This document shows, one piece after another, positions 1 through 64,000 of a stretch of DNA of 64,000 nucleotides; the first letter of the stretch is position 1; the number at the start of each line of letters is the position of its first letter. The position numbers were made by a program, and so were the translations under genes. Source of the stretch: a virus. The notes beneath the pieces are model-generated. The model was not told the DNA's origin and did no database searches. It worked only from the letters and a program-made list of their open reading frames with translations. The DNA lies in the IMG/VR virus record IMGVR_UViG_3300010157_000060, positions 7,672 to 71,671 of that record; one strand, given 5' to 3'.

Positions 1-1470
1 GTCGGTGGTGACATGGTCGTCGATGTCGGCGGCTCTTACTCTGAGTCGATTGATGGCGCCAAGACGATGGAGGTCGTTAAGGACATCTCTCTCACTACTG
101 GAGCTGCCATGAGAGAGACAGTTGCGGGCGACAAGAGAACGCAAGTCGTTGGAGATATACGATATGACGCTGGAAAGAACATAGAGTCTAGAGCTGATAA
201 GGACATAAACCTCTACAGCCAAAAGAGCGTTCACATCAACTCAAAACAGAACTCAACTTACGAGGTAAATGCTGGTAAGCTAACGATGCTCTCATCAGAC
301 GATTTTGTCGTCGGTACAAATAGCGGAATGTACATCTCATCTAAAGACGCTGTAGCTATTGAGGCAGCTGCTGGAATGGCGCTGAGAGCTACTGGAAGCC
401 TGATACTTTCAAGCAAAGCTACAGCTTACTTAGACGCGGTCACTAAGCTCGACGTCAGGTCAGCAGCTATAGACCTAAGCGCTACTGGACAATTCAGGAC
501 TCTCAGCGGCTCAACTAAGCTCAACTCAACGAGTACATTTACTCTCGACTCTACTGGAGCAGTAGACCTCCGGGGCTCTACTATAGACTTAAACAAGGGA
601 TCACCATCTGCTGCTACGACCAACTCAGTTGAGACTGATAATCTCAGGGCTCTTCCGGCGTTCGAGGCACCTGAAGCTCCAGAGTTTCCAGACGCTAACA
701 CCATCATCGATAACATGACTTCTGAGAGGGAGTCTCCCAACTTTCCAAAGAACGCTAATAAGATGTCAGCACACGAGATGTCGATATACCAGAACGAGGG
801 CGATACGCCAGATCCAAAAGCAAAAGCTAGATCTGACCAGAACGCCTCAGCCGGATCTCTCTACTCAAAGGGCGATGATGCCGGCACTATACCGGACAGC
901 TCCCTAACATACGACGGAAGCGGAAATACTCTAAAGGCAGTAGCATCACCTTACTTGAGCGCTATGCCTACGTCCGTGTACAACAGCAGTGAGAAGCTAT
1001 CGAGAAGCGTGACGGTAGGTGGATTCCCCGGACTCGGCACGCTTCCGAAGACGCAGATGGGCTACTCGCAGAAAGAGATCTTAGAGAACGTAATGCACTT
1101 AGCTTACAACATCATGGACCCACTTCTCGAGAAGTTCGGATCAACGATTCACTTCTCTCATGGAATCAGGCTTGGCCAAGGTGGATCTCGTCACTATATT
1201 GGAAAGGCAGTAGACTGTGGATCGGCATCAAGAAGTCACGCAGAGACGGCAATGATAGCTAAGTGGATAGTAGAGAACTTACCTTATGATAGGGTGTTCT
1301 TAGAGGCCAACCATCAGGGAACTATCCACTGTCACGTCGAGGCAGCTCCTGCTGGAACATCTGGCGCTAAGACGGTCTGGACCTGCGCTGAGCCATCGTG
1401 CCACTCTAGGCAAGATGGCCTGGTGTTATCATACGCTGAGCAGGGCTTGAAGAACATGGGATTTGCATAA
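1..1470 (+). CDS. gp5: Baseplate hub/spike gp5-like protein, C-terminal part (5'-truncated by the window), ending in a Peptidase M15A-like (LAS Zn-peptidase) domain
   Basis: Frame is open from base 1. gp5/VgrG-type beta-helix repeats (VGGSYSESIDGAKTMEV, VAGDKRTQVVGD). The C-terminus has SRHYIGKAVD and IHCH (H-x6-D, HxH). Lies upstream of gp25/gp6. Confidence 0.7.
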   Translation, partial: VGGDMVVDVGGSYSESIDGAKTMEVVKDISLTTGAAMRETVAGDKRTQVVGDIRYDAGKNIESRADKDINLYSQKSVHINSKQNSTYEVNAGKLTMLSSDDFVVGTNSGMYISSKDAVAIEAAAGMALRATGSLILSSKATAYLDAVTKLDVRSAAIDLSATGQFRTLSGSTKLNSTSTFTLDSTGAVDLRGSTIDLNKGSPSAATTNSVETDNLRALPAFEAPEAPEFPDANTIIDNMTSERESPNFPKNANKMSAHEMSIYQNEGDTPDPKAKARSDQNASAGSLYSKGDDAGTIPDSSLTYDGSGNTLKAVASPYLSAMPTSVYNSSEKLSRSVTVGGFPGLGTLPKTQMGYSQKEILENVMHLAYNIMDPLLEKFGSTIHFSHGIRLGQGGSRHYIGKAVDCGSASRSHAETAMIAKWIVENLPYDRVFLEANHQGTIHCHVEAAPAGTSGAKTVWTCAEPSCHSRQDGLVLSYAEQGLKNMGFA

Positions 1471-3428
1471 TGACTGTGAAATTTACTGAGGATATCTCTG
1501 GTAGTAAAGAGAGCGCAACGTACATGGCTACTACGTGCCAAGCGTACGTCCAAGCTATAGCTGACGCGAAGAACGAGGACGTCGAGGGAACTTTCAAGCA
1601 GCCGACCGGCACGTTCACTTACAAAGCTAGCCCAAAGAACAACCCGACGACGAGCCCAGTTCCACAGCAGCCGGCGACTGGGGCTGGCGGTGATGGCGTT
1701 CCTATCAACAGGGACACGACCGCTCTAAAGCACAAGAACGTCTTTCATGAGTCCGGACCGAGCTCAGATCCGGACAACAAGGCCTCCACTCAGAGCTTCA
1801 ACAGCGCCGTATCGACTGCCTTTAATGTTATCGCTCTAGCTACTTCTCTTAGAACTCTGATACCTCAGACGAGCGCTCTTAGGAACACTAAGACTAACTA
1901 CTACTTGACTGATACTGAGAAAGCACTCATAGCAGCTAAGGCCACTGAGTTCGCCAGCTACGGCATGGTCAGGTTCGACGTTCTCGAGGACTTTCTCTAT
2001 GTTCTGGTAGCGATCGACAACTACGATGATCTACAGCTGGTCGCTAGCGTTACTAACATACCTGAGCTGGACAACTCATATCTCGTCCGGGACCCGATGG
2101 GAATACTGTCGGTTAGGGATCTCTATAAGATAGGATACATGGCTCATGGCCTATCATCGCTGACAAAGCAGATCGACCACAGCACTTACCCTCAAGCTCA
2201 GTCAAGTTCCGATCACACTGGCTCAGCGTTTGGCGCTCTTCTAAGCGTGGCCGCGTTCTCATCAAGCCCGATGGGAGCTCTGTCGAACGTTCTAGGCCCA
2301 GCTGGAGCAGCTTACTCAATGGGACTATCTGGAACTGCTATGCTATCTCAGGCAGCATCGCTGAGCTCAGCGGGATCAATACCGAGCTTTCCGGGCGTTG
2401 ACTCAGTGTCGATAACTATCGCTAAGATGCAAGTCGCGCTGCTATCTCTTGCAAATATAGTTGCTCCATTCGGAACTCCTACTGGATACACTAACTGCCA
2501 AGGTCAGATTGATCACTGCGGTGATGTTATATCGAGCTTGAATGAGATAAAAAGCTACGTCGATGAAGCCAACAGCACTATCACTACTCACAAGATCTAC
2601 ACGCTGACTCCAGTGCAAGCTCACTTGTCTAGCTTCTCAAAAGACTTGAGAAATGCAATAGGGTTCGCTACTCAGCTGGCATCAGCTACCTCAACGAACC
2701 AGAGCAAGACTCCGGACATGCTGACTCAGCTAGGTAAGATCAAGATAGTTGTTGGAACTCTAAATACTACCGGCAGTTCTATAGCCGCAGAGATAGCAGC
2801 GATACAGTCTCCTGGAAACTTGAGCAGCGCTGCATCAGCTCTCACTAGAACCGGAGGCATGGCTACTTCATCTGTATTAGCTGAGCTGACGATGGGACAG
2901 AGAATCCCCCCGTCGGTCATATGCAATAACCCGATGATGCAGCCGCCGTCATTTGCGGGCAGAGCGTTCTTTGGCGAGGGGCTGACACCTAGGATCTCCA
3001 CTGACCAGATGTTCTCTAGGAGAATAGCGACTTACCCGACGTCATCTGCTGGATCCGGCGTTATGTCCTTCCAGATGCAGAACTTCGGATCATTTGGTTC
3101 CTCAATGAGCTTGACATCACTCATATCTAGGGTGATGATCGGCGTAGCTATACCTCCTGTATCTGGAGCTCTAGCTTCGATGATCGGTGGTCAAGCTAGC
3201 CAGATAGCCAGCTTACTGGGGTGCGCCGCCGCTGCGATGATAGATCCTAGGAGAAGCGATCACTCTATTCCATTTATGATAGCTGCTTCAGCGAGTATGG
3301 TGCAGGACACCAGATCTCCTTTCTCTACGAGCGTGTTCTCTTCCGGATGGAAGCAGGCAGCCGGCGTTGGAAATGACCTGCAGAGATATTCTCCGCAATA
3401 CTTAAGAAACATCAGGACTAACTTATAA
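1470..3428 (+). CDS. Hypothetical 652-aa Ser/Ala-rich protein, probably virion-associated
   Basis: Long ORF coupled to gp5 (TAATG overlap) within the baseplate cluster. No motif recognised. Confidence 0.6.
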   Translation: MTVKFTEDISGSKESATYMATTCQAYVQAIADAKNEDVEGTFKQPTGTFTYKASPKNNPTTSPVPQQPATGAGGDGVPINRDTTALKHKNVFHESGPSSDPDNKASTQSFNSAVSTAFNVIALATSLRTLIPQTSALRNTKTNYYLTDTEKALIAAKATEFASYGMVRFDVLEDFLYVLVAIDNYDDLQLVASVTNIPELDNSYLVRDPMGILSVRDLYKIGYMAHGLSSLTKQIDHSTYPQAQSSSDHTGSAFGALLSVAAFSSSPMGALSNVLGPAGAAYSMGLSGTAMLSQAASLSSAGSIPSFPGVDSVSITIAKMQVALLSLANIVAPFGTPTGYTNCQGQIDHCGDVISSLNEIKSYVDEANSTITTHKIYTLTPVQAHLSSFSKDLRNAIGFATQLASATSTNQSKTPDMLTQLGKIKIVVGTLNTTGSSIAAEIAAIQSPGNLSSAASALTRTGGMATSSVLAELTMGQRIPPSVICNNPMMQPPSFAGRAFFGEGLTPRISTDQMFSRRIATYPTSSAGSGVMSFQMQNFGSFGSSMSLTSLISRVMIGVAIPPVSGALASMIGGQASQIASLLGCAAAAMIDPRRSDHSIPFMIAASASMVQDTRSPFSTSVFSSGWKQAAGVGNDLQRYSPQYLRNIRTNL

Positions 3429-3431
3429 ATA
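3424..3431 (+). promoter_or_regulatory. T4-type late promoter
   Basis: Exact TATAAATA directly upstream of gp25. Confidence 0.65.
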
Positions 3432-3435
3432 AAAA

Positions 3436-3849
3436 ATGGCCATACAGACACTAAGAACGCCCCCGAGGTACAAAGACTTCTACAATAACCTCGACTTAAA
3501 GCTCAACAACAGAGCTAAAGGTGACTTGTACGTTCTAGAAGATTCTGACTCAATAAAGACAGCGCTCAAGAACTTGATATTCACTGATCCAGGAGAGAGG
3601 TTCTTCAACCCAAAATTTGGAAGCGGTATCAGGAGATCTCTATTTGAGAACATCAATGTTGATACTGAATTTACGATAAAAACAGAAATAGAAGCTACCA
3701 TAAGGAACTTCGAGCCTAGAGTAAATCTAAGTGAGGTCTACGTTTCAGCTAACGCAGATGAGCACTACTACTCGGTTACGATATTGTTCTCCATATTAAA
3801 TACACCAGATGTACAGACTCTGAACTTAATTCTCAATAGAGTAAGGTAA
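3436..3849 (+). CDS. gp25: Baseplate wedge subunit gp25
   Basis: IKTALKNLIFTDPGERFFNPKFGS and IRNFEPRV are GPW_gp25 family motifs. Confidence 0.95.
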   Translation: MAIQTLRTPPRYKDFYNNLDLKLNNRAKGDLYVLEDSDSIKTALKNLIFTDPGERFFNPKFGSGIRRSLFENINVDTEFTIKTEIEATIRNFEPRVNLSEVYVSANADEHYYSVTILFSILNTPDVQTLNLILNRVR

Positions 3850-5666
3850 TGGCAAATACAGGCTTTCTCTCAACATCCGAGCTTGACTTTAACACGCTCA
3901 AGCAGAACTTAAAGACCTACTTAAAAGGCCAGAGCCAGTTCAGCGACTTCGACTTCGACGCGTCGAACATCAGCGTCCTGCTCGACATATTGACTTACAA
4001 CACCTACATGAACTCTTTCTACTTGAACATGATAGGTAGTGAGATGTTCATGGACACAGCTCAGCTCAAAGAGTCGGTCGTGTCTCACGCCAAAGAGCTT
4101 AACTACTTACCTAGATCTAGAACTTCATCTGAGGCGTTCGTCAACATCACAGTCGATACCGGACTGGATACTCCGGACAACGTCGTCATACCAAAGAACT
4201 ACAGGCTCGCGACTTCGGTGGACAACGAGAGCTATACTTTCTTAGTCGGCGAGGACACGATACTTATATCAAATAACGGTATATACGCTAGCGCTAATAC
4301 GCCGGTCTACGAGGGAATACTAGTAACTGAGTACTTCAACACCGTAGACTCAAATAGCAAGTACATCTTGAGATCTGGCAACGTTGACACGAGATCTATT
4401 GACGTGTACGTCGCTACATCAAACACTAGCTCGACATTCTACCCATATACTTACGCTGAGTCGCTGTACGGCTTAACTTCTACGTCAAATGCTTTCTTCA
4501 TTACCGGTTATGGAAAAGACCAGTACGAAGTAAAGTTTGGAAACGGATCTTCCGGAAGAGCTCTGGCAAACGGAAGCTTCGTCAAGGTCCAGTACAGGGA
4601 CACCAAAGGTGATGCCGGAAATGGAGCTTATAAGTTCAGCAAGACGTCGAGTATCGCTGGGTACTCAGGCGTATCGATATCGACTGTAGCTACTGCAGCT
4701 AACGGCTCTGAGAGGGAGACTGTAGATGAGATTAAGTTCAACGCTCCTAGGTTCTTCAACACTCAAGAGAGAGCTGTCACCAAAGAGGACTACATCACTC
4801 TCGTTAAAGCAAAGTTTCCCGAATTCCAAGCAGTCACAGCATATGGCGGAGAGGAGATGGATCCCCCAAGATACGGAAAAGTCGCCATCGCAGTAAAGCC
4901 GTACGGTAGCATCGCTCTCATTGCTGACTCTCTGAAGAAAGATATCGTTGACTACTTAACATTAAAGAACTTAACTACTGAGCCGATCGTCGTTGATCCT
5001 GACTTCTTCTACGCCTCTGTCAACAGCTCAGTTAAGTACAACACCAAAGTTACAGAACTATCTTCTGGACAGCTCAAGGCTGCTGTCCAGCAGGCCATAC
5101 TGAACTTCGCGAACACCAACGTCACCAACTTCGGAAGCGACCTATCGTACTCTAAGCTGGTATCAGCTATCGACGCTTCAGATGTGAGTATACTTGGAAA
5201 CGACACGGAAGTGATGATCACCAGGAGGTGGGTTCCTCCAGTCCAGCAGTCGAACACCATATCATTCTCATTTAATAACGCTCTCTATCACGAGAACAGC
5301 CTCTACTCCCTCCCGCAGGGACATGAGCTAGTTATCAAGAGCTCCGTATTCAATTACGTATCATCTGGTAACAACACCTACAACGCCTACGTCGGCGATG
5401 ATGGTCTCGGCAACTTAAAGATATACTACGACAAGACTGACAGCACTACGGGAATAGTCAATAGGATAACGCTAGAAGAAAATGCTGGATCGGTTAACTA
5501 CTATACCGGATCAACTCTCGTGACAGCCAACGTCTACTCTTATACTGGAAATCACATAAACATAACTGCTAAGCTCTCAGCCAAAGACGTTGCGATCAGC
5601 AAGAACACGTTCCTGCTCTTCAGCTCAGATGACATCAACATAACGATGATCGCTCAGACGGTATAA
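3849..5666 (+). CDS. gp6: Baseplate wedge subunit gp6
   Basis: LDFNTLKQNLKTYL, FMDTAQLKESVVSHAKELNYLPRS, QERAVTKEDY, PPRYGKV; follows gp25. Confidence 0.95.
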   Translation: MANTGFLSTSELDFNTLKQNLKTYLKGQSQFSDFDFDASNISVLLDILTYNTYMNSFYLNMIGSEMFMDTAQLKESVVSHAKELNYLPRSRTSSEAFVNITVDTGLDTPDNVVIPKNYRLATSVDNESYTFLVGEDTILISNNGIYASANTPVYEGILVTEYFNTVDSNSKYILRSGNVDTRSIDVYVATSNTSSTFYPYTYAESLYGLTSTSNAFFITGYGKDQYEVKFGNGSSGRALANGSFVKVQYRDTKGDAGNGAYKFSKTSSIAGYSGVSISTVATAANGSERETVDEIKFNAPRFFNTQERAVTKEDYITLVKAKFPEFQAVTAYGGEEMDPPRYGKVAIAVKPYGSIALIADSLKKDIVDYLTLKNLTTEPIVVDPDFFYASVNSSVKYNTKVTELSSGQLKAAVQQAILNFANTNVTNFGSDLSYSKLVSAIDASDVSILGNDTEVMITRRWVPPVQQSNTISFSFNNALYHENSLYSLPQGHELVIKSSVFNYVSSGNNTYNAYVGDDGLGNLKIYYDKTDSTTGIVNRITLEENAGSVNYYTGSTLVTANVYSYTGNHINITAKLSAKDVAISKNTFLLFSSDDINITMIAQTV

Positions 5667-5667
5667 T

Positions 5668-8586
5668 ATGGTAGACTCAATTAAGTACATCTCTAATCTA
5701 GTAGAGAACCAGTTCCCGGCGTTCTATGCTGAAGAGGGACCAGTATTCATTGAGTTCTTAAAGGCGTACTACGAGTGGATGGAGCAGGAAGGTAATACCC
5801 TCAATAAAACCAGATCTCTATTTGACACCAGGGACATCGACACTACCGCCAATAACTTCTTGACTCACTTCAGGCAGAAGTACTTCGTCAATATACCGAA
5901 GAGCATAGAGGGTGACCAGAGATTCTTACAAGAGCACATCCTCGACTTGTATAGGTCAAAGGGATCTGAGCAGGGACTCAAGCTCTTATTCAGGATGCTC
6001 TACAATGAGGACATCAACGTCTACATCCCGTCCAAGGACATCTTAAAGCCATCCGACGGTGTGTGGAGAGAGCCTCAGTACTTTGAGATCTCAAATAGCT
6101 TCTATAACTACAAGTACGAGAAGACCTACGTTACTGGAGCGACGAGTGGAGCTACGGCCTTCATCGACTCTTATAAGAAGATCTACGTTGATAACTACCA
6201 ATCGCACGTTCTCTACATCACCAACGTGAGCGGTCAGTTCATAGTTGGAGAGCAGCTGGTCTCTGACGCTGTCTCTATAGATCAGGCCAGCTTTATCTTG
6301 GGATCTCCAGTCGGTATCACCGTCAACTTCGCGTCACCTTACCAGCCAGTAGGCGAGTTCATGAACTCGATCTCTACGTTCGGCACTACGAACTTTAACG
6401 GCATAATTAACCATACTTACGACGTCACTGACGGCTTCATCAACTTCATAATCGTCGATGGTGGAACTAAGTACTCCCAGTTTGCTAACATATCGGTCAC
6501 GACCGGCGCTAACACGATGGGCTACAACGCCAACTTCACTGGGTTTGAGCTGAGCAACCAAGTTGACTTCACTTACAACACCGATATAATCAACTACATA
6601 CCTTTTGATAAGACTCACTACTTCAACCCGAACGTGCACATATCAACACCGTACGACTTCATCAAGTTCGCGAACAACACGTACTTCGCTAATGGAGATC
6701 TGGTCAAGTACCTGTGCGCTCCTGGAAACACAGTCTTATCTGGACTCTCTAATGGCTCATACTACTACATAGCTGGAGCGAACGACTCAAGCGTCAAGCT
6801 CTCTTCTTCTCTTACTACAAAGACATTCAACGCAAACTCAGCAGTCAACTCTACTAGCGAGTTCATAAGTATAGCGACAAATACTTTTGCTAACGGCGAT
6901 ATCCTGTGGTACAGGGTAGCGACGGGAAATACTGCCCTGACTAACTTAGCTAATAACTCCTATTACTACGCCATTCAAGCTAACAGCACTGGATTAAAGC
7001 TAGCTAACTCATATATTCCTAAGACTTTCAATCCAAAGCTGACTATCATAGATGAAGTCGACGACTACTATATAGCTATACCATCGCACGGCTTCGCAAA
7101 TGATGATATCGTCAGGTACGTTACGTCATATGGTAATACGGCTATCGCTACTCTCGCTAATAACAGCTACTACTACGTAGTTCAAGCTAACACCGGTGGA
7201 ATAAAGCTGTCATCATCACTCGGTGGTGCAGCTATACTCTTGTTCAGCCCATCTCTGCCGAGTGAGGACGGTCACAATATATACGGCGCTGGAACTCCTA
7301 TAAACTTAACTAAGGGACTGACGGAGACCGGCCACAGCTTGACTGGATACACCTCAATCGACTTGACAGCGAGTGCAAATGAGTTTGGTCACGCCCTGAT
7401 AGGTAGAGGAGTATCCTTTAACGCCAATACCGACGTGTCAAATACGGCCGACACCATAACTATACTGAACAACCAGTTCGCAAATGGAGATCTCGTTACT
7501 TACCACTGCATCGGTGGAAACACGGCGGTTGGTGGCCTCTCAAATAATACTAACTACTACGTCATCGGCGCCAATGACGTGTCGCTTAGGCTATCATCTA
7601 ACTACTACTTTACGACAGCGACGTTCAACTCAAATACCGGAGTTAACTCTACCAGTGAGTTCATAACAACGACCGCCACTAACGTCATCGTGAACAACGA
7701 CATAGTGTTCTACAACACTAGCACCGGAAACACAGCCCTCACTGGGCTGTCTAATGGCTCATACTACTATGCTGTATCAGCTAACTCACTTGGGCTGAGC
7801 TTATCAGCTACCTATGGTGGCTCTGCAATCAACATAACTAAATCGCTGACGGAATCCGGGCACAACTTAAAGAGACTCGGTCCAGGAACTAACTTGGTCT
7901 CAGGATCAACTGAGACGGGACACTACTTGACTGGTGTCAGCAAGTTAGACATCCCGCTGAACGCGCCAACTTTTGGGCCGGCTATCAAGAACGCTAACTT
8001 AAGCACTGTCATCGACAGCTCTCTAACTTACGCGATCACCTCAGTAGGTCATATAACTAGGCTAACTGGATTGAACCCCGGAAGGAACTACGACGGCGAC
8101 GTCGTCGTCAGGGTGAGGGACAACTACATCGCGAGCTATGGTCAGTTCGACGCTAATGGAAATATAGAGGGAAATAACGCCTCGTTCTTAGGTAGGGCGG
8201 TCAGGGGTAATGATATCCCGAACTCAGTTAAGATCAAGGACTCTGGATTTGGCCACAATCTTTCTGGAGAGAACATAACTCTCTATAATGTAGCTAATAC
8301 TAATGCTTTCATCGACGGAAATGTAGTTCTTGGCGCGATCGGCGTCTCTCCTGGATTCTATGAGGACAATAGGGGAAAGATCAGCGACGGAATGTACATT
8401 CACGATAACCTGTACTACCAAGAGTACTCATATGAGGTCCAGTTCTCTAGATCTCTCGATAAATACGTAGATATCTTAAATAAAGTCATACATCCAGTTG
8501 GAAATAAAGTGTTTGGAAAGCCGGTGCTCACTCACTTCGATAATGTACCGCTGGTAGTAGTTGACAGGGCAGTAACACAGGCATAA
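5668..8586 (+). CDS. gp7: Baseplate wedge initiator gp7-like protein with five inserted repeat domains
   Basis: N-terminal ENQFPAFY, FLKAYYEW, LYRSKGS; C-terminal IHDNLYYQEYSY and IHPVGNKVFG; lies between gp6 and gp8. Confidence 0.8.
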   Translation: MVDSIKYISNLVENQFPAFYAEEGPVFIEFLKAYYEWMEQEGNTLNKTRSLFDTRDIDTTANNFLTHFRQKYFVNIPKSIEGDQRFLQEHILDLYRSKGSEQGLKLLFRMLYNEDINVYIPSKDILKPSDGVWREPQYFEISNSFYNYKYEKTYVTGATSGATAFIDSYKKIYVDNYQSHVLYITNVSGQFIVGEQLVSDAVSIDQASFILGSPVGITVNFASPYQPVGEFMNSISTFGTTNFNGIINHTYDVTDGFINFIIVDGGTKYSQFANISVTTGANTMGYNANFTGFELSNQVDFTYNTDIINYIPFDKTHYFNPNVHISTPYDFIKFANNTYFANGDLVKYLCAPGNTVLSGLSNGSYYYIAGANDSSVKLSSSLTTKTFNANSAVNSTSEFISIATNTFANGDILWYRVATGNTALTNLANNSYYYAIQANSTGLKLANSYIPKTFNPKLTIIDEVDDYYIAIPSHGFANDDIVRYVTSYGNTAIATLANNSYYYVVQANTGGIKLSSSLGGAAILLFSPSLPSEDGHNIYGAGTPINLTKGLTETGHSLTGYTSIDLTASANEFGHALIGRGVSFNANTDVSNTADTITILNNQFANGDLVTYHCIGGNTAVGGLSNNTNYYVIGANDVSLRLSSNYYFTTATFNSNTGVNSTSEFITTTATNVIVNNDIVFYNTSTGNTALTGLSNGSYYYAVSANSLGLSLSATYGGSAINITKSLTESGHNLKRLGPGTNLVSGSTETGHYLTGVSKLDIPLNAPTFGPAIKNANLSTVIDSSLTYAITSVGHITRLTGLNPGRNYDGDVVVRVRDNYIASYGQFDANGNIEGNNASFLGRAVRGNDIPNSVKIKDSGFGHNLSGENITLYNVANTNAFIDGNVVLGAIGVSPGFYEDNRGKISDGMYIHDNLYYQEYSYEVQFSRSLDKYVDILNKVIHPVGNKVFGKPVLTHFDNVPLVVVDRAVTQA
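6610..7935 (+). repeat. Five copies of a beta-type repeat domain inside gp7
   Basis: Five cores of pattern N(G/D/N)D-x-V-x-Y-x4-GNT-x4-L-x-N-x2-YY-x3/4-AN-x4-(K/R/S)L, and five closing motifs ending E-x-GH-x-(L/I). Coordinates approximate. Confidence 0.8.
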
Positions 8587-8588
8587 CT

Positions 8589-10391
8589 ATGACCGCTATA
8601 TTACTCAAGAGCTTCTCTAATAAGATCTCAACTAACATCTTCGATGAGTTCTTCAAGAACATATACACGTTTACTTTTAATGCAAACAGCGCAGTCAATA
8701 GCACTTCATACTTCATAACCGCCACGAATACAGGAGATAGTACCGTGAAGAACGGTGATACTGTGATGTACTATACGGAAGGCGGTGGAACAGTTCTCCT
8801 CGGAGTTGCAAACGCCGGTCTGTACAACATCACTAGCGCTAACTCTACTGGATTTAAGCTAGCTAACGTATCTACGGGAGCGACAGTAGCTCTCACCGCC
8901 AGCTCAATATCTGAGAATCACCATCTAGCAGTCCAGAATCCGAACTACTACTTCGCCGCGTCGAAGCACTCAGCTTGGGCAGATGAGAACAACCCAGACA
9001 CTCCAGTTGATAACTTAAACTCCGTGTACAACTTCCAGAGAGAGATGATCTTCGGCAAGAGAATCGATAGGGAAGATCTTACTTATATGATAAGAAAGAT
9101 CTCTTGGACATCTGGGACGGTGTATGATCACTATGATGATCAAGTCACTAACTTATTTGACTCTGACTTCTACGTCTTGACTAACGAGTCTAGAGTTTAC
9201 AAGTGCATAGACAACAACAACGGAGCGCAGTCGACAGTAAAGCCAACTGGAACGCTGACTACTAATTTCCAGACAGCTGACGGTTATGTGTGGAAGTACA
9301 TGTACACCTTGTCAAGCACCAATAACGCTAAGTTCTCAACTTCATCTTACATCCCCATTGATCCGAACACGTCGATAACGTCAGCTGCGTCGAACGGAGC
9401 AATTGAGTTCGTTCAAGTAGAGACTGCCGGAACTGGGTACAGGGGATTTGCTACTGGCTTTATACAGCAGGTAGTATCTAATACATTATTCAAAGTAGAG
9501 ACGGCAACGACGGCTACCTCAAATGACTACTATACTGCGAGCGGTTTCTACGTGTCAGCTGGAACTGGATCTGGCCAGCTCACTTACATAACGGCTTACA
9601 CAGTAAACACTCAGGGTCACTTCATAACAACTAACGATCAAGTGAACAACCCAGTCCTCGACACGACGTCACAGTACATCATATCACCGAGAGTAACTTT
9701 TACTGGCGATGGAACTGGCCTCAAGGCTTACTCTAATGTCAGCACAGCCGGAAATGTGTACTCAATAAACTCGATCAACATCCTCAATCGCGGATCTGGA
9801 TACTCCTATTGCGTAGCGAACGTCGTGGCTAATCCAGCTTATGGATCAGGAGCTACTCTGAGAGCGGTCTTATCTCCAGAGGGCGGTCATGGTTACAACC
9901 AAGCTGCCGAGTTAGGTTCAGCTTACTTAGCTCTGTCGGTTGACTTCGCGAACAACGAGTCGTCTGTCGTGTCTACTCACGGCAAGTTCAGAAAAGCCGG
10001 TATAGTGTACAATCCCAAGTACTACTCTAATTCATCTCTGGGCTACGCGAACAACGCATATAACGCTCTCTACTCTATGACGGCGACTATCACTACTGCG
10101 CCGACTAAGATCTACACAGAAGGTGAGCTGATGATCGGTGGTACCTCGAACACTCACGCGATCGCGGCTTGGTCGAACAGCTCTTATGTTGAGTTCTCCT
10201 ACCTCCATGGAACGTTCTTGGCATCTGAGGTAGTTACTGGCCAGACATCAGGAGCTACAGGAACAGTAATCGCGCTGTCAAATCCTGATATAAATAAGTA
10301 CACAAATGAAGTTCTCTACTACGATTACTTCACGCCAATTCAAAGATCTAATACGACAACTGAGACCGTAAAGCTGTTGATCGCTATTTAA
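8589..10391 (+). CDS. gp8: Baseplate wedge subunit gp8
   Basis: WTSGTVYDHY, FYVLTNESRVYKCIDNN, DGYVWKYMYT, SPEGGHG. Confidence 0.9.
   Translation: MTAILLKSFSNKISTNIFDEFFKNIYTFTFNANSAVNSTSYFITATNTGDSTVKNGDTVMYYTEGGGTVLLGVANAGLYNITSANSTGFKLANVSTGATVALTASSISENHHLAVQNPNYYFAASKHSAWADENNPDTPVDNLNSVYNFQREMIFGKRIDREDLTYMIRKISWTSGTVYDHYDDQVTNLFDSDFYVLTNESRVYKCIDNNNGAQSTVKPTGTLTTNFQTADGYVWKYMYTLSSTNNAKFSTSSYIPIDPNTSITSAASNGAIEFVQVETAGTGYRGFATGFIQQVVSNTLFKVETATTATSNDYYTASGFYVSAGTGSGQLTYITAYTVNTQGHFITTNDQVNNPVLDTTSQYIISPRVTFTGDGTGLKAYSNVSTAGNVYSINSINILNRGSGYSYCVANVVANPAYGSGATLRAVLSPEGGHGYNQAAELGSAYLALSVDFANNESSVVSTHGKFRKAGIVYNPKYYSNSSLGYANNAYNALYSMTATITTAPTKIYTEGELMIGGTSNTHAIAAWSNSSYVEFSYLHGTFLASEVVTGQTSGATGTVIALSNPDINKYTNEVLYYDYFTPIQRSNTTTETVKLLIAI
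10289..10296 (+). promoter_or_regulatory. T4-type late promoter
   Basis: TATAAATA near the 3' end of gp8, about 105 bp upstream of the 2051-aa gene. Confidence 0.55.
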
Positions 10392-10400
10392 GGAATAAAG

Positions 10401-13400
10401 ATGTCCGAACTAAGTAATGCTACATTAACCACTCTGTCCACTACTTACTATGATGACTTCAATGAAGATAAGAAGTTCTATAGGATCCTGTTCAGGCCAG
10501 CTTTCGCGGTTCAAGCTAGAGAGTTAACTCAGCTACAGACCATCATCCAGAAGCAGCTGTCTAGGTTCGGTGACAACATCTTTAAAGACGGGTCGATCGT
10601 AGACGGCGTCGCGATCAACAACTACGCCAATACCCAGTTCGTGAGGTTGGTGGACAACTTACTCACTGGAAACGTGGCCATCACGGACCTAGCGACTGGA
10701 AAGTACATCATAACTAACGGTACGAACGCGAACGCAGTTAGAGCTACGGTGCTCACTGCGCAGACGGGCTTCGTGTCGACTTACCCTAACACCAACCAGC
10801 TCTACTTGAACTACTACTATACTGGAAAGACTGCCGGAAATAACGACGTCACTTCGTTCTCAAATGGTGAAACGCTCTACATCTACAACGCTAACCAGAC
10901 CGCTCTAGGTACGCTGAATGGGTCTTACTTAGCGGCAACGATAAATGTGTACACCTCTAACTCATCTACTAATTCTACTGGAAATGGGTACTGCTTTGGA
11001 ATCTCCGAGGGTGTCGTATACAGCAAGGGCTTCTTCCAGAAAGTAAGTAGGCAGGTCACGGTCGTTAGTAGGCACGTCAGCAATCCAAATAACATGATCG
11101 TTGGCTTTGAGACGCGCGAGTCTATCGTTAATGAGAACCAAGACTCCTCATTGAACGACAATGCTCAGGGATTTACTAACTACAACGCTCCTGGAGCGCA
11201 CAGACTCAAGCTAGATCCCGTGTTAGTTCCGTACGACAAGGGATCCGTGTCGAACACGTTCTTTGGAATCGCTGAGTTTGACAACGGAAACTTAATAGTT
11301 AATAGGAACCCAGACTCATCTTATAACAAGATAGCGAGTGTGATGGCGACCAGGACTTTCGAGGAGTCCGGTAACTATACTCTAAAGCCATTCACGGTTC
11401 AGACATCTCCTGTATCTGGAAACTCAGCTGCGTTCTTTTATGAGATATCTCCAGGTGTGTCTTATGTTAAAGGAACTAGAATAGAGCTGCTGAGCACAGT
11501 GAGGAAGCAAGTACCAAGAGCTACTACCACTGCCATTACTCAGAACCAGTCAATTACCGCGAACTATGGAAACTACATATTCGTAGATGACGTCGTTGGT
11601 GTTCCCGATTTAGATAACTTAGGCGAGGTTGTAATCTATGATGCTCCACAGAACGCCGTATCTGGTCTAGGTGGTATCTCATCTGGAGCAACTGGAAACG
11701 CGATCGGCTACGCTAATATCAAGTCAATGGTGTACTACTCAGGAACTAAAGGCCAGAGCACTTGCCAGTACTACCTCTATCTCTTCAACATCAGGATGAT
11801 CACTGGTAAATCATTTAGAAATGACGCTAAGAGCTTCTATAAGAGCTCAGCTCCTAAGTTTAAAGCCGACATAGTACTCGATATAGGCAGCCAAGCTGTT
11901 CTGATGGACAGCACTTTAACTCCTCTAGTCTTCAGCTCAGGTGTTACATTTACGAAGAGCTTGACTCCTACTGGAGGAAGTGTTGATACCAGCTTCATCT
12001 ACAGGAACACTTCGACTACTACTCTAAACTCAAATGGTACTTTCACGTTCACGCTGAGCGGCGGCTTAGGAGCCGGCGGTACTGAGAGGCTCTACGATGG
12101 TACTGCTAGGGACTACCAGATAAGCTTTACTCAGAACTCGTACTCGAGCAACGTTACCGGTACTGCGAGCGCGAACACCACTAGCCCGATAGTAGTTGGA
12201 TCTACGACTACATTCCAAACTGACTTCAAATCTGGAGATGCGATAAGGTTCTCGAACTCAACGGCTTCTTGGATTGCTACGATCAGCTCAGTGACATCAA
12301 ATACCTCAATGACGCTGACAGCAAACGGATCTGCAACTTACTCAGCTTATAAGATGCAGCACTACTACGCTGACGGTTCTATTCTCAACATCACAGACTC
12401 GATGCTGTCAGTTAACCAAGCCGCGAACACCTTCACGATTACCAGTGGAATAACTTTTGACTATGGTTCTGGAAACACCATGTACGCTCAGTATCCAGTC
12501 CAGCGTACTCTAGCCGTTCCTACTAAGAAAGTTATAAACAAGTACAGGTACGTGAAGATCGACTGCTCTAATAATGCTGGCGGTACTGCAGGTCCGTGGT
12601 CACTTGGGTTCCCAGATGTGCATAGCATCGATAAGATTCACGTGAGCACTGCATACTCTAATACCACACCTGACGTTAAGTCTTGGTTCAACATCAACAA
12701 TGGTGAAAAAGATGACGCGTACGATGTAGCGTCGATCTCAATAAAGCCAAGCAAAGCTAGCCAGATCACAGCTTCATCTAAGATCTTAGTCAGGCTCAAT
12801 CACTTCACGGCTAACACCTCAGCGGGTATTGGCTTCTTCTCGGTTGACTCGTATCCAGTTAGCACCGATGGTATAACTTCGAACACGACTACTATCACTC
12901 TAGCTGATATTCCATCCTATACTCTAAAGAACGGTGGCACTCTTGACTTGAGAGATGCTATCGACTTCAGGCCATATAAAGCAAATACCGCTAATTCAGT
13001 TGGCAACTCGAATGGCACTGCCAACACAGATCCAGCAAATACTTGGATCACGATTAATCCAGGATACGCTAACACTAACACCTACAGCGTTAGCGCTTAT
13101 GGGCAGTACTTACCAGAGCCTGACTCAGTGTTCCAAGCTGACTACGAGTACTATCTTCCAAGAAGAGATCTAGTTATTACCAGCCCAGGTGGTACTATCA
13201 AAGTAATTCAAGGTAATCCAGAGCTCAATGCTAGACTTCCTCTTAATATAAGTGACGGTAGCGTTATAGCTGAGACTGCAGTTCCAGCTTTCCCATCTCT
13301 TACTACTAGTGAGGGAGAAGCTTCTAACAGATCTGATCTGGTGACTAAGATCATCTTGAGATCTAATAGAAGATACACGATGGAGGAGATCGGAGTACTT

Positions 13401-16400
13401 GAGGACAGGATCAGCCGCCTTGAGTACTACACCGTTCTATCTCAGCTCGAGCAGGCTGCTAAGTCTACTAGCATTCCTAGCGATACTACTGGAGCAGATA
13501 GGTTCAAGAACGGAATCTTCGCTGAGCCTTTCAACTCACACGACAACGGCCAAGTAGGAGATCCAGCTTACTCTATCGCTAAAGACACCGGTGAGTCGGT
13601 GATGAGGCCTAAGTTCAAAGAGCACCCTCTAGATCTCCAGTACGTTCCATCTTTATCGACTAATATCCAGAAGAGCGGAATGTTCTTGACTCTTCCCTAC
13701 ACTGACGAGGTATTCGCTCAGCAGCTTAATGCTTCTAAGTACAGGGTATGCACGGAGTCTATCTGGCAGTGGAACGGGCACGTCGATCTTCTACCACAAT
13801 CAGACTATCACAATGATACCACCAACGCTCCGGCAGTGAACTTAAAAGTTGACTTGAGCCAGCCTTGGAAAGACTTCGCTAACTCGGTGTTCGGAACTAA
13901 CTACGACGTTCTAGACACCACGTCAAAAACATCTTCATCTGTAGTGAGCAAGACGAGCTGGGATGCCGATGGTGGAACTTACACTAAGACCAACACGTCC
14001 ATCACGACGACGACTTCGGTTACTGCTAACGTAACTAACACAAAAGTAACCACTACTGAAGTAGAGCAGAAAGTTGGTAACTTCGTTCAAGATGTGTCCA
14101 TCATCCCCTACATCAGAGAGCAGATCATCAGCTTCAACGCTATGAACTTGAAGCCGAACTCTAAAGTTCACGCGTTCTTTGATAGGGTCAACGTCGACGC
14201 TAGCGTCGCTCCTGGAACTCCCCTATCAACTACGAGAGGAGATTCGGCCTTCACGACTAGGTCACATTACTTCTGCACTCCGTCGGCGCCTCTTGGCACA
14301 GCTCTCGTGGCTAACTCAACTGGCGGTGTCTCTGGAATCTTCAGGATACCAGCAGCTACATTCAGGACCGGCGATAGGGAGTTCTTACTCACTAACGTCG
14401 ACAACCTAGATACTGGAGCGAACGCACAGCTGACAAAGGCTGTAGCAGTATTTACAGCGTCTGCTCTTGCAGTCACGAAAGAGTCAGTAACTCTCACGAC
14501 TATCAACCCATCTATCAAGGTCACCAGCGGAAAAGTTACTACTACTTCTTCTTCTACAACTTACCAGTCATCTACTAGCTTTGTTAGACCACCAGATCCG
14601 CCAGATCCGCCAAATGATGGCGGCGGCGGTGGCGGCGACGATAGCAACAACGGAAATGACTCCGGCGATGATGATCCGATCGCTCAGTCATTTAAAGTCC
14701 CAGCTACTGGCGTTAGCGAGGGGTCATATATAACCAAGATTGGTCTATACTTTAAAGCAAAAGACCCAACTCTCGGCATCTTCGTGCAGCTATGTGAGAC
14801 GACCACTGGGTTCCCAGATAAGAACACAATTCTTGGGCAAGCATTCCTGCCGGCGTCATCGATTCAGGTCAGCGATGACGCGAGCTTAGAGACAGTATTT
14901 GAATTTGAGACTCCTATTTACATCTTGAACAACAAAGAGTACGCCTACATCGTCGTCCCACAGGGCAACTCACCGGAGCCTCTTCTCTGGGTAGCTGAGA
15001 CCGGCGGCGTTGATATCGCTTCTGGAAAGAACATCTTTACTGACTCGTACTCAGGCATGATGTTCGTGTCAGCTAATAAGTCAAGCTGGACACCAATACA
15101 GAAAGAAGACATTAAGTTTAAGCTGTACAGAGCTAGGTTCACTGAGGCTTCTGGATCTGCTGTGTTCAGGAACGAAGACGATGAGTTCTTAACTCTTGAC
15201 AGCATCGTGAGGATCAACTCCTCTACTGGTATTCAAGTTGGTGACGTGGTATACACGCAGAACTCAACTTCAAATACTGCGATCACTTTAACTGGATCTC
15301 CATTTGGTGTCATACAATCGTACGATGAGACCAACGGAACTATTGTCTTAGATAGTGCGATCGCTGGGTTCTCAAATACTACTAATCCTAAAGTAGAGAT
15401 TCACAGGATCTTGCCGGTTACGAACACATCTCTATCTAACAGCACTCTCATAGCTCTAGCAAACGTGGTCACAGTAGACAACTATACATACCACACCATC
15501 GTACCTAGGTTCGGCGCTATAGCTCCTGCTGGAACTTCATTAACATATGATTTCAAGGGAACTGATACTTCTTACTCAACTGACTCAACTTGGTCTTCAG
15601 TACAATCAGATAAGCCAAATGAGAACATAGATAAGAGCAGGATAATTGTCAGCAGGACAAATGAAAAGAACAGCGCAGCTAATAATAAGACGACTTTCTT
15701 GAGAGCTAATTTATCAGCGACTGGATTCTACTCAGCTCCGGTCATTGACTTGAGAAGGAAGTCCGCGCTGATGATCGAGAATCTCATCAACAACGATAAG
15801 ACCAATGAGTACACCAATCACGGTAATGCTGTTTGCAGGTACATCTCAAAGACCATAGTCTTAGCTGATGGACAAGACGCAGAGGACATCAAGATATACT
15901 TGAGAGCGCATCGTCCCCAGAACACCGACATCACGGTGTATGGAAAGTTCCAAGCAGCCACAGATCCAGATATATTTGAGAATAAGAACTGGACGCAGAT
16001 GAGCTACTTAAATGGAACTAGCGACATATACAGCTCAACTTCATCTACACTCGATATTAAAGAGTACGAGTTCGGGTTCGCTAATACAGCAGCGACTACC
16101 GCTACATTCTCGGCAAATGCTGCTGTTAATAGCACCAGCGATTTCATACTGATCACCAATAACCCGTTCGTGAATAACAACGTCGTGCAGTACTATAGGC
16201 CGGGACCGGAAGTAGATGATCCGGTTCTTCCGGGACTAGCTAACCAGACATTCTACTATGTCGTCTCAGCTAACTCAACGGCTCTATGTCTATCCGCATC
16301 GCAAGATGGCACGGCACTCGCGATCAACGCGACATCGAACGCAACGGCACTTCATACTCTAAAAGCTTACCTTCCATCAATAAAGAATACCGCTTACAGC

Positions 16401-16556
16401 AACCCAGACAACAGCGGTATCGTGGAGTACTACAGCACTTCTGGAAGTAGGTACACTGGATACAAGTACTTCGCGATCAAGATAGTCTTGACAGCGGCGG
16501 ACGGATCTAGAGTACCAAAGCTCAATGATATGAGAGCCATAGCTCTGCAGATCTGA
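10401..16556 (+). CDS. Large virion structural protein, VrlC/DUF4815 type
   Basis: YYDDFNEDKKFYRILFRP, QARELTQLQTIIQKQ, NYNAPGAHRLK, RTFEESGNY, DRFKNGIFAEPF and DPIAQSF are typical of this T4-like family. SD AAGGA upstream. Confidence 0.85.
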   Translation: MSELSNATLTTLSTTYYDDFNEDKKFYRILFRPAFAVQARELTQLQTIIQKQLSRFGDNIFKDGSIVDGVAINNYANTQFVRLVDNLLTGNVAITDLATGKYIITNGTNANAVRATVLTAQTGFVSTYPNTNQLYLNYYYTGKTAGNNDVTSFSNGETLYIYNANQTALGTLNGSYLAATINVYTSNSSTNSTGNGYCFGISEGVVYSKGFFQKVSRQVTVVSRHVSNPNNMIVGFETRESIVNENQDSSLNDNAQGFTNYNAPGAHRLKLDPVLVPYDKGSVSNTFFGIAEFDNGNLIVNRNPDSSYNKIASVMATRTFEESGNYTLKPFTVQTSPVSGNSAAFFYEISPGVSYVKGTRIELLSTVRKQVPRATTTAITQNQSITANYGNYIFVDDVVGVPDLDNLGEVVIYDAPQNAVSGLGGISSGATGNAIGYANIKSMVYYSGTKGQSTCQYYLYLFNIRMITGKSFRNDAKSFYKSSAPKFKADIVLDIGSQAVLMDSTLTPLVFSSGVTFTKSLTPTGGSVDTSFIYRNTSTTTLNSNGTFTFTLSGGLGAGGTERLYDGTARDYQISFTQNSYSSNVTGTASANTTSPIVVGSTTTFQTDFKSGDAIRFSNSTASWIATISSVTSNTSMTLTANGSATYSAYKMQHYYADGSILNITDSMLSVNQAANTFTITSGITFDYGSGNTMYAQYPVQRTLAVPTKKVINKYRYVKIDCSNNAGGTAGPWSLGFPDVHSIDKIHVSTAYSNTTPDVKSWFNINNGEKDDAYDVASISIKPSKASQITASSKILVRLNHFTANTSAGIGFFSVDSYPVSTDGITSNTTTITLADIPSYTLKNGGTLDLRDAIDFRPYKANTANSVGNSNGTANTDPANTWITINPGYANTNTYSVSAYGQYLPEPDSVFQADYEYYLPRRDLVITSPGGTIKVIQGNPELNARLPLNISDGSVIAETAVPAFPSLTTSEGEASNRSDLVTKIILRSNRRYTMEEIGVLEDRISRLEYYTVLSQLEQAAKSTSIPSDTTGADRFKNGIFAEPFNSHDNGQVGDPAYSIAKDTGESVMRPKFKEHPLDLQYVPSLSTNIQKSGMFLTLPYTDEVFAQQLNASKYRVCTESIWQWNGHVDLLPQSDYHNDTTNAPAVNLKVDLSQPWKDFANSVFGTNYDVLDTTSKTSSSVVSKTSWDADGGTYTKTNTSITTTTSVTANVTNTKVTTTEVEQKVGNFVQDVSIIPYIREQIISFNAMNLKPNSKVHAFFDRVNVDASVAPGTPLSTTRGDSAFTTRSHYFCTPSAPLGTALVANSTGGVSGIFRIPAATFRTGDREFLLTNVDNLDTGANAQLTKAVAVFTASALAVTKESVTLTTINPSIKVTSGKVTTTSSSTTYQSSTSFVRPPDPPDPPNDGGGGGGDDSNNGNDSGDDDPIAQSFKVPATGVSEGSYITKIGLYFKAKDPTLGIFVQLCETTTGFPDKNTILGQAFLPASSIQVSDDASLETVFEFETPIYILNNKEYAYIVVPQGNSPEPLLWVAETGGVDIASGKNIFTDSYSGMMFVSANKSSWTPIQKEDIKFKLYRARFTEASGSAVFRNEDDEFLTLDSIVRINSSTGIQVGDVVYTQNSTSNTAITLTGSPFGVIQSYDETNGTIVLDSAIAGFSNTTNPKVEIHRILPVTNTSLSNSTLIALANVVTVDNYTYHTIVPRFGAIAPAGTSLTYDFKGTDTSYSTDSTWSSVQSDKPNENIDKSRIIVSRTNEKNSAANNKTTFLRANLSATGFYSAPVIDLRRKSALMIENLINNDKTNEYTNHGNAVCRYISKTIVLADGQDAEDIKIYLRAHRPQNTDITVYGKFQAATDPDIFENKNWTQMSYLNGTSDIYSSTSSTLDIKEYEFGFANTAATTATFSANAAVNSTSDFILITNNPFVNNNVVQYYRPGPEVDDPVLPGLANQTFYYVVSANSTALCLSASQDGTALAINATSNATALHTLKAYLPSIKNTAYSNPDNSGIVEYYSTSGSRYTGYKYFAIKIVLTAADGSRVPKLNDMRAIALQI

Positions 16557-16557
16557 T

Positions 16558-16761
16558 ATGGCCAAGATCTTACCAACCGATGGCTTCGTGAGGAGTCCTG
16601 AGATCCCAGGAGCTATCGTCAACGTAGATAATAGTGCTCTAGAAGCGTACAAACTTCGTCGCCAAAAAGAGAAGACTAAGTTAGATGAAATAAATAGTCT
16701 TAAGCAAGAAGTGGCCGACATCAAGAGCCTATTAACACAGCTAATAGAGAAACTTAAATGA
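16558..16761 (+). CDS. Small coiled-coil protein
   Basis: 67 aa with GAIVNVD then an amphipathic helix (INSLKQEVADIKSLLTQL). Tightly packed between its neighbours. Confidence 0.7.
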   Translation: MAKILPTDGFVRSPEIPGAIVNVDNSALEAYKLRRQKEKTKLDEINSLKQEVADIKSLLTQLIEKLK

Positions 16762-19700
16762 CTATAATAGTAGCGAACGTAGATACCACATCGGATACAT
16801 ATGGTGGTCTGATCACGAAAGTAAATCAGCTCGCAAATGCTCTCGCTAACTACACGGTCACTACGAACTCCAATACTGCTGCTGGAAACGCCGCTGTCGG
16901 GAACGCCCTGACTGCTAACGTTCTCTACGCGAACACGATAAACGGTGGTAATACATCTACGAGTAACAATCTCGGAGTTACCAGCAACCTCTACGTTGTG
17001 CCGTATCCTGGAGCTAACACTCTAGTCATAACTGGAAACTCAACTATAGGCCAGTTCACCACGACCATAACCGGAAACGTGGTGACCATCAATCCGGCTA
17101 ATACCAGAATAAGCGGAACGGTCTTGACCGTGAACACCGCATCGGTGAACGTCACCTCGAATACGGCAGTGACTGGAAATACCTACCTCTACGGAAACTC
17201 AACTTCGCAGAGCTTTAAGTTAACTGGAAACTCGACTACAACGAACGTCGACATCAACGTCACCTCAGCTAACTTAAACGCGATCTTCGACATTAACGGA
17301 AACACGATCGTAGGGGCGAACTCCACTCTTACTAATATCTCAGTGAGTGGAAACAGCACTACCTCGAACGTCAACATAAGCGCTAACGACGTATATCTAA
17401 CTCCTACCTCCAACGTCAACATCACCTCCAAGCTCTACGTATCTAACGTCGTTGTGTCAGGTAACACCGACATCACTGGGTACATCAACGTCTCGTCTAC
17501 AGCCAACGTCGGTGGAGCTACGACTCTCAGGGGAACCGCGACGGTCAACGGGGCTCTAACAGTATCCAATACGGCTGCTCTTGGAAATACGACGATCACT
17601 GGCTTCGCGAACGTAACTACGACTCTCTTAGTCGGAACGTCAGCTAACGTAACTACGACTCTTGGAGCTGGTAACACGACCATCACCGGATTCGCGAACA
17701 TAAGTAGCACACTCGCTTCAGGTAATACTACAGTAACCGGATTTGCTAACGTCACGACTACTCTTCAAGTTGGAACTTCAGCGCAAGTAGGAACCACACT
17801 CTCTTCTGGAAATACCACTATCTCTGGATTCGTTAACTCAACTTCTTCGAACTCAGGATCGTACTCAGTAGGAGCTACGTTCACGGCTAACGCAACTCTG
17901 GTGAACGCCGCGGCGATAAACATCACCGGCCAAGTTAATACGGCAACTCTATTCTCAGCTACCTCAGCTAACGTTGGAGCCAACGTTCAGGCAAACACCT
18001 CAGCTTACTTGGTCTCAAGTAACTCAACTGTGAACACGATCATCACGGCGACGAGCATCACGCAGGCTAACACCACAGCTACTCCATTTGTTGCTAACTC
18101 TTCTGGACTATATCATACTGGTACAGTAAACGCTGGATCTTTTAGTGTTGGGTCGAGCGATGTTATCAACTCAACTGCTTTCTTCTTCTCCACTATAAAC
18201 TCTACCTCAAATGGTCTAGTAGCCAACGCGACCAGCATCTCGATTGGTAATACCTCAGTTAACGTCAGTATCGGAGTTGCCAACTTAGCAGTCGGCACCG
18301 CATTCACCGCGAATGCATCTCTCGTAAATGCTATAGCGCTCAACGTAGTCAACCAGACGAACACCGCTACGCTCTTTGCGACCACGTCCGCGAACGTTGG
18401 AGCCAACGTTCAAGCTAACACCTCAGCGCTCTTTATTGGAAACAGCACGGTCAACTCGACCCTCTCTGCTGGCAACTTGAACGTTAACGGAGCGTTCATA
18501 GCCAACAATACCGGAGCATATCATTCCGGCACGATGAACGCAGCCTCGTTCACTACTACCAACTTCACGGCAAATAACTCCGGCGTGTATCCACTCTCGA
18601 ACTCTGCCGGTACGGCAGTCGGGTCCTCTACTAAGAGAGTGGTGATAAGCGCGAACACCATCGACGCTACCGGAGCTACGACTCTCAATAATACTCTGGC
18701 TGCTGGAAATACGACAGTCACCGGGTTCGCCAACATCAGCTCCTCACTTCAAGTGACTGGAAATACTTCTCTTAGTGGCAACTTAGTACTTGGATCTACA
18801 TCTCTACCAGTGGGCTTACAGGCAAACGGTAGCTACGGCGCCACCGGTCAAGTTCTCTTGAGCAATGGCTCAGCGACGTACTGGGAGTACCAGTACAACA
18901 TGTCGCAAGTTGTTAATCCAAATACCTCTTACATCTTCTCTAATACGACGACATTTGATACCTCTGCTAATAATAACCAGAATAACCCGATACTCATCAA
19001 GTCGCAGAACACCGCTTCGGTAACGATACAGGGCGACAGCGCAGGTACAGCCAACTCGCTCACATCCGGCGCTTACTTGAGAATGGGAACTAAGGGATCA
19101 GCTAACCTAGGAATCTTAGCTTTCGTTATAGGTGCTGGTAACAACGGCATCGGTGGAGCTTACACTGGAACTCTGGCGAACTCGTTCCTCCTTGGAACTA
19201 CCGCTAACTCAACACTGATCCCACCGCTTCATCTCGGTGTAGCCAACGCAGTCGTCATGACGATCACCGGAAGCGCGACTGTACCTAATACCGGCTTCGG
19301 AAACACAGCTCCGGTCGACACGGTCAGAGCCGAGGGAACTTTCTCAGCTCTTAGCTCAATTGGAATTAGCAACTCATCAGCTAACGCTCTGATGGCTAAT
19401 ACCACGGGCATCTACCACACCGGAACTGTGAACGCTGCCTCTTACACGACTACGAACTTCCAAGCGAACAACACGGGCGTTTACCCGCTGTCCAACAGCG
19501 CTGGAGTAGCTCTCGGATCTACTACTAAGAGGTTCAACCTCTACGCCAACAACATCGACTTCTCTGGAAGTCTCCAGACAACAGGAGCTTCTGGACTAGG
19601 TAACACTACGATCACGGGCTTCGCGAACGTCAGCACTACTCTCCAAGTAGGAACGTCGGCGCAGATCGGAACAACTCTAGCAGCCGGCAACACGACGATC

Positions 19701-20318
19701 ACGGGCTTCGCTAACGCTACTACTTCTCTTCAAGTTGGAACGTCAGCGACAATAGGCACTACGCTCTCTGCTGGAAACACGACCATCACTGGATTCGCTA
19801 ACGTATCTCAGGGTGTTAACGCGAACTCATTCTCGGTTGGAACTGCATTCACGGCTAACTCAACTCTCGCGAACGTCTACGCTATAAACGTACAGACCCA
19901 AGCGAACGCCGATATCTTCTACGCAGCGTCTTACGCCAACGTAGGTACCCTACTCAGGGCAAACACCTCAGCTTACTTAGTCTCAAGCAACTCGACTGTC
20001 AACGCGATACTGAACTCTACGTCGCTGACTTTCACCAACACGACCGCAACGCCGTTCGTCGCTAACGTCACCGGTCTCTACCATACTGGAACCGTCAATG
20101 CTGCATCGTACACGGTAGGTACTTCTCTTACTGCAAACGCTTCCGGTATATACATTGGAGCTAATAGCTTAGTTAATACCTCAGTGCACTTCATCGGAAA
20201 CTCTTCGGTAAATACAAATATATCAGCAAACCAGATTACACTGAATGGCGCTAACGTGATGACTACCGCAACGACGCTGAAAGTATACGACGCATCCGGT
20301 ACTCAAGTATTCCCATAA
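16758..20318 (+). CDS. Long fibre-like virion protein 1 (Asn/Thr/Ser-rich)
   Basis: 1186 aa of beta-strand repeats (GNTTITGFANV several times; ANxTGLYHTGTVNA). Shares modules with the fibres at 32159 and 35142. Confidence 0.75.
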   Translation: MTIIVANVDTTSDTYGGLITKVNQLANALANYTVTTNSNTAAGNAAVGNALTANVLYANTINGGNTSTSNNLGVTSNLYVVPYPGANTLVITGNSTIGQFTTTITGNVVTINPANTRISGTVLTVNTASVNVTSNTAVTGNTYLYGNSTSQSFKLTGNSTTTNVDINVTSANLNAIFDINGNTIVGANSTLTNISVSGNSTTSNVNISANDVYLTPTSNVNITSKLYVSNVVVSGNTDITGYINVSSTANVGGATTLRGTATVNGALTVSNTAALGNTTITGFANVTTTLLVGTSANVTTTLGAGNTTITGFANISSTLASGNTTVTGFANVTTTLQVGTSAQVGTTLSSGNTTISGFVNSTSSNSGSYSVGATFTANATLVNAAAINITGQVNTATLFSATSANVGANVQANTSAYLVSSNSTVNTIITATSITQANTTATPFVANSSGLYHTGTVNAGSFSVGSSDVINSTAFFFSTINSTSNGLVANATSISIGNTSVNVSIGVANLAVGTAFTANASLVNAIALNVVNQTNTATLFATTSANVGANVQANTSALFIGNSTVNSTLSAGNLNVNGAFIANNTGAYHSGTMNAASFTTTNFTANNSGVYPLSNSAGTAVGSSTKRVVISANTIDATGATTLNNTLAAGNTTVTGFANISSSLQVTGNTSLSGNLVLGSTSLPVGLQANGSYGATGQVLLSNGSATYWEYQYNMSQVVNPNTSYIFSNTTTFDTSANNNQNNPILIKSQNTASVTIQGDSAGTANSLTSGAYLRMGTKGSANLGILAFVIGAGNNGIGGAYTGTLANSFLLGTTANSTLIPPLHLGVANAVVMTITGSATVPNTGFGNTAPVDTVRAEGTFSALSSIGISNSSANALMANTTGIYHTGTVNAASYTTTNFQANNTGVYPLSNSAGVALGSTTKRFNLYANNIDFSGSLQTTGASGLGNTTITGFANVSTTLQVGTSAQIGTTLAAGNTTITGFANATTSLQVGTSATIGTTLSAGNTTITGFANVSQGVNANSFSVGTAFTANSTLANVYAINVQTQANADIFYAASYANVGTLLRANTSAYLVSSNSTVNAILNSTSLTFTNTTATPFVANVTGLYHTGTVNAASYTVGTSLTANASGIYIGANSLVNTSVHFIGNSSVNTNISANQITLNGANVMTTATTLKVYDASGTQVFP

Positions 20319-20329
20319 GAGATTAGTAG

Positions 20330-21439
20330 ATGGCAACTGCCCTTAAAATAAACACGGCTACATCTCCAGTCTCTCTTAAAGAAATGTCGGGAACTGAGTT
20401 TGAGTATGCTATAAACCAGATGCTCACTACGTTCGCTGGAACGCAGACCGGTGTTGGAACTCTCTCCGTTAACCCAGCTAGCACTACTGGACTAACATCA
20501 ATAGGTACATTTACTGATACGTACATCAACGCTCTTCCTGGAGCGCATCCGGTCGGTACTACTCCCCTATCAGTAACTTACACTTTCTATCAAGATCAGG
20601 GCTCTGCGGCTGAGTCGCTGACTAGGCCAGTTGAGTACTCTGCGGGTCTAAAAGAGCAAGTTGACGCTAACTTAAATGCAGACCTCGTATCAAAAGCTCT
20701 TGCTAACTTAGTAGCTACTGGTGTTGGCTTCTACTCTCTGCAGCCAACTACTCCAACTGGCGGTACTTGGGTATCGATCTCTACGATCACGAATACTCTC
20801 GACTCAGCTACGACTAATACCACGCAGCTATGGAGAAAGACGGCTCCAGCTTCTTCTCCATCTACGGTTAGGACCATAAAGCTAGACGCGACTACTACTC
20901 CGAAGTCGATCAAGGAGATGTCGGACGCTGAGATACAGACACTCACTGCTCGCCTTAGGAACCAGATAGTCTCGACAGGCATCGGCAAGTACTCAGTTCA
21001 AGCTACCGCTCCAGCATCAGGTGGAACTTGGGTATCGTCAGGTACGGCCTTCTTAGACACTCGCAGGACAGCGACCGATACAGCGTACGTTCTCAACTAC
21101 ACCAAAGATTATACGGGCGCTTATACTAGAAACTACACCGGCGCTTATACTAGAACTTATACCGGCGTATATAGCAAGACGTTTACTGGCTCTTATAGCG
21201 GATCTTATCAAGCATCGTATAACGGATACTTTGGTGGCGTCACGCGATCGGGCTCTTACTTGGGTAACTATCTTCTGAGCTATACTGGAGCTTATAACGC
21301 TCTTGCTTACACCGGTGTGTACTCAGGACTAGTTAGCTTAACTTACAGTAAAGCTTATAGCACGAGCTTCTCTGGACAGACGTTAAATAGTGACAGCCCA
21401 ACAATTTCAACAGTCTACTTATGGGTAAGGACCGCTTAA
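20330..21439 (+). CDS. Putative virion structural protein with a Tyr-periodic repeat
   Basis: Internal duplication (SLKEMS / SIKEMS; GGTWVS twice) and a YTGAYTRN-type four-residue periodic tract. Confidence 0.65.
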   Translation: MATALKINTATSPVSLKEMSGTEFEYAINQMLTTFAGTQTGVGTLSVNPASTTGLTSIGTFTDTYINALPGAHPVGTTPLSVTYTFYQDQGSAAESLTRPVEYSAGLKEQVDANLNADLVSKALANLVATGVGFYSLQPTTPTGGTWVSISTITNTLDSATTNTTQLWRKTAPASSPSTVRTIKLDATTTPKSIKEMSDAEIQTLTARLRNQIVSTGIGKYSVQATAPASGGTWVSSGTAFLDTRRTATDTAYVLNYTKDYTGAYTRNYTGAYTRTYTGVYSKTFTGSYSGSYQASYNGYFGGVTRSGSYLGNYLLSYTGAYNALAYTGVYSGLVSLTYSKAYSTSFSGQTLNSDSPTISTVYLWVRTA

Positions 21440-21440
21440 T

Positions 21441-21893
21441 ATGGCAAGACAGATCATCAATCCTAGATGGGCGAATGATAAGAAGACGCACATCTTAGCA
21501 ACATTCAGGTACGATGACGGTAGGGAGATGGCCGCGTCGATAACTAACGTCGGCGATATCCAGAATCCTGATTGGAAAGAGATCATCGAGACGTTTGGAA
21601 CTGAGTACTTAGATAAAGCAGCAGATGACGCCCTAGCAGATCACATGCGCAGGAAGCAAGAGAGAGCTGAGCAGCAGAAGATAAACATAGAGAGGGCTGC
21701 TAAAGAAGCCCTATTCAACGTTAAAGCTGAGGCTTTTGATATGGACATCGTGAAGAACTCAAAGAACCGCGACATAAAGAACAAGATCCGCAGGGCGAGC
21801 ACGATGACCGAAGTGTACACCTACACTGCGCTTCTCCACATGCTAGAAGATCCTCTCGCTAATACGGACAACACAGCTTCAGCAAATACGTGA
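21441..21893 (+). CDS. Hypothetical protein
   Basis: 150-aa ORF tightly packed in the operon; charged helical C-terminal half. Confidence 0.65.
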   Translation: MARQIINPRWANDKKTHILATFRYDDGREMAASITNVGDIQNPDWKEIIETFGTEYLDKAADDALADHMRRKQERAEQQKINIERAAKEALFNVKAEAFDMDIVKNSKNRDIKNKIRRASTMTEVYTYTALLHMLEDPLANTDNTASANT

Positions 21894-21896
21894 TAT

Positions 21897-22661
21897 ATGA
21901 ATTGTGGTTATGTGTACGTTGCTTCGTGCAACAGTGAGTTCTATAGGGCGGCGATAAACTCTGCGGTATCTCTTCGGGACTACTACCCAGAAGCTAAGAT
22001 CGCACTCTTCACTCATGAGAAGTTCTTAAAAAAATCAGACGAGAAGTACTTCGATCACGTGCAGACTGGCATTCCGGTCAACGAGAGAGCGAAGATGTAC
22101 GGAATGGCGAGAACGCCGTTTGACCGCACGTTCTACATGGACTCTGATACTGAAATTAGATCTGAGAATATCAAAAAAGTGTTTGACATTCTTGGAGACT
22201 GTGATATAATGTTCACTAAGATAATACCACAAGTTTCCAAGGACGTATATATCGATGATGAAAATAACCTCCACTATCATGGTGGTGTGGTCCTCTACAA
22301 TAGCGATCCACTAACGATACAGCTGATGAGGGACTGGTACGAGTTCTACCAGTACCAGCAAAAATGCGAATGGAAAGAAAGCATATTCGCAGAGTACAGC
22401 GAGAAGATGAAACCATGGGACCAGTTCACCATGTGGTACCTTCTCTATAAGTACCCGAAGTACAGGGATATAAAGCACGACTTCTTTCCAAACGGTGGTA
22501 CTTCCTACAACTTCATATACCTGCTTGAAGAGAGAAGAGAGAAGTACAAAGACTACTACGACTTAGAGCAGATCGTCTACCACTATACTATTCCCGGAAT
22601 AAGGAAAGAAAATGCAGTCATTCTCAAGCCTCAATCCAGATCTTCTGAAGATTTTAACTGA
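21897..22661 (+). CDS. GT-A fold glycosyltransferase-like protein (GT8-like)
   Basis: GYVYVAS, SAVSLRDYYPE, TPFDRTFYMDSD (DxD), HGGVVLY, WDQFTMW. Confidence 0.75.
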   Translation: MNCGYVYVASCNSEFYRAAINSAVSLRDYYPEAKIALFTHEKFLKKSDEKYFDHVQTGIPVNERAKMYGMARTPFDRTFYMDSDTEIRSENIKKVFDILGDCDIMFTKIIPQVSKDVYIDDENNLHYHGGVVLYNSDPLTIQLMRDWYEFYQYQQKCEWKESIFAEYSEKMKPWDQFTMWYLLYKYPKYRDIKHDFFPNGGTSYNFIYLLEERREKYKDYYDLEQIVYHYTIPGIRKENAVILKPQSRSSEDFN

Positions 22662-23268
22662 GTTCAGCGACTTCTTCTACGGCCGAGACTTCTCTCACCT
22701 AGAGCCGCTGATCGGTAGCAACCCGAAGATGAAAGACGTCACGACTAAAGAGATGGGACCCACTGCGCTGAGTGATGAGTACTTGTTTGCAGGACTAGAT
22801 ACACCGCTGAAGTACGGCTTTCCTAGGCACTCTTTTGGTCTTGAGCTCCACTACGACAGGAAGTACATTCAGGACACGGAGCTTCTTGACCAGTGCCATA
22901 AGACCAACGATGAGCTCATGACGTTCTTTGGAGCTAGGAACAGCGCATTGCAGATGTTCTACCCGTCAGGCGGCTACATAGGATGGCACAACAACTGCAA
23001 CGCTGCTGGGTACAACATCATACTGTCATGTAACCCCGGCGGAGATGGGTACTTCAAGCACTACGATCACGTCAATAAGGTGTTCAACAACTTCCCTGAC
23101 CAGAGAGGTTGGAACTGCAAAGTCGGGTACTTTGGTTCTGACAAAGAGCCGGAGAAGATCTTCTGGCACTGCGCAGGAACTAACACACCTCGATTAACTT
23201 TCAGCTACATCATCTACGATGAGAACATCTGGAAAGACATGATCGACGACATCAACTACGATGGTTAA
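22612..23268 (+). CDS. Cupin/2OG-Fe(II) oxygenase-like protein
   Basis: YPSGGYIGWHNN and FWHCAGTNTPRLTFSY; has HxN where HxD is expected. Confidence 0.55.
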   Translation: MQSFSSLNPDLLKILTEFSDFFYGRDFSHLEPLIGSNPKMKDVTTKEMGPTALSDEYLFAGLDTPLKYGFPRHSFGLELHYDRKYIQDTELLDQCHKTNDELMTFFGARNSALQMFYPSGGYIGWHNNCNAAGYNIILSCNPGGDGYFKHYDHVNKVFNNFPDQRGWNCKVGYFGSDKEPEKIFWHCAGTNTPRLTFSYIIYDENIWKDMIDDINYDG

Positions 23269-23974
23269 CTTCATATGCTTAAAGTGGGGAGATAAGTATG
23301 GACCCGAGTACGTCAATAGGCTATACAGGTCTATTCGGAGATATTATGACGGATGTTGTAGCTTTTATTGCTATACCGATTCTGGCTTGGACCTTGATAA
23401 CGAAATAGAGATCAGGGACATCTCTGTTCTAAGAAGAGAAAACTATAAGTGCTTTACTGTCGAGAAGATCTTCTTATTTGACTCAGGGGTCATCAGCGGT
23501 AAGTGCGTTCTCTTAGATCTGGACGTCTTGATCTTAGATAGCTTAACTGAGTACTTAGATGAGTACGACTTCTCTGAGCCTAGGTTCACGCTTAGCCACA
23601 AGCCTAACCAGAACTACCCACTATTTGCGGACTTGTTCTTCCAGTCCGGTCCTAACTACGTTAACAGCTCATTTGTTACTTGGAGAGATGGACAGCTCGA
23701 CTGGCTCAGGGAGTTCTTCATGGAGAACAGGGAGATCATCGAGTACAAGTACTTAGACCTAGATACGGCCATATTTCAGACATGCAGGAAGAAGCTTCGC
23801 TTTCATCCGCAGAGTATCATATACTCATATAATGCTTACAGGGAGAAGCTCAACTCCAAGATCACGTACTTCAATACCTCACATGGTCGAGGTCAAGAGC
23901 TGCACGAAGGCCCGCAGTGGGCTACAGACCTATGGAGGGGTCATGATAGTGAATCAGCACTCGGAGGTCGCTGA
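23261..23974 (+). CDS. Glycosyltransferase-like protein, paralog A
   Basis: ICLKWGDKYGPEYVNRL, FYCYTD, LLDLD (DxD), VNSSFVTW. Confidence 0.75.
   Translation: MVNFICLKWGDKYGPEYVNRLYRSIRRYYDGCCSFYCYTDSGLDLDNEIEIRDISVLRRENYKCFTVEKIFLFDSGVISGKCVLLDLDVLILDSLTEYLDEYDFSEPRFTLSHKPNQNYPLFADLFFQSGPNYVNSSFVTWRDGQLDWLREFFMENREIIEYKYLDLDTAIFQTCRKKLRFHPQSIIYSYNAYREKLNSKITYFNTSHGRGQELHEGPQWATDLWRGHDSESALGGR
23656..23687 (+). repeat. 32-bp direct repeat, copy 1 (copy 2 at 24918-24949)
   Basis: ctacgttaacagctcatttgttacttggagag is identical in GT paralogs A and C. Confidence 0.9.
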
Positions 23975-24551
23975 CCCTTCGCTGCTTCATGCTGGCGCTG
24001 TCTATCATATGAGAGAAGTACCTTATCTTGCCGTACTTGTTGATGAACGTGTCATCGCCGTAGTGCTCAGACGTGTGCTTGAAGACGTCGCTGAGTAGCA
24101 TCTCAGCTAAGAAAGCGTGCGACTTTCCTATCCACCCCATCACCGAGCTGTTTCCGTAGCAGAAGAACCTAGGATCGCGATCACTCATGTCCTTAGGCTT
24201 CCATAGAGTATCAACTAGAGTTACACTTTCTGTGTCGATATCATCTAAAAGAAACTCCAGTTTACCAAGTATGTTGACATCTAGGTCAAAGTACAAGTTA
24301 GTGCAATCATGATTGCACTTCTCAAATATGAGAATTTTATTCCACCAAGTGTCGAGCTCATACTCGTCTACTCTAGCGAACTGTATCGGTAAGTCAGAAG
24401 ACTCATCGCGATCAGTCAAGCATATCAACTCAAAGTCCCTGGATAAATACTTATCAATGAGTAAGTACAACCTCTCGACGTGCTCTTTGGTGTACTTTGG
24501 CTTCACGAGAACACAGTAGATCTTTATAATGGAAAAGACAGTCAAGTTCAT
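23922..24551 (-). CDS. Glycosyltransferase-like protein, paralog B (opposite strand)
   Basis: KYTKEHVERL, LICLTD, WWNKILIF, LYFDLD (DxD), GNSSVMGW, YGDDTFI. Start codon uncertain. Confidence 0.75.
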   Translation of the reverse strand: MNLTVFSIIKIYCVLVKPKYTKEHVERLYLLIDKYLSRDFELICLTDRDESSDLPIQFARVDEYELDTWWNKILIFEKCNHDCTNLYFDLDVNILGKLEFLLDDIDTESVTLVDTLWKPKDMSDRDPRFFCYGNSSVMGWIGKSHAFLAEMLLSDVFKHTSEHYGDDTFINKYGKIRYFSHMIDSASMKQRRVSDLRVLIHYHDPSIGL

Positions 24552-25248
24552 AACTCTAAAGTGGGGTACTAAGTACGGGCCTGAGTACGTGAACAGGCTC
24601 TACGATAGCATAAAGAAGACATACACGGGACCATTTGAGTTCTACTGCTTTACTGATAACAGCAGGGGTCTCAAGTGCAGGACGTACCCCATCGAGATGC
24701 TTCCTCATTTCAAGTCCAACGTATTCACTGTCTGCAAGCTAGACCTATTTAATAAGATGCCGATGGTCGGCCCGTACGTCCTGCTCGATCTCGATCTATT
24801 GATTCTCAAGGACCTCAAGCCTTACTTTAACGAGTACAATTTTGAAGAGCCTAGGATGATCTACAACTACTGGACAGATCCAGAGAGAATCTACAGGTCT
24901 TACTTTACTGGTGACTGCTACGTTAACAGCTCATTTGTTACTTGGAGAGGAGACCAGCTGAGGTGGATGTACGATAAGTTCGTTGAGAACAAAGAGATAG
25001 TCGGCTTCAGGTTCAAGACTTTCGATAAGTTCATCTTCTACAGCAGCAGAAAGAAGATCGGCTACCACCCGAGAAAAGTTGTCTACGCTTACAGCTTCGG
25101 CGCCGAGTACCCAGAGGACAGGGACATATACAAGTACAGACCTGAGTACTACATATCTATATTCAATACATCTCACAAGCAGGGAACTGAGCTGCACGAA
25201 GCCGGCGGCTGGGCTAAAGAGAAGTGGACGCAGTATGATCGGAATTAG
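24529..25248 (+). CDS. Glycosyltransferase-like protein, paralog C
   Basis: ITLKWGTKYGPEYVNRL, FYCFTD, LLDLD, VNSSFVTW, FNTSH-x-QGxELHE; clear paralog of 23261..23974. Confidence 0.75.
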   Translation: MEKTVKFITLKWGTKYGPEYVNRLYDSIKKTYTGPFEFYCFTDNSRGLKCRTYPIEMLPHFKSNVFTVCKLDLFNKMPMVGPYVLLDLDLLILKDLKPYFNEYNFEEPRMIYNYWTDPERIYRSYFTGDCYVNSSFVTWRGDQLRWMYDKFVENKEIVGFRFKTFDKFIFYSSRKKIGYHPRKVVYAYSFGAEYPEDRDIYKYRPEYYISIFNTSHKQGTELHEAGGWAKEKWTQYDRN

Positions 25249-25849
25249 AGAAGAGATAAGAAGAATACATGAGATCTTATTTGAGGACTTTCTCAAGAAG
25301 CAGCACAAGTACGTGTACAGGCTATTTGAGATACACAATGACGCTCACATCAATAACAGGAACTACTACGTCTTCGAGATCATAAAGAAGAACTTCTCAG
25401 ATCTCAAGAAAGTAGTGATCATCAACAGCAGTAACCCAATACCTCTATGTCACTTCTTCAAGTCAGAGTACGACAGCGATATTACTCTGATATCAGATCA
25501 CCCATCTTTTGAGTTCACACAGAAGTTCTTCTCTGATTTCTTTAAGACAAATAACATCATAAAGAGCGCTTTCTTTGATGATCTAAGTGATGATATCAAG
25601 GGAGCAGACCTAGTGATCTTTCCAGAGTTCGAGTACATGGTGCCACTTGACATGCTCAAGTACTACAACGAGGGCACGATGACCATGGCAGTGCACCACA
25701 TAGCGCACGTCAACGATCACAACAGCCGGATGATGATCATGACTGAGCACGACTTACTTGAAGAGTGCAACTTCGACGAGGTGATAGACTCAGGGAGGAC
25801 CAAGAACTCCGATGGCAGAAATATATTCTACTCTTTGGGAATTCGGTAA
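25235..25849 (+). CDS. Hypothetical protein, possibly a degenerate Rossmann/methyltransferase-like fold
   Basis: Likely start is the ATG at 25235 (MIGIREE) overlapping the previous stop. KKVVII and ADLVIF strand pattern; no GxGxG. Confidence 0.45.
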   Translation: MIGIREEIRRIHEILFEDFLKKQHKYVYRLFEIHNDAHINNRNYYVFEIIKKNFSDLKKVVIINSSNPIPLCHFFKSEYDSDITLISDHPSFEFTQKFFSDFFKTNNIIKSAFFDDLSDDIKGADLVIFPEFEYMVPLDMLKYYNEGTMTMAVHHIAHVNDHNSRMMIMTEHDLLEECNFDEVIDSGRTKNSDGRNIFYSLGIR

Positions 25850-26502
25850 CTAGGATCTGCCGCGGTCATCTGCTTCATGAGATCATCTAGCCAGTGGTGA
25901 TCTACTCTCTTAACGTACTTAGCGTTCTCATTCTCAGCTATGATATCTGACAAGGTATCATCGTTTATCCGTATAGGAAAATCAAAGGCCTTCTCAAGCT
26001 GAGATAAGTACCTACCCCTGTAGAGATACAAGAGCTCAGTCGATACGTAGATCGGATCGTACTTGTAGAGTACTCTGTCTATCTCTTTGAGTAGAGCTGG
26101 GTAAGTTATCTTCTTCCTAACTCTCATCTGCTGGTACTTGAGTATGTTCACTTCTCTCCCAATAACTCCAACTTTCACTTCAAAGCCGGCTTCAATAGCC
26201 CTGCGGATGAACATCTCGTAGTCAGGTACTTCCATTGGGAGTCCCGTCATATCTGGGCTATTTCCCTTAGTCATGTACGGGCACGAGATGCTCGTGTAGT
26301 AGTTACCATTTAAGAACTCTCCTCTCTTGAATAGGTCTGGATTTTTCCAGTAGAGGTTGAAGGTCTCTTGACCGTGCAGCACCCAGTACTCCTGCGTTAG
26401 CTCTTTCCAGCCGATAACATCTGGATGATTGCTGATGATCTTACTCCACAGGTGATTTCCAGATCCCTGCGGGCCAGTAAATATGAGAAGCTTCTTAGAC
26501 AT
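25828..26502 (-). CDS. Sulfotransferase-like / P-loop fold protein 1
   Basis: N-terminal LLIFTGPQGSGNHLWSKII-x2-HP resembles the sulfotransferase 5'-PSB loop; VGVIGRE. Confidence 0.5.
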   Translation of the reverse strand: MSKKLLIFTGPQGSGNHLWSKIISNHPDVIGWKELTQEYWVLHGQETFNLYWKNPDLFKRGEFLNGNYYTSISCPYMTKGNSPDMTGLPMEVPDYEMFIRRAIEAGFEVKVGVIGREVNILKYQQMRVRKKITYPALLKEIDRVLYKYDPIYVSTELLYLYRGRYLSQLEKAFDFPIRINDDTLSDIIAENENAKYVKRVDHHWLDDLMKQMTAADPSYRIPKE

Positions 26503-27253
26503 TCTTCACCCACTCAAAATAAAGCCGATCGTGGCTGTCCTTCTTTAATGTAGTCATAGTGCAGCCGAGATCAGCTGACATCTTGTAAGCGTACTCAAAG
26601 CTCCAAGGAAATAAGTCTATCCAGTATCCCTCTTTCCTGTTCTTTCCGGGGTTAACCCTAACGTAGATGGTACCTCCTGGAGAAGTGAGCTCAACGACCC
26701 TCTTCATCCTGACAGCTACGTCCTCATAAGATCCGAAGTTTATGCTGCCGAACACGAGAACGTGATCGTAGGTGTTGTCAGGAACTCTGAAGTCCAGCAC
26801 GTCGACCATGAAGTCTGCGCACCTGTTGTATATGTCGATTCCAACGAGGTTGTTGATCTTCCCCTTGAACTGGTTGTATCCACAGCCGACGTCTAAGACG
26901 GCTTTTGGGTCTTGAGAGTTGATCCTGTTCACGATCTCCCATCCAGTATACTGGTAGTCATCAGTTCTTGGAGTCCAAGTTCCGTTGTACTCAAAGAAGC
27001 GCTTCCTGTACTTCTCATCTATCTCATCTACTAGATCGCCCAGAGTACGGCTGAAGTCCAGCTCAAACTCATATACGTTCTCAACTGCTTCTTTGAACTT
27101 CTCTAGTCTCTTAGGAGTCCACGGCAGTGAAGAGATGATGGTCTCTCTTTGAGCATCTAAGTTCAAGTGCGCGTACTTCTGTAGTTTGAAGTAAGACTCA
27201 AGAGATTCTTTCACAAAAGCAAAAATTTTCTTATTTGTCACTTTTTTTCCCAA
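26495..27253 (-). CDS. Class I SAM-dependent methyltransferase 1 with an N-terminal extension
   Basis: VLDVGCG motif I, LVGID, YDHVLVFGSINFG, PGG; TTG start. Confidence 0.75.
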   Translation of the reverse strand: MGKKVTNKKIFAFVKESLESYFKLQKYAHLNLDAQRETIISSLPWTPKRLEKFKEAVENVYEFELDFSRTLGDLVDEIDEKYRKRFFEYNGTWTPRTDDYQYTGWEIVNRINSQDPKAVLDVGCGYNQFKGKINNLVGIDIYNRCADFMVDVLDFRVPDNTYDHVLVFGSINFGSYEDVAVRMKRVVELTSPGGTIYVRVNPGKNRKEGYWIDLFPWSFEYAYKMSADLGCTMTTLKKDSHDRLYFEWVKNV

Positions 27254-27267
27254 TCAATAAGAAATTC

Positions 27268-27286
27268 ATATATATACTATATATAT
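27268..27286. promoter_or_regulatory. Palindromic AT element in the divergent intergenic region; candidate bidirectional promoter
   Basis: ATATATATA-C-TATATATAT is a perfect inverted repeat. TATATATA is one mismatch from TATAAATA and reads the same on both strands. Confidence 0.4.
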
Positions 27287-27321
27287 CATGAAGATGCTTA
27301 AATTTCTCCGGAGGAATAAAA

Positions 27322-28017
27322 ATGTCAGTAGAAGACTGGAACAAAGCCACGAGCGCGTGGGAGTACACTAAGACTAGAAGCAAGTACCACTTCGACACCC
27401 ACATTCGAGACATGAGATGGGACACGGTGATCGGTCTCGGTAAGCTTACCGGAGACTGGCAAGAAGAGCTCGCGCAGCAAGTTGAAGCTTCAACGCCGGT
27501 GACCATCGCCACTCGCAGGAACCAGTGGAGGCGCGAGCACGACAAGGTAAAGCTCAATACAGCCGAGACTAACGACTTCGTAGAGGTCGGCGCAGACCCA
27601 GAGATGACCATCTTCAGGGTACAGCATGACTTATCACCTACTTTCCAGAAGATGGTAGATATGATCGGGCTAGACCATCATGAATCTAGGCTTCACGTTC
27701 AGTATCCGGGAGAAGCTTTTCTCGGTCACGTCGATCGCTTTGACTTGAACTGGCCCGGAGTTGACCCAGAGAACTTGATCCGCATCGGTGTCATGCTCAA
27801 GGACTATGAGCAGGGGCACTTCTTCCAGTTCGGCAACCACCTCTACCAGTTCTGGCGCGCCGGGGACATACACACGTTTGACTACTGGAGCGTACCACAC
27901 TATACCGCGAACAGCGGTCTATCTCCAAGAGTGACGCTGTTCACTACTGGAATTATTACTGACAAGACGCGTGAGTTCTTAAAGAGCGCGCGCCGCACGA
28001 CTGAAATACTAATCTAA
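27322..28017 (+). CDS. 2OG-Fe(II) dioxygenase-like protein (Asp/Asn beta-hydroxylase-like motif spacing)
   Basis: HVQYPGEAFLGHVD (HxD), WRAGD, PHYTANSGLSPR; strong SD GGAGGA. Confidence 0.6.
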   Translation: MSVEDWNKATSAWEYTKTRSKYHFDTHIRDMRWDTVIGLGKLTGDWQEELAQQVEASTPVTIATRRNQWRREHDKVKLNTAETNDFVEVGADPEMTIFRVQHDLSPTFQKMVDMIGLDHHESRLHVQYPGEAFLGHVDRFDLNWPGVDPENLIRIGVMLKDYEQGHFFQFGNHLYQFWRAGDIHTFDYWSVPHYTANSGLSPRVTLFTTGIITDKTREFLKSARRTTEILI

Positions 28018-28033
28018 AATCATAGGAAGTGAA

Positions 28034-29473
28034 ATGAACATTTTTCCATTATTTGACCAAACTGCGGGGTTTGCGCTCATCGCGTTCTACGCGGTGGCCG
28101 TGTTCTTCTTAACGAGCTTCTTCTCTAAGGGGTTCGACAGCAGCAAAGAGAGCTTCTTGGTAGCCAACCGAGAGATCGGTTTCTTTCAGGGAACTTTCTC
28201 TGCTGGAGCTAGCTGGATTCACGCACCGGGTCTATTTGTCGCGGCCCAGCAGGGATATAACAATGGTTGGCCGGGAGTCTTCTGGTTCAGCTTCGGTAAC
28301 TTCTTCAGCTACATCGTCTTCGCGTACTTCATCAATAAGTTCCGGAACGACAACGGTAAGATCTTTACGCTGAGTGAGTACTTCAAGGGAAAATGGGGAG
28401 GCTTCATCAGCTTCTTAGTTCTACTCCAGCTCTTGCTCTTGACTCTTCAGTCGCTGACAATTGACTTGTTTGCCGGTACTCAGAGCGTCGCTCTCTTGAC
28501 CGGAATTAACCCGATGCTGATCTCAGCTCTACTAGTAGGTATCGCGCTGACTTACTCACTTCGCGGTGGAATCAAGGCGTCGATCGTCACTGACGTGATC
28601 AAGATCCTCATGATCTTCGTGGGCGTAGCAGTCGTCGGCTATACGGTGTACAGCACGACTGGAGTACAGCCTATCATCGATGGTATGGCCGGTAAGTCTG
28701 GAAAGGGAACATCTCTTTGGAGTGACAGCTTCGCTCTTGGCCTTCTCTTCGGCTTTGGTATACCTACGGTCATCGGTCACTTTGCCTCAGCTTGGACGAC
28801 CAATGAAGGGTACCAGAACGCCTTCGCTATGAAGCCGAACGTTGCACTCTGGGCGTACATCGCAGCTCCGTTCTGCTGGTTAGTTCTCCAGCTCATCGGT
28901 GGACCTCTCGGTATGATCGCTGCCGGCTTGCACATCGATGCTGGAACTAAGTCCGGCTTCGTCAACTTGATGGTTATGGCTCAAGTCGTTGGTCCATGGC
29001 TAGTGCTGGTGTTCTTGATGACGGTCTTCGCCGGCCTCATCAGCATCATCGACACGATGCTCATCAACAGCGCCAACATGGTGGGAAGTGACTTCCACGA
29101 CTACTTCAAGGGAAAGAACCCAGTTCTCTGGAGTCGAGTAGCCATGATCGTCTTCGCTGCGATCGGTATCTTACTCGCTAACATTCCGGGGCTAGATCTA
29201 AACACGATCTTCCTCTTCGGAAAGACGTTCCAGTTATGCTTCTTCATTCCAGTAGTGATAGGAGTAGTCGCTCCTCACTTCCTCACTAAGTGGGGATTCA
29301 TCTCAGGAGCGGCAGTTGGTTCTCTCGTTGGCTCTCCTCTCTATGTTTACGGGCTTCTCTTCGGCGGTGGTCCTAACATCCAAGTTACTGGAACTCTGAT
29401 CCAAGTATTTGGTGCTGGTATCGTATGCTACGTAGTTAGTAAGTACACAGCAAAGAGAGAAGCGATTGCATGA
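28034..29473 (+). CDS. Sodium:solute symporter (SSS) family transporter
   Basis: 479 aa, polytopic membrane protein. ESFLVANR, ASWIHAP, TLSEYF, YSLRGGIKASIVTDVI and SIIDTML are SSS motifs. Confidence 0.85.
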   Translation: MNIFPLFDQTAGFALIAFYAVAVFFLTSFFSKGFDSSKESFLVANREIGFFQGTFSAGASWIHAPGLFVAAQQGYNNGWPGVFWFSFGNFFSYIVFAYFINKFRNDNGKIFTLSEYFKGKWGGFISFLVLLQLLLLTLQSLTIDLFAGTQSVALLTGINPMLISALLVGIALTYSLRGGIKASIVTDVIKILMIFVGVAVVGYTVYSTTGVQPIIDGMAGKSGKGTSLWSDSFALGLLFGFGIPTVIGHFASAWTTNEGYQNAFAMKPNVALWAYIAAPFCWLVLQLIGGPLGMIAAGLHIDAGTKSGFVNLMVMAQVVGPWLVLVFLMTVFAGLISIIDTMLINSANMVGSDFHDYFKGKNPVLWSRVAMIVFAAIGILLANIPGLDLNTIFLFGKTFQLCFFIPVVIGVVAPHFLTKWGFISGAAVGSLVGSPLYVYGLLFGGGPNIQVTGTLIQVFGAGIVCYVVSKYTAKREAIA

Positions 29474-29931
29474 AGAAGATACTAATCTTCGGGCTGCCAG
29501 GGTCGGGTAAGACGACTCTGGCGAGAGCTCTAGTTCCTAGACTGAGAGCCGTTCACTGGAACGCAGATTCAGTCAGGGCTAACATAAACACCCATCTCGG
29601 TTTCTCTGAGAGTGACAGAGAAGAGCAAGCTAGGAGAATGGGCTGGCTATGCGATCAGGTAGTTAAATCAGGGAACTACGCGATCGCGGACTTCGTCTGC
29701 CCAACTAAAGCAACTCGTGATATATTTGGACCGTGCTATAAGATATGGATGAACACCATAGATGAGAGCCGCTTTGAGGACACGAACAAGATGTTCGAGG
29801 TACCTAAGCACGATGGCTTCGACCTGTGCATTAATAAGTGGAACGCTGAGTTCTGGGCTAAGTACATAGCAGAAGAGCTAGACTACATAGAGAAACCTAC
29901 ATTCGTGAAAACACTATTGAGGAACTTATAA
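29470..29931 (+). CDS. Adenylylsulfate (APS) kinase-like P-loop kinase
   Basis: ILIFGLPGSGKTTLA, NADSVR, LGFSESDREEQARR, DFVCP, FEVP; CysC-like but short. Confidence 0.75.
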   Translation: MKKILIFGLPGSGKTTLARALVPRLRAVHWNADSVRANINTHLGFSESDREEQARRMGWLCDQVVKSGNYAIADFVCPTKATRDIFGPCYKIWMNTIDESRFEDTNKMFEVPKHDGFDLCINKWNAEFWAKYIAEELDYIEKPTFVKTLLRNL

Positions 29932-29932
29932 G

Positions 29933-30295
29933 ATGTTTGATTGGAAGAAACCAACTGTGCAGCTTCTGGGAAGGTACCAGCCGTGGCATCCGGGACACAC
30001 TGAGCTCTTTAAGAGAGCGCACGCGAAAACAGGTCAGGTCTGCATCATGGTGCGTGACACGCAGGGCACTGACGAGAAGAACCCGTTTGATCTCTTCGCT
30101 GTAGCGAATTACATTAAAGAAGCACTCGGTAAAGAGGGCTTTGAGAGCGGAGTCGACTACGTTATCGTGGATGTTCCAAACATCGTGAACATCACCTACG
30201 GCCGTGATGTTGGATACACCATCGAGAAAGAGGACTTTGACAAAGAGATCCTCAAGATCTCAGCCACTCAGATCCGCAAAGAGATGGGCTTGTGA
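29933..30295 (+). CDS. Stand-alone HxGH nucleotidyltransferase (cytidylyltransferase-like)
   Basis: LGRYQPWHPGH and C-terminal ISATQIR. Confidence 0.8.
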   Translation: MFDWKKPTVQLLGRYQPWHPGHTELFKRAHAKTGQVCIMVRDTQGTDEKNPFDLFAVANYIKEALGKEGFESGVDYVIVDVPNIVNITYGRDVGYTIEKEDFDKEILKISATQIRKEMGL

Positions 30296-30942
30296 GCTAC
30301 ATATTCTTTGCTGGAGCTCCAGGATCAGCTTGGAGTAAAGTAGCTAAGAGCATATACTACTCACACGGCGTTGACCAAAGTGACTACTCAGATGATAGGA
30401 CGTATCACTTCTCCGATGGAGATGGAAAAGATCTGGACCACATCGGTAGCTACTTTGGTCCCGGAATGGAGTTTGGAAACTTATTTGATACTAACTTATC
30501 TAGGTACGACAAGAGAACTCTTGAGAGTGAGTTCAACGCCCCGTTCTCTGGAACGGGCTGGAGAATCATAAAGAGCCACTGCTTTTCTGATAACATAGAG
30601 TTCTTGAGATCTACTTGGCCAAAATCTCCGGTAGTCATATCTCTTAGGTCAGATGAGGACTGCCTCTACTGGTGGAAGTACGTTGGGCACTTTAATATCC
30701 CGTACCCGAGCTACGATTACTTTAGAGTTGAGAATGACGATCATCTATATACTAAGAGCTTGAATAACATATACGACTATATCAAGAAGAATAATAGAAA
30801 TATAGAGAAGTCACTTCTCAAGATTGGGTCAGCAAAGAAGATCATAGATAATAAGCAGCTGTGCGATTATCTAGGGTTAGAGTACCCAGAGGACTACATG
30901 AACTACGATCTAGAGTCAACTAACGTTTACGTGGTGAGATGA
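30292..30942 (+). CDS. Sulfotransferase-like / P-loop fold protein 2
   Basis: YIFFAGAPGSAWS, IIKSH, WPKSPVVISLR match the sulfotransferase layout; GTG start overlapping the previous stop. Confidence 0.5.
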   Translation: MSYIFFAGAPGSAWSKVAKSIYYSHGVDQSDYSDDRTYHFSDGDGKDLDHIGSYFGPGMEFGNLFDTNLSRYDKRTLESEFNAPFSGTGWRIIKSHCFSDNIEFLRSTWPKSPVVISLRSDEDCLYWWKYVGHFNIPYPSYDYFRVENDDHLYTKSLNNIYDYIKKNNRNIEKSLLKIGSAKKIIDNKQLCDYLGLEYPEDYMNYDLESTNVYVVR

Positions 30943-31559
30943 TGAAGATATTTGAATTAATGAAAACGGAGCCAGATGAAGTTCTCTGGGAGTTCGCCAA
31001 TGATGTTCATACGGCTATAGTTGACCTGTATTTCAGCAAGTACTGGATAAGCAGGTCTTACACATTTGAGCAGACCGGAGATGCTCTTATTAAAAAAGTA
31101 AATGATCTCAATCCGGAGTCAGTACTTGACGCCGGATGCGGTACCAACTACTTCAAGGGAAAGATCCAGAACTTAATTGGAATAGATCCCTTCAGCGATG
31201 CAGCTGACGTAAAGCAGGACTTCAGTGAGTACTATCTATCCAACCCCGGAAAGCAGTTCGATGTAGTTCTAGCACTCGGGTCTGTGAACTTTGGTCTCAG
31301 GGACAAGATACTATTTGAAGTGGACTTATTAGATAAGATGACGAAGTCGGGCGGTCATCAGTTCTGGAGAGTAAATGCCGGTAGGGCTGATCACGATTGC
31401 GATCACTTTCCGCTAGCGAACTTAATTGACTTCTACCCATGGAATAAGGACTTCGTAGAAGAGATAGCTAAGATCTACAACTACGAGATCCTCGAGTTCG
31501 GCTTTGAGCGCAACATTACTGATCATGAGAGGGTGTACTTCACTTTTTATAAATACTAA
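30939..31559 (+). CDS. Class I SAM-dependent methyltransferase 2
   Basis: VLDAGCG, LIGIDP, FDVVLALGSVNFG; paralog of 26495..27253. Confidence 0.75.
   Translation: MMKIFELMKTEPDEVLWEFANDVHTAIVDLYFSKYWISRSYTFEQTGDALIKKVNDLNPESVLDAGCGTNYFKGKIQNLIGIDPFSDAADVKQDFSEYYLSNPGKQFDVVLALGSVNFGLRDKILFEVDLLDKMTKSGGHQFWRVNAGRADHDCDHFPLANLIDFYPWNKDFVEEIAKIYNYEILEFGFERNITDHERVYFTFYKY
31548..31555 (+). promoter_or_regulatory. T4-type late promoter
   Basis: TATAAATA just before the second fibre cluster. Confidence 0.7.
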
Positions 31560-31577
31560 AAAATAAGGTGTTTATAA

Positions 31578-31904
31578 ATGGCCCAGAAGATCAATCTAGT
31601 CATCGATCAAGGTACTACGTTCTATACTACTTTCATCATCAATGACGACGCCGGCGTTCCGATAAACTTCACTAGTTATAACGGAACTGCGATGATGCGC
31701 AAGCACTACACCTCAACGAACGCCACCTCATTCACCGTGACAGCCAACAGCACTGGTGGAGTAAGCTTATCGATGAACTCAAACACTACCTCCAGCTTAG
31801 TGGCTGGAAGGTACGTATACGACGTTGAGCTCGTAGCTCCAGCGAACACGACATCTCGAGTAGTTGAGGGTATAGTCACCGTAACACCTCAGGTGACTAG
31901 ATAA
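31578..31904 (+). CDS. Small virion structural/adaptor protein (BppU N-terminal-like Ig fold)
   Basis: INLVIDQGTTF, GRYVYDVEL, RVVEGIVTVTPQVT. Confidence 0.65.
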   Translation: MAQKINLVIDQGTTFYTTFIINDDAGVPINFTSYNGTAMMRKHYTSTNATSFTVTANSTGGVSLSMNSNTTSSLVAGRYVYDVELVAPANTTSRVVEGIVTVTPQVTR

Positions 31905-32158
31905 TGACTGCTGTCACAGTTCACACCAGATCAGCCAACATCAAAGTAAAGTCTATATCCGGAGTCTTCACTCCGGTGCCCGGAAGCGCAGTGACCTTAA
32001 ACAACCAAGGATCGGTTGCCGGCGCAGCACAGAGACTAGATGGCATGGCCGACGTAGTAGAGGGAAGCACTCCCGCTAATAACTACACACTTGTATACCA
32101 CTCACTAGACGATAAATACTACGTCGAACCATTAAATTTAGACGGGGGAAGTTTCTAA
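31904..32158 (+). CDS. Small fibre-associated protein ending LDGGSF
   Basis: 84 aa; LDGMADV, TLVY, and the same C-terminal hexapeptide as the next gene. Confidence 0.6.
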   Translation: MTAVTVHTRSANIKVKSISGVFTPVPGSAVTLNNQGSVAGAAQRLDGMADVVEGSTPANNYTLVYHSLDDKYYVEPLNLDGGSF

Positions 32159-34672
32159 ATGTCAAATCTTATTCAGATAAAGAGATCTCTGAATACTGCC
32201 GCCCCTACATCATTAGCTAACGGTGAACTTGCCTATACTGCGAACGGTGATACCCTCGCTATAGGATCTAACGGTAGTATAGTATACATCGGAGGTAAGA
32301 GAAACCCCGGTGTCCTAACAGCGAATCAGGCGCTAGTCGCCAACTCAAGTAGCGCGATCGACAAGATCAACGTCGCTAACTTAGTTCCAACTTACATCTA
32401 CGCCAACGGTGCTTTTGGTACTGCTAACCAGTTCCTGACTGCCAACTCAACGGGCGGAGTCTACTGGTTAACTCCAGCTCCTTCTGTTACCGGCTCTAAT
32501 ACGCAGATCCAGTTCAACGACTCTGGAACTCTTAACGCTTCGGCTGGATTCATATTCAATAAGTCTACTAACACGGTCACTGTGTCGAACAACATGGTCG
32601 TTCTCCAGAAGCTCAACGTCGGCAACGCTGCCGGTTTCGACTTTGGAGCGACTGCCGCAATCGAGATCGACGGTAGCACCAACAGCTACATGCAGTCCAT
32701 TATCCAGAACGCGAACACCGGAAATAACGCGTCGTCTGACTTGGTCATAACCGCCGACACCGGCAACGACTCAGTTAACTTTGTCGACTTCGGTATCAAC
32801 AGCTCAACTTACGCCAACGCTCTGTTCAATATAACTGGAGCTCTCGATGCCTACCTCTACACATCTGACAGCCACCTAGCTATCGGTACGGCATCTGCTA
32901 CAAAAGAGCTCATATTCCACGCCGGTGGAACGACCTCAACTGACAGGAAGCTCACTGTTAACGCCTCATCGGTCAAGGTCAATACCTCTATTCAGTTCTT
33001 GGTGGGCGGCGAGTTCATAGCTAACTCAACTGGAGCTTATCACACTGGCGTAGTGAACGCGGCAACTCACAGCTCTGGCAATGGATTTACTGCCAACTCA
33101 ACTCTGGTGAACGCGGCCGCGATCAACGTGGTCAACCAAGTCAATACGGCTACTCTCTACGCCACCACCACGGTAAACGTTGGATCTCTAGTTCAAGCCA
33201 ACACCACTGCGCTTCTGGTTGGTTCTAACTCCACCGTCAATACGGTCATAACGCCTACATCGATCACTCAGGCGAACACGACGACCACTACTATGGTGGC
33301 CAACATAACCGGCATCTACCACAGCGGTACAATAAACGCGGCATCGCATACTGTTGGTACCTCTACTATCGCTAACTCGTCCGGCGTGTACACCACTGGC
33401 ACGATCAACTCGGCTTCGTTCACAACGACCGGCGTGACCGTCAACACCACTCAGGTATCGGTTGGCGCTAACTCATACATGAACGCGACAACGTACTTCG
33501 TTGGTAACTCCACTGTCAACACGAACATCTCGGCTGGCAGCATTGTCGTCAACGGCGCGATCACGGCTAACAACACCGGCGTATCACCGGCATCTAATAC
33601 TACCGGCACTGCGCTTGGTTCTGCTACAGCTAGGTTCGTTATCAACGCGAACACGATCAACGCTTCTGGCCTAATAACTGGAACAGCAGGCGCGGATATA
33701 ACAGGTACGGCCAACGCGTCGACGTCGATGTACGTTGGAGCTAACGTCTACTCAAATACGACAGCTAAGGCCGTTGGTAACTCTACCGTCAACGCGTACT
33801 TCACGTCATCTCTGTTCAGCGTAACGAACTCGACTTCTTCTGCTAACTTGCAGGCGGGCGTATTGACAATAGGAACGTCGGTGGTCAACACCACGGCGAT
33901 CGCAGTCGGTGATCTAGTAGTCAATGGTAACACGATAATCGGGTCTAATACGCAGGATATCGTAACTCTGAACGCTCTGGTCAACACCGCGATCATGCCT
34001 AACGCGAACGCGACGTACAACCTCGGTAACACCTCAATGAGGTGGAACGAAGTTCATGCTGCCAACGTTCACTCAGTCAAAGGATACTTTGATGGCGACG
34101 TTCAGATCTCCGGTAACTTAGTCGTTCTCGGTACTTCGGTGACGATCAACGTCTCCTCGGTCTCAGTTACCGACTCACTCCTAGAGCTGGCATCGAACAA
34201 CAACACGAACGACTTGATAGATATTGGTCTATTTGGTCACTACGAGTCCGGTCTAGCTCCAAATGAGCACGCAGGATTCTTCAGGGACGCATCTGACAAC
34301 GGTATATTCAAGTTCTTCCAAGGACTAACTGAACAGCCAACGACTACGGTAAACACCGCAGCCGCATCTTACTCTCAGGCTACAGTTCAAGCTTACTTGC
34401 TAGCGAGCGCCCTGATAGCCAACTCGACTGTCACCAACATAACAGCTAACAGCACGGTCTCAGTCGGCATCGTCGCGAATACGCTGACGCTATCTACGGC
34501 GCTCTCTGGTATATACGGTGGTACTGGCTTAACGACGTACACGCAAGAAGATATACTCGTAGCGAACAGCACTAACGGATTCAGGAAGCTATCACTTGGA
34601 TCCGACGGCTACGTTCTCCAGTCAAATGGAACTGCGCTCGTATACAACACACTTGATGGTGGATCTTTCTAA
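32159..34672 (+). CDS. Long fibre-like virion protein 2
   Basis: N-terminal IQIKRS...SLANGELAY head seen on phage fibres; GSNTQIQFND; YNLGNTSMRW; ends LDGGSF. Confidence 0.75.
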   Translation: MSNLIQIKRSLNTAAPTSLANGELAYTANGDTLAIGSNGSIVYIGGKRNPGVLTANQALVANSSSAIDKINVANLVPTYIYANGAFGTANQFLTANSTGGVYWLTPAPSVTGSNTQIQFNDSGTLNASAGFIFNKSTNTVTVSNNMVVLQKLNVGNAAGFDFGATAAIEIDGSTNSYMQSIIQNANTGNNASSDLVITADTGNDSVNFVDFGINSSTYANALFNITGALDAYLYTSDSHLAIGTASATKELIFHAGGTTSTDRKLTVNASSVKVNTSIQFLVGGEFIANSTGAYHTGVVNAATHSSGNGFTANSTLVNAAAINVVNQVNTATLYATTTVNVGSLVQANTTALLVGSNSTVNTVITPTSITQANTTTTTMVANITGIYHSGTINAASHTVGTSTIANSSGVYTTGTINSASFTTTGVTVNTTQVSVGANSYMNATTYFVGNSTVNTNISAGSIVVNGAITANNTGVSPASNTTGTALGSATARFVINANTINASGLITGTAGADITGTANASTSMYVGANVYSNTTAKAVGNSTVNAYFTSSLFSVTNSTSSANLQAGVLTIGTSVVNTTAIAVGDLVVNGNTIIGSNTQDIVTLNALVNTAIMPNANATYNLGNTSMRWNEVHAANVHSVKGYFDGDVQISGNLVVLGTSVTINVSSVSVTDSLLELASNNNTNDLIDIGLFGHYESGLAPNEHAGFFRDASDNGIFKFFQGLTEQPTTTVNTAAASYSQATVQAYLLASALIANSTVTNITANSTVSVGIVANTLTLSTALSGIYGGTGLTTYTQEDILVANSTNGFRKLSLGSDGYVLQSNGTALVYNTLDGGSF

Positions 34673-34689
34673 TAAGAGGAAATTATATT

Positions 34690-35124
34690 ATGAGTGATAA
34701 TGACGTCTCTTACTTGACTGCATATGTTCAGAAACTAGAAGCGAGCTACCTAGATGTACTCCGGAGATCTATAGACTTAGATCTAAAAGTCTCCGGAATG
34801 CTCGGTGCTTTTAACCAGTCTGAGCAGAAGTACAACGAGTCCCAGAACCAAGTCTCACTTCAGAACGAGATGATGGAGCAGGCAGCCTCTAGCATCAAGT
34901 CTCTTACTGAGACTAGGGAGATCCAAGACAGGGAGCTAGAGAGAAAGCAAGCTTTCATCATAGAGAAAGACAAGGAGATAGGCCAGCTAAACTCTCAAGT
35001 AAGCCGGCTAATCGAAGAGAACGCCGGTCTGAACAAGAAGATCGCGGATCTTCAGAATGAAATAAATAGACAGAACGGCGAGATGGCCGCTCTAATAGAT
35101 AAAGCACCAAAGAAGACTAAATAG
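34690..35124 (+). CDS. Coiled-coil protein
   Basis: 144 aa, heptad-rich; SD GAGGA; sits between two fibre genes. Confidence 0.65.
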   Translation: MSDNDVSYLTAYVQKLEASYLDVLRRSIDLDLKVSGMLGAFNQSEQKYNESQNQVSLQNEMMEQAASSIKSLTETREIQDRELERKQAFIIEKDKEIGQLNSQVSRLIEENAGLNKKIADLQNEINRQNGEMAALIDKAPKKTK

Positions 35125-35141
35125 TCTCTTATGAGGGCCAT

Positions 35142-37898
35142 ATGGCGAATACATTAATACAGCTCAAGAGATCAGCTGTTGCTGGTAAAGTACCTAATAC
35201 TACGACGCTCTCTACTGGTGAGCTGGCCCTCAACTTAACAGACAAGAAGCTCTTCTCTTCGGACGGCACCAACATCTTTGAGATGAACGCGAACAACGCG
35301 AACAACTCATCGTATCTTGGCGGCACGGCGGCAGCGAGCTTCGTCCAGAATACAGACAGCAGGACACTCTCCGGTAACTTGTACTTTACCGGAGCTAACG
35401 TGTACTTAGCGACATCGCTGTTCGTGGGCGATAACTCCAGCGTTAACACGAGCGCGCACTTCGTTGGTAACTCAACCGTCAACACCAACATCACGGCCGG
35501 CGCCGTCAATGTCAACGGAGCTATCTTAGCGAATAACTCGGGTCTGTACCCAGCTTCAAACACGGTAGGCCAGGCGCTTGGTAACACACTCTCTAGGTGG
35601 GCAATAACTGCAAGCACTATTGCCACGTCAGGACTCATAACTGCCTCAGCCGGTATAACAGTAGCAGCAGGCGCGTTTACTAGCTCTTTCACCGGCGCCA
35701 ACTTTAACGTATCTTCACAGACTACCGGCGGTATATACCTCGGCGGTCCTACGCAAACCGGCCCGATCGTCATCGGAGTATCCACTAATAACCAGACAAT
35801 GAACATAGCTACCGGAGCTACTATATCTGGTAACGTAAAGACCATCAACTTCGGTACATCCGGTGTAGCTGGATCAACGACAAACATCATTATCGGCACG
35901 GCTCTATCCAACTCGTTCATAACGATCAACGCGAACACAGCTAACATATATGGTGACTCCACTACGCTGACCGTCGGTAACTCATCTGTTTACTCGACCA
36001 TCAACTCAAGCGCTTTCTCAGGCGCGGCTAACACTGCTAACACTGCAAACAACTCATCATACTTAGGTGGAACTGCGGCGGCGAGCTACGTGCAGAACAC
36101 CGACTCGAGGACTCTGTCCGGAAACTTAGTGATCAGCGGTAACAGCCTCACTATCAACAATAACAAGTACCTGCGCTTTCAAACTCTAAACTCCACGGCC
36201 TACGCGTACTTCGTACAACAGAACGACGATAACTTCGTGTTCTACACTGCGGATTCAACTTACGGCGCAAAGGCGGTGTTCTCGGTCTACGCCAACACCG
36301 CAACTACGAACTTGAAGTTCAACGTACCTACTACTTTTTCTGGCAATTTGGACTTAAGCATCGTAGCTATAACGGCCAACGGTAGCACCGGATCTGCTGG
36401 TCAAGTACTCACGACGAACGGCAGCTCCACTTACTGGGCTACAGTGACTGCGACCGCGACGGTCAACCAAGCGGCCCAGTACACGTGGACCAACACCCAG
36501 ACGTTCTCAGCTAACATATCATTTACTGGAAACGGAATTGGACTGTCAACTAATACCGGCGCGATATACCTCAACGGCTTAGCAGATGCTAACTGGAAGA
36601 TCGGCAGGAATACCGGAGCGACGACTAAGCTCTACTACAGCAACAACACACTCGATATCATAGCTGCGAACTCGAACCTCGAGGGTATAGCTTTCGGCTG
36701 GACTGGAAACTCCTATCTAGAGACCGGATACGCTGGAACTTTCACTAGGAACTCAATCTTCGTTGGTAACTCCACTATCAACACGGCTATAAGCCCAACT
36801 TCATTCTCCGTGTTCTCCAACTCAACGGTGAACACAGTCATAAATGCTACCAGCATAACTACGTCAAACACTACGGCAGTGCCGTTCGTAGCAAATTCTT
36901 CGGGTATATACACTACCGGCGTCGCGAACGCGGCAACTCACAGCTCTGGCGCTGGATTTACGGCTAACTCTACGCTGGTAAACGCAGCGGCCATCAACAT
37001 AACCGGCGCCGTGAACTCAGCCACTCTCTACGCTACTACCTCAGCTAACATCGCCTCAGTCACTCTAGCCAACGCGACCGGCGTCTACACAACGGGCACG
37101 GTCAACGCGGCAACGCATACGTCCGGCTCTGGATTCATAGCTAACGCTACGGCGATAGTTGGTACCGGCTACGCTAATATCACGACCAGCGTTAACTCAG
37201 CTCTATTTACCGTCGGCACTACGTTTACAGCCAATGCTACACTAGTCAATGCTGCAGCTATAAACATAACTGGTCAAACCAACACGGCTACTTTCTTTGC
37301 CGCTACTTCAGCTAACGTTGGAGCAAACGTACAGGCAAATACTACTGCGCTACTGGTATCATCGAACTCGACCGTCAACACGATCATAACAGCTACGAGC
37401 ATCACGCAGGCTAATACTACCGCCACACCGTTCGTTGCTAACGTCACCGGCTTATATCATACAGGCTTAGTAAACGCGGCAGCCTTTACGACAACCGGTA
37501 ACGCGAACGCTGCTATCCACTACGCTGGTGCTAACGTTTATATAAATGCTACTGCTGCTTTTGTGTCTACTAACTCTACAGTTAACACAATCATAACAGC
37601 TACGAGCATCACGCAGGCTAATACTACGGCTACTCCTTTTGTAGCTAACGTAACTGGTCTCTATCATACCGGTCTAATAAATGCGGCTGCTTTCACGACT
37701 ACTGGTAATGCAAATGCGGCTATCCTCTATGCAGGCGCTAACGTCTACATGAACGCCACTACGGTCTTCGTGTCCACTAACGCTACAATGAATACCGTGG
37801 TATCTGCGAACCAGATAACACTCAACGGCTCCAACGTAGTCACAGTTGCGACTGCGCTGAAGGTATATTATGCAAACGGTACACAGGCATTCCCATAA
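35142..37898 (+). CDS. Long fibre-like virion protein 3
   Basis: N-terminal IQLKRS...LSTGELALN; duplicated NNSSYLGGTAAASxVQNTDSRTLSGNL; C-terminus nearly the same as fibre 1. Confidence 0.75.
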   Translation: MANTLIQLKRSAVAGKVPNTTTLSTGELALNLTDKKLFSSDGTNIFEMNANNANNSSYLGGTAAASFVQNTDSRTLSGNLYFTGANVYLATSLFVGDNSSVNTSAHFVGNSTVNTNITAGAVNVNGAILANNSGLYPASNTVGQALGNTLSRWAITASTIATSGLITASAGITVAAGAFTSSFTGANFNVSSQTTGGIYLGGPTQTGPIVIGVSTNNQTMNIATGATISGNVKTINFGTSGVAGSTTNIIIGTALSNSFITINANTANIYGDSTTLTVGNSSVYSTINSSAFSGAANTANTANNSSYLGGTAAASYVQNTDSRTLSGNLVISGNSLTINNNKYLRFQTLNSTAYAYFVQQNDDNFVFYTADSTYGAKAVFSVYANTATTNLKFNVPTTFSGNLDLSIVAITANGSTGSAGQVLTTNGSSTYWATVTATATVNQAAQYTWTNTQTFSANISFTGNGIGLSTNTGAIYLNGLADANWKIGRNTGATTKLYYSNNTLDIIAANSNLEGIAFGWTGNSYLETGYAGTFTRNSIFVGNSTINTAISPTSFSVFSNSTVNTVINATSITTSNTTAVPFVANSSGIYTTGVANAATHSSGAGFTANSTLVNAAAINITGAVNSATLYATTSANIASVTLANATGVYTTGTVNAATHTSGSGFIANATAIVGTGYANITTSVNSALFTVGTTFTANATLVNAAAINITGQTNTATFFAATSANVGANVQANTTALLVSSNSTVNTIITATSITQANTTATPFVANVTGLYHTGLVNAAAFTTTGNANAAIHYAGANVYINATAAFVSTNSTVNTIITATSITQANTTATPFVANVTGLYHTGLINAAAFTTTGNANAAILYAGANVYMNATTVFVSTNATMNTVVSANQITLNGSNVVTVATALKVYYANGTQAFP
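37383..37627 (+). repeat. 207-bp (69-aa) period tandem duplication in fibre 3
   Basis: The 38-mer atcataacagctacgagcatcacgcaggctaatactac occurs at 37383-37420 and 37590-37627; protein repeat NSTVNTIITATSITQANTTATPFVANVTGLYHTGL. Confidence 0.85.
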
Positions 37899-37914
37899 TA
37901 GGAGCAATATAATC

Positions 37915-38529
37915 ATGATTACAGAAGAACAGATCAAGCATGCTCAACTTAGCAGCAAGCCGGACATCGTCCATGCGCTGGTATCGAGCCTTGATACGTT
38001 ATCGAGCAAGTACGAGATCAACTCAGCACTTAGGCTGGCTCACTTCCTCGCTCAGACTGCGCATGAGTCCGGCGGTTTCCGAATCGTCGAAGAGAACCTC
38101 AACTACTCAGCGGATGGTCTCATGAAGATCTTCCCTAAGTACTTCAGAGACAAGGACCCAAACGAATATGCAAGACATCCTGAAAAGATTGCGAACGTTG
38201 TTTACGCCTCGAGAATGGGCAATAGCGATACTGCTTCTGGCGACGGCTATAAGTTTCGCGGCCGCGGACTTATCCAACTTACCGGAAAAAGCAACTATTC
38301 TGGCTTCGCTGCTGATTCCGGAATAAGTGTTGACGAGGCAGTCGCTTACCTCTCAACTCCATCTGGTGCAGTAGAGTCTGCAGCTTGGTTCTGGCACAAG
38401 AACGGTCTCAACAAGCTAGCGGACGCTGATGACGTCCCTGCAGTGACTAAGAAGATCAACGGTGGAACCATTGGTCTCGAAGATCGCCAGAAGCACACCG
38501 CTGAGTTCAAGCACATCCTAGGAGCTTGA
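37915..38529 (+). CDS. Glycoside hydrolase family 19 endolysin
   Basis: AHFLAQTAHESGGF, EENLNYS, FRGRGLIQLTG, SAAWFW, TKKINGG. Start at ATG 37915 after SD AGGAG. Confidence 0.9.
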   Translation: MITEEQIKHAQLSSKPDIVHALVSSLDTLSSKYEINSALRLAHFLAQTAHESGGFRIVEENLNYSADGLMKIFPKYFRDKDPNEYARHPEKIANVVYASRMGNSDTASGDGYKFRGRGLIQLTGKSNYSGFAADSGISVDEAVAYLSTPSGAVESAAWFWHKNGLNKLADADDVPAVTKKINGGTIGLEDRQKHTAEFKHILGA

Positions 38530-38530
38530 T

Positions 38531-38806
38531 GTGCCGGCAGCTCACAGGCAAGATGATCTTAGAAAATGCGGGGGCAAGACCATAGTAAGTGGTCAGGGCA
38601 GCGTGTACGTGAACGGTAAGCTGTGGGCTGTAGATGGAGATCAGAATGACCACGTAGGAGGAGCTCTAGCTCCTGCCGGAACTACGGTCAAGATCAACAA
38701 CAAGAAAGTAGTGGTAGTAGGAGATCTCGCAGCTGGGGATCTCCTTCACCCACCACCACCAACTGATGCTGATACGGGAAGCGGTGATGTAACTTGCTAT
38801 GGGTAA
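38531..38806 (+). CDS. PAAR-like spike tip protein (gp5.4-like)
   Basis: MPAAHRQDD, SVYVNGK, TVKINNKKVVVVGD, TGSGDV; GTG start. Confidence 0.75.
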   Translation: MPAAHRQDDLRKCGGKTIVSGQGSVYVNGKLWAVDGDQNDHVGGALAPAGTTVKINNKKVVVVGDLAAGDLLHPPPPTDADTGSGDVTCYG

Positions 38807-38831
38807 TAAATAATAAAAAAGGAAATGCACC

Positions 38832-39815
38832 ATGGCTACACCAGTTACAAGATCAGAGTTCAAAGAGTACTGCCTGCGTAAGCTAGGCAAGCCGGTCATT
38901 GAGATCAACGTTGACGACGATCAAGTAGAGGACCGCATCGACGAGGCGCTCAAGTACTACTACGACTACCACTTTGATGGTACGGAGAAGATGTACTACA
39001 AGTACGTCTTCGGAGCAGGTGACTTTCCAGACGCAGTAAAAGAGATCGTCGTCAACAGCGGCGGCACTGGGTACTCAAATGGCGATACGGTCACCATCAC
39101 GAGAGCTACTGGAACCACTGAGGGATCCGGAGCTACTGCTACTCTCACGACTTACGCTAACGGTACCATATCATCGATCAACATGACTAATAACGGATCT
39201 ATGTACAGGAAAGATCCGATAGTCACTATCAACACCGCTACTGGATCTGGAGCTGATGTGTCCGGATACGTTGGCGGCTACATCACCATGCCACAGAACA
39301 TCATAGGCGCGGTCAATATATTCCCGATCGGCGACTACATAGCCACTAACAACATCTTCAACATACGCTACCAGATAGCTCTCAATGACCTGTACACTCT
39401 AACTTACCAGTCGATGGTTCCGTACTACATGGCTTTCCAGCAGCTGCAGCTGCTGGAGGACCTCCTCGTCGGTAAGCAACCTATCAGGTACAACAGGAAC
39501 ACCAATAGGTTCTACATAGACATGAACTGGCAGAAAGTAAGCGCTGGCCAGTACCTAGTTATCGAGGCTTACCAGATCGTAGATCCAGCTAAGTTCCCTG
39601 ATGTCTGGGGAGATCGCTGGCTTCAGAGGTACGCGGCGCAGCTCATCAAGAAGCAGTGGGGAACTAACTTGACTAAGTTCTCCGGGATGGTTCTTCCAGG
39701 AGGTGTCACTTTCAACGGAGAGAAGATATACAACGATGCTGAAGCTGAGCTGGAGAAGCTTGAAACTGAGATGTCAACGTCGTACTCGCTGCCAGCTTAT
39801 GACATGATCGGCTAA
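38832..39815 (+). CDS. gp13: Neck protein gp13 with an inserted beta domain
   Basis: YCLRKLGKPVIEINVDDDQVEDRIDEAL, YHFDG, KKQWGTNLTKF, LPGGVTFNG. Confidence 0.93.
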   Translation: MATPVTRSEFKEYCLRKLGKPVIEINVDDDQVEDRIDEALKYYYDYHFDGTEKMYYKYVFGAGDFPDAVKEIVVNSGGTGYSNGDTVTITRATGTTEGSGATATLTTYANGTISSINMTNNGSMYRKDPIVTINTATGSGADVSGYVGGYITMPQNIIGAVNIFPIGDYIATNNIFNIRYQIALNDLYTLTYQSMVPYYMAFQQLQLLEDLLVGKQPIRYNRNTNRFYIDMNWQKVSAGQYLVIEAYQIVDPAKFPDVWGDRWLQRYAAQLIKKQWGTNLTKFSGMVLPGGVTFNGEKIYNDAEAELEKLETEMSTSYSLPAYDMIG

Positions 39816-39818
39816 TAG

Positions 39819-40544
39819 ATGGCTACCAACTTCTTCTTCAATAACTTCGGTTCCTCGCAAGAGCAGTCTCTAGTTGAGAACTTGATCATTGAGTCCATCA
39901 AGATCTACGGCATAGACGTGTACTACATTCCTAGGACGGTGCAGAACAGGGACGGGATATTCAGGGAAGCTGAGTACTCAAGTTTCGACAGCGCTATACT
40001 AGTTGAGATGTACATAAAGAACACCGACGCGTTCGAGGGCGACGGCGAGTTCTTGTCTAAGTTCGGTATACAGGTCAGGGACCAGATCACCTTCACCATG
40101 GCCCAGAGAGTATTTGCTGAGGAGATCGGTGACGGCATAAGCAAGAGCAGGCCACAAGAAGGTGACCTAATATACTTCCCGCTGACCAACACCGTCTACC
40201 AGATCAAGCTAGTTGACGTCAAGGCCGTGTTCTACCAGTTCGGCGCTTTGCAGACCTACGACATCACATGCGAGCTCTATGAGTCGAACAGCGACGTGTT
40301 CAACACTGGAATACCGCAAGTCGATCTCAAGTACAACGCTCTCACTCTCACGTCGGATGGATATGAGATGCTAAGTGAATCTGGAAACATTCTCATAACT
40401 GAGAGCAATGAGACCATACTCATTGAGACATATGAAGTTGAGAACATCGACGCTCAGGCCCAGAACGAGGAGTTTGAGAAAGAAGCTCAGGATATCATTG
40501 ACTTCACTGAGAGGGATCCGTTCAGCGAGGGAGTTAGGTCGTAA
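39819..40544 (+). CDS. gp14: Neck protein gp14
   Basis: EQSLVENLIIESIKIYGIDVYYIPR, LSKFGIQVRD, RPQEGDLIYFP. Confidence 0.93.
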   Translation: MATNFFFNNFGSSQEQSLVENLIIESIKIYGIDVYYIPRTVQNRDGIFREAEYSSFDSAILVEMYIKNTDAFEGDGEFLSKFGIQVRDQITFTMAQRVFAEEIGDGISKSRPQEGDLIYFPLTNTVYQIKLVDVKAVFYQFGALQTYDITCELYESNSDVFNTGIPQVDLKYNALTLTSDGYEMLSESGNILITESNETILIETYEVENIDAQAQNEEFEKEAQDIIDFTERDPFSEGVRS

Positions 40545-41359
40545 TGCTGTCAGTACCGTTCTACCACTCACTCTTAAAGAAGTACGTGATCGTCTTTGGA
40601 ACTCTGTTCAACAACATAAGAATAGAGAGGTTCAACTCAGATGGCACAGTGCACGACACTCTAAAAGTTCCGATAGCTTATGGACCAAGAGAGAAGTTCT
40701 TAGCGAGAGTTGAGGCCAACCCTACGGGTATAGCTGATACGGCGATCTTACTTCCTAGGATCGGATTTGAGATGACTGGGATCAGCTATGCCTCTGACAG
40801 GAAGCTCCAGACCACGACTCCGATCTACACCAAGAACAACGTCAACGGCAACAGCGTCCTGAAGAAAGTTTACCAGCCAGTTCCGTACGATATCCAGTTC
40901 ACGATGTCCATAATATCAAAGAGCACCGAAGACGGTGCTAGGATCATCGAGCAGATACTCCCGTACTTTACACCAGAGTGGACCATAAGCGTTAAGCTGT
41001 TGAGTGACTTCGATAACTACACTGACATACCGATCGTCATAAATAACTTGGACATCCAAGATGAGTATACAGGTGACTTCAAGGAGAGAAGAGCTCTCAC
41101 TTATACGATGGTATTCAATATGAAAGCTTACCTGTTTGGACCAGTAACTCAGTCCAAGGTAATTAAGATATCGAACGTGAACATGCTAGCGCCACTTGAG
41201 TCGAACACGGTACTAACGAAGATAGTCGCGCGACCCGGGCTTGACGCGAACGGCAATCCGACTACGTTGTTGGCCAACACGATACCTTACCAGCAGATCG
41301 ACGAGACTGACAACTTCGGCTACATCGTAACATCATCGAGCTTCCCAAATGTCCAGTAA
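40544..41359 (+). CDS. gp15: Tail sheath stabiliser/completion protein gp15
   Basis: FGTLFNNI, KVPIAYGPREKFLAR, LPRIGFE, IIEQILPYFTP. Confidence 0.93.
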   Translation: MLSVPFYHSLLKKYVIVFGTLFNNIRIERFNSDGTVHDTLKVPIAYGPREKFLARVEANPTGIADTAILLPRIGFEMTGISYASDRKLQTTTPIYTKNNVNGNSVLKKVYQPVPYDIQFTMSIISKSTEDGARIIEQILPYFTPEWTISVKLLSDFDNYTDIPIVINNLDIQDEYTGDFKERRALTYTMVFNMKAYLFGPVTQSKVIKISNVNMLAPLESNTVLTKIVARPGLDANGNPTTLLANTIPYQQIDETDNFGYIVTSSSFPNVQ

Positions 41360-41729
41360 AGACGTGATAGGCCAGTCTCTGGGATTACCTCCCATGGTGG
41401 AGAGATCAAAGATCACTGAGATCGTTCCAAAAGTACAGAACAACGACTATGAGTTCGCGCGCACTAACTTGTACGATGTCATTGAGAAAGGAGCTGACGC
41501 TCTTGACCACATCATGGACATCGCTAAGCAGTCGGAGTCCCCTAGGGCATTTGAGGTAGTGACTAACTTGATCAAGACGATGGTCGATGCCAATAAGGAC
41601 CTGCTTGAGTTACAGAAGAAGAACAAAGAGCTCACGAGGGAGGACTCTCCTGAGCAGAAGAACGTGACCAACAATAACCTGATACTTACAACTGACCAGC
41701 TATTGAAGATGATAAAAAATAACCAGTGA
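41349..41729 (+). CDS. gp16: Terminase small subunit gp16
   Basis: DYEFARTNL, AKQSESPRAFEV, TNNNL. Confidence 0.9.
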   Translation: MSSKDVIGQSLGLPPMVERSKITEIVPKVQNNDYEFARTNLYDVIEKGADALDHIMDIAKQSESPRAFEVVTNLIKTMVDANKDLLELQKKNKELTREDSPEQKNVTNNNLILTTDQLLKMIKNNQ

Positions 41730-41736
41730 GGATAAT

Positions 41737-42423
41737 ATGGCCCAGTACAGCATGATGAATATATTTCCGGTCAACTTTGGAGTAATCAACTTAGGCGAAG
41801 AGTCTAGGGAGATGAACAAGAGGATCGTTCAGGAGATCTACAACTTAAAAGAAGAAGAGAAGAGGATGCTTCGAACCGGTGTTGGTGTGTACCAGACAAC
41901 TCTCGGAGTAGAGAAGAGGTCCTCTCTCTTGAGCCAAGTTAACCAGCACATTCACGAACTACTCCAGCAGTACTTCAAAGACTCCGGAGTTAAAGATCTA
42001 GATGCTCTTAGAACTGAGAACTGCTGGTTCAACTACAACAACGACGCGAATGCCTACCACGTTCCCCACTTGCACGGGCACGGGTCAACTGTGTTCTCAT
42101 ATGTGTACTACCCATCTTCTGGAATCTTAGATGGAAAGCACCTGTCAGATGACCAGAACTTAGATGAGGAGTTCGTCATGGACTTCACTCACGAGCCGAA
42201 GCCGGGGTCAATATCGTTCATGGATCCAGCTTACAACGTTAAGAGGCAGATCATACCTAGGAAGATGAGACAGCTTCCATACTACGCACTTCACGCCTCA
42301 ATAGTTCCAAGAGAGGGCATACTCGTAGTATTTCCAGCCTACTTAGTTCACTGGGTGACACCAACTCACCAAGAGAACTTTGAGAGGTTCAGCTTAGTGG
42401 GCGCAGTAAACAAGTATGACTGA
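41737..42423 (+). CDS. Putative 2OG-Fe(II) oxygenase (TIGR02466-like)
   Basis: WFNYN, HVPHLH, SYVYY, FMDP, PREGILVVFPAYLVHWV, ERFSL. Confidence 0.75.
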   Translation: MAQYSMMNIFPVNFGVINLGEESREMNKRIVQEIYNLKEEEKRMLRTGVGVYQTTLGVEKRSSLLSQVNQHIHELLQQYFKDSGVKDLDALRTENCWFNYNNDANAYHVPHLHGHGSTVFSYVYYPSSGILDGKHLSDDQNLDEEFVMDFTHEPKPGSISFMDPAYNVKRQIIPRKMRQLPYYALHASIVPREGILVVFPAYLVHWVTPTHQENFERFSLVGAVNKYD

Positions 42424-44023
42424 CTTCTACTTAGGTAACAAGAACTTAAAGAGAAAAGACGTCAAGCTTGAGTTCACACTTGAGCAGGTGCAGGAGTACA
42501 TAAAGTGCTCAAAGGACATAGACTACTTCTGCCGGACTTACGTTAAGATCGTCAACGTTGACAAGGGACTGATACAGTTCACTCCATACCCCTATCAGGG
42601 GAAGATGTTCGACAAGTTTGAGTCGCACAGATACACGATCTGCAAGATGCCACGTCAGGTCGGTAAGACGACGGGCGTCGTGGGATACTTACTTCATAAG
42701 ATCCTATTCAACGAGAACTACAACGTGGCCGTCTTAGCTAACAAGGAGAGGCAAGCTCGCGAGATCTTGGCTCGCGTTCAATTAGCATATGAGTGGCTTC
42801 CAAAGTGGCTCCAGCAGGGCATCGTTGAGTGGAACAAGTCTTTCGTTGAGCTTGAGAATGGGTCGAAGGTCTTTGCCTCATCGACCTCATCTAGCGCTAT
42901 CCGCGGTCAGTCGTACAACCTCATCTACCTCGACGAGTTCGCGTTCGTTCCTCGCAACATACAGGACCAGTTCTTCGCCTCGGTCTTCCCGACCATCTCA
43001 TCTGGTCAGACGACTAAGCTCATCATCACCTCAACACCAAACGGCATGGACCTCTTCTACAAGCTGTGGGTGGACTCTGAGCAGGGAAGGAACTCGTACG
43101 GCAGAGTCGACGTTCACTGGTCAGACGTCCCGGGCCGCGATGAGGCTTGGAAAGACGAGATGATCCGCAACACCTCGATAGACCAGTTCAGGCAAGAATT
43201 TGAGTGCGAGTTCTTGGGATCATCTAACACCCTCATCCACCCAGCTGTTCTGTCTAAGCTCGTGTTCTTCAATCCAATAAGAGAGCTGTACGGCGTTAAG
43301 GTGTACGAGGAACCGATAAGAGGTCACGTATACGTCATGACCGTCGACGTCGCTGAGGGCTTGGGACTAGACAGCTCAGCTTTCACTATAGTCGATGTAT
43401 CTCAAGTTCCGTATCAGGTAGTAGCTACTTACAAGAACAATAACATGTCAGAGCTACTCTACCCAACTCTCTTGTCGAATGTAGGTAAGTACTACAACGA
43501 CGCTTCGATTCTAGTTGAGACGAACCTCGGATCGCAGGTGGTCAATATCCTCCATCAAGACCTAGAGTATGATAACGTGGTAATGACGAAGGTCAGCGGC
43601 AGAAGGGGAGTTACTCTTGGAGCCGGCGGCATGCAGTCCCGCTTGGGCTTGAAGACGACTAAGTCTACGAAGAGAATAGGCTGCGCAAACATAAAGTCTC
43701 TGATTGAGACTAACAAGATAATACTGAATGACTACGATATCATAAACCAGCTATCTACTTACGTCGTCGACGGCTCTTCTTATAATGCTGAAGAGGGCCA
43801 CCACGACGACCTCGTTATGTGCTTGGTTCTCTTCGCTTGGATGGTAAGTCAAGAGTACTTCAAGGAGGTCTCAGACACCGACGTCAGGAAGAGAATTCTA
43901 GAGGATAACGAGAGGCAAATGGAGGAGGAGATGACCCCATTTGGCATATTTGACGATGGCATGCCTGAAGAATCAGTGCAGACGGTAACGGACGAAGAGT
44001 TCAATTCCATTCTTCTAAACTGA
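42416..44023 (+). CDS. gp17: Terminase large subunit gp17
   Basis: Walker A MPRQVGKT, Walker B IYLDEFAF, TSTPNG, FRQEFEC, HDDLVM. Confidence 0.97.
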   Translation: MTDFYLGNKNLKRKDVKLEFTLEQVQEYIKCSKDIDYFCRTYVKIVNVDKGLIQFTPYPYQGKMFDKFESHRYTICKMPRQVGKTTGVVGYLLHKILFNENYNVAVLANKERQAREILARVQLAYEWLPKWLQQGIVEWNKSFVELENGSKVFASSTSSSAIRGQSYNLIYLDEFAFVPRNIQDQFFASVFPTISSGQTTKLIITSTPNGMDLFYKLWVDSEQGRNSYGRVDVHWSDVPGRDEAWKDEMIRNTSIDQFRQEFECEFLGSSNTLIHPAVLSKLVFFNPIRELYGVKVYEEPIRGHVYVMTVDVAEGLGLDSSAFTIVDVSQVPYQVVATYKNNNMSELLYPTLLSNVGKYYNDASILVETNLGSQVVNILHQDLEYDNVVMTKVSGRRGVTLGAGGMQSRLGLKTTKSTKRIGCANIKSLIETNKIILNDYDIINQLSTYVVDGSSYNAEEGHHDDLVMCLVLFAWMVSQEYFKEVSDTDVRKRILEDNERQMEEEMTPFGIFDDGMPEESVQTVTDEEFNSILLN

Positions 44024-44028
44024 TAATT

Positions 44029-44036
44029 TATAAATA
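44029..44036 (+). promoter_or_regulatory. T4-type late promoter
   Basis: TATAAATA in the intergenic space before gp18; SD AAGGAG follows. Confidence 0.8.
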
Positions 44037-44088
44037 AGACATAAGATACACGATCTTTAGATTGTTTATGATATAAAAGGAGAAAACA

Positions 44089-46611
44089 ATGCCTTTCCAA
44101 GTAAGTCCTGGCGTTAATGTCACTGAAATTGACTTAACAACAATCGTTCCCGCAGTATCTACTACTGAAGGCGCGATCGCCGGCGTCTTTAGATGGGGCC
44201 CAGTTGAAGAAGTTAAGCTAATTTCTTCTGAAGACCAGCTGGTCCAGTACTACGGACGCCCAACTGCAAATAACTTCGAGACTTGGTTCACTGCGGCCAA
44301 CTTCCTCGCTTACGGTAATAAGCTCTACGTTTCTAGAGCAGGAGCTGCTAACAGCTACAATGCTGGCGCAGCTGTTACCGACGACTACACACTCGACACG
44401 GTCGCTATCAACGTTGGCGGTACATCCGGAAGCTACGTTCCCGGTGACGTCCTAACTGTAGACGGTGGATCATACGACGCAGTGGCTACTATCAACGTAG
44501 TAACAACTGAAGTAAGAACTCTCACAGTTACTTCGGGTCAAGCTGGTACTGGATACACCAACGGCGACATCATCACTGTTTCTGGTGGTACTGGAACTTC
44601 ATCTAACGCTTCTGTTACGACGAACGGTGCAGGCGTACCAACTTCGGTGACCATCATCAACCGCGGTTCTTACACTGTCAACCCAACTCTATCAGCAGCC
44701 TCGATCACCGGCGGCACTGGATCTAACCTCAAAGTTGATATCACTACTAGGGCACTCTCCGCAGCTGTCATCAGCGTTGGATCATACACCGACCTCCCAT
44801 CAGTGACTACTGGTCACATACCAACCGGCGGATCAGGTTCAGGTCTAAGACTCAACTTAACTTTTACTCAGGGTAGCGCGATCACCAGCACTACCATCAA
44901 GAACAAAGACGACTACGAGTCAAGAGTAGGTACTTTTGATACCGACGCTCTCTACTTCGCTAAGTACCCAGGATATCGCGGTAACTCACTTAAAGTTGCT
45001 GTCTGCGACTCCGCTGTAGCTTACTCAAATACGCTGACTGGAAACTCTGACTCCATTCCAGCTTTTGCTGCTGTAGTCAACAGCAACAACATAGTCGTAA
45101 CCGTGACGAGCGCTACTTCCAACACCAACGCCAACACTATGGCGGCGAGCATCGCTTCGGCTATCAAGGTCGGTGACTGGCTAGCAGTAGGAAACTCATC
45201 TATCGGAACTCAGTACCTCAAGGTATCCACTAAGGGAACTGTGGCATCAAACACAACTTACGCTAACAGCACGGTAAATGGCGCTGGATTTACTCTAACG
45301 TTCACTTCACCGTTCTCTCTGGCAGCTAACATCTCCTCGAACTCAGTGTCTAGGAACTGGGAGTACTTCAACTACGTTGATACAGCTCCTGGAACTTCTA
45401 CTTTCGCTACACAGCGCGGTGGAACTAGCGATGAGCTGCACATCCTAGTCGTTGACGAGGACGGCATCATCAGCGGAACTGCTGGAACGGTCCTTGAGAC
45501 TTGGAGGAACCTATCTAGGGCTTCCGATGCTAAGAACGAGCAGGGAACTCTGATATACTACAAGGACTTCCTGAATGCTAGCTCTCAGTACGTCTGGTGG
45601 GCAAATCACAGGTCTGGCTACAACGTCACGACCGCTGACAGCATCACTGGAATCACGACTGCTCCACTTAACCTATCACTATCCGGTGGTACGGACGGTG
45701 TTACTGAGTCCACTCAGACTCTTGCTAACATGGCTACAGCTTACGACAAGTTCAAGAGCACTGAGTCGATCGACATCTCTCTTGTCCTAACTGGTAAGTC
45801 ACAGTACGGAACGAACAACGAAGGTCTGGCTAACTACCTGATCGACAACATCGCTGAGTACCGCAAGGACTGCGTGGTGTTCGTGTCAGCCCCACGCTCA
45901 GCAGTTGTTCTAAATCCGGGCAGTGAGTCATCGAGCATCGTTTCTTTCAGGAACTCGCTCCGCTCTACTTCATACGCGGTTCTGGACTCCGGCTATAAGT
46001 ACCAGTACGACAAGTACAACGATACTTACCGCTGGGTACCCCTGAACGGCGACGTCGCTGGTACGGTTGTCCGCACCGACGATACTCGCGATCCTTGGTT
46101 CTCACCAGCCGGCTTCAACCGCGGTCAGATCAAGAACGTCGTGAAGCTAGCTTTCAACCCAGACAAAGCTAACAGGGACGTTCTCTATAAGAACGGTATC
46201 AACCCAGTGGTTAACTTCCCTGGAGACGGTCCGATCCTGTATGGAGATAAGACCCTATTAGCCAAGCCATCAGCTTTCGATCGCATCAACGTTCGCAGGC
46301 TATTCATTGTTCTTGAGAAATCAATCTCAACGGCATCTAAGTTCTCCCTATTTGAGTTCAACGATGAGTTCACTAGGGCGACATTTAGGAACCTCGTTGA
46401 GCCTTACCTAAGGGACGTTCAGGGACGCCGTGGTATCTACGACTTCAGGGTAGTGTGCAATGAAACGAACAATACTCCTGAGAGAATAGATAGAAATGAG
46501 TTCTGGGGAGACATCTACGTCAAGCCAGCTAGATCAATCAACTTCATCCAGCTTAACTTCGTCGCTGTTCGCACCGGCGTAGAGTTCGATGAAGTCGTCG
46601 GCAGATTCTAA
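44089..46611 (+). CDS. gp18: Tail sheath protein gp18 with inserted domains
   Basis: SPGVNVTEIDLT, WFSPAGFNRG, FDRINVRRLF, FEFND, KPARSINFIQLNF. Confidence 0.97.
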   Translation: MPFQVSPGVNVTEIDLTTIVPAVSTTEGAIAGVFRWGPVEEVKLISSEDQLVQYYGRPTANNFETWFTAANFLAYGNKLYVSRAGAANSYNAGAAVTDDYTLDTVAINVGGTSGSYVPGDVLTVDGGSYDAVATINVVTTEVRTLTVTSGQAGTGYTNGDIITVSGGTGTSSNASVTTNGAGVPTSVTIINRGSYTVNPTLSAASITGGTGSNLKVDITTRALSAAVISVGSYTDLPSVTTGHIPTGGSGSGLRLNLTFTQGSAITSTTIKNKDDYESRVGTFDTDALYFAKYPGYRGNSLKVAVCDSAVAYSNTLTGNSDSIPAFAAVVNSNNIVVTVTSATSNTNANTMAASIASAIKVGDWLAVGNSSIGTQYLKVSTKGTVASNTTYANSTVNGAGFTLTFTSPFSLAANISSNSVSRNWEYFNYVDTAPGTSTFATQRGGTSDELHILVVDEDGIISGTAGTVLETWRNLSRASDAKNEQGTLIYYKDFLNASSQYVWWANHRSGYNVTTADSITGITTAPLNLSLSGGTDGVTESTQTLANMATAYDKFKSTESIDISLVLTGKSQYGTNNEGLANYLIDNIAEYRKDCVVFVSAPRSAVVLNPGSESSSIVSFRNSLRSTSYAVLDSGYKYQYDKYNDTYRWVPLNGDVAGTVVRTDDTRDPWFSPAGFNRGQIKNVVKLAFNPDKANRDVLYKNGINPVVNFPGDGPILYGDKTLLAKPSAFDRINVRRLFIVLEKSISTASKFSLFEFNDEFTRATFRNLVEPYLRDVQGRRGIYDFRVVCNETNNTPERIDRNEFWGDIYVKPARSINFIQLNFVAVRTGVEFDEVVGRF

Positions 46612-46624
46612 GAGGGGATGAACA

Positions 46625-47164
46625 ATGACTTTCTCAATTAATGATATCAGATCAGAGCTACAGTTTGGTGGCGCTCGTCCCTCGCTATTCAGGGTACAGA
46701 TCACCAATCCAATAACTCAGGTCGCAGAGCTCAAGATCCCTTTCCTAACGGTTAGGGCAGAGCTTCCTGCAACAACACTAGGCTCGATCGCAGTTCCGTA
46801 CTTCGGTCGTAAGGTATACATCGCAGGTGACCGCAACTACCAACCATGGACAGTCACGATCATCAACGACGAGGACTTCCTGATTCGCCACTCAATGGAG
46901 AGATGGAGCTACGCCATCAACTCGTTCGAGGGCAACAGGACACAGCTGGTCTCGCCGCTTCAGTACAAGTCTCAAGCTAGCGTAACTCAGTTCGGTAAAG
47001 ACGGAACTATCCTAAGAGAGTACGTTCTCAAGGGTATCTTCCCAACTGAAGTCTCAAATATCGGCCTCGACTGGAATACTCAAGATCAGATCGAAGAGTT
47101 CAACATCACGTTCCTCTACGATAGCTTCGAGGTATTCGGTTCGACTGGCGTTATCGTGAACTAA
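46625..47164 (+). CDS. gp19: Tail tube protein gp19
   Basis: GARPSLFRV, YFGRKVYIAGDR, WTVTIINDEDF, GIFPTEVS. Confidence 0.95.
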   Translation: MTFSINDIRSELQFGGARPSLFRVQITNPITQVAELKIPFLTVRAELPATTLGSIAVPYFGRKVYIAGDRNYQPWTVTIINDEDFLIRHSMERWSYAINSFEGNRTQLVSPLQYKSQASVTQFGKDGTILREYVLKGIFPTEVSNIGLDWNTQDQIEEFNITFLYDSFEVFGSTGVIVN

Positions 47165-47175
47165 GATTAAGATAT

Positions 47176-47207
47176 AGGGCTGCTATAAATACAAATATAG
47201 CAGCCCT
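47176..47207 (+). terminator. 12-bp hairpin after gp19 (terminator-like) overlapping a late promoter
   Basis: AGGGCTGCTATA-aatacaaa-TATAGCAGCCCT followed by tctctt (weak U-tract). Confidence 0.55.
47184..47191 (+). promoter_or_regulatory. T4-type late promoter for the portal gene
   Basis: Exact TATAAATA. Confidence 0.7.
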
Positions 47208-47227
47208 TCTCTTAAGGAAAATATAAT

Positions 47228-48820
47228 ATGGCAGTACAGCTCTTCGGCTTTGAGATCAAAAGAAAAGATGAAGAACCACTAGAGTCCTTTGCTCCAGAGA
47301 TCAAAGACGACGGTGCAGTAATAGTAGCTGCAGGTGGAGCTTACGGAACATACATCGACTTAGACGGTACGGCCAGAACTGAAGCTGAGCTGGTAGCTAA
47401 GTACAGAGAGATCTCCCTACAACCAGAACTAGAGATGGCGATCGACGACATCGTCAACGAGGCGATCGACACCGACGCCGACAAAGTAGTGCAGATCAAC
47501 CTCGACAACATCGAGTACTCCGACCAGATAAAGAACAAGATCACAGAGGAGTTCACCACGATCCTGCAGATGCTCAACTTCCAGAACGAAGCATACGAGA
47601 CCTTCAAGAGGTGGTACGTAGATGGTAGGATGTACTACCACATCATCATCGACGAGAATAACCCAAGAGCTGGCATTCAAGAGCTTCGCTACTTAGATCC
47701 TAGGAAGATCAGGAAAGTTCGCGAAGTAAAGAAGACCCCGAAAGGTCCAATAGTTGTCCAGCAGACGAAGAGGGAGTACTACGTCTACTCTGACAGGAGC
47801 TTCGTTACTACACCCGGAAATGCTGGCATCGCGCAGGATAACAGCGCAACTGGCGGTCTGAGGATCTCAGTTGACTCCATCCTACACATTACGTCTGGCC
47901 TGATGGACAAGAACAACCAGATGGTCTACTCCTACATACAGAAAGCCATCAAGCCTCTCAACCAGCTCAGGACACTAGAGGACGCGACGGTCATCTACCG
48001 CATCTCACGTGCACCAGAGCGCCGCATATTCTACATCGACGTTGGTAACCTACCAAAAGTAAAAGCTGAGCAGTACCTCAGGGACATGATGGTCAAGCAC
48101 AAGAACCGCTTGGTCTACGACGCCGTCACGGGCGAAGTGCGGGATGATCGCAAGTACATGACGATGCTAGAGGACTACTGGCTTCCGAGAAGGGACGGCA
48201 ACAAGGGTACTGAGATCACGACGTTGCCTGCTGGTCAGAACCTCGGTGAGATGGCGGACGTGGAGTACTTCCAGAAGAAGCTCTTCCAGTCTCTCAATGT
48301 TCCCGTGTCTAGGTTGAACCAAGAGACGGTTGGAATCTTGGGTAGGTCATCTGAGATCTCAAGGGACGAGGTGAAGTTCACTAAGTTCGTTGGTAGGCTA
48401 CGTCGTAGGTTCTCGCACCTGTTCATGAAAGCTCTCGAGAAGCAGCTGGTGCTGAAGGGAGTTGTATCTGAGGAGGACTGGAAAGTCCTACAGAACCAGA
48501 TAACATTCGACTTCACGACTGACAACCACTTCGAGGAGTTCAAGAACACCGAGATCATCACCAACAGGATACAGACGCTGAACCAAGTCATGCCGTACAT
48601 CGGTAGGTACTACTCGGATCTATGGGTCAGGAAGAACATTCTAAAGCAGACTGACCAAGAGATCGCTGAGATGATGGATGAGATGTCAACAGAGAAGATC
48701 CCGCTAGCTCCACCAGTTGAGCAGGGAATAGCGCCTCCACCACCTCCGGTAGCTAATAGACCTGATGTACCAGAGAAGCCAACTGGCCCTGCTGTGCCGG
48801 GGCAAGGTGACGCTTACTAA
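47228..48820 (+). CDS. gp20: Portal protein gp20
   Basis: WYVDGRMYYH, YRISRAPERRIFYIDVGNLP, EDYWLPRR, GTEITTLP. Confidence 0.97.
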   Translation: MAVQLFGFEIKRKDEEPLESFAPEIKDDGAVIVAAGGAYGTYIDLDGTARTEAELVAKYREISLQPELEMAIDDIVNEAIDTDADKVVQINLDNIEYSDQIKNKITEEFTTILQMLNFQNEAYETFKRWYVDGRMYYHIIIDENNPRAGIQELRYLDPRKIRKVREVKKTPKGPIVVQQTKREYYVYSDRSFVTTPGNAGIAQDNSATGGLRISVDSILHITSGLMDKNNQMVYSYIQKAIKPLNQLRTLEDATVIYRISRAPERRIFYIDVGNLPKVKAEQYLRDMMVKHKNRLVYDAVTGEVRDDRKYMTMLEDYWLPRRDGNKGTEITTLPAGQNLGEMADVEYFQKKLFQSLNVPVSRLNQETVGILGRSSEISRDEVKFTKFVGRLRRRFSHLFMKALEKQLVLKGVVSEEDWKVLQNQITFDFTTDNHFEEFKNTEIITNRIQTLNQVMPYIGRYYSDLWVRKNILKQTDQEIAEMMDEMSTEKIPLAPPVEQGIAPPPPPVANRPDVPEKPTGPAVPGQGDAY

Positions 48821-48822
48821 TT

Positions 48823-48830
48823 TATAAATA
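48823..48830 (+). promoter_or_regulatory. T4-type late promoter
   Basis: TATAAATA after the gp20 stop; SD GGAGGA follows. Confidence 0.8.
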
Positions 48831-48855
48831 TAATTATTAGATTTTTGGAGGAATT

Positions 48856-49092
48856 ATGACTACAGTTACTGATATCTTTAATAGCGCTATCAACAAGGAC
48901 GCAGTGTCTCTTAAAGCTGCGATCGACGACATCATGACAGCTAAGGCGGCAGAGGCCGTCGACCAGATGTTCCCAGATGTGGCAGCTAGCTTGTTCGGTG
49001 CGACTAACGGTGAAGTAGAAGATTCCGAAGATTCAGAAGATCAAGATATCTCAGACACCGAAGAACAGGAACAGCAAGATGAGCATGTATGA
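48856..49092 (+). CDS. Small acidic prohead core protein (gp67 position)
   Basis: 78 aa with a very acidic tail, directly after the portal gene as gp67 is in T4. Confidence 0.6.
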   Translation: MTTVTDIFNSAINKDAVSLKAAIDDIMTAKAAEAVDQMFPDVAASLFGATNGEVEDSEDSEDQDISDTEEQEQQDEHV

Positions 49093-51655
49093 TAAGCTAA
49101 AGAGGACTCTAGCTGAAGTATCGCAACCTCTCTCAAAAGGAGAGAAGAACTTCAAGGCTCTTCACAAGATCGACTACAAGAACGTAGTTCCCGGTGTGAC
49201 TGATCAAGATCACATCTTCAACGGTAACAAGCGCAGGGAAGACCCTAAGTCAGCTTCATATGAGAACTTCAGGGACGACGATGAGTCAGTAGAGGCCTAC
49301 GATCAGGACTTAAAGGTCAATGAGACTCCGGACACCGACGTTGACGTTAGCGAGGCAACTCTATCAGCTAAAGCTGCTCGTGCCGGAAAAGATATAGGAA
49401 AGCCGGGGAAAGAGTTCCACAAGATCGCAGCAAAAGCTGGAAAGAAGTACGGATCAAAGGCAGCGGGTGAGAGGGTAGCCGGAGCTATACTCGCTAAGAT
49501 GCGCGCTAAGAAGATGCGCAGAGAAGAAGCTGAACTAGAAGAAGCTCTCGGCACTATCGACAACATGAAGAAGGCAACTAAGTTCGGTGCCTCTAACATC
49601 TCTAAGATGGATAGAGAAGAGAAGCAGAGAAAAGCCGCGCGGCCGACTAACTCAGGTAGTCTCCAGCACAGGAGCGCAAAAACATCTCCAGTAAAGACCG
49701 GAATGACCAGAGAAGAAGCTGAGCTCGATGAAGCGGCCGGCCGCACTGATACTTACATCGGAACTATTCATAAAGATGATCCGGACTATGACAAGAAGCT
49801 CTCAGCTATGAAGAGCAAAGCCGTCGGTGGTCATAGGGTCCGCGGGCGCGCTCCTCTTGATAAGTACAAGCACCTCTACCAAAAAAGTGGAGAGCTGCAC
49901 CGTCACTCATCTCAAGACATCAAGCCAGAGCACAGCGCGAGAGTAGACGTCTACTCCCGTAAGCCAATGAAAGAAGCTAGTATGAGTCACTCTCTTGGTG
50001 ATCATGATTCTCTTAGGAAGTACGCTCATGAGCACGGCGGTATTGACAGAGAAGACATGCTTCAAGCTGCACATCACATTGAGCACGGCCAGCATGAGGG
50101 GCTAAAGAGTAAGCTTCGCAAGATGGACACTGATCCACGCGACTTCGTTCTCGGCCACGTTCACAAGAAGCACTGGTCTGGTCTCGGCTACACTCCAATG
50201 AGAGAAGAAGCTGAGCAGGTCGATGAGGTATTGACGAAGAAGACTCCAGCAGGCGAGTGGATCCACGATTTCCAGAAATCAAAGAACCCAAAGTTCGCTG
50301 GTAAGTCTCCAGAGAAGCGCAAGCAGATGGCTCTAGCTGCTTACTACGCTAAGAAGCGCAATGAGGGCTATGCTCCAGATCCAAAGCCAAAGCTAACTCC
50401 AGATGATGCTAAGAAGCTATCCAAAGTCCATGATATGATGCAGAGAGAAAGGGACTTAGCAGCTAAGAAGAAGCTAAAGAAAGAATCGTATATTCCTGAA
50501 AGCGACGACTGGGAAGGTCGCATGTCAAAGACTGAGCTGTCGGCTATCAGGGACAAAGCATCTAAGCTGATCAGCATGATCAACGACTCAGATGACCTCG
50601 AGGCATGGGTGCAGTCAAAGATCTCCTATGCTAAAGTCCAGCTCGACGGCGTCTATGACTACATGACGTACAGCGGTGAGCACAAGTCACCTTCGGACAG
50701 CTCAAGCGACTACGATCAGTCAGGACAGATGGCATCTAACTACGGGAACTTCATGAACCGCATGGGTGAGGAAGTAGAGCTAGACGAAGCAAAGCGCGGA
50801 AGGCCACGCAAGAACGCATCTTCATCAGACTCAGAAGTTGAAGGTGGAGCTGACATGCACCCAATGATGCAGGCTCGCAAGGCCATATCACTTCGCGGTC
50901 AGCACACGTTCACACATAAGTCAGGAGAGAGCTACAAGATGGAGCCATCTATGGCCCACAAGATCCTAGCTCATCATGATAACCTAAAGACCACGGCCCA
51001 GAAGCAGGAGTTCTCTGATAGGGTAGCTCACAGCAAAGCCGAGATGAACAACGCTCTTGCTGGAAAGCCGGCTGCAAAGAAGCCGAGAGTATCACTTGGC
51101 TCAATGAAAATGAAAGAGTCTCTTCAATCCGACAAGGGACCTTTCAAGATGATGCTCTCTACTGGAGCAGATGGTAAGCCGAAGTTCATCAAGAGATCAA
51201 AGGACAGAAAAGAGATAGCTGTCGAGGAGCTCATCGGTGGTCAGAAGAAGCTCGACAAGAACCACAACGGTAAGCTCGATAAGATGGACTTCAAGCTTCT
51301 TAGAAAAAAGAAGAAGATGATGGAAGCTGAGGAGATGACTGCTGCCAACGTAGCTAAGGCTGCCGCTACTCAGACTAAGTTCGGCGTCGTTGGTGATCGC
51401 AACATGCAGCAGGACAGCGTTGATAAGATCTCCAAGGATGTACAAGCATCTGACATCAAGGTAAAGCTGCCTCCTACTCAGGGCAACAAGCCGATCGGTG
51501 GAGACACCCAGACTCACCCAGAGATGGCCGAGTCGGTATTAAATAAGCTATACGATACACTATCTTTAGAGAACAGAGCTAAGTTTGACGTGATGATGGG
51601 GTCGCAAGACGGCATCGACACTCTTCTAGCATTTGCAGAGGAGCATGGAATCTAA
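49079..51655 (+). CDS. Large modular prohead core/internal protein (gp68 position)
   Basis: 858 aa between gp20 and gp21. Basic modules are separated by EE-x-E-(L/V)-(D/E)-E-type linkers; includes AT-hook KRGRPRK and EF-hand-like DKNHNGKLDKMD. Confidence 0.65.
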   Translation: MSMYDKLKRTLAEVSQPLSKGEKNFKALHKIDYKNVVPGVTDQDHIFNGNKRREDPKSASYENFRDDDESVEAYDQDLKVNETPDTDVDVSEATLSAKAARAGKDIGKPGKEFHKIAAKAGKKYGSKAAGERVAGAILAKMRAKKMRREEAELEEALGTIDNMKKATKFGASNISKMDREEKQRKAARPTNSGSLQHRSAKTSPVKTGMTREEAELDEAAGRTDTYIGTIHKDDPDYDKKLSAMKSKAVGGHRVRGRAPLDKYKHLYQKSGELHRHSSQDIKPEHSARVDVYSRKPMKEASMSHSLGDHDSLRKYAHEHGGIDREDMLQAAHHIEHGQHEGLKSKLRKMDTDPRDFVLGHVHKKHWSGLGYTPMREEAEQVDEVLTKKTPAGEWIHDFQKSKNPKFAGKSPEKRKQMALAAYYAKKRNEGYAPDPKPKLTPDDAKKLSKVHDMMQRERDLAAKKKLKKESYIPESDDWEGRMSKTELSAIRDKASKLISMINDSDDLEAWVQSKISYAKVQLDGVYDYMTYSGEHKSPSDSSSDYDQSGQMASNYGNFMNRMGEEVELDEAKRGRPRKNASSSDSEVEGGADMHPMMQARKAISLRGQHTFTHKSGESYKMEPSMAHKILAHHDNLKTTAQKQEFSDRVAHSKAEMNNALAGKPAAKKPRVSLGSMKMKESLQSDKGPFKMMLSTGADGKPKFIKRSKDRKEIAVEELIGGQKKLDKNHNGKLDKMDFKLLRKKKKMMEAEEMTAANVAKAAATQTKFGVVGDRNMQQDSVDKISKDVQASDIKVKLPPTQGNKPIGGDTQTHPEMAESVLNKLYDTLSLENRAKFDVMMGSQDGIDTLLAFAEEHGI

Positions 51656-51927
51656 TGGCATCGATATTAAAAGTTCTAGGAACTGAACGTGCCTGTAATA
51701 CACAGGCTAACTCATACTCTTCCGGAAACCTAGTAAGAATTACACATGCAGGAGCAATTACCACGTATCATACGGTGACTTGCAAGGACTCTGGTGGAAA
51801 CGCTCTATGGACCTGTTCGATAGTTGGAGGCCAAGAGATCTTTGTTGTTAAGAACCCAGCAGACACACTCGAGACAGAAGATACAGGTACTTCTGTAAGG
51901 GCTGTCCCAGTAGCGTATAGGAACTAA
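51655..51927 (+). CDS. Hypothetical small beta-rich protein in the head cluster
   Basis: 90-aa ORF coupled to both neighbours. Confidence 0.6.
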   Translation: MASILKVLGTERACNTQANSYSSGNLVRITHAGAITTYHTVTCKDSGGNALWTCSIVGGQEIFVVKNPADTLETEDTGTSVRAVPVAYRN

Positions 51928-51928
51928 G

Positions 51929-52588
51929 ATGAAACTCATTACGGAACTCAACGAGCAGATCAAGTTCGTAACAGAAGAGGGCGTAGAGGGAAAGAAGAAC
52001 CTCTACATCCACGGCCCGTTCATACAGACTGAGGTAAAGAACAGGAACGGTCGCATGTATCGCAATGAGTCCGTGGCAAAAGAAGTAAAGAGGTACAACG
52101 AGGACTATGTCCAGAAAGGGCGCGCTCTCGGAGAGCTCGGTCATCCAGAAGGCCCGTCAATCAACCTCGACAGGGTATCACATAAGATCGTCAGCTTAGT
52201 TCCAGAGGGAAATGACTTCATAGGTAAAGCACAGATCTTGGATACACCTATGGGCCAGATCGCTAGGAACCTCATCGAGTCCGGCGTTCAGCTGGGCGTC
52301 TCCACTCGCGGTATGGGATCACTCAAAGAAGTCAACGGTGTACACGTAGTTCAAGATGACTTCTACTTAGCAACTGCAGGCGACATCGTTGCTGACCCAT
52401 CTGCCCCAAACGCTTTCGTGAATGGTATCATGGAGGGCGTTGAGTGGGTATGGGACAACGGTATGCTTAAGGCCCAAGAGCTTGAGAAAGCCAAGAAGCA
52501 CATCGAGGAAGCTGCGAGAAAAGTCAGCAAAAAAGAGCTACAAGAAGCGCAACTCAGAGTCTTCCAGCATTTCATTTCAAATCTTTAA
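51929..52588 (+). CDS. gp21: Prohead protease gp21
   Basis: KNRNGRMY, ALGELGHP, GVSTRGMGS, DIVADPSAPNA. Confidence 0.96.
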   Translation: MKLITELNEQIKFVTEEGVEGKKNLYIHGPFIQTEVKNRNGRMYRNESVAKEVKRYNEDYVQKGRALGELGHPEGPSINLDRVSHKIVSLVPEGNDFIGKAQILDTPMGQIARNLIESGVQLGVSTRGMGSLKEVNGVHVVQDDFYLATAGDIVADPSAPNAFVNGIMEGVEWVWDNGMLKAQELEKAKKHIEEAARKVSKKELQEAQLRVFQHFISNL

Positions 52589-52592
52589 GATT

Positions 52593-52600
52593 TATAAATA
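52593..52600 (+). promoter_or_regulatory. T4-type late promoter
   Basis: TATAAATA before gp22; SD AGGAG. Confidence 0.8.
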
Positions 52601-52627
52601 CTTTAGAAAACCACAGGAGTTTATTCA

Positions 52628-53671
52628 ATGTCTAACGAAGAATTAAACACAGAAGATCTTGAGAACGTAGCCGTTCAAGAAGACGCTTCTAATGCATCGT
52701 CAATTGAGACGAAGCCAACTATCTCTCGCTCAGACCTAATGAGGTCAATGGTAGCTTACGCTATTAAGATGGGCCCAGAAGAACTAGCCGACTTCGTGTC
52801 TCGCATCGGTTCCGCCGAAGAGATGACAAAGAGCAACGATGAGATCTACAACTCAACACAACAGACAACTGGTGACGCTTCCGGAAAGAACAAGGGCAGC
52901 ATCAACTCAGCTAGCGCTCCTTCAGAGCCAATGAAGAGTCTAGCTAAAGAGGACCTAGCTCTAGTGTTCGGTGACTCGCAGGACTTAACTGAAGAGTTCA
53001 AAGAAAAAGTAAGCACTATCTTCGAGGCAGCCGTTGAGACTAGGGTTGAACTCGAGAGAGTCAAGATCGAAGAAGAGATTGCAGAAGAAGCTGCTGAAGC
53101 TCTAACACAGATCCAAGAAGAGATGGAAGAGAACATTGACAACTACTTAAACTATGCAGTAGCGGAGTGGGTCTCTGAGAACAGGCTTTCTATAGAGGCC
53201 AACATCAAGACTGAGATGACTGAGTCGTTCTTAGCTGGTATGAAGTCGCTATTTGAAGACCACTACATCGATATCCCAGATGAAGATGTAAGCGTAGTAG
53301 AGTCTCTAGCTGCTCGTATCGAAGAGCTAGAAGGCATGATCAATGAGACAACTGAGAAGAACATTGAACTTTCCAAGATAGTATCTGAAAAGCAAGTTAA
53401 AGAAACTGCAGATAGCCTCTCTGAGGGTCTAACTGACACTCAAAAAGAGAAGTTCGCTAAGTTGATCGAGGCAGTGGATTACAACTCAGTTGGGGAGTTC
53501 ACTAAGAAAGCCAACATCATCAAGGAAACATATTTCACTAGCAAGAGTGACATCAAGGTATCACGAGATCAACTTCTAAGTGAGTCTGTCGATGAACCTG
53601 CTGCCCCTGAATATGTAGCTCCTGAGATGGCAGTTTATGTCAATTCACTATCTAGAACAGTCAAAAAGTAA
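52628..53671 (+). CDS. gp22: Prohead scaffold protein gp22
   Basis: LTEEFKEKVSTIFEAAV, IDNYLNYAVAEW, LFEDHYIDIP, GLTDTQKEKF. Confidence 0.93.
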   Translation: MSNEELNTEDLENVAVQEDASNASSIETKPTISRSDLMRSMVAYAIKMGPEELADFVSRIGSAEEMTKSNDEIYNSTQQTTGDASGKNKGSINSASAPSEPMKSLAKEDLALVFGDSQDLTEEFKEKVSTIFEAAVETRVELERVKIEEEIAEEAAEALTQIQEEMEENIDNYLNYAVAEWVSENRLSIEANIKTEMTESFLAGMKSLFEDHYIDIPDEDVSVVESLAARIEELEGMINETTEKNIELSKIVSEKQVKETADSLSEGLTDTQKEKFAKLIEAVDYNSVGEFTKKANIIKETYFTSKSDIKVSRDQLLSESVDEPAAPEYVAPEMAVYVNSLSRTVKK

Positions 53672-53675
53672 TTTT

Positions 53676-53683
53676 TATAAATA
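53676..53683 (+). promoter_or_regulatory. T4-type late promoter
   Basis: TATAAATA before gp23; SD AAGGAG. Confidence 0.85.
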
Positions 53684-53714
53684 ATATACAAGCTCACTTA
53701 AAGGAGAGAGACAA

Positions 53715-55079
53715 ATGATTGGATTAAACGAACAACTGGTAGCTAAGTGGAAGCCAGTTCTTGAACATGGCGATCTACCAAAGATCACTGATCTTCACAG
53801 GCGCAATGTAACGGCTCAGATTCTTGAGAACACTGAGATCGCTCTTAGCCAAGAAGCTCACGCAATGAGCTACGGTTCACTGCAAGAGACTTCACCAACT
53901 AACTCGGCAGGTACTGGCGGTTTTGCTGGTGCAGGTGGTACTAGCGTTGCTGGTTACGACCCAATCCTCATCTCGCTAGTTCGTCGTGCAATGCCTAACC
54001 TCATCGCATACGACATCTGCGGCGTTCAGCCAATGACTGGTCCAACTGGACTCATCTTCGCAATGCGCTCCAACTACACTCAGCAGGGTGGAACTGAAGC
54101 GTTCTACAACGAAGCAAACACTGCGTTCTCATCACCTGGTATCTCCTCTGCGAATACTATCGGTAACAAGAACGTTGGTACAGTTCCTGGCTCGTCAGCT
54201 CAGACTACTGTCCTAGCTAACAGCAACATCTATAACTTCGGTGGTGGTGCTAATACTCAGCAGGCTGAAGCTCTCGGTTCGACCTCGAACGTGTCATTCG
54301 CTGAAATGGCGTTCTCGATTGACAAGCAGACTGTTACTGCTAAGTCACGCGCCCTCAAGGCTGAATACTCAATGGAACTCGCACAGGATCTTAAGGCAAT
54401 TCACGGCCTCGACGCTGAGACTGAATTGGCTAACATCCTTCAGTCAGAGATCCTCGCGGAAATCAACCGCGAAATTGTTCGCACCATCAACATCACTGCA
54501 CTACGCGGTGCTAACACTGGTACGACAACTCAGGGTATCTTCGACCTCGACACTGACTCAAACGGCCGCTGGTCAGTTGAGAAGTTCAAGGGTCTAATGT
54601 TCCAGATCGAGCGTGAAGCTAACCAGATCGCTAAGGACACTAGGCGTGGTAAGGGTAACGTCATCATCTGCTCTTCTGACGTAGCTTCTGCACTTCAGAT
54701 GGCCGGTGTTCTAGACTACGCCCCTGCACTAAACAGCAACAACCTTCAGGTTGACGATACTGGCAACACATTTGCTGGTGTACTCAACGGTCGCTTCAGG
54801 GTCTACATCGATCCATATACGACTGGTAACTACATGACTGTAGGCTACAAGGGTGCTAACGCATTCGACGCTGGTCTCTTCTACTGCCCATACGTTCCAC
54901 TTCAGATGGTACGCGCGGTTGGTCAAGATACATTCCAGCCAAAGATTGGATTTAAGACTCGCTACGGCATCGCTCCAAATCCATTCGCAAAGGGTACAAC
55001 TTCAGCATCAGCTACAGCAGCAGTCGAAGAAGACACGAACGTCTACTACCGTCGTGTTCTCGTCAACAACCTTCTCTGA
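53715..55079 (+). CDS. gp23: Major capsid protein gp23
   Basis: DICGVQPMTGPTGLIFAMR, KSRALKAEYSMELAQDLKAIHGLDAE, YCPYVPL, FQPKIGFKTRYG. Confidence 0.98.
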   Translation: MIGLNEQLVAKWKPVLEHGDLPKITDLHRRNVTAQILENTEIALSQEAHAMSYGSLQETSPTNSAGTGGFAGAGGTSVAGYDPILISLVRRAMPNLIAYDICGVQPMTGPTGLIFAMRSNYTQQGGTEAFYNEANTAFSSPGISSANTIGNKNVGTVPGSSAQTTVLANSNIYNFGGGANTQQAEALGSTSNVSFAEMAFSIDKQTVTAKSRALKAEYSMELAQDLKAIHGLDAETELANILQSEILAEINREIVRTINITALRGANTGTTTQGIFDLDTDSNGRWSVEKFKGLMFQIEREANQIAKDTRRGKGNVIICSSDVASALQMAGVLDYAPALNSNNLQVDDTGNTFAGVLNGRFRVYIDPYTTGNYMTVGYKGANAFDAGLFYCPYVPLQMVRAVGQDTFQPKIGFKTRYGIAPNPFAKGTTSASATAAVEEDTNVYYRRVLVNNLL

Positions 55080-55110
55080 TAAGAAGCCGGATCAAACCGG
55101 ACATAAGATT

Positions 55111-55136
55111 GGGGAGCCTTCGGGCTCCCCTTTTTT
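55111..55136 (+). terminator. Rho-independent terminator after gp23
   Basis: GGGGAGCC-TTCG-GGCTCCCC-TTTTTT, with the cUUCGg tetraloop typical of T4-like phages. Confidence 0.93.
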
Positions 55137-55140
55137 ATTC

Positions 55141-55347
55141 TTAGTCTTTTAGTTCTTCTTCCTCGATGTCGTCCTCCCAGTAGCGACAGTAGAAATTCTT
55201 ACCCAGATGATCGATCTCAGCTTGAGGGTAGCCCTGCTCGACCATCCACTCCATAGAACGATGCCTGTGCTCTTTGGGCAGGATCTTAGGGAACCCGTAC
55301 CTCCATCCAGAAGGTGGGTCGATCATCAGGACTCTAACTTTAGCCAT
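55141..55347 (-). CDS. Small hypothetical protein
   Basis: 68 aa (MIDPPSGWRYGFPK); SD AAGGAG and its own promoter on the minus strand. Confidence 0.7.
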   Translation of the reverse strand: MAKVRVLMIDPPSGWRYGFPKILPKEHRHRSMEWMVEQGYPQAEIDHLGKNFYCRYWEDDIEEEELKD

Positions 55348-55382
55348 CCAGTACTCCTTTCCACGTTCAATATCATATATGG

Positions 55383-55412
55383 ATTATACACAATCTGGCA
55401 TTAATGTACACA
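55383..55412 (-). promoter_or_regulatory. Leftward sigma70-like early promoter
   Basis: Minus strand reads TGTGTACA-N16-TATAAT, with TGTG immediately before the -10. Confidence 0.65.
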
Positions 55413-55469
55413 AGAAAATAAGCCTAATCTTCTCAATGGCTTATTTTTTTTCATTTTTTTGAAAAAAAC

Positions 55470-55500
55470 TGTGTACTTTTATTCCGATCTGGCTTATATT
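55470..55500 (+). promoter_or_regulatory. Rightward sigma70-like early promoter
   Basis: TGTGTACT-N17-TATATT, preceded by an A/T-tract (UP-element-like). Confidence 0.6.
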
Positions 55501-55530
55501 AATAATATAAGGAATGGAAAGGAACCCCAC

Positions 55531-55767
55531 ATGAACGTCCAAGATGCAATGGCCATGGCCTCCCGCTTAGAGTCGATTATCCGCCGGACCCGTACTTTTG
55601 CAAAGTCTCGTGACGAGGTCCTCGAGGAGATCCTGTTCGTAGTGGAGGATCTCCAGAACTACGCCGACCGGCTGGACGAGGCCCTCTACGCCGACTACTG
55701 CTCCGAAATGGAGTTAATCGAGAACTCCATGGAAGAAAAGCTGGTCAGCCGCGCAATTAGCTGTTGA
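55531..55767 (+). CDS. Small acidic hypothetical protein
   Basis: ATG at 55531 with SD AAGGA, downstream of the early promoter. Confidence 0.65.
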   Translation: MNVQDAMAMASRLESIIRRTRTFAKSRDEVLEEILFVVEDLQNYADRLDEALYADYCSEMELIENSMEEKLVSRAISC

Positions 55768-55792
55768 CATTTTATCAAAACTTTGATAAGAT
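55764..55792 (+). promoter_or_regulatory. Sigma70-type promoter
   Basis: TTGACA-N17-TAAGAT. Confidence 0.75.
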
Positions 55793-55819
55793 CTAGATAG
55801 TGGATAAGAGGATACACAA

Positions 55820-55930
55820 ATGGCACACGATCTCTACGTAGTTATCTCAGCTTACGCTGTTCCGCTCACCATCATGGTCACTGGCTTGACCGTCTGCGCT
55901 ATCTATGAATTCTTCTTCATGAAAGGCTGA
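55820..55930 (+). CDS. 36-aa single-pass membrane peptide (not in the ORF track)
   Basis: SD GAGGA, then MAHDLYVVISAYAVPLTIMVTGLTVCAIYEFFFMKG*; fills the gap between the promoter and the next gene. Confidence 0.65.
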   Translation: MAHDLYVVISAYAVPLTIMVTGLTVCAIYEFFFMKG

Positions 55931-55934
55931 TCTA

Positions 55935-56165
55935 ATGAACATCATCATCTCTGATATGGATATCCAAGATATCCTAGTTCGCTATCCAGAAGCTAAAGCT
56001 CTTCATGAGCAGATGATCCGCGAGTGCGACGACTACTACGAAGCGGAACTCGAGGAAGCTATATTTGAGACACTCGAGCGGTTCTTAGCTCCACGTCTCA
56101 GCGACATCGTAAAGAGCACCGCTGAGATGGTCAGGGAGAGCATGTCAGAGATGGTGGAGGGTTAA
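55935..56165 (+). CDS. Hypothetical protein
   Basis: 76-aa acidic ORF packed in the early operon. Confidence 0.6.
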   Translation: MNIIISDMDIQDILVRYPEAKALHEQMIRECDDYYEAELEEAIFETLERFLAPRLSDIVKSTAEMVRESMSEMVEG

Positions 56166-56166
56166 G

Positions 56167-56565
56167 ATGACGTCAGCTCGAGTCACTTTACCGGACGGTC
56201 ACTATCTCATAGGCGATCTCTGCTATCTCGATCAAGAAGATGCTGATGAGCTGTTCGCTGATTATCAGCCGGGCAGGGTTAGGACCCTTCACGATGGTCG
56301 CAAGTACGTCTATCTCAACACCGCGTACGGCGACGGCAGCTATCTAGATCAAGATGGTGACGACTACTACGTCGATAGCGGAACTATAGGCATTATCCAA
56401 TACGACACGGATGATCTCGCCGACGGCCCAATGGGCAGGTCAGTGTACTTTCCGAAGCCTTTCGAGGTATATGACGAGGACGGCGTTCTCCACTTCGGCG
56501 ATGTGGTCATTGACACCGTAGCTTCAGATGAGCATAACGAAGAAGATGATGGATATGAGATATGA
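56167..56565 (+). CDS. Acidic hypothetical phage protein
   Basis: YLIGDLCY, TAYGDGSY, VDSGTIGII; SD GGAGG. Confidence 0.65.
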   Translation: MTSARVTLPDGHYLIGDLCYLDQEDADELFADYQPGRVRTLHDGRKYVYLNTAYGDGSYLDQDGDDYYVDSGTIGIIQYDTDDLADGPMGRSVYFPKPFEVYDEDGVLHFGDVVIDTVASDEHNEEDDGYEI

Positions 56566-56867
56566 ATAAGAGAGCGCTAGTGACTGATCGCGTGCCTTCA
56601 CAAACACTCGAGAACTGGGTAGATGACTTATCTGTCGCAGAGCAGCGCGTGATACATGCCGAGCGTAAAGCCAGACTCTTAGAAGAGGGTCCCGGCGGCA
56701 TCATGGAGATGAAGCAGACCATCGCGAACCTCGAGCGGTACCGCGAATTCGTGTGGGCATTCTACAACGAGCCCATGGAGATGAGCTACGAAAAGATAGC
56801 GCTGCAGCTGCGATACTGGAAGTTGAATGCGGCTAAGCTTATGGATGAAGTGGAGAGAGACCAATGA
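56562..56867 (+). CDS. Hypothetical protein
   Basis: ATGA overlaps with both neighbours. Confidence 0.6.
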   Translation: MNKRALVTDRVPSQTLENWVDDLSVAEQRVIHAERKARLLEEGPGGIMEMKQTIANLERYREFVWAFYNEPMEMSYEKIALQLRYWKLNAAKLMDEVERDQ

Positions 56868-57241
56868 CCATGCACCTTCTGCCTATCTACTTCAATGACC
56901 TCAAAGTACGCAAAGCTAAGAAGAAACCTACGGCTTCCATGTCTAAGCTCGAGTTTTCTAAGTTCAAGCACGAGATGTTCATCGCAAAGATGACGGGCGG
57001 CAAGAAAGCTGACAGGAAGATCCTCGACAGCGAGTGGCGTCGCGAGTACCGCGAGACCATGCAGCCAGCCCGCGATGGCTACATCTCAGCGGGCATGAGC
57101 AGCTCCTCGGCTCCAAAGCCAGAGGCAAAGGTATACACCGGCGGCAACCTCAAGGGAATCGCCACCATGCACAAGTCTAACATGGTTCCAGTGTTCAACT
57201 CACAGGACGCAGAGGACATCTCAAAGATGCGTCGTGGTTGA
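56864..57241 (+). CDS. Basic hypothetical protein
   Basis: C-terminal YTGGNLKGIATMHKSNMVPV; ATGA-coupled to the previous gene. Confidence 0.65.
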   Translation: MTMHLLPIYFNDLKVRKAKKKPTASMSKLEFSKFKHEMFIAKMTGGKKADRKILDSEWRREYRETMQPARDGYISAGMSSSSAPKPEAKVYTGGNLKGIATMHKSNMVPVFNSQDAEDISKMRRG

Positions 57242-57266
57242 CATTTTTTCCTCTTATAAATATAAT
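57238..57266 (+). promoter_or_regulatory. Consensus sigma70 promoter overlapping a late promoter
   Basis: TTGACA(57238)-N17-TATAAT(57261), with TATAAATA at 57255-57262. Confidence 0.8.
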
Positions 57267-57286
57267 AAGCTTTATAAGAGGTCTTC

Positions 57287-57844
57287 ATGGTTGACTTAAC
57301 TACGCAGGTAACTATAACTCAGTCTGGTCTCATGACGAGCCAGCCTCAGAACGTCAATTTCCTGTCTCCACTGGGGTTCAAGTTCTCTCTTAAGAGATCT
57401 CCGAACCTCAATTTTTTTGCGACTGATGTCAACATCCCATCGTTCGAGATCGGAACGATCGACATGCCGTCGCCGTTCAAGAAAATCGAGATCCCCGGCG
57501 ATAAGCCATCCTACGGCGACTTCATCATCACATTCAAAGTAGATGAGAACTTAGCTAACTACCTTGAGATCTACACTTGGCTAACCAAGCTCGGCTTCCC
57601 AGAGAACTTTGACCAGTTCAAGGCGCTGAGCTCGACTAGCAAGACGAGTGGTCAAGGAGTCACTTCCGATGGAACCCTGAGCATTCTCAACAGCTCGATG
57701 AAAGCGACTACTGAGATCCAGTTCGTCAACATGTACCCGTACAGCTTGAGTGAAGTCAACTTCACCACGGCAGACACGACCTTGAACTACGTTACTGCGA
57801 GAGTAGCTTTCAAGTTCAACCAGATGAAGATAGTGTCCCTCTAA
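57287..57844 (+). CDS. gp3: Tail completion/tube terminator gp3
   Basis: NFLSPLGFKF, PGDK, FKVDENLANYLEIYTW, MYPYSLSEVNF; precedes uvsY. Confidence 0.88.
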   Translation: MVDLTTQVTITQSGLMTSQPQNVNFLSPLGFKFSLKRSPNLNFFATDVNIPSFEIGTIDMPSPFKKIEIPGDKPSYGDFIITFKVDENLANYLEIYTWLTKLGFPENFDQFKALSSTSKTSGQGVTSDGTLSILNSSMKATTEIQFVNMYPYSLSEVNFTTADTTLNYVTARVAFKFNQMKIVSL

Positions 57845-57859
57845 CAAAGGCCCTATATT

Positions 57860-58294
57860 ATGAAGCTCGAAGAGATCCACGAGATGTGGTCGCAAGACTG
57901 CACCATGAATCGCCATGATCTAAGCGAAGAAGCTCTCAAGATTCCCAAGATGCACAGCAAGTACCTGCGTCTCTTCTCAGAAGAGAAGATGATTCTCAAG
58001 CGCATGACACAGGAGTTCAAAGAGCTAGCACTACTTAAGTTCGACTACTACCGCGGCATCTTACCAGATGAGGATCTCCGCGCTCAGGGATGGGAGCCTT
58101 TCAGACTCTCAGTACTCAAATCGGACATTGATAAATATCTTGAAGCGGACCAAGATATTATTAAGTTCAACCTGAAGATCTCCCTGCAGCAAGAGAAAGT
58201 GGACACTCTTGAGTCGATAATCAAGTCGATCAGCAACAGGGGATTCCTGATTAAGAGTGCGATTGACTTTGAGAAGTTTAAGGTTGGTGGATAA
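57860..58294 (+). CDS. uvsY: Recombination mediator UvsY
   Basis: IPKMHSKYL, LKSDIDKYLEAD, RGFLIKSAIDFEKF. Confidence 0.9.
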   Translation: MKLEEIHEMWSQDCTMNRHDLSEEALKIPKMHSKYLRLFSEEKMILKRMTQEFKELALLKFDYYRGILPDEDLRAQGWEPFRLSVLKSDIDKYLEADQDIIKFNLKISLQQEKVDTLESIIKSISNRGFLIKSAIDFEKFKVGG

Positions 58295-59756
58295 GGTGCA
58301 TCTCAGGAAGATCAACGCCGTCCACATGAGAGTAGAAGCTGAGCCGGCAGTAACGCAAGAGTTATCGGAGCACCTGACGTTCGACGTTCCAGGTGCTAAG
58401 TTCATGCCTGCAGTGCGCAATAAGTTCTGGGATGGTAAGATACGCCTACTCAATGCGCTAACGGGCGTTACTTACGTTGGCCTATCGGAGGAGATCAAGA
58501 AGTTCTGCGAGGCTAGGGACTACCAGATAACTCTCGATGATAGCATAACCTCGTGCGGCGCTGAGATACAGGAGAGCGACTACCTCAGCTTCATAGAGGC
58601 CATCAACTTGACGCTGAAGCCGAGGGACTACCAAGTAGAGGCATTCTGCAAGGCCATAGAGACTGGACGCAGGGTGTTCATATCACCCACTGCATCTGGT
58701 AAGTCCCTGATCATCTACCTCGTTACGAGATTCTACGGCCTGAAGACGCTCATCATCGTCCCTACTACGTCTCTCGTCGCCCAGCTATCCTCTGACTTCA
58801 AGGACTACGGGTACGACTCAGATAAGTACGTTCACCAGATATACAGCGGGCAAGAGAAGAAGAACAGCAAGCCAGTCACCATATCAACATGGCAGTCAAT
58901 ATACAAGCTACCAAAAGAGTGGTTCGATGAGTACGACGTCGTGATCGGTGACGAAGCTCACCAGTTCAAAGCTAAGTCGCTGACGACCATCATGGAGAAT
59001 ATGACGAGCACTGAGTTCAGGTTCGGCTTTACCGGAACACTTGACGGGTCGCTAACCAACAAGATGACTCTCGAGGGTCTATTCGGCCCAGTGATGCAGG
59101 TAACCACCACGAGAGATCTCATGGACGCCGGCAGCGTGGCAAACTTGAAGCTCAAGGTCCTGATTCTCAAGCACCCAAAAGAGATGTCCAAGCTCGCTAA
59201 GAAGTACACATACCAGCAGGAGATAGAGTACCTCATAGGGTATGAGCCGAGAAACAAGTTCGTCAGGAACTTAGCGCTATCACTAGAGGGAAATACGCTG
59301 CTGCTCTTCCAGATGGTTGACAAACATGGAAGAATATTGTATGATATGATCAAATCCAAAGCTGCGGACAGAAAAGTTTTCTTTATTCACGGTGGCGTAG
59401 ATGCTGAAGATCGAGAAGAAGTTAGAAAGATCGTTGAGCGAGAGCGAGATTCAATTATTGTTGCATCGTACGGAACTTTTTCTACTGGCGTCAATATCCG
59501 CAATCTTCATAACGTCGTGTTCGCTTCGCCTACTAAATCACGAATTAGAACTCTACAGTCAATCGGGCGCGGCCTACGAACAACCGATCAAAAGACATCG
59601 GTGAACGTGTACGACTTAGCTGACGACATGCGCATCGGCAGCTACACTAACTTTACTATCCAGCACTTGAGTGAGAGGCTCGAAATATATAATAGTGAGA
59701 ACTTTGATTACAAGATTTTTAATATGGAATTGAATGATGGCAAGAGCTCCGGCTAA
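58287..59756 (+). CDS. uvsW: SF2 DNA helicase UvsW
   Basis: WDGKIRL, RDYQ, SPTASGKS, DEAH, GFTGT, LQSIGRGLR; probable GTG start at 58287. Confidence 0.95.
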   Translation: MDKVHLRKINAVHMRVEAEPAVTQELSEHLTFDVPGAKFMPAVRNKFWDGKIRLLNALTGVTYVGLSEEIKKFCEARDYQITLDDSITSCGAEIQESDYLSFIEAINLTLKPRDYQVEAFCKAIETGRRVFISPTASGKSLIIYLVTRFYGLKTLIIVPTTSLVAQLSSDFKDYGYDSDKYVHQIYSGQEKKNSKPVTISTWQSIYKLPKEWFDEYDVVIGDEAHQFKAKSLTTIMENMTSTEFRFGFTGTLDGSLTNKMTLEGLFGPVMQVTTTRDLMDAGSVANLKLKVLILKHPKEMSKLAKKYTYQQEIEYLIGYEPRNKFVRNLALSLEGNTLLLFQMVDKHGRILYDMIKSKAADRKVFFIHGGVDAEDREEVRKIVERERDSIIVASYGTFSTGVNIRNLHNVVFASPTKSRIRTLQSIGRGLRTTDQKTSVNVYDLADDMRIGSYTNFTIQHLSERLEIYNSENFDYKIFNMELNDGKSSG

Positions 59757-60324
59757 GCACTACGTTGACAATAAGAGATTCTTCACCGAGATACTACAGT
59801 ACAAGGCTGCGTGTAAAGAAGCACTCAGCGCTGGAAAGCAGAAGCCGCGCATACCATCTTACTTAGGTGAGTGCCTCTACAAGATAGCATTCAGGCTATC
59901 ACTCAAACCTAACTTCGTCAACTACACATTCAGGGACGACATGGTCGCTGATGGCCTAGAGAAGTGCATCGCGTACTTCGACAACTTCGACCCAGAGAAG
60001 TCGACCAACCCCTTCGCCTACTTCACGCAGATCATCTACTTTGCTTTCCTAGCTAGGATCAACGGCGAGAAGAAGCACCTCTACATAAAGCAGAAGACAC
60101 TTGAGAACTTCTACTTCGAGGGAATGCTAGCCGAGCAGGGCAGGGACGGGGAGGAGAGGAACGTCAACGTGGATCTCGACAACGACTACATGCAGAACTT
60201 GGTAGCTAACTACGACAAGAAGCAAGCTGAGAAGAAAGAGAAGATCAAGGCAAAGAAAGCTGAGATCGGATTAGAGAAGTTCTACGGCATCAAAGACGAC
60301 ATGGAAGAAGAGATTGACGAATGA
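59734..60324 (+). CDS. gp55: Late-transcription sigma factor gp55
   Basis: HYVDNK, KPNFVNYTFRDDMVADG, NFDPEKSTNPFAYFTQI. Confidence 0.95.
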   Translation: MMARAPAKHYVDNKRFFTEILQYKAACKEALSAGKQKPRIPSYLGECLYKIAFRLSLKPNFVNYTFRDDMVADGLEKCIAYFDNFDPEKSTNPFAYFTQIIYFAFLARINGEKKHLYIKQKTLENFYFEGMLAEQGRDGEERNVNVDLDNDYMQNLVANYDKKQAEKKEKIKAKKAEIGLEKFYGIKDDMEEEIDE

Positions 60325-61421
60325 AAGTAGCGCTTATAACTGACACGCACTGGGGGATCAGAAATGACTCCTCTATAATGCACGACCACATGAAGAGGTT
60401 CCTCGACGATGTTTTCTTTCCTTACCTTGAGCGAGAGGGTATTCATACTGTTATTCATCTTGGGGATCTCGTTGATCGTCGCAAGTTTGTGAACTACATG
60501 ACTGCTAAGCGACTCCGCGATGACTTCCTAGAGCCGCTGAAGCAGAAAAACATAAAGATGCACATCATCGCGGGCAACCACGATACGTACTACAAGAACA
60601 CCAATGGAGTGAACGCTCTCGAAGAGCTGATCGGCAGCTCAAGGACTCCATATCCTGATCAAGAAGCTAGGCGCTATAACAACGTCCACATCGTCTATGA
60701 AAAGCCAGTTTGGCTTCAGCTAAAAGATATGACGAGCGTCTTTCTCATCCCATGGATCTGCGATGAGAACAAAGAAATTACGATGGAGTATCTCCAAAGA
60801 ACAACCGCAGCGATAGCGCTAGGTCACCTTGAGCTATCCGGATTTGAGATGTACAGGGGGCAAGTAAATGAACACGGAGACGATCCTAAGATCTTTGATA
60901 AATTCGATCTCGTTCTTTCTGGGCATTATCATACTCGGTCCAATAGTTCTAACATTTTTTACCTTGGTACTCCTGTTCAACATACTTGGTCTGATTATGG
61001 AGATCCTAAAGGTTTTCATATCTTGGATACTCGCACAAGAGAGTTGACATTTATTGAGAACCCGTATAATATCTTCTATAAGATGGTATATGACGATGCC
61101 GGAAAGTCCATCGACGAGGTGATAGTGTTTGATGCCGAGAAGCTCAAGAACTGCTACGTTAAAGTCATCGTGAAGAACAAGACTAACCCGTACTGGTTCG
61201 ACTTGCTAGTCGAGAAGATCGAGAAAGTTGGAGTTGCTGACCTGCAAGTCGTAGAGGATCACCTGAACTTAAACCTCATCGACGACACGGACATCGTCAG
61301 CGAAGCCGAGGACACCATAAGCATCATCAAGAACTACATCGGTGGGATGGTGATATCAGATAAGAAGAGAGTAGAGAGCATCATCCAGTCTCTCTACGTT
61401 GAAGCACATGAGATTGCATGA
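60321..61421 (+). CDS. gp47: Recombination endonuclease gp47 (Mre11/SbcD-like)
   Basis: TDTHWG, HLGDLVD, AGNHD, GHLE, SGHYH. Confidence 0.95.
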   Translation: MKVALITDTHWGIRNDSSIMHDHMKRFLDDVFFPYLEREGIHTVIHLGDLVDRRKFVNYMTAKRLRDDFLEPLKQKNIKMHIIAGNHDTYYKNTNGVNALEELIGSSRTPYPDQEARRYNNVHIVYEKPVWLQLKDMTSVFLIPWICDENKEITMEYLQRTTAAIALGHLELSGFEMYRGQVNEHGDDPKIFDKFDLVLSGHYHTRSNSSNIFYLGTPVQHTWSDYGDPKGFHILDTRTRELTFIENPYNIFYKMVYDDAGKSIDEVIVFDAEKLKNCYVKVIVKNKTNPYWFDLLVEKIEKVGVADLQVVEDHLNLNLIDDTDIVSEAEDTISIIKNYIGGMVISDKKRVESIIQSLYVEAHEIA

Positions 61422-63133
61422 TTTATTTTAAGAAGATACGCTGGCAGAACTTCCTATCAACTGGAAACGCCTTCACTGAGATTGATCTCGTCAAGGCCAA
61501 CACCACTCTCATAGTCGGGGAGAACGGAGCTGGTAAGTCGACTCTTCTCGACGCGCTGTCGTTTGTTCTCTACAACAAGCCGTTCCGCAAAGTCAACAAG
61601 CCTCAGCTAATGAACTCCATCAACAAGAGAGATCTAGTCGTTGAGATTGAGTTCGACATCGGGCCTAACATGTACAAGATCGTGCGCGGTCTCAAGCCTA
61701 CGATCTTTGAGGTGTACCAGAACGGGCGGATGCTCAACCAAGATGCCGCGTCCAGAGATTACCAGAGCGTTCTCGAGAAGCAGATCCTCAAGCTGAACCA
61801 CAAGAGCTTCTGCCAAGTAGTAGTACTCGGCTCAGCTTCGTTCGTTCCCTTCATGGAGCTACCTACTGGCCAGCGAAGGGAGGTCATCGAGGACCTACTC
61901 GACATCCAGATCTTCTCAATCATGAACTCCCTTCTCAAAGAGAAAGTAAGCTCAAATGCGGACCAGCTACTACGCGTTGACTACGAGTATGACCTGACGT
62001 CTGAGAAGATCAGCATGCAGCAGAAGTACCTAGAAGCTATTCAGAAGAACAACGAAGAGCAGATCGAGAAGCTTAAGCTTGAGTTGAGCACTTACACGAG
62101 CAAGATAGATGAAGAGAAGAAGAGCATCGAGAAAGTGGATCTTAGTATCAGAGCTCTTGAAGAGCAAATACAAGATCAGCACCAAGTCATCACGAAGCAG
62201 AAGAAGCTGCAGGTCCTCGACACGAGACTTGCTGATAAGCTGGCCAAACTCAAGTCTGAGATTGAGTTCTTTAACTCTCATGACAACTGTCCTACGTGTA
62301 AGCAGGGACTTGATCATGCCTTTAAGCACGAGACAGTCACTACTAAACAAGACCAAATTCAAGAGACGTCAGCCGGCGTTGACCAGCTCCGCGAAGAGAT
62401 ACAAAACATCCAAGATCGAATCGGACGAATATCTGAAGTTTCTTCTCAAATCACCTCACTTAACATTGAGAGGATTACGCATTCCAATACTATTACCGGA
62501 CTACTACAGCAATGTAAGAAGATTGCAAAAGACATTTCTGAGCTCGAACAGAAGACCGACGAGTACGCAACGAACGACGACAAGATGAAAGAGCTGGAAG
62601 AGATCTTAGAGTCTCTGTCAGATACCAAAGCTGAGCTGCTGAGAGATAAAGAAGCCCTCAGCATCGCAGCGCGCGTCCTAAAAGACGACGGCATCAAGGC
62701 CAAGATCATCAAGCAGTACGTTCCAGTCATAAATAAGCTCATCAACAAGTACCTCTCATCTATGGACTTCTTCGTTAACTTTGAGATGGACGAGAACTTT
62801 GAGGAGAAGATCAAGTCTCGCTTCAGAGACGAGTTCAGCTACGCCTCTTTCTCTGAGGGCGAGAAGATGAGAATCAACTTAGCGATCTTATTCACTTGGA
62901 GGGCCATCGCTAAGCTTCGCAATACAGCTAGCACTAACGTCCTCATCATGGACGAAGTTCTCGACGGCTCACTTGACTCCAACGGCACCGATGAGTTCTT
63001 AAAGATCATCGGTAACTTAACTCAGGACACGAACACCTTCATCATCAGCCACAAAGTTGACCAGATGGTGGACAAGTTCTCTAACGTCATCAAATTCGAG
63101 AAGCACAAGAACTTCAGCAGGATAGCAGCATGA
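61418..63133 (+). CDS. gp46: Recombination ATPase gp46 (Rad50/SbcC-like)
   Basis: GENGAGKST, zinc hook CPTC, FSEGE signature, IMDE, ISH. Confidence 0.96.
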   Translation: MIYFKKIRWQNFLSTGNAFTEIDLVKANTTLIVGENGAGKSTLLDALSFVLYNKPFRKVNKPQLMNSINKRDLVVEIEFDIGPNMYKIVRGLKPTIFEVYQNGRMLNQDAASRDYQSVLEKQILKLNHKSFCQVVVLGSASFVPFMELPTGQRREVIEDLLDIQIFSIMNSLLKEKVSSNADQLLRVDYEYDLTSEKISMQQKYLEAIQKNNEEQIEKLKLELSTYTSKIDEEKKSIEKVDLSIRALEEQIQDQHQVITKQKKLQVLDTRLADKLAKLKSEIEFFNSHDNCPTCKQGLDHAFKHETVTTKQDQIQETSAGVDQLREEIQNIQDRIGRISEVSSQITSLNIERITHSNTITGLLQQCKKIAKDISELEQKTDEYATNDDKMKELEEILESLSDTKAELLRDKEALSIAARVLKDDGIKAKIIKQYVPVINKLINKYLSSMDFFVNFEMDENFEEKIKSRFRDEFSYASFSEGEKMRINLAILFTWRAIAKLRNTASTNVLIMDEVLDGSLDSNGTDEFLKIIGNLTQDTNTFIISHKVDQMVDKFSNVIKFEKHKNFSRIAA

Positions 63134-63633
63134 GTAAAGAGATAGTAAAGTTTCCAGATAAAATCCTATCGACGCCAACTGCTAACTTTGACTTTGTAAC
63201 CCCGCAAGTCAACCCACACGAGCTCGTAAGAGAGATGCTCGAGATCATGAACGCCAATAAGGGAATAGGCCTCTCAGCTAACCAGATCGGGTATAGCGTG
63301 CGAGTGTTCGTAATGCGAGGTGTTGACCAGAACTACGCGTGCTTCAATCCAAAGATCGTTGGTCACAGCGAAGAAGAGAACACATTGGAGGAGGGATGCT
63401 TGTCATATCCAGGGCTAAACATAAAGATAAAGCGCTGGAATACGGTGAGGCTAAGGTTCCAGACGGCGTCGGGAGGTATAGACACTCTCAGCGTCGCCGG
63501 CCTCACTGCTAGGGTGATCCAACATGAGATCGATCACCTAGATGGATACCCCTTCTACAATCGCGCTAATAGGTACCACAGAGATAAAGCAATGAAAGGA
63601 TTTTACAATGGAAAATTTAGAGTCAACGCATGA
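63130..63633 (+). CDS. def: Peptide deformylase
   Basis: All three PDF motifs: GIGLSANQ, EGCLS, QHEIDH. Confidence 0.93.
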   Translation: MSKEIVKFPDKILSTPTANFDFVTPQVNPHELVREMLEIMNANKGIGLSANQIGYSVRVFVMRGVDQNYACFNPKIVGHSEEENTLEEGCLSYPGLNIKIKRWNTVRLRFQTASGGIDTLSVAGLTARVIQHEIDHLDGYPFYNRANRYHRDKAMKGFYNGKFRVNA

Positions 63634-63871
63634 TAGGAGACGCGGGTTCTCCATAGACGAGTTCGTAGTCTTGTTTCCAGAGACCGGCGATCTTATTGAA
63701 GAAACTGAAGACGGACAGTACTCAGTTTTAGTTGACATTTATAGGAAAGTAGATGATAATATGATTAAAGTGGAGAATGAGGAGGTAACTCCTGAACTCC
63801 AGACCAAGATCGAGGAGTACCTCACTAGAATGATGATGTCAGCAATCGAGAATGAACTAGGCGAAAAATGA
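63608..63871 (+). CDS. Acidic hypothetical protein
   Basis: 87-aa ORF with SD AAGGA, overlapping the end of def. Confidence 0.6.
   Translation: MENLESTHDRRRGFSIDEFVVLFPETGDLIEETEDGQYSVLVDIYRKVDDNMIKVENEEVTPELQTKIEEYLTRMMMSAIENELGEK
63732..63760 (+). promoter_or_regulatory. Sigma70-type promoter internal to the preceding ORF
   Basis: TTGACA-N17-GATAAT, about 108 bp upstream of the ATG at 63868. Confidence 0.55.
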
Positions 63872-64000
63872 ATATATTCTATATCGATGAGAACCCAGTA
63901 GAAGCTGCGACGATGATGGTGGACAAGCACGTGGTCAAGATGATCCTCGAGACTACACAGCTGCTATCTACTGCTCACCGCGTAATCGATGGTACAGAAT
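63868..64000 (+). CDS. Pyrimidine-dimer DNA glycosylase/DenV-like protein, N-terminus (truncated by the window)
   Basis: MNIFYIDENPVEAATMMVDKHVVKMILETTQLLSTAH; not in the ORF track; ATGA overlap with the previous gene. Confidence 0.65.
   Translation, partial: MNIFYIDENPVEAATMMVDKHVVKMILETTQLLSTAHRVIDGTE

Follow-up and report, generated by a model that had tools for sequence, protein, structure and literature searches.

A transferase-rich island of a T4-like freshwater myovirus appears to join two separately inherited gene sets, one of which may decorate a neighbouring protein

Introduction

What are 14 closely packed enzyme and transporter genes doing between the baseplate and neck genes of a phage? 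The island considered here lies in a 64 000-nt window of the IMG/VR virus record IMGVR_UViG_3300010157_000060, which comes from a T4-like (Kyanoviridae-type) freshwater myovirus. It occupies the hypervariable 'host recognition cluster', between a VrlC-like baseplate protein and gp13. In pelagimyophages and cyanomyophages, this VrlC-to-neck cluster has been described as hypervariable and as carrying tail fibres and many transferases, most commonly of the GT8 type, which were interpreted as modifying the host O-chain (Zaragoza-Solas et al. 2020, PMC7029224). A sequence-only reading of the window had proposed a single, previously undescribed assembly line that coats tail and baseplate proteins with a tailored glycan. 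The island lies at exactly the same place as the published cluster, so that the pathway is only partly undescribed; neither the fixed gB-gC-transferase-oxygenase unit nor a sulfation cassette is described in the relevant passages of PMC7029224.

Layout of the island

The 14 ORFs that fill positions 21897–31559 overlap or are separated by a few bases, and for all of them relatives occur in further viral contigs (Table 1); they are real, conserved genes, mostly of the kinds first named. The gap of 3 nt before the first enzyme gene was confirmed, and only 11 nt separate fibre 1 from the start of gB, a linkage to late genes that counts in favour of the protein-decoration reading given below. The overlap of o01 and o02 (50 nt) is kept in relatives, and o06 probably starts at ATG 25235 rather than at TTG 25079.

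Comparison with about 150 viral contigs indicates that the stretch consists of two separately inherited gene sets that have been joined. Set A (20330–25849), by this comparison a fixed unit, comprises gB, gC, o01 and o02, followed by one to five paralogous DxD transferases. Set B (25828–31559, o07–o14), by the same comparison a portable cassette, encodes a predicted 2OG oxygenase, an SSS importer, an APS-kinase-like kinase, a 120-aa nucleotidyltransferase, a sulfotransferase-like protein, methyltransferases and a P-loop protein.

Table 1. Features of the island and its borders, with predicted kinds (positions in the window)
Feature	Position	Strand	Description
gB	20330..21439	+	Candidate substrate or structural partner
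gC	21441..21893	+	Conserved 150-aa partner
o01	21897..22661	+	GT-A nucleotide-diphospho-sugar transferase, PF03407/GT8-like, D82-x-D84
Sigma-70-type promoter	22183..22210	+	Inside o01; perfect consensus TTGACA, 16 nt, TG-n-TATAAT
o02	22612..23268	+	2OG-oxygenase fold; H126-x-N128 ... H186 ... R194-x-T196
o03	23261..23974	+	DxD transferase-like, o05 paralogue
o04	23922..24551	-	DxD transferase-like; 5' end overlaps o05 5' end by 23 nt
o05	24529..25248	+	DxD transferase-like; 196 family relatives in IMG/VR
o06	25235..25849	+	Conserved protein; relatives found
o07	25828..26502	-	P-loop protein (GPQGSGNH)
o08	26495..27253	-	SAM-dependent methyltransferase, o14 paralogue; VLDVGCG
Divergent intergenic region	27254..27321		AT-rich; two palindromic TATATATA elements
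o09	27322..28017	+	2OG/Fe(II) oxygenase; canonical H136-x-D138 ... H193 ... R203
o10	28034..29473	+	Sodium:solute symporter family importer
o11	29470..29931	+	Shortened APS-kinase-like P-loop kinase
o12	29933..30295	+	120-aa HxGH nucleotidyltransferase; GRYQPWHPGH, YGRDVGY, ISATxIR
o13	30292..30942	+	Sulfotransferase-like; invariant GAPGS-x-WS, K94-S-H96, W127-W128
o14	30939..31559	+	SAM-dependent methyltransferase
Late promoter	31548..31555	+	TATAAATA; exact T4-type, 23 nt before gD; same in 19/19 relatives
gD	31578..31904	+	Small protein; PHROG annotated 'L-shaped tail fiber protein assembly'

Set A and its repeat protein gB

The synteny of set A was followed in 76 contigs, selected by o02 as the sole criterion. 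The o01 gene adjoins o02 upstream at 63 of 70 loci, o02 is preceded by gC in 61 of 66 contigs and by gB in 61 of 62, and an o03/o04/o05-type transferase is found at most 3 kb from o02 in 61 of 66. The order and strand of gB-gC-o01-o02 are kept down to approximately 33–40 % identity, also in contigs with an inverted transferase block, and in the minimal relatives L094, L097 and L104 there is little besides set A between VrlC and gp13. The GenBank entry 'Phage C48C1' (Kyanoviridae) encodes a gB-like repeat protein of 3347 aa and, after it, gC, o01 and o02, with neighbours annotated as tail fibres. The closing gene of set A in relatives is usually gD, present in 23 of the 37 loci with at least 8 kb downstream.

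All four proposed DxD glycosyltransferase-like genes were retained, o01 as a GT-A transferase and o03, o04 and o05 as transferase-like. In the Atlas, o01 lies near PF03407/GT8 clusters (features 0.97, structure TM 0.72), and its DxD motif is invariant in 20 sequences, with no Pfam match for the window's own protein. The PHROG 'glycosyltransferase' family is matched by o04 (3.8e-10, phrog_1962) and o05 (9.1e-5), a single distant o04-like relative matches GT8 at 4e-4, and the o03/o05 profile, in whose alignment D87-x-D89 is invariant (five sequences), reaches LgtC (GT8) at an E-value of only 0.12. The window's own o01, o03 and o13 pass no curated Pfam cut-off, which counts against the functions proposed here for both sets. 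Two dioxygenase-like genes had been named, and both assignments hold: o02 has the 2OG-oxygenase fold, and the o09 motif residues are conserved in 70 sequences. The description of o06 as a degenerate methyltransferase was not borne out, as none of three members matches any family.

In gB, three tandem repeats make up a globular part with a beta-prism-like fold. The protein also has a (Tyr/Phe)-(Thr/Ser)-Gly-x repeat of variable length at about residues 251–348, with one tyrosine every four residues, and a conserved C-terminal end, TVYLWVRTA. No structural annotation of gB was found anywhere, which counts against the reading given below, and gC has no match in Pfam, PHROG or NCBIfam.

Because the transferase and oxygenase genes are tied to gB far more closely than random insertion into a variable region would give, protein decoration is a reasonable explanation. 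Gene content, folds, motifs, synteny and promoter motifs are what was observed; from these we infer all enzymatic activities, the substrate, a place for gB in the virion and whatever link joins the two sets. The explanation that fits them best, tentatively held and somewhat short of an even chance, is that set A decorates gB. Set A, with o06, would be a dedicated protein-modification unit in which o02 (prolyl-hydroxylase-like), o01 (a GT8/GT77-like GT-A enzyme) and the DxD transferases hydroxylate and glycosylate gB, most likely on its four-residue repeat; gB itself would be a host-binding element, probably on the virion. The earlier proposal of protein decoration is partly supported, for the transferase/oxygenase half and a neighbouring structural-region protein; one pathway and the fibres as targets are not supported. 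The fibres had been singled out as rich in sequons; NxS/T is indeed enriched in them, but S/TxN, its reverse, and the dipeptide N[ST] are enriched too, and no transferase of the N-glycosyltransferase type was found.

Several known systems offer partial parallels. In Dictyostelium, Skp1 is modified by the prolyl hydroxylase PhyA and then by transferases that include a GT77 enzyme, and the viruses PBCV-1 (vCPH) and Mimivirus (L230) encode collagen hydroxylases. Unlike in these systems, o02 has H-x-N in place of H-x-D, and the gB repeat lacks proline. With little lysine as well, this repeat offers no obvious residue to hydroxylate, which counts against the proposed modification; sequence-level membership of o02 in the PhyA or viral collagen hydroxylase families was not found. 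Glycogenin, which belongs to GT8 and glucosylates a tyrosine of its own, shares with o01 the GT8-type GT-A character and DxD motif, and the regularly spaced tyrosines of gB recall its acceptor, although the likeness of o01 is at fold and family level only; tyrosine as the acceptor on gB is a guess. Mycobacteriophage transferases decorate the phages' own structural proteins, with glycans measured at the C-terminal ends of the capsid and tail-tube subunits (Freeman et al. 2023, as cited in PMC12619734; see also passages of PMC12801897). The present case differs in having a beta-prism-like repeat protein as candidate target, an oxygenase in the unit and a Gram-negative-type host.

An oxygenase beside transferases also recalls DNA hypermodification, in which a 2OG oxygenase would oxidise a base for subsequent glycosylation, as in phage TET/JBP-type systems. 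DNA-hypermodifying phage transferases are known (Pyle 2024, as cited in PMC12619734), but this explanation is very improbable here: protein prolyl hydroxylases are nearest to the o02 fold and rank first, the set A unit showed neither a cytosine-C5 methyltransferase nor a hydroxymethylase, and its ties are with gB and gC in the structural region and not with replication genes.

Set B as a portable, probable sulfation cassette

Of the 37 set A contigs with enough flank, 8 carry set B. Within this phage group its insertion site is directly after set A and before gD; elsewhere it occurs beside gp15 with neither a transferase block nor set A, a finding that counts against a joint reading of the two sets. 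A single assembly line is not supported, as the sulfation/methylation/importer genes form a mobile cassette of their own. L003–L008 share the order o09-SSS-kinase-nucleotidyltransferase(-o13).

Most assignments in set B were upheld. The importer o10 matches PF00474 above the cut-off (8.7e-14) and phrog_20720 (2.4e-60). The kinase o11 matches PF01583 (4.5e-14) and APS kinases in the PDB (5e-9), including the bifunctional PAPS synthases 1x6v and 2gks, over residues 4–88 of 153 only; the alignment runs through the LGFS..DR motif region and, unlike in known APS kinases, the C-terminal part that would align is missing. The nucleotidyltransferase o12 matches PF01467 above the cut-off (7.9e-5), with NMNAT closest, and is a candidate sulfate adenylyltransferase; it is fused to the kinase as one protein in phrog_10255. 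Among its 448 bacterial relatives, the two loci examined of 80 fetched place the gene directly after CysQ (TIGR01331, 287 bits, above cut-off) or an APS-kinase-like gene. Only one of two supposed sulfotransferases was kept: 4 of 15 relatives of o13 match Sulfotransfer_3 (PF13469; best 3e-4), with no Pfam match for the window's own protein, whereas o07 has no Pfam match in any of five members. Nor does a Pfam domain occur in the best-listed 120 of 1032 o07 relatives, whose sole name besides 'hypothetical protein' is 'predicted ABC-type ATPase'; the o07 profile has no match in the PDB, and its likeness to o13 is confined to 19 P-loop columns (probability 20.7 %), so that a sulfotransferase role for o07 is unsupported, a point against the reading proposed for the island. 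The methyltransferases o08 and o14 are recognized by motif and by Pfam matches under the gathering score (E ~3e-3), those of o08 being to Methyltransf_23/25/11 (~3–5e-3). In the o09 family (1087 representatives), the sole Pfam link is to the Asp/Asn hydroxylase family PF05118, matched by 5 of 70 relatives; the lipid A hydroxylase LpxO belongs to that family too.

Taken together, gene content suggests that set B probably makes and uses activated sulfate. The importer would bring in a precursor, o12 and then o11 would lead through APS to PAPS, o13 would transfer the sulfate, o08 and o14 would methylate and o09 would hydroxylate, the acceptor being perhaps the set A glycan, perhaps something else. 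Like the dedicated NodPQ-NodH and RaxPQ-RaxST sets, which pair PAPS supply with a sulfotransferase, set B would combine an APS-kinase-type kinase, an adenylyltransferase and a sulfotransferase; it differs in that its candidate adenylyltransferase is a 120-aa NMNAT-like protein and not a Sat or CysDN sulfurylase, and in the attached SSS importer.

Alternatively, set B may be an auxiliary metabolic cassette unlinked to the virion, which would import an organosulfur or other compound, make PAPS and either sulfate, methylate or hydroxylate some small compound or a polymer of the host or aid sulfur supply. Its solitary occurrence next to gp15, its absence from 29 of the 37 set A relatives, a weak likeness of o09 to the sulfate-ester dioxygenase AtsK (E 0.03–0.05) and the approximately 60 % identity of o12 to a gene that looks like a housekeeping gene in marine bacteria, SAR86 and SAR116 among them, are consistent with this. 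However, the AtsK match spans 46 residues only, relatives of the importer carry only generic names, and set B does sit right behind set A in this phage group, which makes such a role rather improbable. The TATATATA element of the o08/o09 intergenic region was also found in L011.

Transcription and the host-envelope alternative

Late co-transcription of the cassette had also been proposed. The island is not one operon: three genes are on the minus strand, there are at least five transcription units, and late co-transcription holds for o01–o03 at most. RNA runs containing the stretch were not found. A perfect sigma-70-type promoter, of which the window contains two matches against 0.04 expected, lies inside o01, and its offset there is identical in eight related contigs. 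This counts against the role proposed for set A, as does the scarcity of the late motif before opposite-strand transferase blocks in relatives (see below).

Such promoter patterns favour remodelling of the host envelope, whereby the transferases, oxygenases, methyltransferases and sulfotransferase would act during infection on the LPS, EPS or some other surface glycan of the host, for instance so that superinfection is blocked or progeny are kept off debris, and would lie in the fibre region only because it tolerates insertions. This is the published reading in passages on such islands (PMC7029224; PMC12801897), and the GT8-like similarity agrees with it, as GT8-type enzymes are typical of LPS synthesis. 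Moreover, the importer must work in the host membrane, set B occurs away from fibres, and the only Pfam link of o09 fits as well. Nevertheless, we consider it less likely than decoration of gB: the fixed gB-gC-o01-o02 order in about 60 contigs is unexpected for randomly dropped cargo, the island showed neither a flippase or polymerase nor any undecaprenyl-linked or membrane-embedded transferase, and set A is nearly the sole VrlC-gp13 content of minimal relatives.

The nine exact T4-type late promoters of the window each precede structural genes, and none lies inside 21897–31547. Judged by this motif, late transcription restarts past the island, just before gD. In relatives, an exact late motif precedes the adjacent gD in 19 of 19 cases, compared with one of 19 for the opposite-strand transferase block, from which it is thus missing in 18.

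Genomic setting and gene content of the island

The window covers 64 kb of an IMG/VR viral contig that is 71.7 kb long and rated 45 % complete, and PHROG scans recognized a T4-like structural region in it. A first block encoding a gp5-like hub, gp25, gp6, a gp7-like protein and gp8 is followed by a VrlC-type gene, the fibres and the island, and then by genes for lysozyme, gp13, gp14, gp15, the small terminase, a 2OG oxygenase and the large terminase. Sheath, tube, portal, protease, scaffold and major head protein genes come next, and the last block contains a UvsW-like helicase, gp55, gp47/46 and peptide deformylase. The fibres and island lie between the VrlC-like gene and gp13, the position given by Zaragoza-Solas et al. 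(PMC7029224) for the 'host recognition cluster' in cyano- and pelagimyophages. No nucleotide match to the island was found among GenBank phages. Protein searches of the same phages returned one unannotated record for the SSS importer (o10) and, for o01 and the repeat protein gB, Phage C48C1 alone, a Kyanoviridae record and the sole phage in GenBank found to encode relatives of the first island genes; a literature search for 'C48C1' found no phage paper. Among 71 related loci, the enzymes have relatives but the long fibres gA, gF and gH have none, which indicates that the enzymes are older and steadier here than the surrounding fibres.

Fourteen ORFs (o01 to o14) occupy the island, and every one has relatives in other viral contigs, which argues that they are real genes and not chance frames. 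Three of them (o04, o07 and o08) are encoded on the minus strand, so that the stretch must comprise at least five transcription units: that ending in gB-gC-o01-o02-o03 (+), o04 (-), o05-o06 (+), o08-o07 (-) and o09 to o14 (+). The 3-bp gap remarked earlier between gC and o01 is present; o01 and o02 share 50 nt, which encode a conserved o02 N-terminus. Most gene kinds assigned in the sequence-only reading were borne out by motifs, weak profile matches or folds, the exceptions being o06 and o07. The SSS transporter, the APS-kinase-like kinase (o11) and the HxGH nucleotidyltransferase (o12) exceeded their Pfam cut-offs. Among the suggested methyltransferases, o08 and o14 carry the motifs, with Pfam matches below cut-off, while o06 gained no support.

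Positions of features in the window and in related sequences
Feature	Sequence	Position	Strand	Remark
VrlC-type protein gene	window	10401-16556		2051 aa; phrog_358
One-mismatch late motif	window	16689		before fibre 1
Fibre 1	window	16758-20318		NxS/T 70 vs 47.4
Island	window	21897-31559		o01 to o14
Sigma-70-type promoter	window	22183-22210	+	inside o01; TTGACA, 16 nt, TG-n-TATAAT
One-mismatch late motif	window	24442		87 nt before o05
o08/o09 divergent spacer	window	27254-27321		two palindromic TATATATA elements
Fibre 2	window	32159-34672		NxS/T 40 vs 25.3
Fibre 3	window	35142-37898		NxS/T 44 vs 32.4
gp13 gene	window	38832		
Further 2OG-Fe(II) oxygenase gene	window	41737-42423	+	phrog_81; between small and large terminase genes
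858-aa ORF	window	49079-51655	+	between portal and prohead protease; no PHROG match at 1e-5
Corresponding divergent spacer	L011	10696-10774		TATATATA element
Corresponding divergent spacer	L007	6680-6759	both	NATAAATA
Stretch within a distant sulfation-cassette copy	L007	7445-9970		contains 358-aa gene
Gene for 3347-aa gB-type protein	Phage C48C1 (L073, GenBank OQ984149.1)	141011-151054		gB-type domain at 11 matching places

Two gene sets in related loci

Related loci were selected from IMG/VR by the o05-type transferase (196 relatives, 66 loci kept) and by o02 (187 relatives, 80 loci kept, 76 of them new and tallied). Among the o02-selected loci with enough flank, o01 adjoins o02 upstream in 63/70, gC lies upstream in 61/66 and gB in 61/62, and an o03/o04/o05-type transferase follows within 3 kb downstream in 61/66. 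Where at least 8 kb of downstream sequence was available (37 o02-selected loci), gD, the small protein gene directly after the island, was found in 23, sulfotransferase-like, methyltransferase and o09-like genes in 8 each, an SSS gene in three and a kinase or nucleotidyltransferase in one. The order and strand of gB-gC-o01-o02 are invariable among the compared loci; the transferase paralogues number 1 to 5 per locus and their block is often inverted. In three loci (L094, L097 and L104), there is almost nothing but this unit between VrlC and gp13.

Loci selected by the SSS importer retain o09-SSS-kinase-nucleotidyltransferase, in part with o13, and have o08- and o07-like genes upstream. In L005 to L008 this block adjoins a gp15-type gene and is accompanied by neither the transferase block nor gB. 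The opposite patterns in SSS-selected and in o02- or o05-selected loci define, by gene content, two gene sets, namely set A (gB, gC and o01 to o06) and set B (o07 to o14). The proposal that all 14 genes form a single pathway gives way to two sets that occur separately. A role of set B independent of the virion, with which its occurrence apart from gB would agree, is considered decidedly unlikely.

Enzymes of set A

The four genes read as glycosyltransferase-like keep that description, o01 as a GT-A protein and o03, o04 and o05 as DxD-containing members of a PHROG 'glycosyltransferase' family that match LgtC weakly. An Atlas model indicates the GT-A fold of o01, matching at TM 0.72 a cluster that reaches the PF03407 bar over its aligned part, and D82 and D84 of o01 do not vary among 20 sequences; a PDB profile search with o01 found nothing. 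In o03 and o05, D87 and D89 are invariant (five sequences) and align with the LgtC DxD. None of the four window proteins has a Pfam match, family-level support for the o03-o05 type consists of the PHROG family and one distant relative at 4e-4, below cut-off, and hhalign detected no similarity between o01 and o03/o05.

The o02 model, based on a 20-sequence alignment, has a mean pLDDT of 93.2 and a pTM of 0.88. Foldseek matched it to 52 PDB chains at E <=1e-3, with low TM scores (0.31-0.38), led by the HIF prolyl hydroxylase PHD2, AlkB, the P. putida prolyl hydroxylase and the PBCV-1 collagen prolyl hydroxylase. In VIA-align, the highest score was again that of PHD2 (11.2; rmsd 3.3 over 146 residues), followed by Dictyostelium PHD (10.4), P. 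putida P4H (10.3), FTO (9.9), Tpa1, OGFOD1 and ALKBH7 (9.7) and vCPH (9.5). Both results identify the modelled fold as that of a 2OG oxygenase (double-stranded beta-helix), with protein prolyl hydroxylases ranked first by a margin that is not wide; that o02 and the transferases would instead modify DNA is judged highly improbable. A PDB profile search with o02 found nothing. The iron motif is H126-x-N128...H186, with Asn invariant in 20 sequences, in place of the H-x-D/E...H triad, a departure from the family rule that leaves o02 a putative oxygenase. R194-x-T196, also invariant, lies 8 residues past H186 and is, on spacing alone (expected ~10), a candidate for the basic residue that binds the 2OG C5 carboxylate.

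Promoters and timing of expression

The exact T4 late motif TATAAATA occurs nine times in the window (1.3 expected), always on the plus strand and just ahead of structural genes. One copy is located 23 nt upstream of gD, where the island ends, and none was found within 21897-31547. One-mismatch motifs precede fibres 1, 2 and 3, o05 and gp13. As the upstream fibre operon is late, o01 to o03 can be read through from it, while late expression of the other island genes cannot be assumed. In 19 distinct relatives in which an opposite-strand transferase block abuts gD, the exact late motif is present at gD in 19/19 and in the transferase block itself in 1/19, or 2/19 if N is allowed at the first base.

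The promoter inside o01 is a perfect sigma-70-type promoter, of which the window contains two (0.04 expected). Eight related contigs retain it at identical codon positions despite 57-65 % protein identity; it requires an ATA isoleucine codon and is missing in the 11 more distant o01 contigs of alignment A2. This element could provide early or middle expression of o02 and o03. The palindromic TATATATA elements of the o08/o09 spacer are one mismatch from the late motif, and in the window, as in L011 and L007, the spacer separates a minus-strand methyltransferase gene from plus-strand oxygenase or sulfotransferase genes; this spacer may act as a two-way late-type promoter. The timing evidence is consequently mixed, and the late co-transcription proposed for the whole cassette is not supported by it. 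The data listed as containing the stretch comprise four DNA data sets, from three studies, and no RNA data.

Possible decoration of gB

The gB family alignment contains three tandem repeats, each with a terminal ..GGTW......LW.KTA. Ahead of the last strand there is an inserted (Tyr/Phe)-(Thr/Ser)-Gly-x repeat that differs widely in length, and the C-terminal TVYLWVRTA is conserved. The gB model is confident at residues 1-250 and 349-369 and of low confidence over the repeat. Foldseek returned no PDB match at E <=1e-3, and its weak rows, long beta-hairpin proteins, were set aside, since they aligned with the low-confidence repeat. Phage C48C1 has many copies of the gB-type domain within a single 3347-aa protein, after which gC-, o01- and o02-like genes follow.

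A second candidate substrate, the fibres, had been put forward as sequon-rich. NxS/T is indeed enriched in all three, but reversed S/TxN (z 2.5-3.4) and the dipeptide N[ST] (z 3.1-3.8) are enriched likewise, and [ST]N is depleted. The enrichment was for this reason rejected as evidence of N-glycosylation; Asn and Ser/Thr at i,i+2 in both directions are a compositional pattern, not a glycosylation sequon.

Set A is predicted to decorate gB, or a neighbouring virion protein, a reading to which we give slightly less than even confidence. The strongest arguments that the enzymes serve gB are, jointly, the conserved order with gB and gC and the retention of the unit both in minimal islands and where the neighbouring transferases are inverted. 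A PHD-like o02 beside GT-A transferases also resembles hydroxylate-then-glycosylate protein systems. In the fullest scheme, considered unlikely as a whole, the variant (His-x-Asn) prolyl-hydroxylase-like oxygenase and a glycogenin-like transferase would prime the Tyr-Thr-Gly-x repeat of the beta-prism-like gB, and the paralogous transferases would lengthen the glycan. Decoration of gB is made less likely by the H-x-N motif of o02, by a repeat that contains no Pro, by the promoter data for the paralogous transferases, and by the published view of such genes. In PMC7029224 and PMC12801897, such island genes are described as modifiers of host LPS. The corresponding remodelling of the host surface is regarded here as fairly unlikely, given the constant association of the unit with gB.

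No literature description was found of the gB-gC-transferase-oxygenase unit or of a phage cassette for sulfation that includes a PAPS supply; relatives of these genes may be listed in the supplementary gene tables of PMC7029224. Decoration of gB by set A, if real, would carry virion glycosylation by phage enzymes past mycobacteriophages, in which glycans on virion proteins were reportedly measured. It would then reach very widespread aquatic T4-like phages, as judged from the 187 o02 and 196 transferase relatives in IMG/VR. The 'LPS genes' of host recognition clusters would need re-reading as shapers of the phage receptor-binding surface, which would bear on host range and adsorption.

Predicted chemistry of set B

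The o11 kinase scores 53.2 bits against PF01583 (APS kinase, CysC; cut-off 21.1) and aligns to solved APS kinases (best 5e-9; 1d6j/3cr7) through the P-loop and the LGFS..DR..RR substrate region. The alignment covers residues 4-88 of 153 and profile positions 5-90 of 152, leaving the C-terminal lid part of the full-length domain unmatched. ATP sulfurylases carry an HxxH and a GRD motif; o12 contains GRYQPWHPGH and YGRDVGY, a likeness that serves only as a lead, as well as ISATxIR. Its best matches are archaeal NMNAT and cytidylyltransferase-like proteins, and it does not belong by sequence to the known ATP sulfurylase (Sat/CysD) families, so that it is from its neighbours alone that we infer a sulfurylase role. 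In PHROG 10255, kinase and nucleotidyltransferase halves are fused.

The o12 family has 448 relatives in bacterial species genomes, those about 60 % identical belonging to SAR86, SAR116, HIMB59-type, uncultured alphaproteobacteria and other marine bacteria. Eighty bacterial loci were fetched (L150-L229) and the neighbours read by hand in two. In L151, CysQ (TIGR01331, 287 bits, above cut-off) lies directly upstream of the nucleotidyltransferase, and in L150 a YeiH-type putative sulfate exporter (below cut-off) and an APS-kinase-like gene precede it. The neighbours in this very small sample of two loci fit PAPS metabolism.

The description of o09 as dioxygenase-like is confirmed by a textbook H-x-D...H...R pattern in 70 diverse relatives (H136 and D138 invariant, H193 and R203 in >=90 %). 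Its family, with 1087 representatives, has two links only, to the PF05118 Asp/Asn hydroxylases (5/70) and to the sulfate-ester dioxygenase AtsK (46 residues, E 0.03-0.05). Relatives of the SSS importer bear generic names alone. Of the presumed sulfotransferase-like pair, o13 is a candidate through 4/15 relatives that match PF13469 at 3e-4 or worse, the window protein itself having no match and a PDB profile search finding nothing. The P-loop protein o07 is left unsupported, with Pfam matches in 0/5 members, an empty PDB profile search and no Pfam domain in the 120 best-listed of its 1032 relatives. An hhalign comparison of o07 with o13 revealed only a shared P-loop.

Where set B is also present in a phage, the set A glycan would be sulfated and methylated, the PAPS being supplied in situ by the 120-residue NMNAT-like enzyme, which would represent an unrecognized kind of ATP sulfurylase common to SAR86, SAR116 and other marine bacteria. 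The full scheme, in which the phage would build a tailored coat on its own host-binding protein and set B would modify that glycan using this PAPS supply, is considered unlikely. If the kinase and nucleotidyltransferase do make PAPS, this would identify a missing enzyme of sulfate activation, one that abundant marine bacteria commonly have as well. In the distant cassette copy of L007, two o09-like oxygenase genes flank a 358-aa gene that has a weak match of the arginine-deiminase/amidinotransferase type, and a Nudix gene is found nearby.

Follow-up and report, generated by a model that had tools for sequence, protein, structure and literature searches.

A phage gene cassette with a miniature adenylyltransferase-kinase pair and a proposed sulfate donor supply of its own

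What do a transporter, a kinase, a small nucleotidyltransferase and a putative transferase accomplish together among the tail genes of a T4-like freshwater-type phage? The window analysed here, a stretch of 64,000 nucleotides from IMG/VR record IMGVR_UViG_3300010157_000060, raises this question with four ORFs at 28034-30942, all on the plus strand in the ORF listing and joined, in order, by a 4-nt overlap, a 1-nt gap and another 4-nt overlap. A preliminary description had recognised these genes as overlapping or abutting and proposed that they either feed PAPS, made with the help of a minimal ATP sulfurylase, to sulfotransferases or activate an imported solute. We consider it fairly probable that they form the core of a phage sulfation cassette with its own sulfate donor supply. 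The four genes are part of a larger conserved cassette, which additionally holds a second sulfotransferase-fold gene, two methyltransferase-like genes and a cupin-like gene, and which is arranged with its surroundings as follows:

23922..24551, minus strand: glycosyltransferase-like gene, 209 aa, at the island edge (phrog_1962 'glycosyltransferase', E 3.8e-10)
24529..25248, plus strand: second glycosyltransferase-like gene, 239 aa (phrog_1962, E 9.1e-5)
25235..25849, plus strand: ORF of uncharacterised kind, with an uncertain start (first in-frame ATG of the 25079-25849 frame)
25828..26502, minus strand: ST224, sulfotransferase-fold protein with an N-terminal GPQGSGNH loop (Atlas model)
26495..27253, minus strand: MT252, SAM-methyltransferase-like (Methyltransf_23/25/11, 17.8-17.9 bits, under cut-offs)
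27254..27321, no strand: divergent intergenic region with two TATATATA elements
27322..28017, plus strand: o231, conserved cupin-like protein with an invariant H-x-D ... H ... R pattern in its alignment
28034..29473, plus strand: SSS-family (LeuT-fold) secondary transporter, 479 aa (PF00474 SSF)
29470..29931, plus strand: lid-less APS-kinase-like kinase, 153 aa (PF01583), proposed step APS to PAPS
29933..30295, plus strand: NT120, minimal HxGH adenylyltransferase, 120 aa (PF01467), proposed reaction ATP + sulfate to APS + PPi
30292..30942, plus strand: ST216, sulfotransferase-fold protein, 216 aa, GTG start, N-terminal GAPGS loop (AlphaFold model)
30939..31559, plus strand: MT206, second SAM-methyltransferase-like protein, 206 aa, paralogue of MT252 (Methyltransf_23, 17.8 bits, cut-off 27), overlapping ST216 by 4 nt as well
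31548..31555, plus strand: T4-type late-promoter motif TATAAATA, preceding the fibre-related genes
31578..34672, plus strand: fibre-related genes of 108, 84 and 837 aa, downstream of the cassette

The order transporter-kinase-NT recurs in 19 of the 31 viral contigs with a transporter of this family, with kinase and NT directly downstream of the transporter, and the arrangement is therefore not a product of chance. In the pathway that we propose, NT120 would move AMP from ATP onto sulfate to give APS, the trimmed APS-kinase homologue would phosphorylate the 3'-OH of APS to give PAPS, and ST216, together with ST224 encoded on the other strand, would spend PAPS on a cytoplasmic acceptor. The cassette enzymes are all predicted to be soluble (hydropathy scan).

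Kinase and sulfotransferase-fold proteins

Going by sequence, the APS-kinase homology of the kinase is the firmest assignment of the gene set, and the label 'CysC-like' given earlier holds. The PF01583 APS_kinase profile scores 53.2 bits (cut-off 21.1), with only residues 4-84 aligned (profile 5-90 of 152). When aligned to the APS kinases 3cr7 and 1d6j, the protein keeps D-x-V-R, LGFSexDR-E, RR and F-V-C-P, and across 109 distinct sequences the P-loop, D33, R36, F45-S46, R50, Q53, R56, D74-F-V-x-P78 and R83 vary hardly or not at all, and they align to APS-kinase motifs. The lid is ∼20 residues shorter than in canonical APS kinases, N-A-D stands at the position of their D-G-D, and the protein stays under every NCBIfam APS-kinase cut-off (53.8 vs 138.7 bits). 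Its activity is predicted from homology and from these aligned residues.

ST216 itself has no match in Pfam, PHROG or NCBIfam, and the earlier designation 'sulfotransferase-like' is borne out at the level of fold only. Against its AlphaFold model (pLDDT 85.7), the seven best of 48,161 chains (VIA) are all sulfotransferases (Z 10.9-8.8), namely TPST1 (10.9), a tick TPST (10.4), TPST2 (10.2), Stf1 (9.7), Stf9 (9.6), OLS-ST (9.4) and 3rnl (8.8), and the best Foldseek match is 5tiv (E 1.3e-2). One homologue reaches 23.5 bits on PF13469, under the cut-off of 27. The window copy carries A13, a position occupied by K13 in at least 90% of the family. The second of the two sulfotransferase-like proteins mentioned in the preliminary description corresponds to ST224, which lies outside the four-gene interval and lacks matches in Pfam, PHROG, NCBIfam and PDB profiles. 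Its Atlas model (pTM 0.79) has TM-scores of 0.55-0.63 to clusters carrying PF13469/PF00685, and relatives occur in 18 of the first 80 NT-centred viral loci. Sulfotransferase models gave no significant sequence match to either protein, and the proposed transfer of sulfate is predicted from fold.

NT120 and its genomic company

Judged by sequence, NT120 is an NMNAT-like HxGH adenylyltransferase, not one of the Sat or CysDN type. It was correctly described as a 120-aa HxGH nucleotidyltransferase (PF01467 CTP_transf_like, 23.3 bits, cut-off 21; motifs GRYQPWHPGH and ISATQIR), and its model (pLDDT 90.2) matches NadM NMNAT (Z 10.5), PPAT (9.6), Mj NMNAT (9.5) and, over 114 residues, the ATP sulfurylase catalytic domain 1v47 (Z 8.5). 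The nearest sequences are NMNATs (PRK01153, E 2.4e-7; 1f9a, E 0.0037). A kinship with Sat, as had been suggested, finds no backing in a profile comparison (hhalign probability 1%, nothing past the HxxH turn). The NT120 family has a specific motif, VPNIxNIxYGRDVGY, whose YGRDVGY has G-R-D in common with GRDHAG of two Sat sequences.

The likeness to NMNATs is an argument for a role in cofactor salvage, which we regard as unlikely. NT120 would then be an NMN (or phosphopantetheine/FMN) adenylyltransferase in a module that rebuilds NAD or CoA during infection, the kinase would phosphorylate a precursor or product, like NadR or PPAT plus dephospho-CoA kinase, and the SSS protein would import a vitamin precursor in the manner of PanF. 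In NCBIfam, among PDB sequences and by fold, NT120 indeed matches NMNATs best, with PPAT second; GRxQPxHxGH is the signature of archaeal and NadM NMNATs; and panF matches the transporter weakly over its full length (E 0.0037). Besides, APS kinase and dephospho-CoA kinase are chemically equivalent, both 3'-phosphorylating an adenylyl compound. However, the scores on the NMNAT and PanF models are far under their cut-offs (30.5 vs 127 and 16.4 vs 328 bits, respectively), and while NT120 shares GRxQPxHxGH and ISxTxxR with NMNATs of the archaeal/NadM/NadR type (1f9a, 2qjt, 8x7f), it is ∼45 residues shorter, stops five residues past ISATQIR (residues 109-115 of 120) and aligns only to residues 1-135 of the 164-residue 1f9a chain. 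Given these low scores and the early end, NT120 does not appear to be a plain NMN adenylyltransferase, the identity which the preliminary description had held against its own proposal. The kinase, moreover, retains its residues aligned to APS-kinase motifs, and NT genes keep company with APS kinase, CysQ and sulfotransferases rather than with NAD genes: a Pfam scan of neighbour clusters and neighbouring genes found no NAD or CoA gene.

This company is close. The kinase adjoins NT in 73 of the first 80 NT-centred viral loci and in 76 of 80 cellular ones, and a more sensitive search placed it by NT in 142 of 159 NT-centred viral loci. The kinase ORF spans 240-340 aa in 87 of these 142, a length that marks it as fused to NT, and phrog_10255 represents both as a single 230-position protein. 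Where NT is fused, its partner can be a canonical APS kinase: P0167 (311 aa), from a cluster with seven members on contigs of up to 36 kb, consists of NT and a full APS kinase (PF01583 E 5.7e-63, profile 2-151 of 152), and P0240 (294 aa) has the opposite order (E 5.8e-59). Sulfotransferase-like genes, at a median distance of 786 bp from NT, occurred in 57/159 NT-centred viral loci vs 0/80 UvsY-centred control loci, and all seven that were sampled score above Pfam sulfotransferase cut-offs. In 38 of 80 cellular loci, a CysQ PAP phosphatase (TIGR01331, 292.6 bits, cut-off 228.8), an enzyme that would dispose of the by-product of sulfate transfer, lies directly upstream of the pair.

The same counts bear on another scenario, quite unlikely in our view, in which the phage CysC turns host-made APS into PAPS and NT120 is unrelated or has a supporting part, e.g. 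in regulation or another adenylylation. It builds on the firm kinase assignment, on NT120 having no specific likeness to Sat and on the presence of Sat in some pair-bearing genomes, where APS could come from elsewhere, yet it leaves both the adjacency and the fusion of NT and kinase unexplained. Bacterial genomes likewise argue against it. Of 101 genomes of the SAR86 order with a completeness of at least 80%, 49 carry NT and one carries Sat, and strong CysD/CysH-type matches were confined to two, both NT-negative. No Sat and no strong PF01507 match was detected in 48 of the 49 NT-positive genomes, leaving them with no such source of APS, although 47 of the 49 have sulfotransferases. NT and sulfotransferase co-occur in 47 genomes, NT alone is found in two, sulfotransferase alone in eight and neither in 44, these being related genomes and not independent events; in at least 20, a sulfotransferase lies 0.5-1 kb from NT. 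One complete SAR86 genome encodes two strong sulfotransferases and has its sole APS-kinase-like gene beside NT, with neither PF01747 nor PF01507 present. The pair is not always a replacement, as Sat also occurs in two of five cellular genomes with the pair and in one genome of the SAR86 sample (G406).

Adjacency, fusion to canonical APS kinases, sulfotransferase and CysQ neighbours, and sulfotransferase-bearing genomes without Sat or CysD thus favour the sulfurylase option of the preliminary description: on this genomic context, NT120 is most likely a tiny, undescribed kind of ATP sulfurylase that makes PAPS with the kinase, an NMNAT-like adenylyltransferase that would have been recruited to APS formation. 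If true, SAR86- and SAR11-type bacteria would use this NT-kinase PAPS synthase as well.

The transporter and the accompanying enzymes

That the first of the four genes encodes an SSS symporter is supported by PF00474 SSF (51.6 bits, cut-off 22.8; residues 41-416 on profile 1-394 of 406), which matches nearly the whole protein, by phrog_20720 (E 2.4e-60) and by 11 hydrophobic segments in a crude hydropathy scan. Among known SSS proteins (PutP, PanF, SGLT, DUR3), DUR3 is the best solved relative (E 8.3e-9), whereas the NCBIfam superfamily model TIGR00813 gives 81.4 bits, under its cut-off of 184, and the family is small and mostly phage-borne, with ∼38 close clusters and 31 viral contigs. Within the searched contigs of viruses it is confined to this cassette. 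ST224- or ST216-type genes are present in 27 of its 31 loci, and MT252 is its most constant neighbour. In six transporter loci (L257, L264, L267-L270), the downstream DNA extends for at least 3 kb and holds no kinase-NT pair, so that the link of the transporter to PAPS synthesis is looser than that to the methyltransferase and ST224-type genes. To our knowledge, no SSS member is a sulfate carrier. The cargo may tentatively be sulfate or, on an equal footing, an acceptor or other precursor; anything else is only slightly less likely.

licABCD, the operon for phosphocholine decoration, comprises a transporter, a kinase, a nucleotidyltransferase and a transferase. The phage genes follow this order, overlap or nearly touch, and include a transporter family that stays with the cassette, so that import of a solute, its phosphorylation by the kinase, conversion to an NMP-solute by NT120 and transfer by the 216-aa protein could be imagined. 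We hold this second option of the preliminary description to be very unlikely, since the kinase, unlike choline and sugar kinases, is of the APS-kinase type with residues aligning to the adenylyl-sulfate-binding motifs, the fold of the 216-aa protein is that of sulfotransferases and neither that of LicD nor that of glycosyltransferases, and the pair occurs without the transporter in 145/159 viral loci (14 have it) and in 80/80 cellular loci; no component is homologous between the two systems.

The accompanying enzymes are less clearly defined. MT252 contains a DVGCGYNQF motif, and MT206 is ∼30% identical to MT252-type genes (tblastn). In o231, H136, D138, H193 and R203 are invariant, a pattern that makes a 2OG/Fe(II) dioxygenase possible; a Pfam search found no match, the PDB profile match is weak and limited to the C-terminal 46 residues of the alkylsulfatase AtsK (E 0.033), and comparison with the other 2OG oxygenase of the window gave an hhalign probability of 0.6%. 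Wherever their exact place in the pathway, o231 (possibly a hydroxylase), both methyltransferase-like proteins and the transporter accompany the sulfotransferase-fold genes and probably serve to supply the substrate, to prepare it or to decorate it further. Methyl- and carbamoyltransferases are neighbours in some of the viral loci.

Phage cysC is usually read as a host sulfur assimilation gene, and an APS-kinase homologue is present here, but extra PAPS for host cysteine synthesis is hardly credible as its purpose: no PAPS or APS reductase was found among the window ORFs scanned against family libraries or the scanned neighbour clusters, the genes constantly found with it are of the sulfotransferase-fold and methyltransferase-like kinds, and in cellular carriers like the complete SAR86 genome PF01507 reductases are missing altogether, all of which fits the earlier suggestion that this gene does not serve assimilation.

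Known sulfation systems, acceptors and flanking genes

The proposed pathway follows the two-step logic, adenylyl transfer and then 3'-phosphorylation, of bifunctional PAPS synthases (PAPSS1/2, 1x6v; Aquifex Sat-APS kinase, 2gks; CysN-CysC), whose kinase half is homologous to the phage kinase (PF01583). Both systems often unite the adenylyltransferase with the kinase in a single polypeptide, NT-kinase fusions occurring in either order, and NT120 shares the HxGH fold (1x6v, Z 6.2; 2gks, Z 6.1). In contrast, NT120 is small and NMNAT-like, with no PUA-like N-domain, and the phage kinase has the reduced lid and N-A-D. Being neither of the Sat nor of the CysDN type, NT120 would make the pair a third, miniature kind of PAPS synthase, of which our literature search found no published description. 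Rhizobial NodP/NodQ/NodH and Xanthomonas RaxP/RaxQ/RaxST similarly place a private PAPS supply beside its sulfotransferase, for a special product and not for assimilation, and nod clusters have methyl- and carbamoyl-transferases as neighbours. These sets use CysD/CysN/CysC homologues, whereas the phage set is viral and its activating enzyme belongs to a different family.

What might be sulfated? A glycan is tentatively the likeliest acceptor; a protein, e.g. one of the neighbouring fibre proteins, is somewhat less likely, and a small molecule equally so. Iyer et al. 2010 (PMC2938197) describe predicted operons in which genes for phage tail-collar or collagen-like proteins stand together with those for 2OG dioxygenases, methyltransferases, sulfotransferases and PAPS synthetases, and propose that the co-encoded fibre-like proteins are hydroxylated and then sulfated. 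The phage cassette resembles the operons described there in its kinds of genes, in its position directly upstream of fibre-related genes and in that the best fold matches of ST216 are tyrosylprotein sulfotransferases. Unlike it, those operons are bacterial and have standard PAPS synthetases. In the window, searches detected neither a tail-collar nor a collagen domain, and o231 is a dioxygenase candidate by motif pattern only. The virion modification suggested in the preliminary description is one possibility, with the fibre-related products as candidate though unproven acceptors: the 108-aa one has PHROG matches to phrog_1084 (E 5.2e-25) and to phrog_3304 'L-shaped tail fiber protein assembly' (E 1e-23), and the 837-aa protein has no family match (Pfam, PHROG).

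With nine exact matches in the window vs 1.3 expected, TATAAATA is found on the plus strand only, before structural genes. None lies within 20330-31547, and the cassette thus lacks the perfect late-promoter motif found ahead of structural genes; each TATATATA element is one mismatch away from it and reads the same on both strands. At the other edge, the gene at 23922..24551, without a match in a Pfam search, is syntenic with the cassette in four close relatives (L005, L244, L262, L265). In these and in L031, copies of the second glycosyltransferase-like gene (62-75% identical) adjoin the cassette, and the ORF at 25235..25849, whose part 25340-25849 has no family match in Pfam or PHROG, has copies that are 39-54% identical.

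Cassette layout and the kinase-nucleotidyltransferase pair

The four open reading frames that the preliminary description had assigned to a transporter, a kinase, a nucleotidyltransferase and a sulfotransferase-like protein were borne out at exactly the coordinates it gave. They are tightly packed: the transporter and kinase genes overlap by 4 nt, a single nucleotide separates the kinase from the nucleotidyltransferase gene, and the latter overlaps the gene for the 216-aa protein by 4 nt. This last gene overlaps a methyltransferase-like gene by another 4 nt, so that the unit is larger than four genes, with two further genes on the opposite strand and a 231-aa protein encoded upstream of the transporter. 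Other viral contigs carry this gene set too, its order either unchanged or slightly rearranged. The open reading frame portion at 25340-25849 had no family match.

Genes of the cassette (25828-31559) and its downstream flank
25828-26502, - strand: ST224, putative sulfotransferase-fold protein
26495-27253, - strand: MT252, methyltransferase-like protein of 252 aa
27322-28017, + strand: o231, protein of 231 aa
28034-29473, + strand: SSS-family transporter
29470-29931, + strand: APS-kinase-like kinase
29933-30295, + strand: NT120, HxGH nucleotidyltransferase of 120 aa
30292-30942, + strand: ST216, predicted sulfotransferase-fold protein of 216 aa
30939-31559, + strand: MT206, methyltransferase-like protein
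31578-34672, + strand: fibre-related genes

NT120 belongs to a large family, with 434 confirmed stretches in IMG/VR and 494 in species genomes, more than 5,000 clusters at 90% identity and 1,038 representatives at E ≤ 1e-3 in the 50% library. Family members share the motifs GRxQPWHxGH, NPF, VPNIxNIxYGRDVGY and ISATxIR, and NT120 itself carries GRYQPWHPGH and ISATQIR, which correspond to the ATP-binding motifs GRxQPxHxGH and ISxTxxR of archaeal, NadM and NadR NMN adenylyltransferases (NMNATs). It barely passes PF01467 (23.3 bits), and its structural model (pLDDT 90.2) is that of an HxGH nucleotidyltransferase, nearest to NadM NMNAT (Z 10.5), PPAT (9.6), M. jannaschii NMNAT (9.5) and NadR (8.6).

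Two known adenylyltransferase types had to be weighed as identities of this protein. That NT120 is a shrunken ATP sulfurylase of the Sat type was rejected: there was no PF01747 match, and an hhalign comparison of the NT family with two Sat sequences returned a probability of 1%, over 22 columns at the HxxH turn and nothing more. Lacking any profile likeness to Sat beyond that turn, NT120 falls outside the Sat family. Of the second Sat motif, GRDHAG, the NT family shares G-R-D alone. The model did align with Thermus ATP sulfurylase (1v47; Z 8.5, rmsd 3.1, 114 residues) and with the ATP sulfurylase chains 4maf, 1r6x, 1j70 and 4dnx (Z 5.6-5.9); as modelled, this likeness is that of HxGH folds in general, and NMNAT and PPAT show it at higher Z.

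A plain NMNAT, which the preliminary description had named as a finding that would undo its proposal, lies closer. By sequence, the archaeal NMNATs are the nearest relatives (PRK01153, 30.5 bits against a cut-off of 127; 1f9a, E 0.0037), yet NT120 stays far below the cut-offs of this and the other NMNAT models (TIGR01527, 23.7 against 181.2 bits; NadM models, 17-23 against 340-450). Moreover, ISATQIR occupies residues 109-115 of the 120, the part C-terminal to ISxTxxR is missing, and the model aligns to residues 1-135 only of the 164-residue 1f9a chain. Because of this truncation and these scores, NT120 is no regular NMNAT. A scan of 42 neighbour clusters and 21 proteins gave no NAD gene, the neighbours being APS-kinase-like, sulfotransferase, CysQ and sugar-modifying genes.

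The adjoining kinase matches PF01583 at 53.2 bits (gathering cut-off 21.1), with residues 4-84 covering profile positions 5-90 of 152 only, and remains below the NCBIfam cut-offs (TIGR00455, 53.8 against 138.7 bits; PRK03846, 50.4 against 163; PRK00889, 50.3 against 244). Aligned to the Penicillium and Thiobacillus APS kinases (3cr7/1d6j), it keeps the Walker A motif GLPGSGKT, D33-S-V-R36, LGFSESDREEQ, R55-R56 and F75-V-C-P78. Across 109 distinct family sequences they vary little or not at all, position 53 being Q rather than N. In APS kinase structures, the corresponding DxxR, LGFSxxDRxEN, RR and F-I-S-P motifs hold the adenine and phosphosulfate of APS. The family has N31-A-D33 in place of the canonical CysC D-G-D, and the stretch aligned to the canonical mobile lid is about 20 residues shorter. 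We read the protein, from its sequence, as a trimmed APS kinase with predicted APS-to-PAPS activity.

Genomic context in phages and SAR86

The kinase gene adjoins the NT gene in 73 of 80 viral and 76 of 80 cellular loci, and in 87 of the 142 viral loci with a kinase the two form one open reading frame of 240-340 aa; PHROGs models them as a single family (phrog_10255). The NT domain is also joined to canonical APS kinases. In P0167, whose cluster counts seven members from several sources and contigs of up to 36 kb, the partner is a complete APS kinase (PF01583, E 5.7e-63, profile positions 2-151 of 152), and P0240 combines NT and a canonical APS kinase in the opposite order. Sulfotransferase-like genes were present in 57 of 159 NT-centred viral loci (1.52 Mb) as against none of 80 UvsY-centred loci (0.64 Mb), a control that, UvsY being part of a conserved replication module, accounts for phage DNA generally and not for variable islands. 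Their median distance to NT was 786 bp, and all seven sampled neighbours of this type passed the Pfam sulfotransferase cut-offs. In cellular genomes, CysQ, the PAP phosphatase (TIGR01331, 292.6 against 228.8 bits), lies directly upstream of the pair in 38 of 80 loci, many of which are closely related to one another.

The cellular distribution points in the same direction. A complete SAR86 genome encodes two strong sulfotransferases and has neither a PF01747 nor a PF01507 match, and its sole APS-kinase-like gene adjoins NT. Among five genomes with the pair that were checked for Sat, three were without and two with it. Across 101 genomes of the SAR86 order, each at least 80% complete, NT was found in 49, Sat in one and sulfotransferases in 55. 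NT and sulfotransferases occurred together in 47 genomes, NT alone in two, sulfotransferases alone in eight and neither in 44, counts that do not represent independent events since these genomes are related. Strong CysD/CysH-type matches were confined to two of the 101 genomes, both NT-negative; 48 of the 49 NT-positive genomes had neither Sat nor a strong CysD-type match, while 47 of the 49 had sulfotransferases. In at least 20 of the 101, a sulfotransferase gene lies 0.5-1 kb from NT.

From this context, i.e. the linkage to the kinase, the fusions to canonical APS kinases, the sulfotransferase neighbours, CysQ, the missing Sat and CysD and the pattern in the SAR86 order, we infer that NT120 makes APS from ATP and sulfate. 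Of the earlier suggestion that a minimal ATP sulfurylase and the kinase supply PAPS, the supply of PAPS is thus supported by genomic context, whereas the proposed kinship of the nucleotidyltransferase with Sat was not recovered. Elsewhere in viruses the pair stands beside sugar-modifying genes, namely NAD-dependent epimerases (15 loci) as well as carbamoyltransferase, DegT aminotransferase, CMP-sugar synthetase-like, UDP-glucose dehydrogenase and GT2 genes, which speaks for glycan decoration in many phages.

In a tree of 65 rows, comprising the window's sequence and a sample drawn from 239 NT sequences, the former groups with NTs of other transporter-bearing contigs (support 92/99). Phage sequences and SAR11-like cellular ones stand side by side in one clade with good support. 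P0144 (395 aa) combines a DUF4118 membrane domain with kinase and NT domains and is thus a membrane-anchored form of the pair. Three apparent fusions (P0149, P0173, P0222), in which an NT-like N-terminal part is joined to pieces of chorismate synthase, dehydroquinate synthase or a ubiquitin hydrolase, were disregarded, being probably chimeras from assembly or gene calling.

Several described phages carry related proteins. Ralstonia phage phiRSL1 (AB366653.2, locus 6995-13232) encodes the 231-aa 'APS kinase' ORF238, with 48.5% identity over residues 2-124 of the window's kinase; its length is about that of phrog_10255, and the match covers the kinase part. Up to 6 kb downstream of it follow two nucleotidyltransferase-like genes and the 'sulfotransferase-like protein' ORF232. 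Stenotrophomonas phage DLP6 AAY80_227 (243 aa) was matched by the kinase only and may resemble ORF238, and Xylella phage Sano gp35 (245 aa) was matched by both kinase and NT.

Transporter, sulfotransferase-fold proteins and acceptor

The transporter matches PF00474 (SSF; 51.6 bits, gathering cut-off 22.8) with residues 41-416 on profile positions 1-394 of 406, and phrog_20720 at E 2.4e-60. It belongs to no subfamily with a known substrate such as PanF, PutP or DUR3, scoring 16.4 against 328 bits for panF and 81.4 against 184 for TIGR00813; DUR3, a urea carrier and the best solved relative, matches over the N-terminal 200 residues only (E 8.3e-9). A tblastn search of phage records with the transporter gave a single match, to an unannotated faecal phage record at 29.8% identity. 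P0447, a more distant relative, had matches at E ≤ 1e-40 in only two of 401 sampled genomes of its phylum (27-28% identity), which added no cellular context.

A search from the transporter retrieved 31 viral contigs, 27 of which carry ST224- or ST216-type genes. In 19 of the 31 the kinase and NT genes follow directly 3' of the transporter, and six contigs end at or just past the transporter gene. The remaining six (L257, L264, L267-L270) extend for 3 kb or more past the transporter and lack the pair there; in one of them the transporter stands by itself, and in the others it keeps methyltransferase- or ST224-type genes as neighbours. These six loci, together with DUR3 as best solved relative, count against sulfate as the imported solute, as does the fact that we know of no SSS member that carries sulfate. 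In favour of sulfate are the 4-nt overlap with the kinase gene, the logic of a self-sufficient module and the complete SAR86 genome, in which a relative of the YeiH family ('putative sulfate export transporter'; L164, CP097973.1, 3649-4548) takes the transporter's place directly upstream of the pair. This relative scores 107.7 bits, below the cut-off of 232.6, and was seen in one of 80 cellular loci.

At the other end of the presumed route, neither ST216 nor ST224 matched PF13469 or PF00685 in the Pfam search, one ST216 homologue reaching 23.5 bits against a sulfotransferase cut-off of 27. Their family profiles found nothing meaningful among PDB sequences and are not alike by hhalign (probability 0.6%). 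For ST216, the structural model (pLDDT 85.7) is a sulfotransferase fold: the seven best of 48,161 chains are all sulfotransferases (Z 10.9-8.8), namely TPST1 (10.9), a tick TPST (10.4), TPST2 (10.2), Stf1 (9.7), Stf9 (9.6), an olefin-synthase sulfotransferase (9.4) and 3rnl (8.8). They are followed by isopentenyltransferases (8.8-8.6) and, from Z 8.2, P-loop kinases; by Foldseek alone the matches were weak (best E 1.3e-2). Use of PAPS is predicted. Residue 13, in the N-terminal GAPGSK loop, is A in the window and K in at least 90% of 24 aligned family members, so this copy may be less active or altered. The Atlas model of ST224 resembles sulfotransferase clusters at TM 0.55-0.63, scores under the bar. 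Its nearest Atlas cluster (9,886 members, 99% viral, about 185 aa, no Pfam family) may be a very common uncharacterised, sulfotransferase-like phage protein family.

In o231, an HxD...H...R pattern is invariant across 11 sequences, and AtsK matches weakly (E 0.033 over 46 residues). There was no Pfam match, and, given an hhalign probability of 0.6% to the window's other 2OG oxygenase, a 2OG/Fe(II) dioxygenase is a guess. A crude hydropathy scan found 11 hydrophobic segments in the transporter and none in any other cassette protein; with all cassette enzymes predicted to be soluble, the acceptor would be met in the cytoplasm.

Iyer et al. (PMC2938197) describe bacterial operons in which dioxygenases, methyltransferases, sulfotransferases and PAPS synthetases accompany phage tail-collar or collagen-like proteins, and propose hydroxylation followed by sulfation of the latter. 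This scheme fits a cassette that is directly followed by fibre-related genes, and an ST216 with a fold like that of TPSTs; no tail-collar or collagen domain was found in the window.

Among known systems, bifunctional PAPS synthases come nearest, together with dedicated sets such as NodPQ-NodH, in which sulfate activation serves a sulfotransferase. The phage pair follows the same logic but differs in an adenylyltransferase from another branch of the HxGH superfamily and in its trimmed kinase. Searches of freely available full-text papers brought up no account of such a minimal PAPS synthase or of one encoded by a phage. As a speculative and, in our estimate, rather unlikely joint reading, NT120 would be a third, independently recruited class of ATP sulfurylase, of 120 residues and NMNAT-like. 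With the lid-less APS kinase it would form the smallest known PAPS synthase and fill a long-standing gap, the activation of sulfate in SAR86- and SAR11-type bacteria and hundreds of phages. The SSS protein would be a sulfate importer, the first in its family, and the cassette by itself would take up sulfate from outside and place it on tail-fibre or surface structures, which, sulfated (and also hydroxylated and methylated), would change adsorption or host recognition.

Sulfate activation is known from two enzyme types, Sat and CysDN. If true, a third type of only 120 residues would revise this textbook picture, be relevant to sulfotransferase use in some of the most abundant marine bacteria, where no ATP sulfurylase is recognised, and give biotechnology a very compact module that regenerates PAPS for enzymatic sulfation. 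In phages, the cassette, encoded in the variable tail-fibre region where host-range determinants reside, suggests that sulfation, and with it methylation and perhaps hydroxylation, is a so far unexplored modification carried out in the infected cell. It also exemplifies a phage with a full secondary transporter inside a biosynthetic cassette.

The phage genome around the cassette

The window derives from a 71.7-kb IMG/VR viral contig of an estimated 45% completeness, with the gene content of a T4-like myovirus.

T4-like genes (PHROG matches)
3436-10391: baseplate wedge genes
In the window: sheath, tube, portal, prohead protease, scaffold and major capsid protein
In the window: UvsY, UvsW-type helicase, gp55-type late sigma factor, gp46/47-type nuclease and peptide deformylase

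Its capsid protein is closest to that of Stenotrophomonas phage DLP6 (70%), followed by Methylophilales phage Melnitz (64%), Pelagibacter myophages (62-63%) and cyanomyophages (62%). At the DNA level, 27300-31600 had no match among 50,697 phage records. Two public DNA runs contain much of the cassette, labelled aquatic (share 0.75) and freshwater (share 0.35); no RNA run was listed among the public runs containing it.

Outside the cassette, a 2OG-Fe(II) oxygenase gene (PF13759, phrog_81; 41737-42423) lies between the small and large terminase genes. A second tail-tube-like gene (57287-57844; phrog_45, E 2.6e-33) sits beside uvsY, far from the main tube gene (46625-47164), and the baseplate genes are followed by a 2,051-aa protein (10401-16556) with DUF4815 and phrog_358 matches (1029.5 bits, E printed as 0).

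The exact late-promoter motif TATAAATA occurs nine times in the window, against 1.3 expected by chance, always on the + strand, and looks like a T4-type late-promoter set.

Exact TATAAATA motifs
3424, 10289, 31548, 44029, 47184, 48823, 52593, 53676 and 57255, + strand: each just 5' of a structural gene

None lies inside the cassette, and the nearest, at 31548, serves the gene after it. Between the two cassette halves, the divergent intergenic region 27254-27321 contains an AT-rich near-palindrome with two TATATATA elements spaced 9 bp apart and may be a bidirectional promoter or operator.
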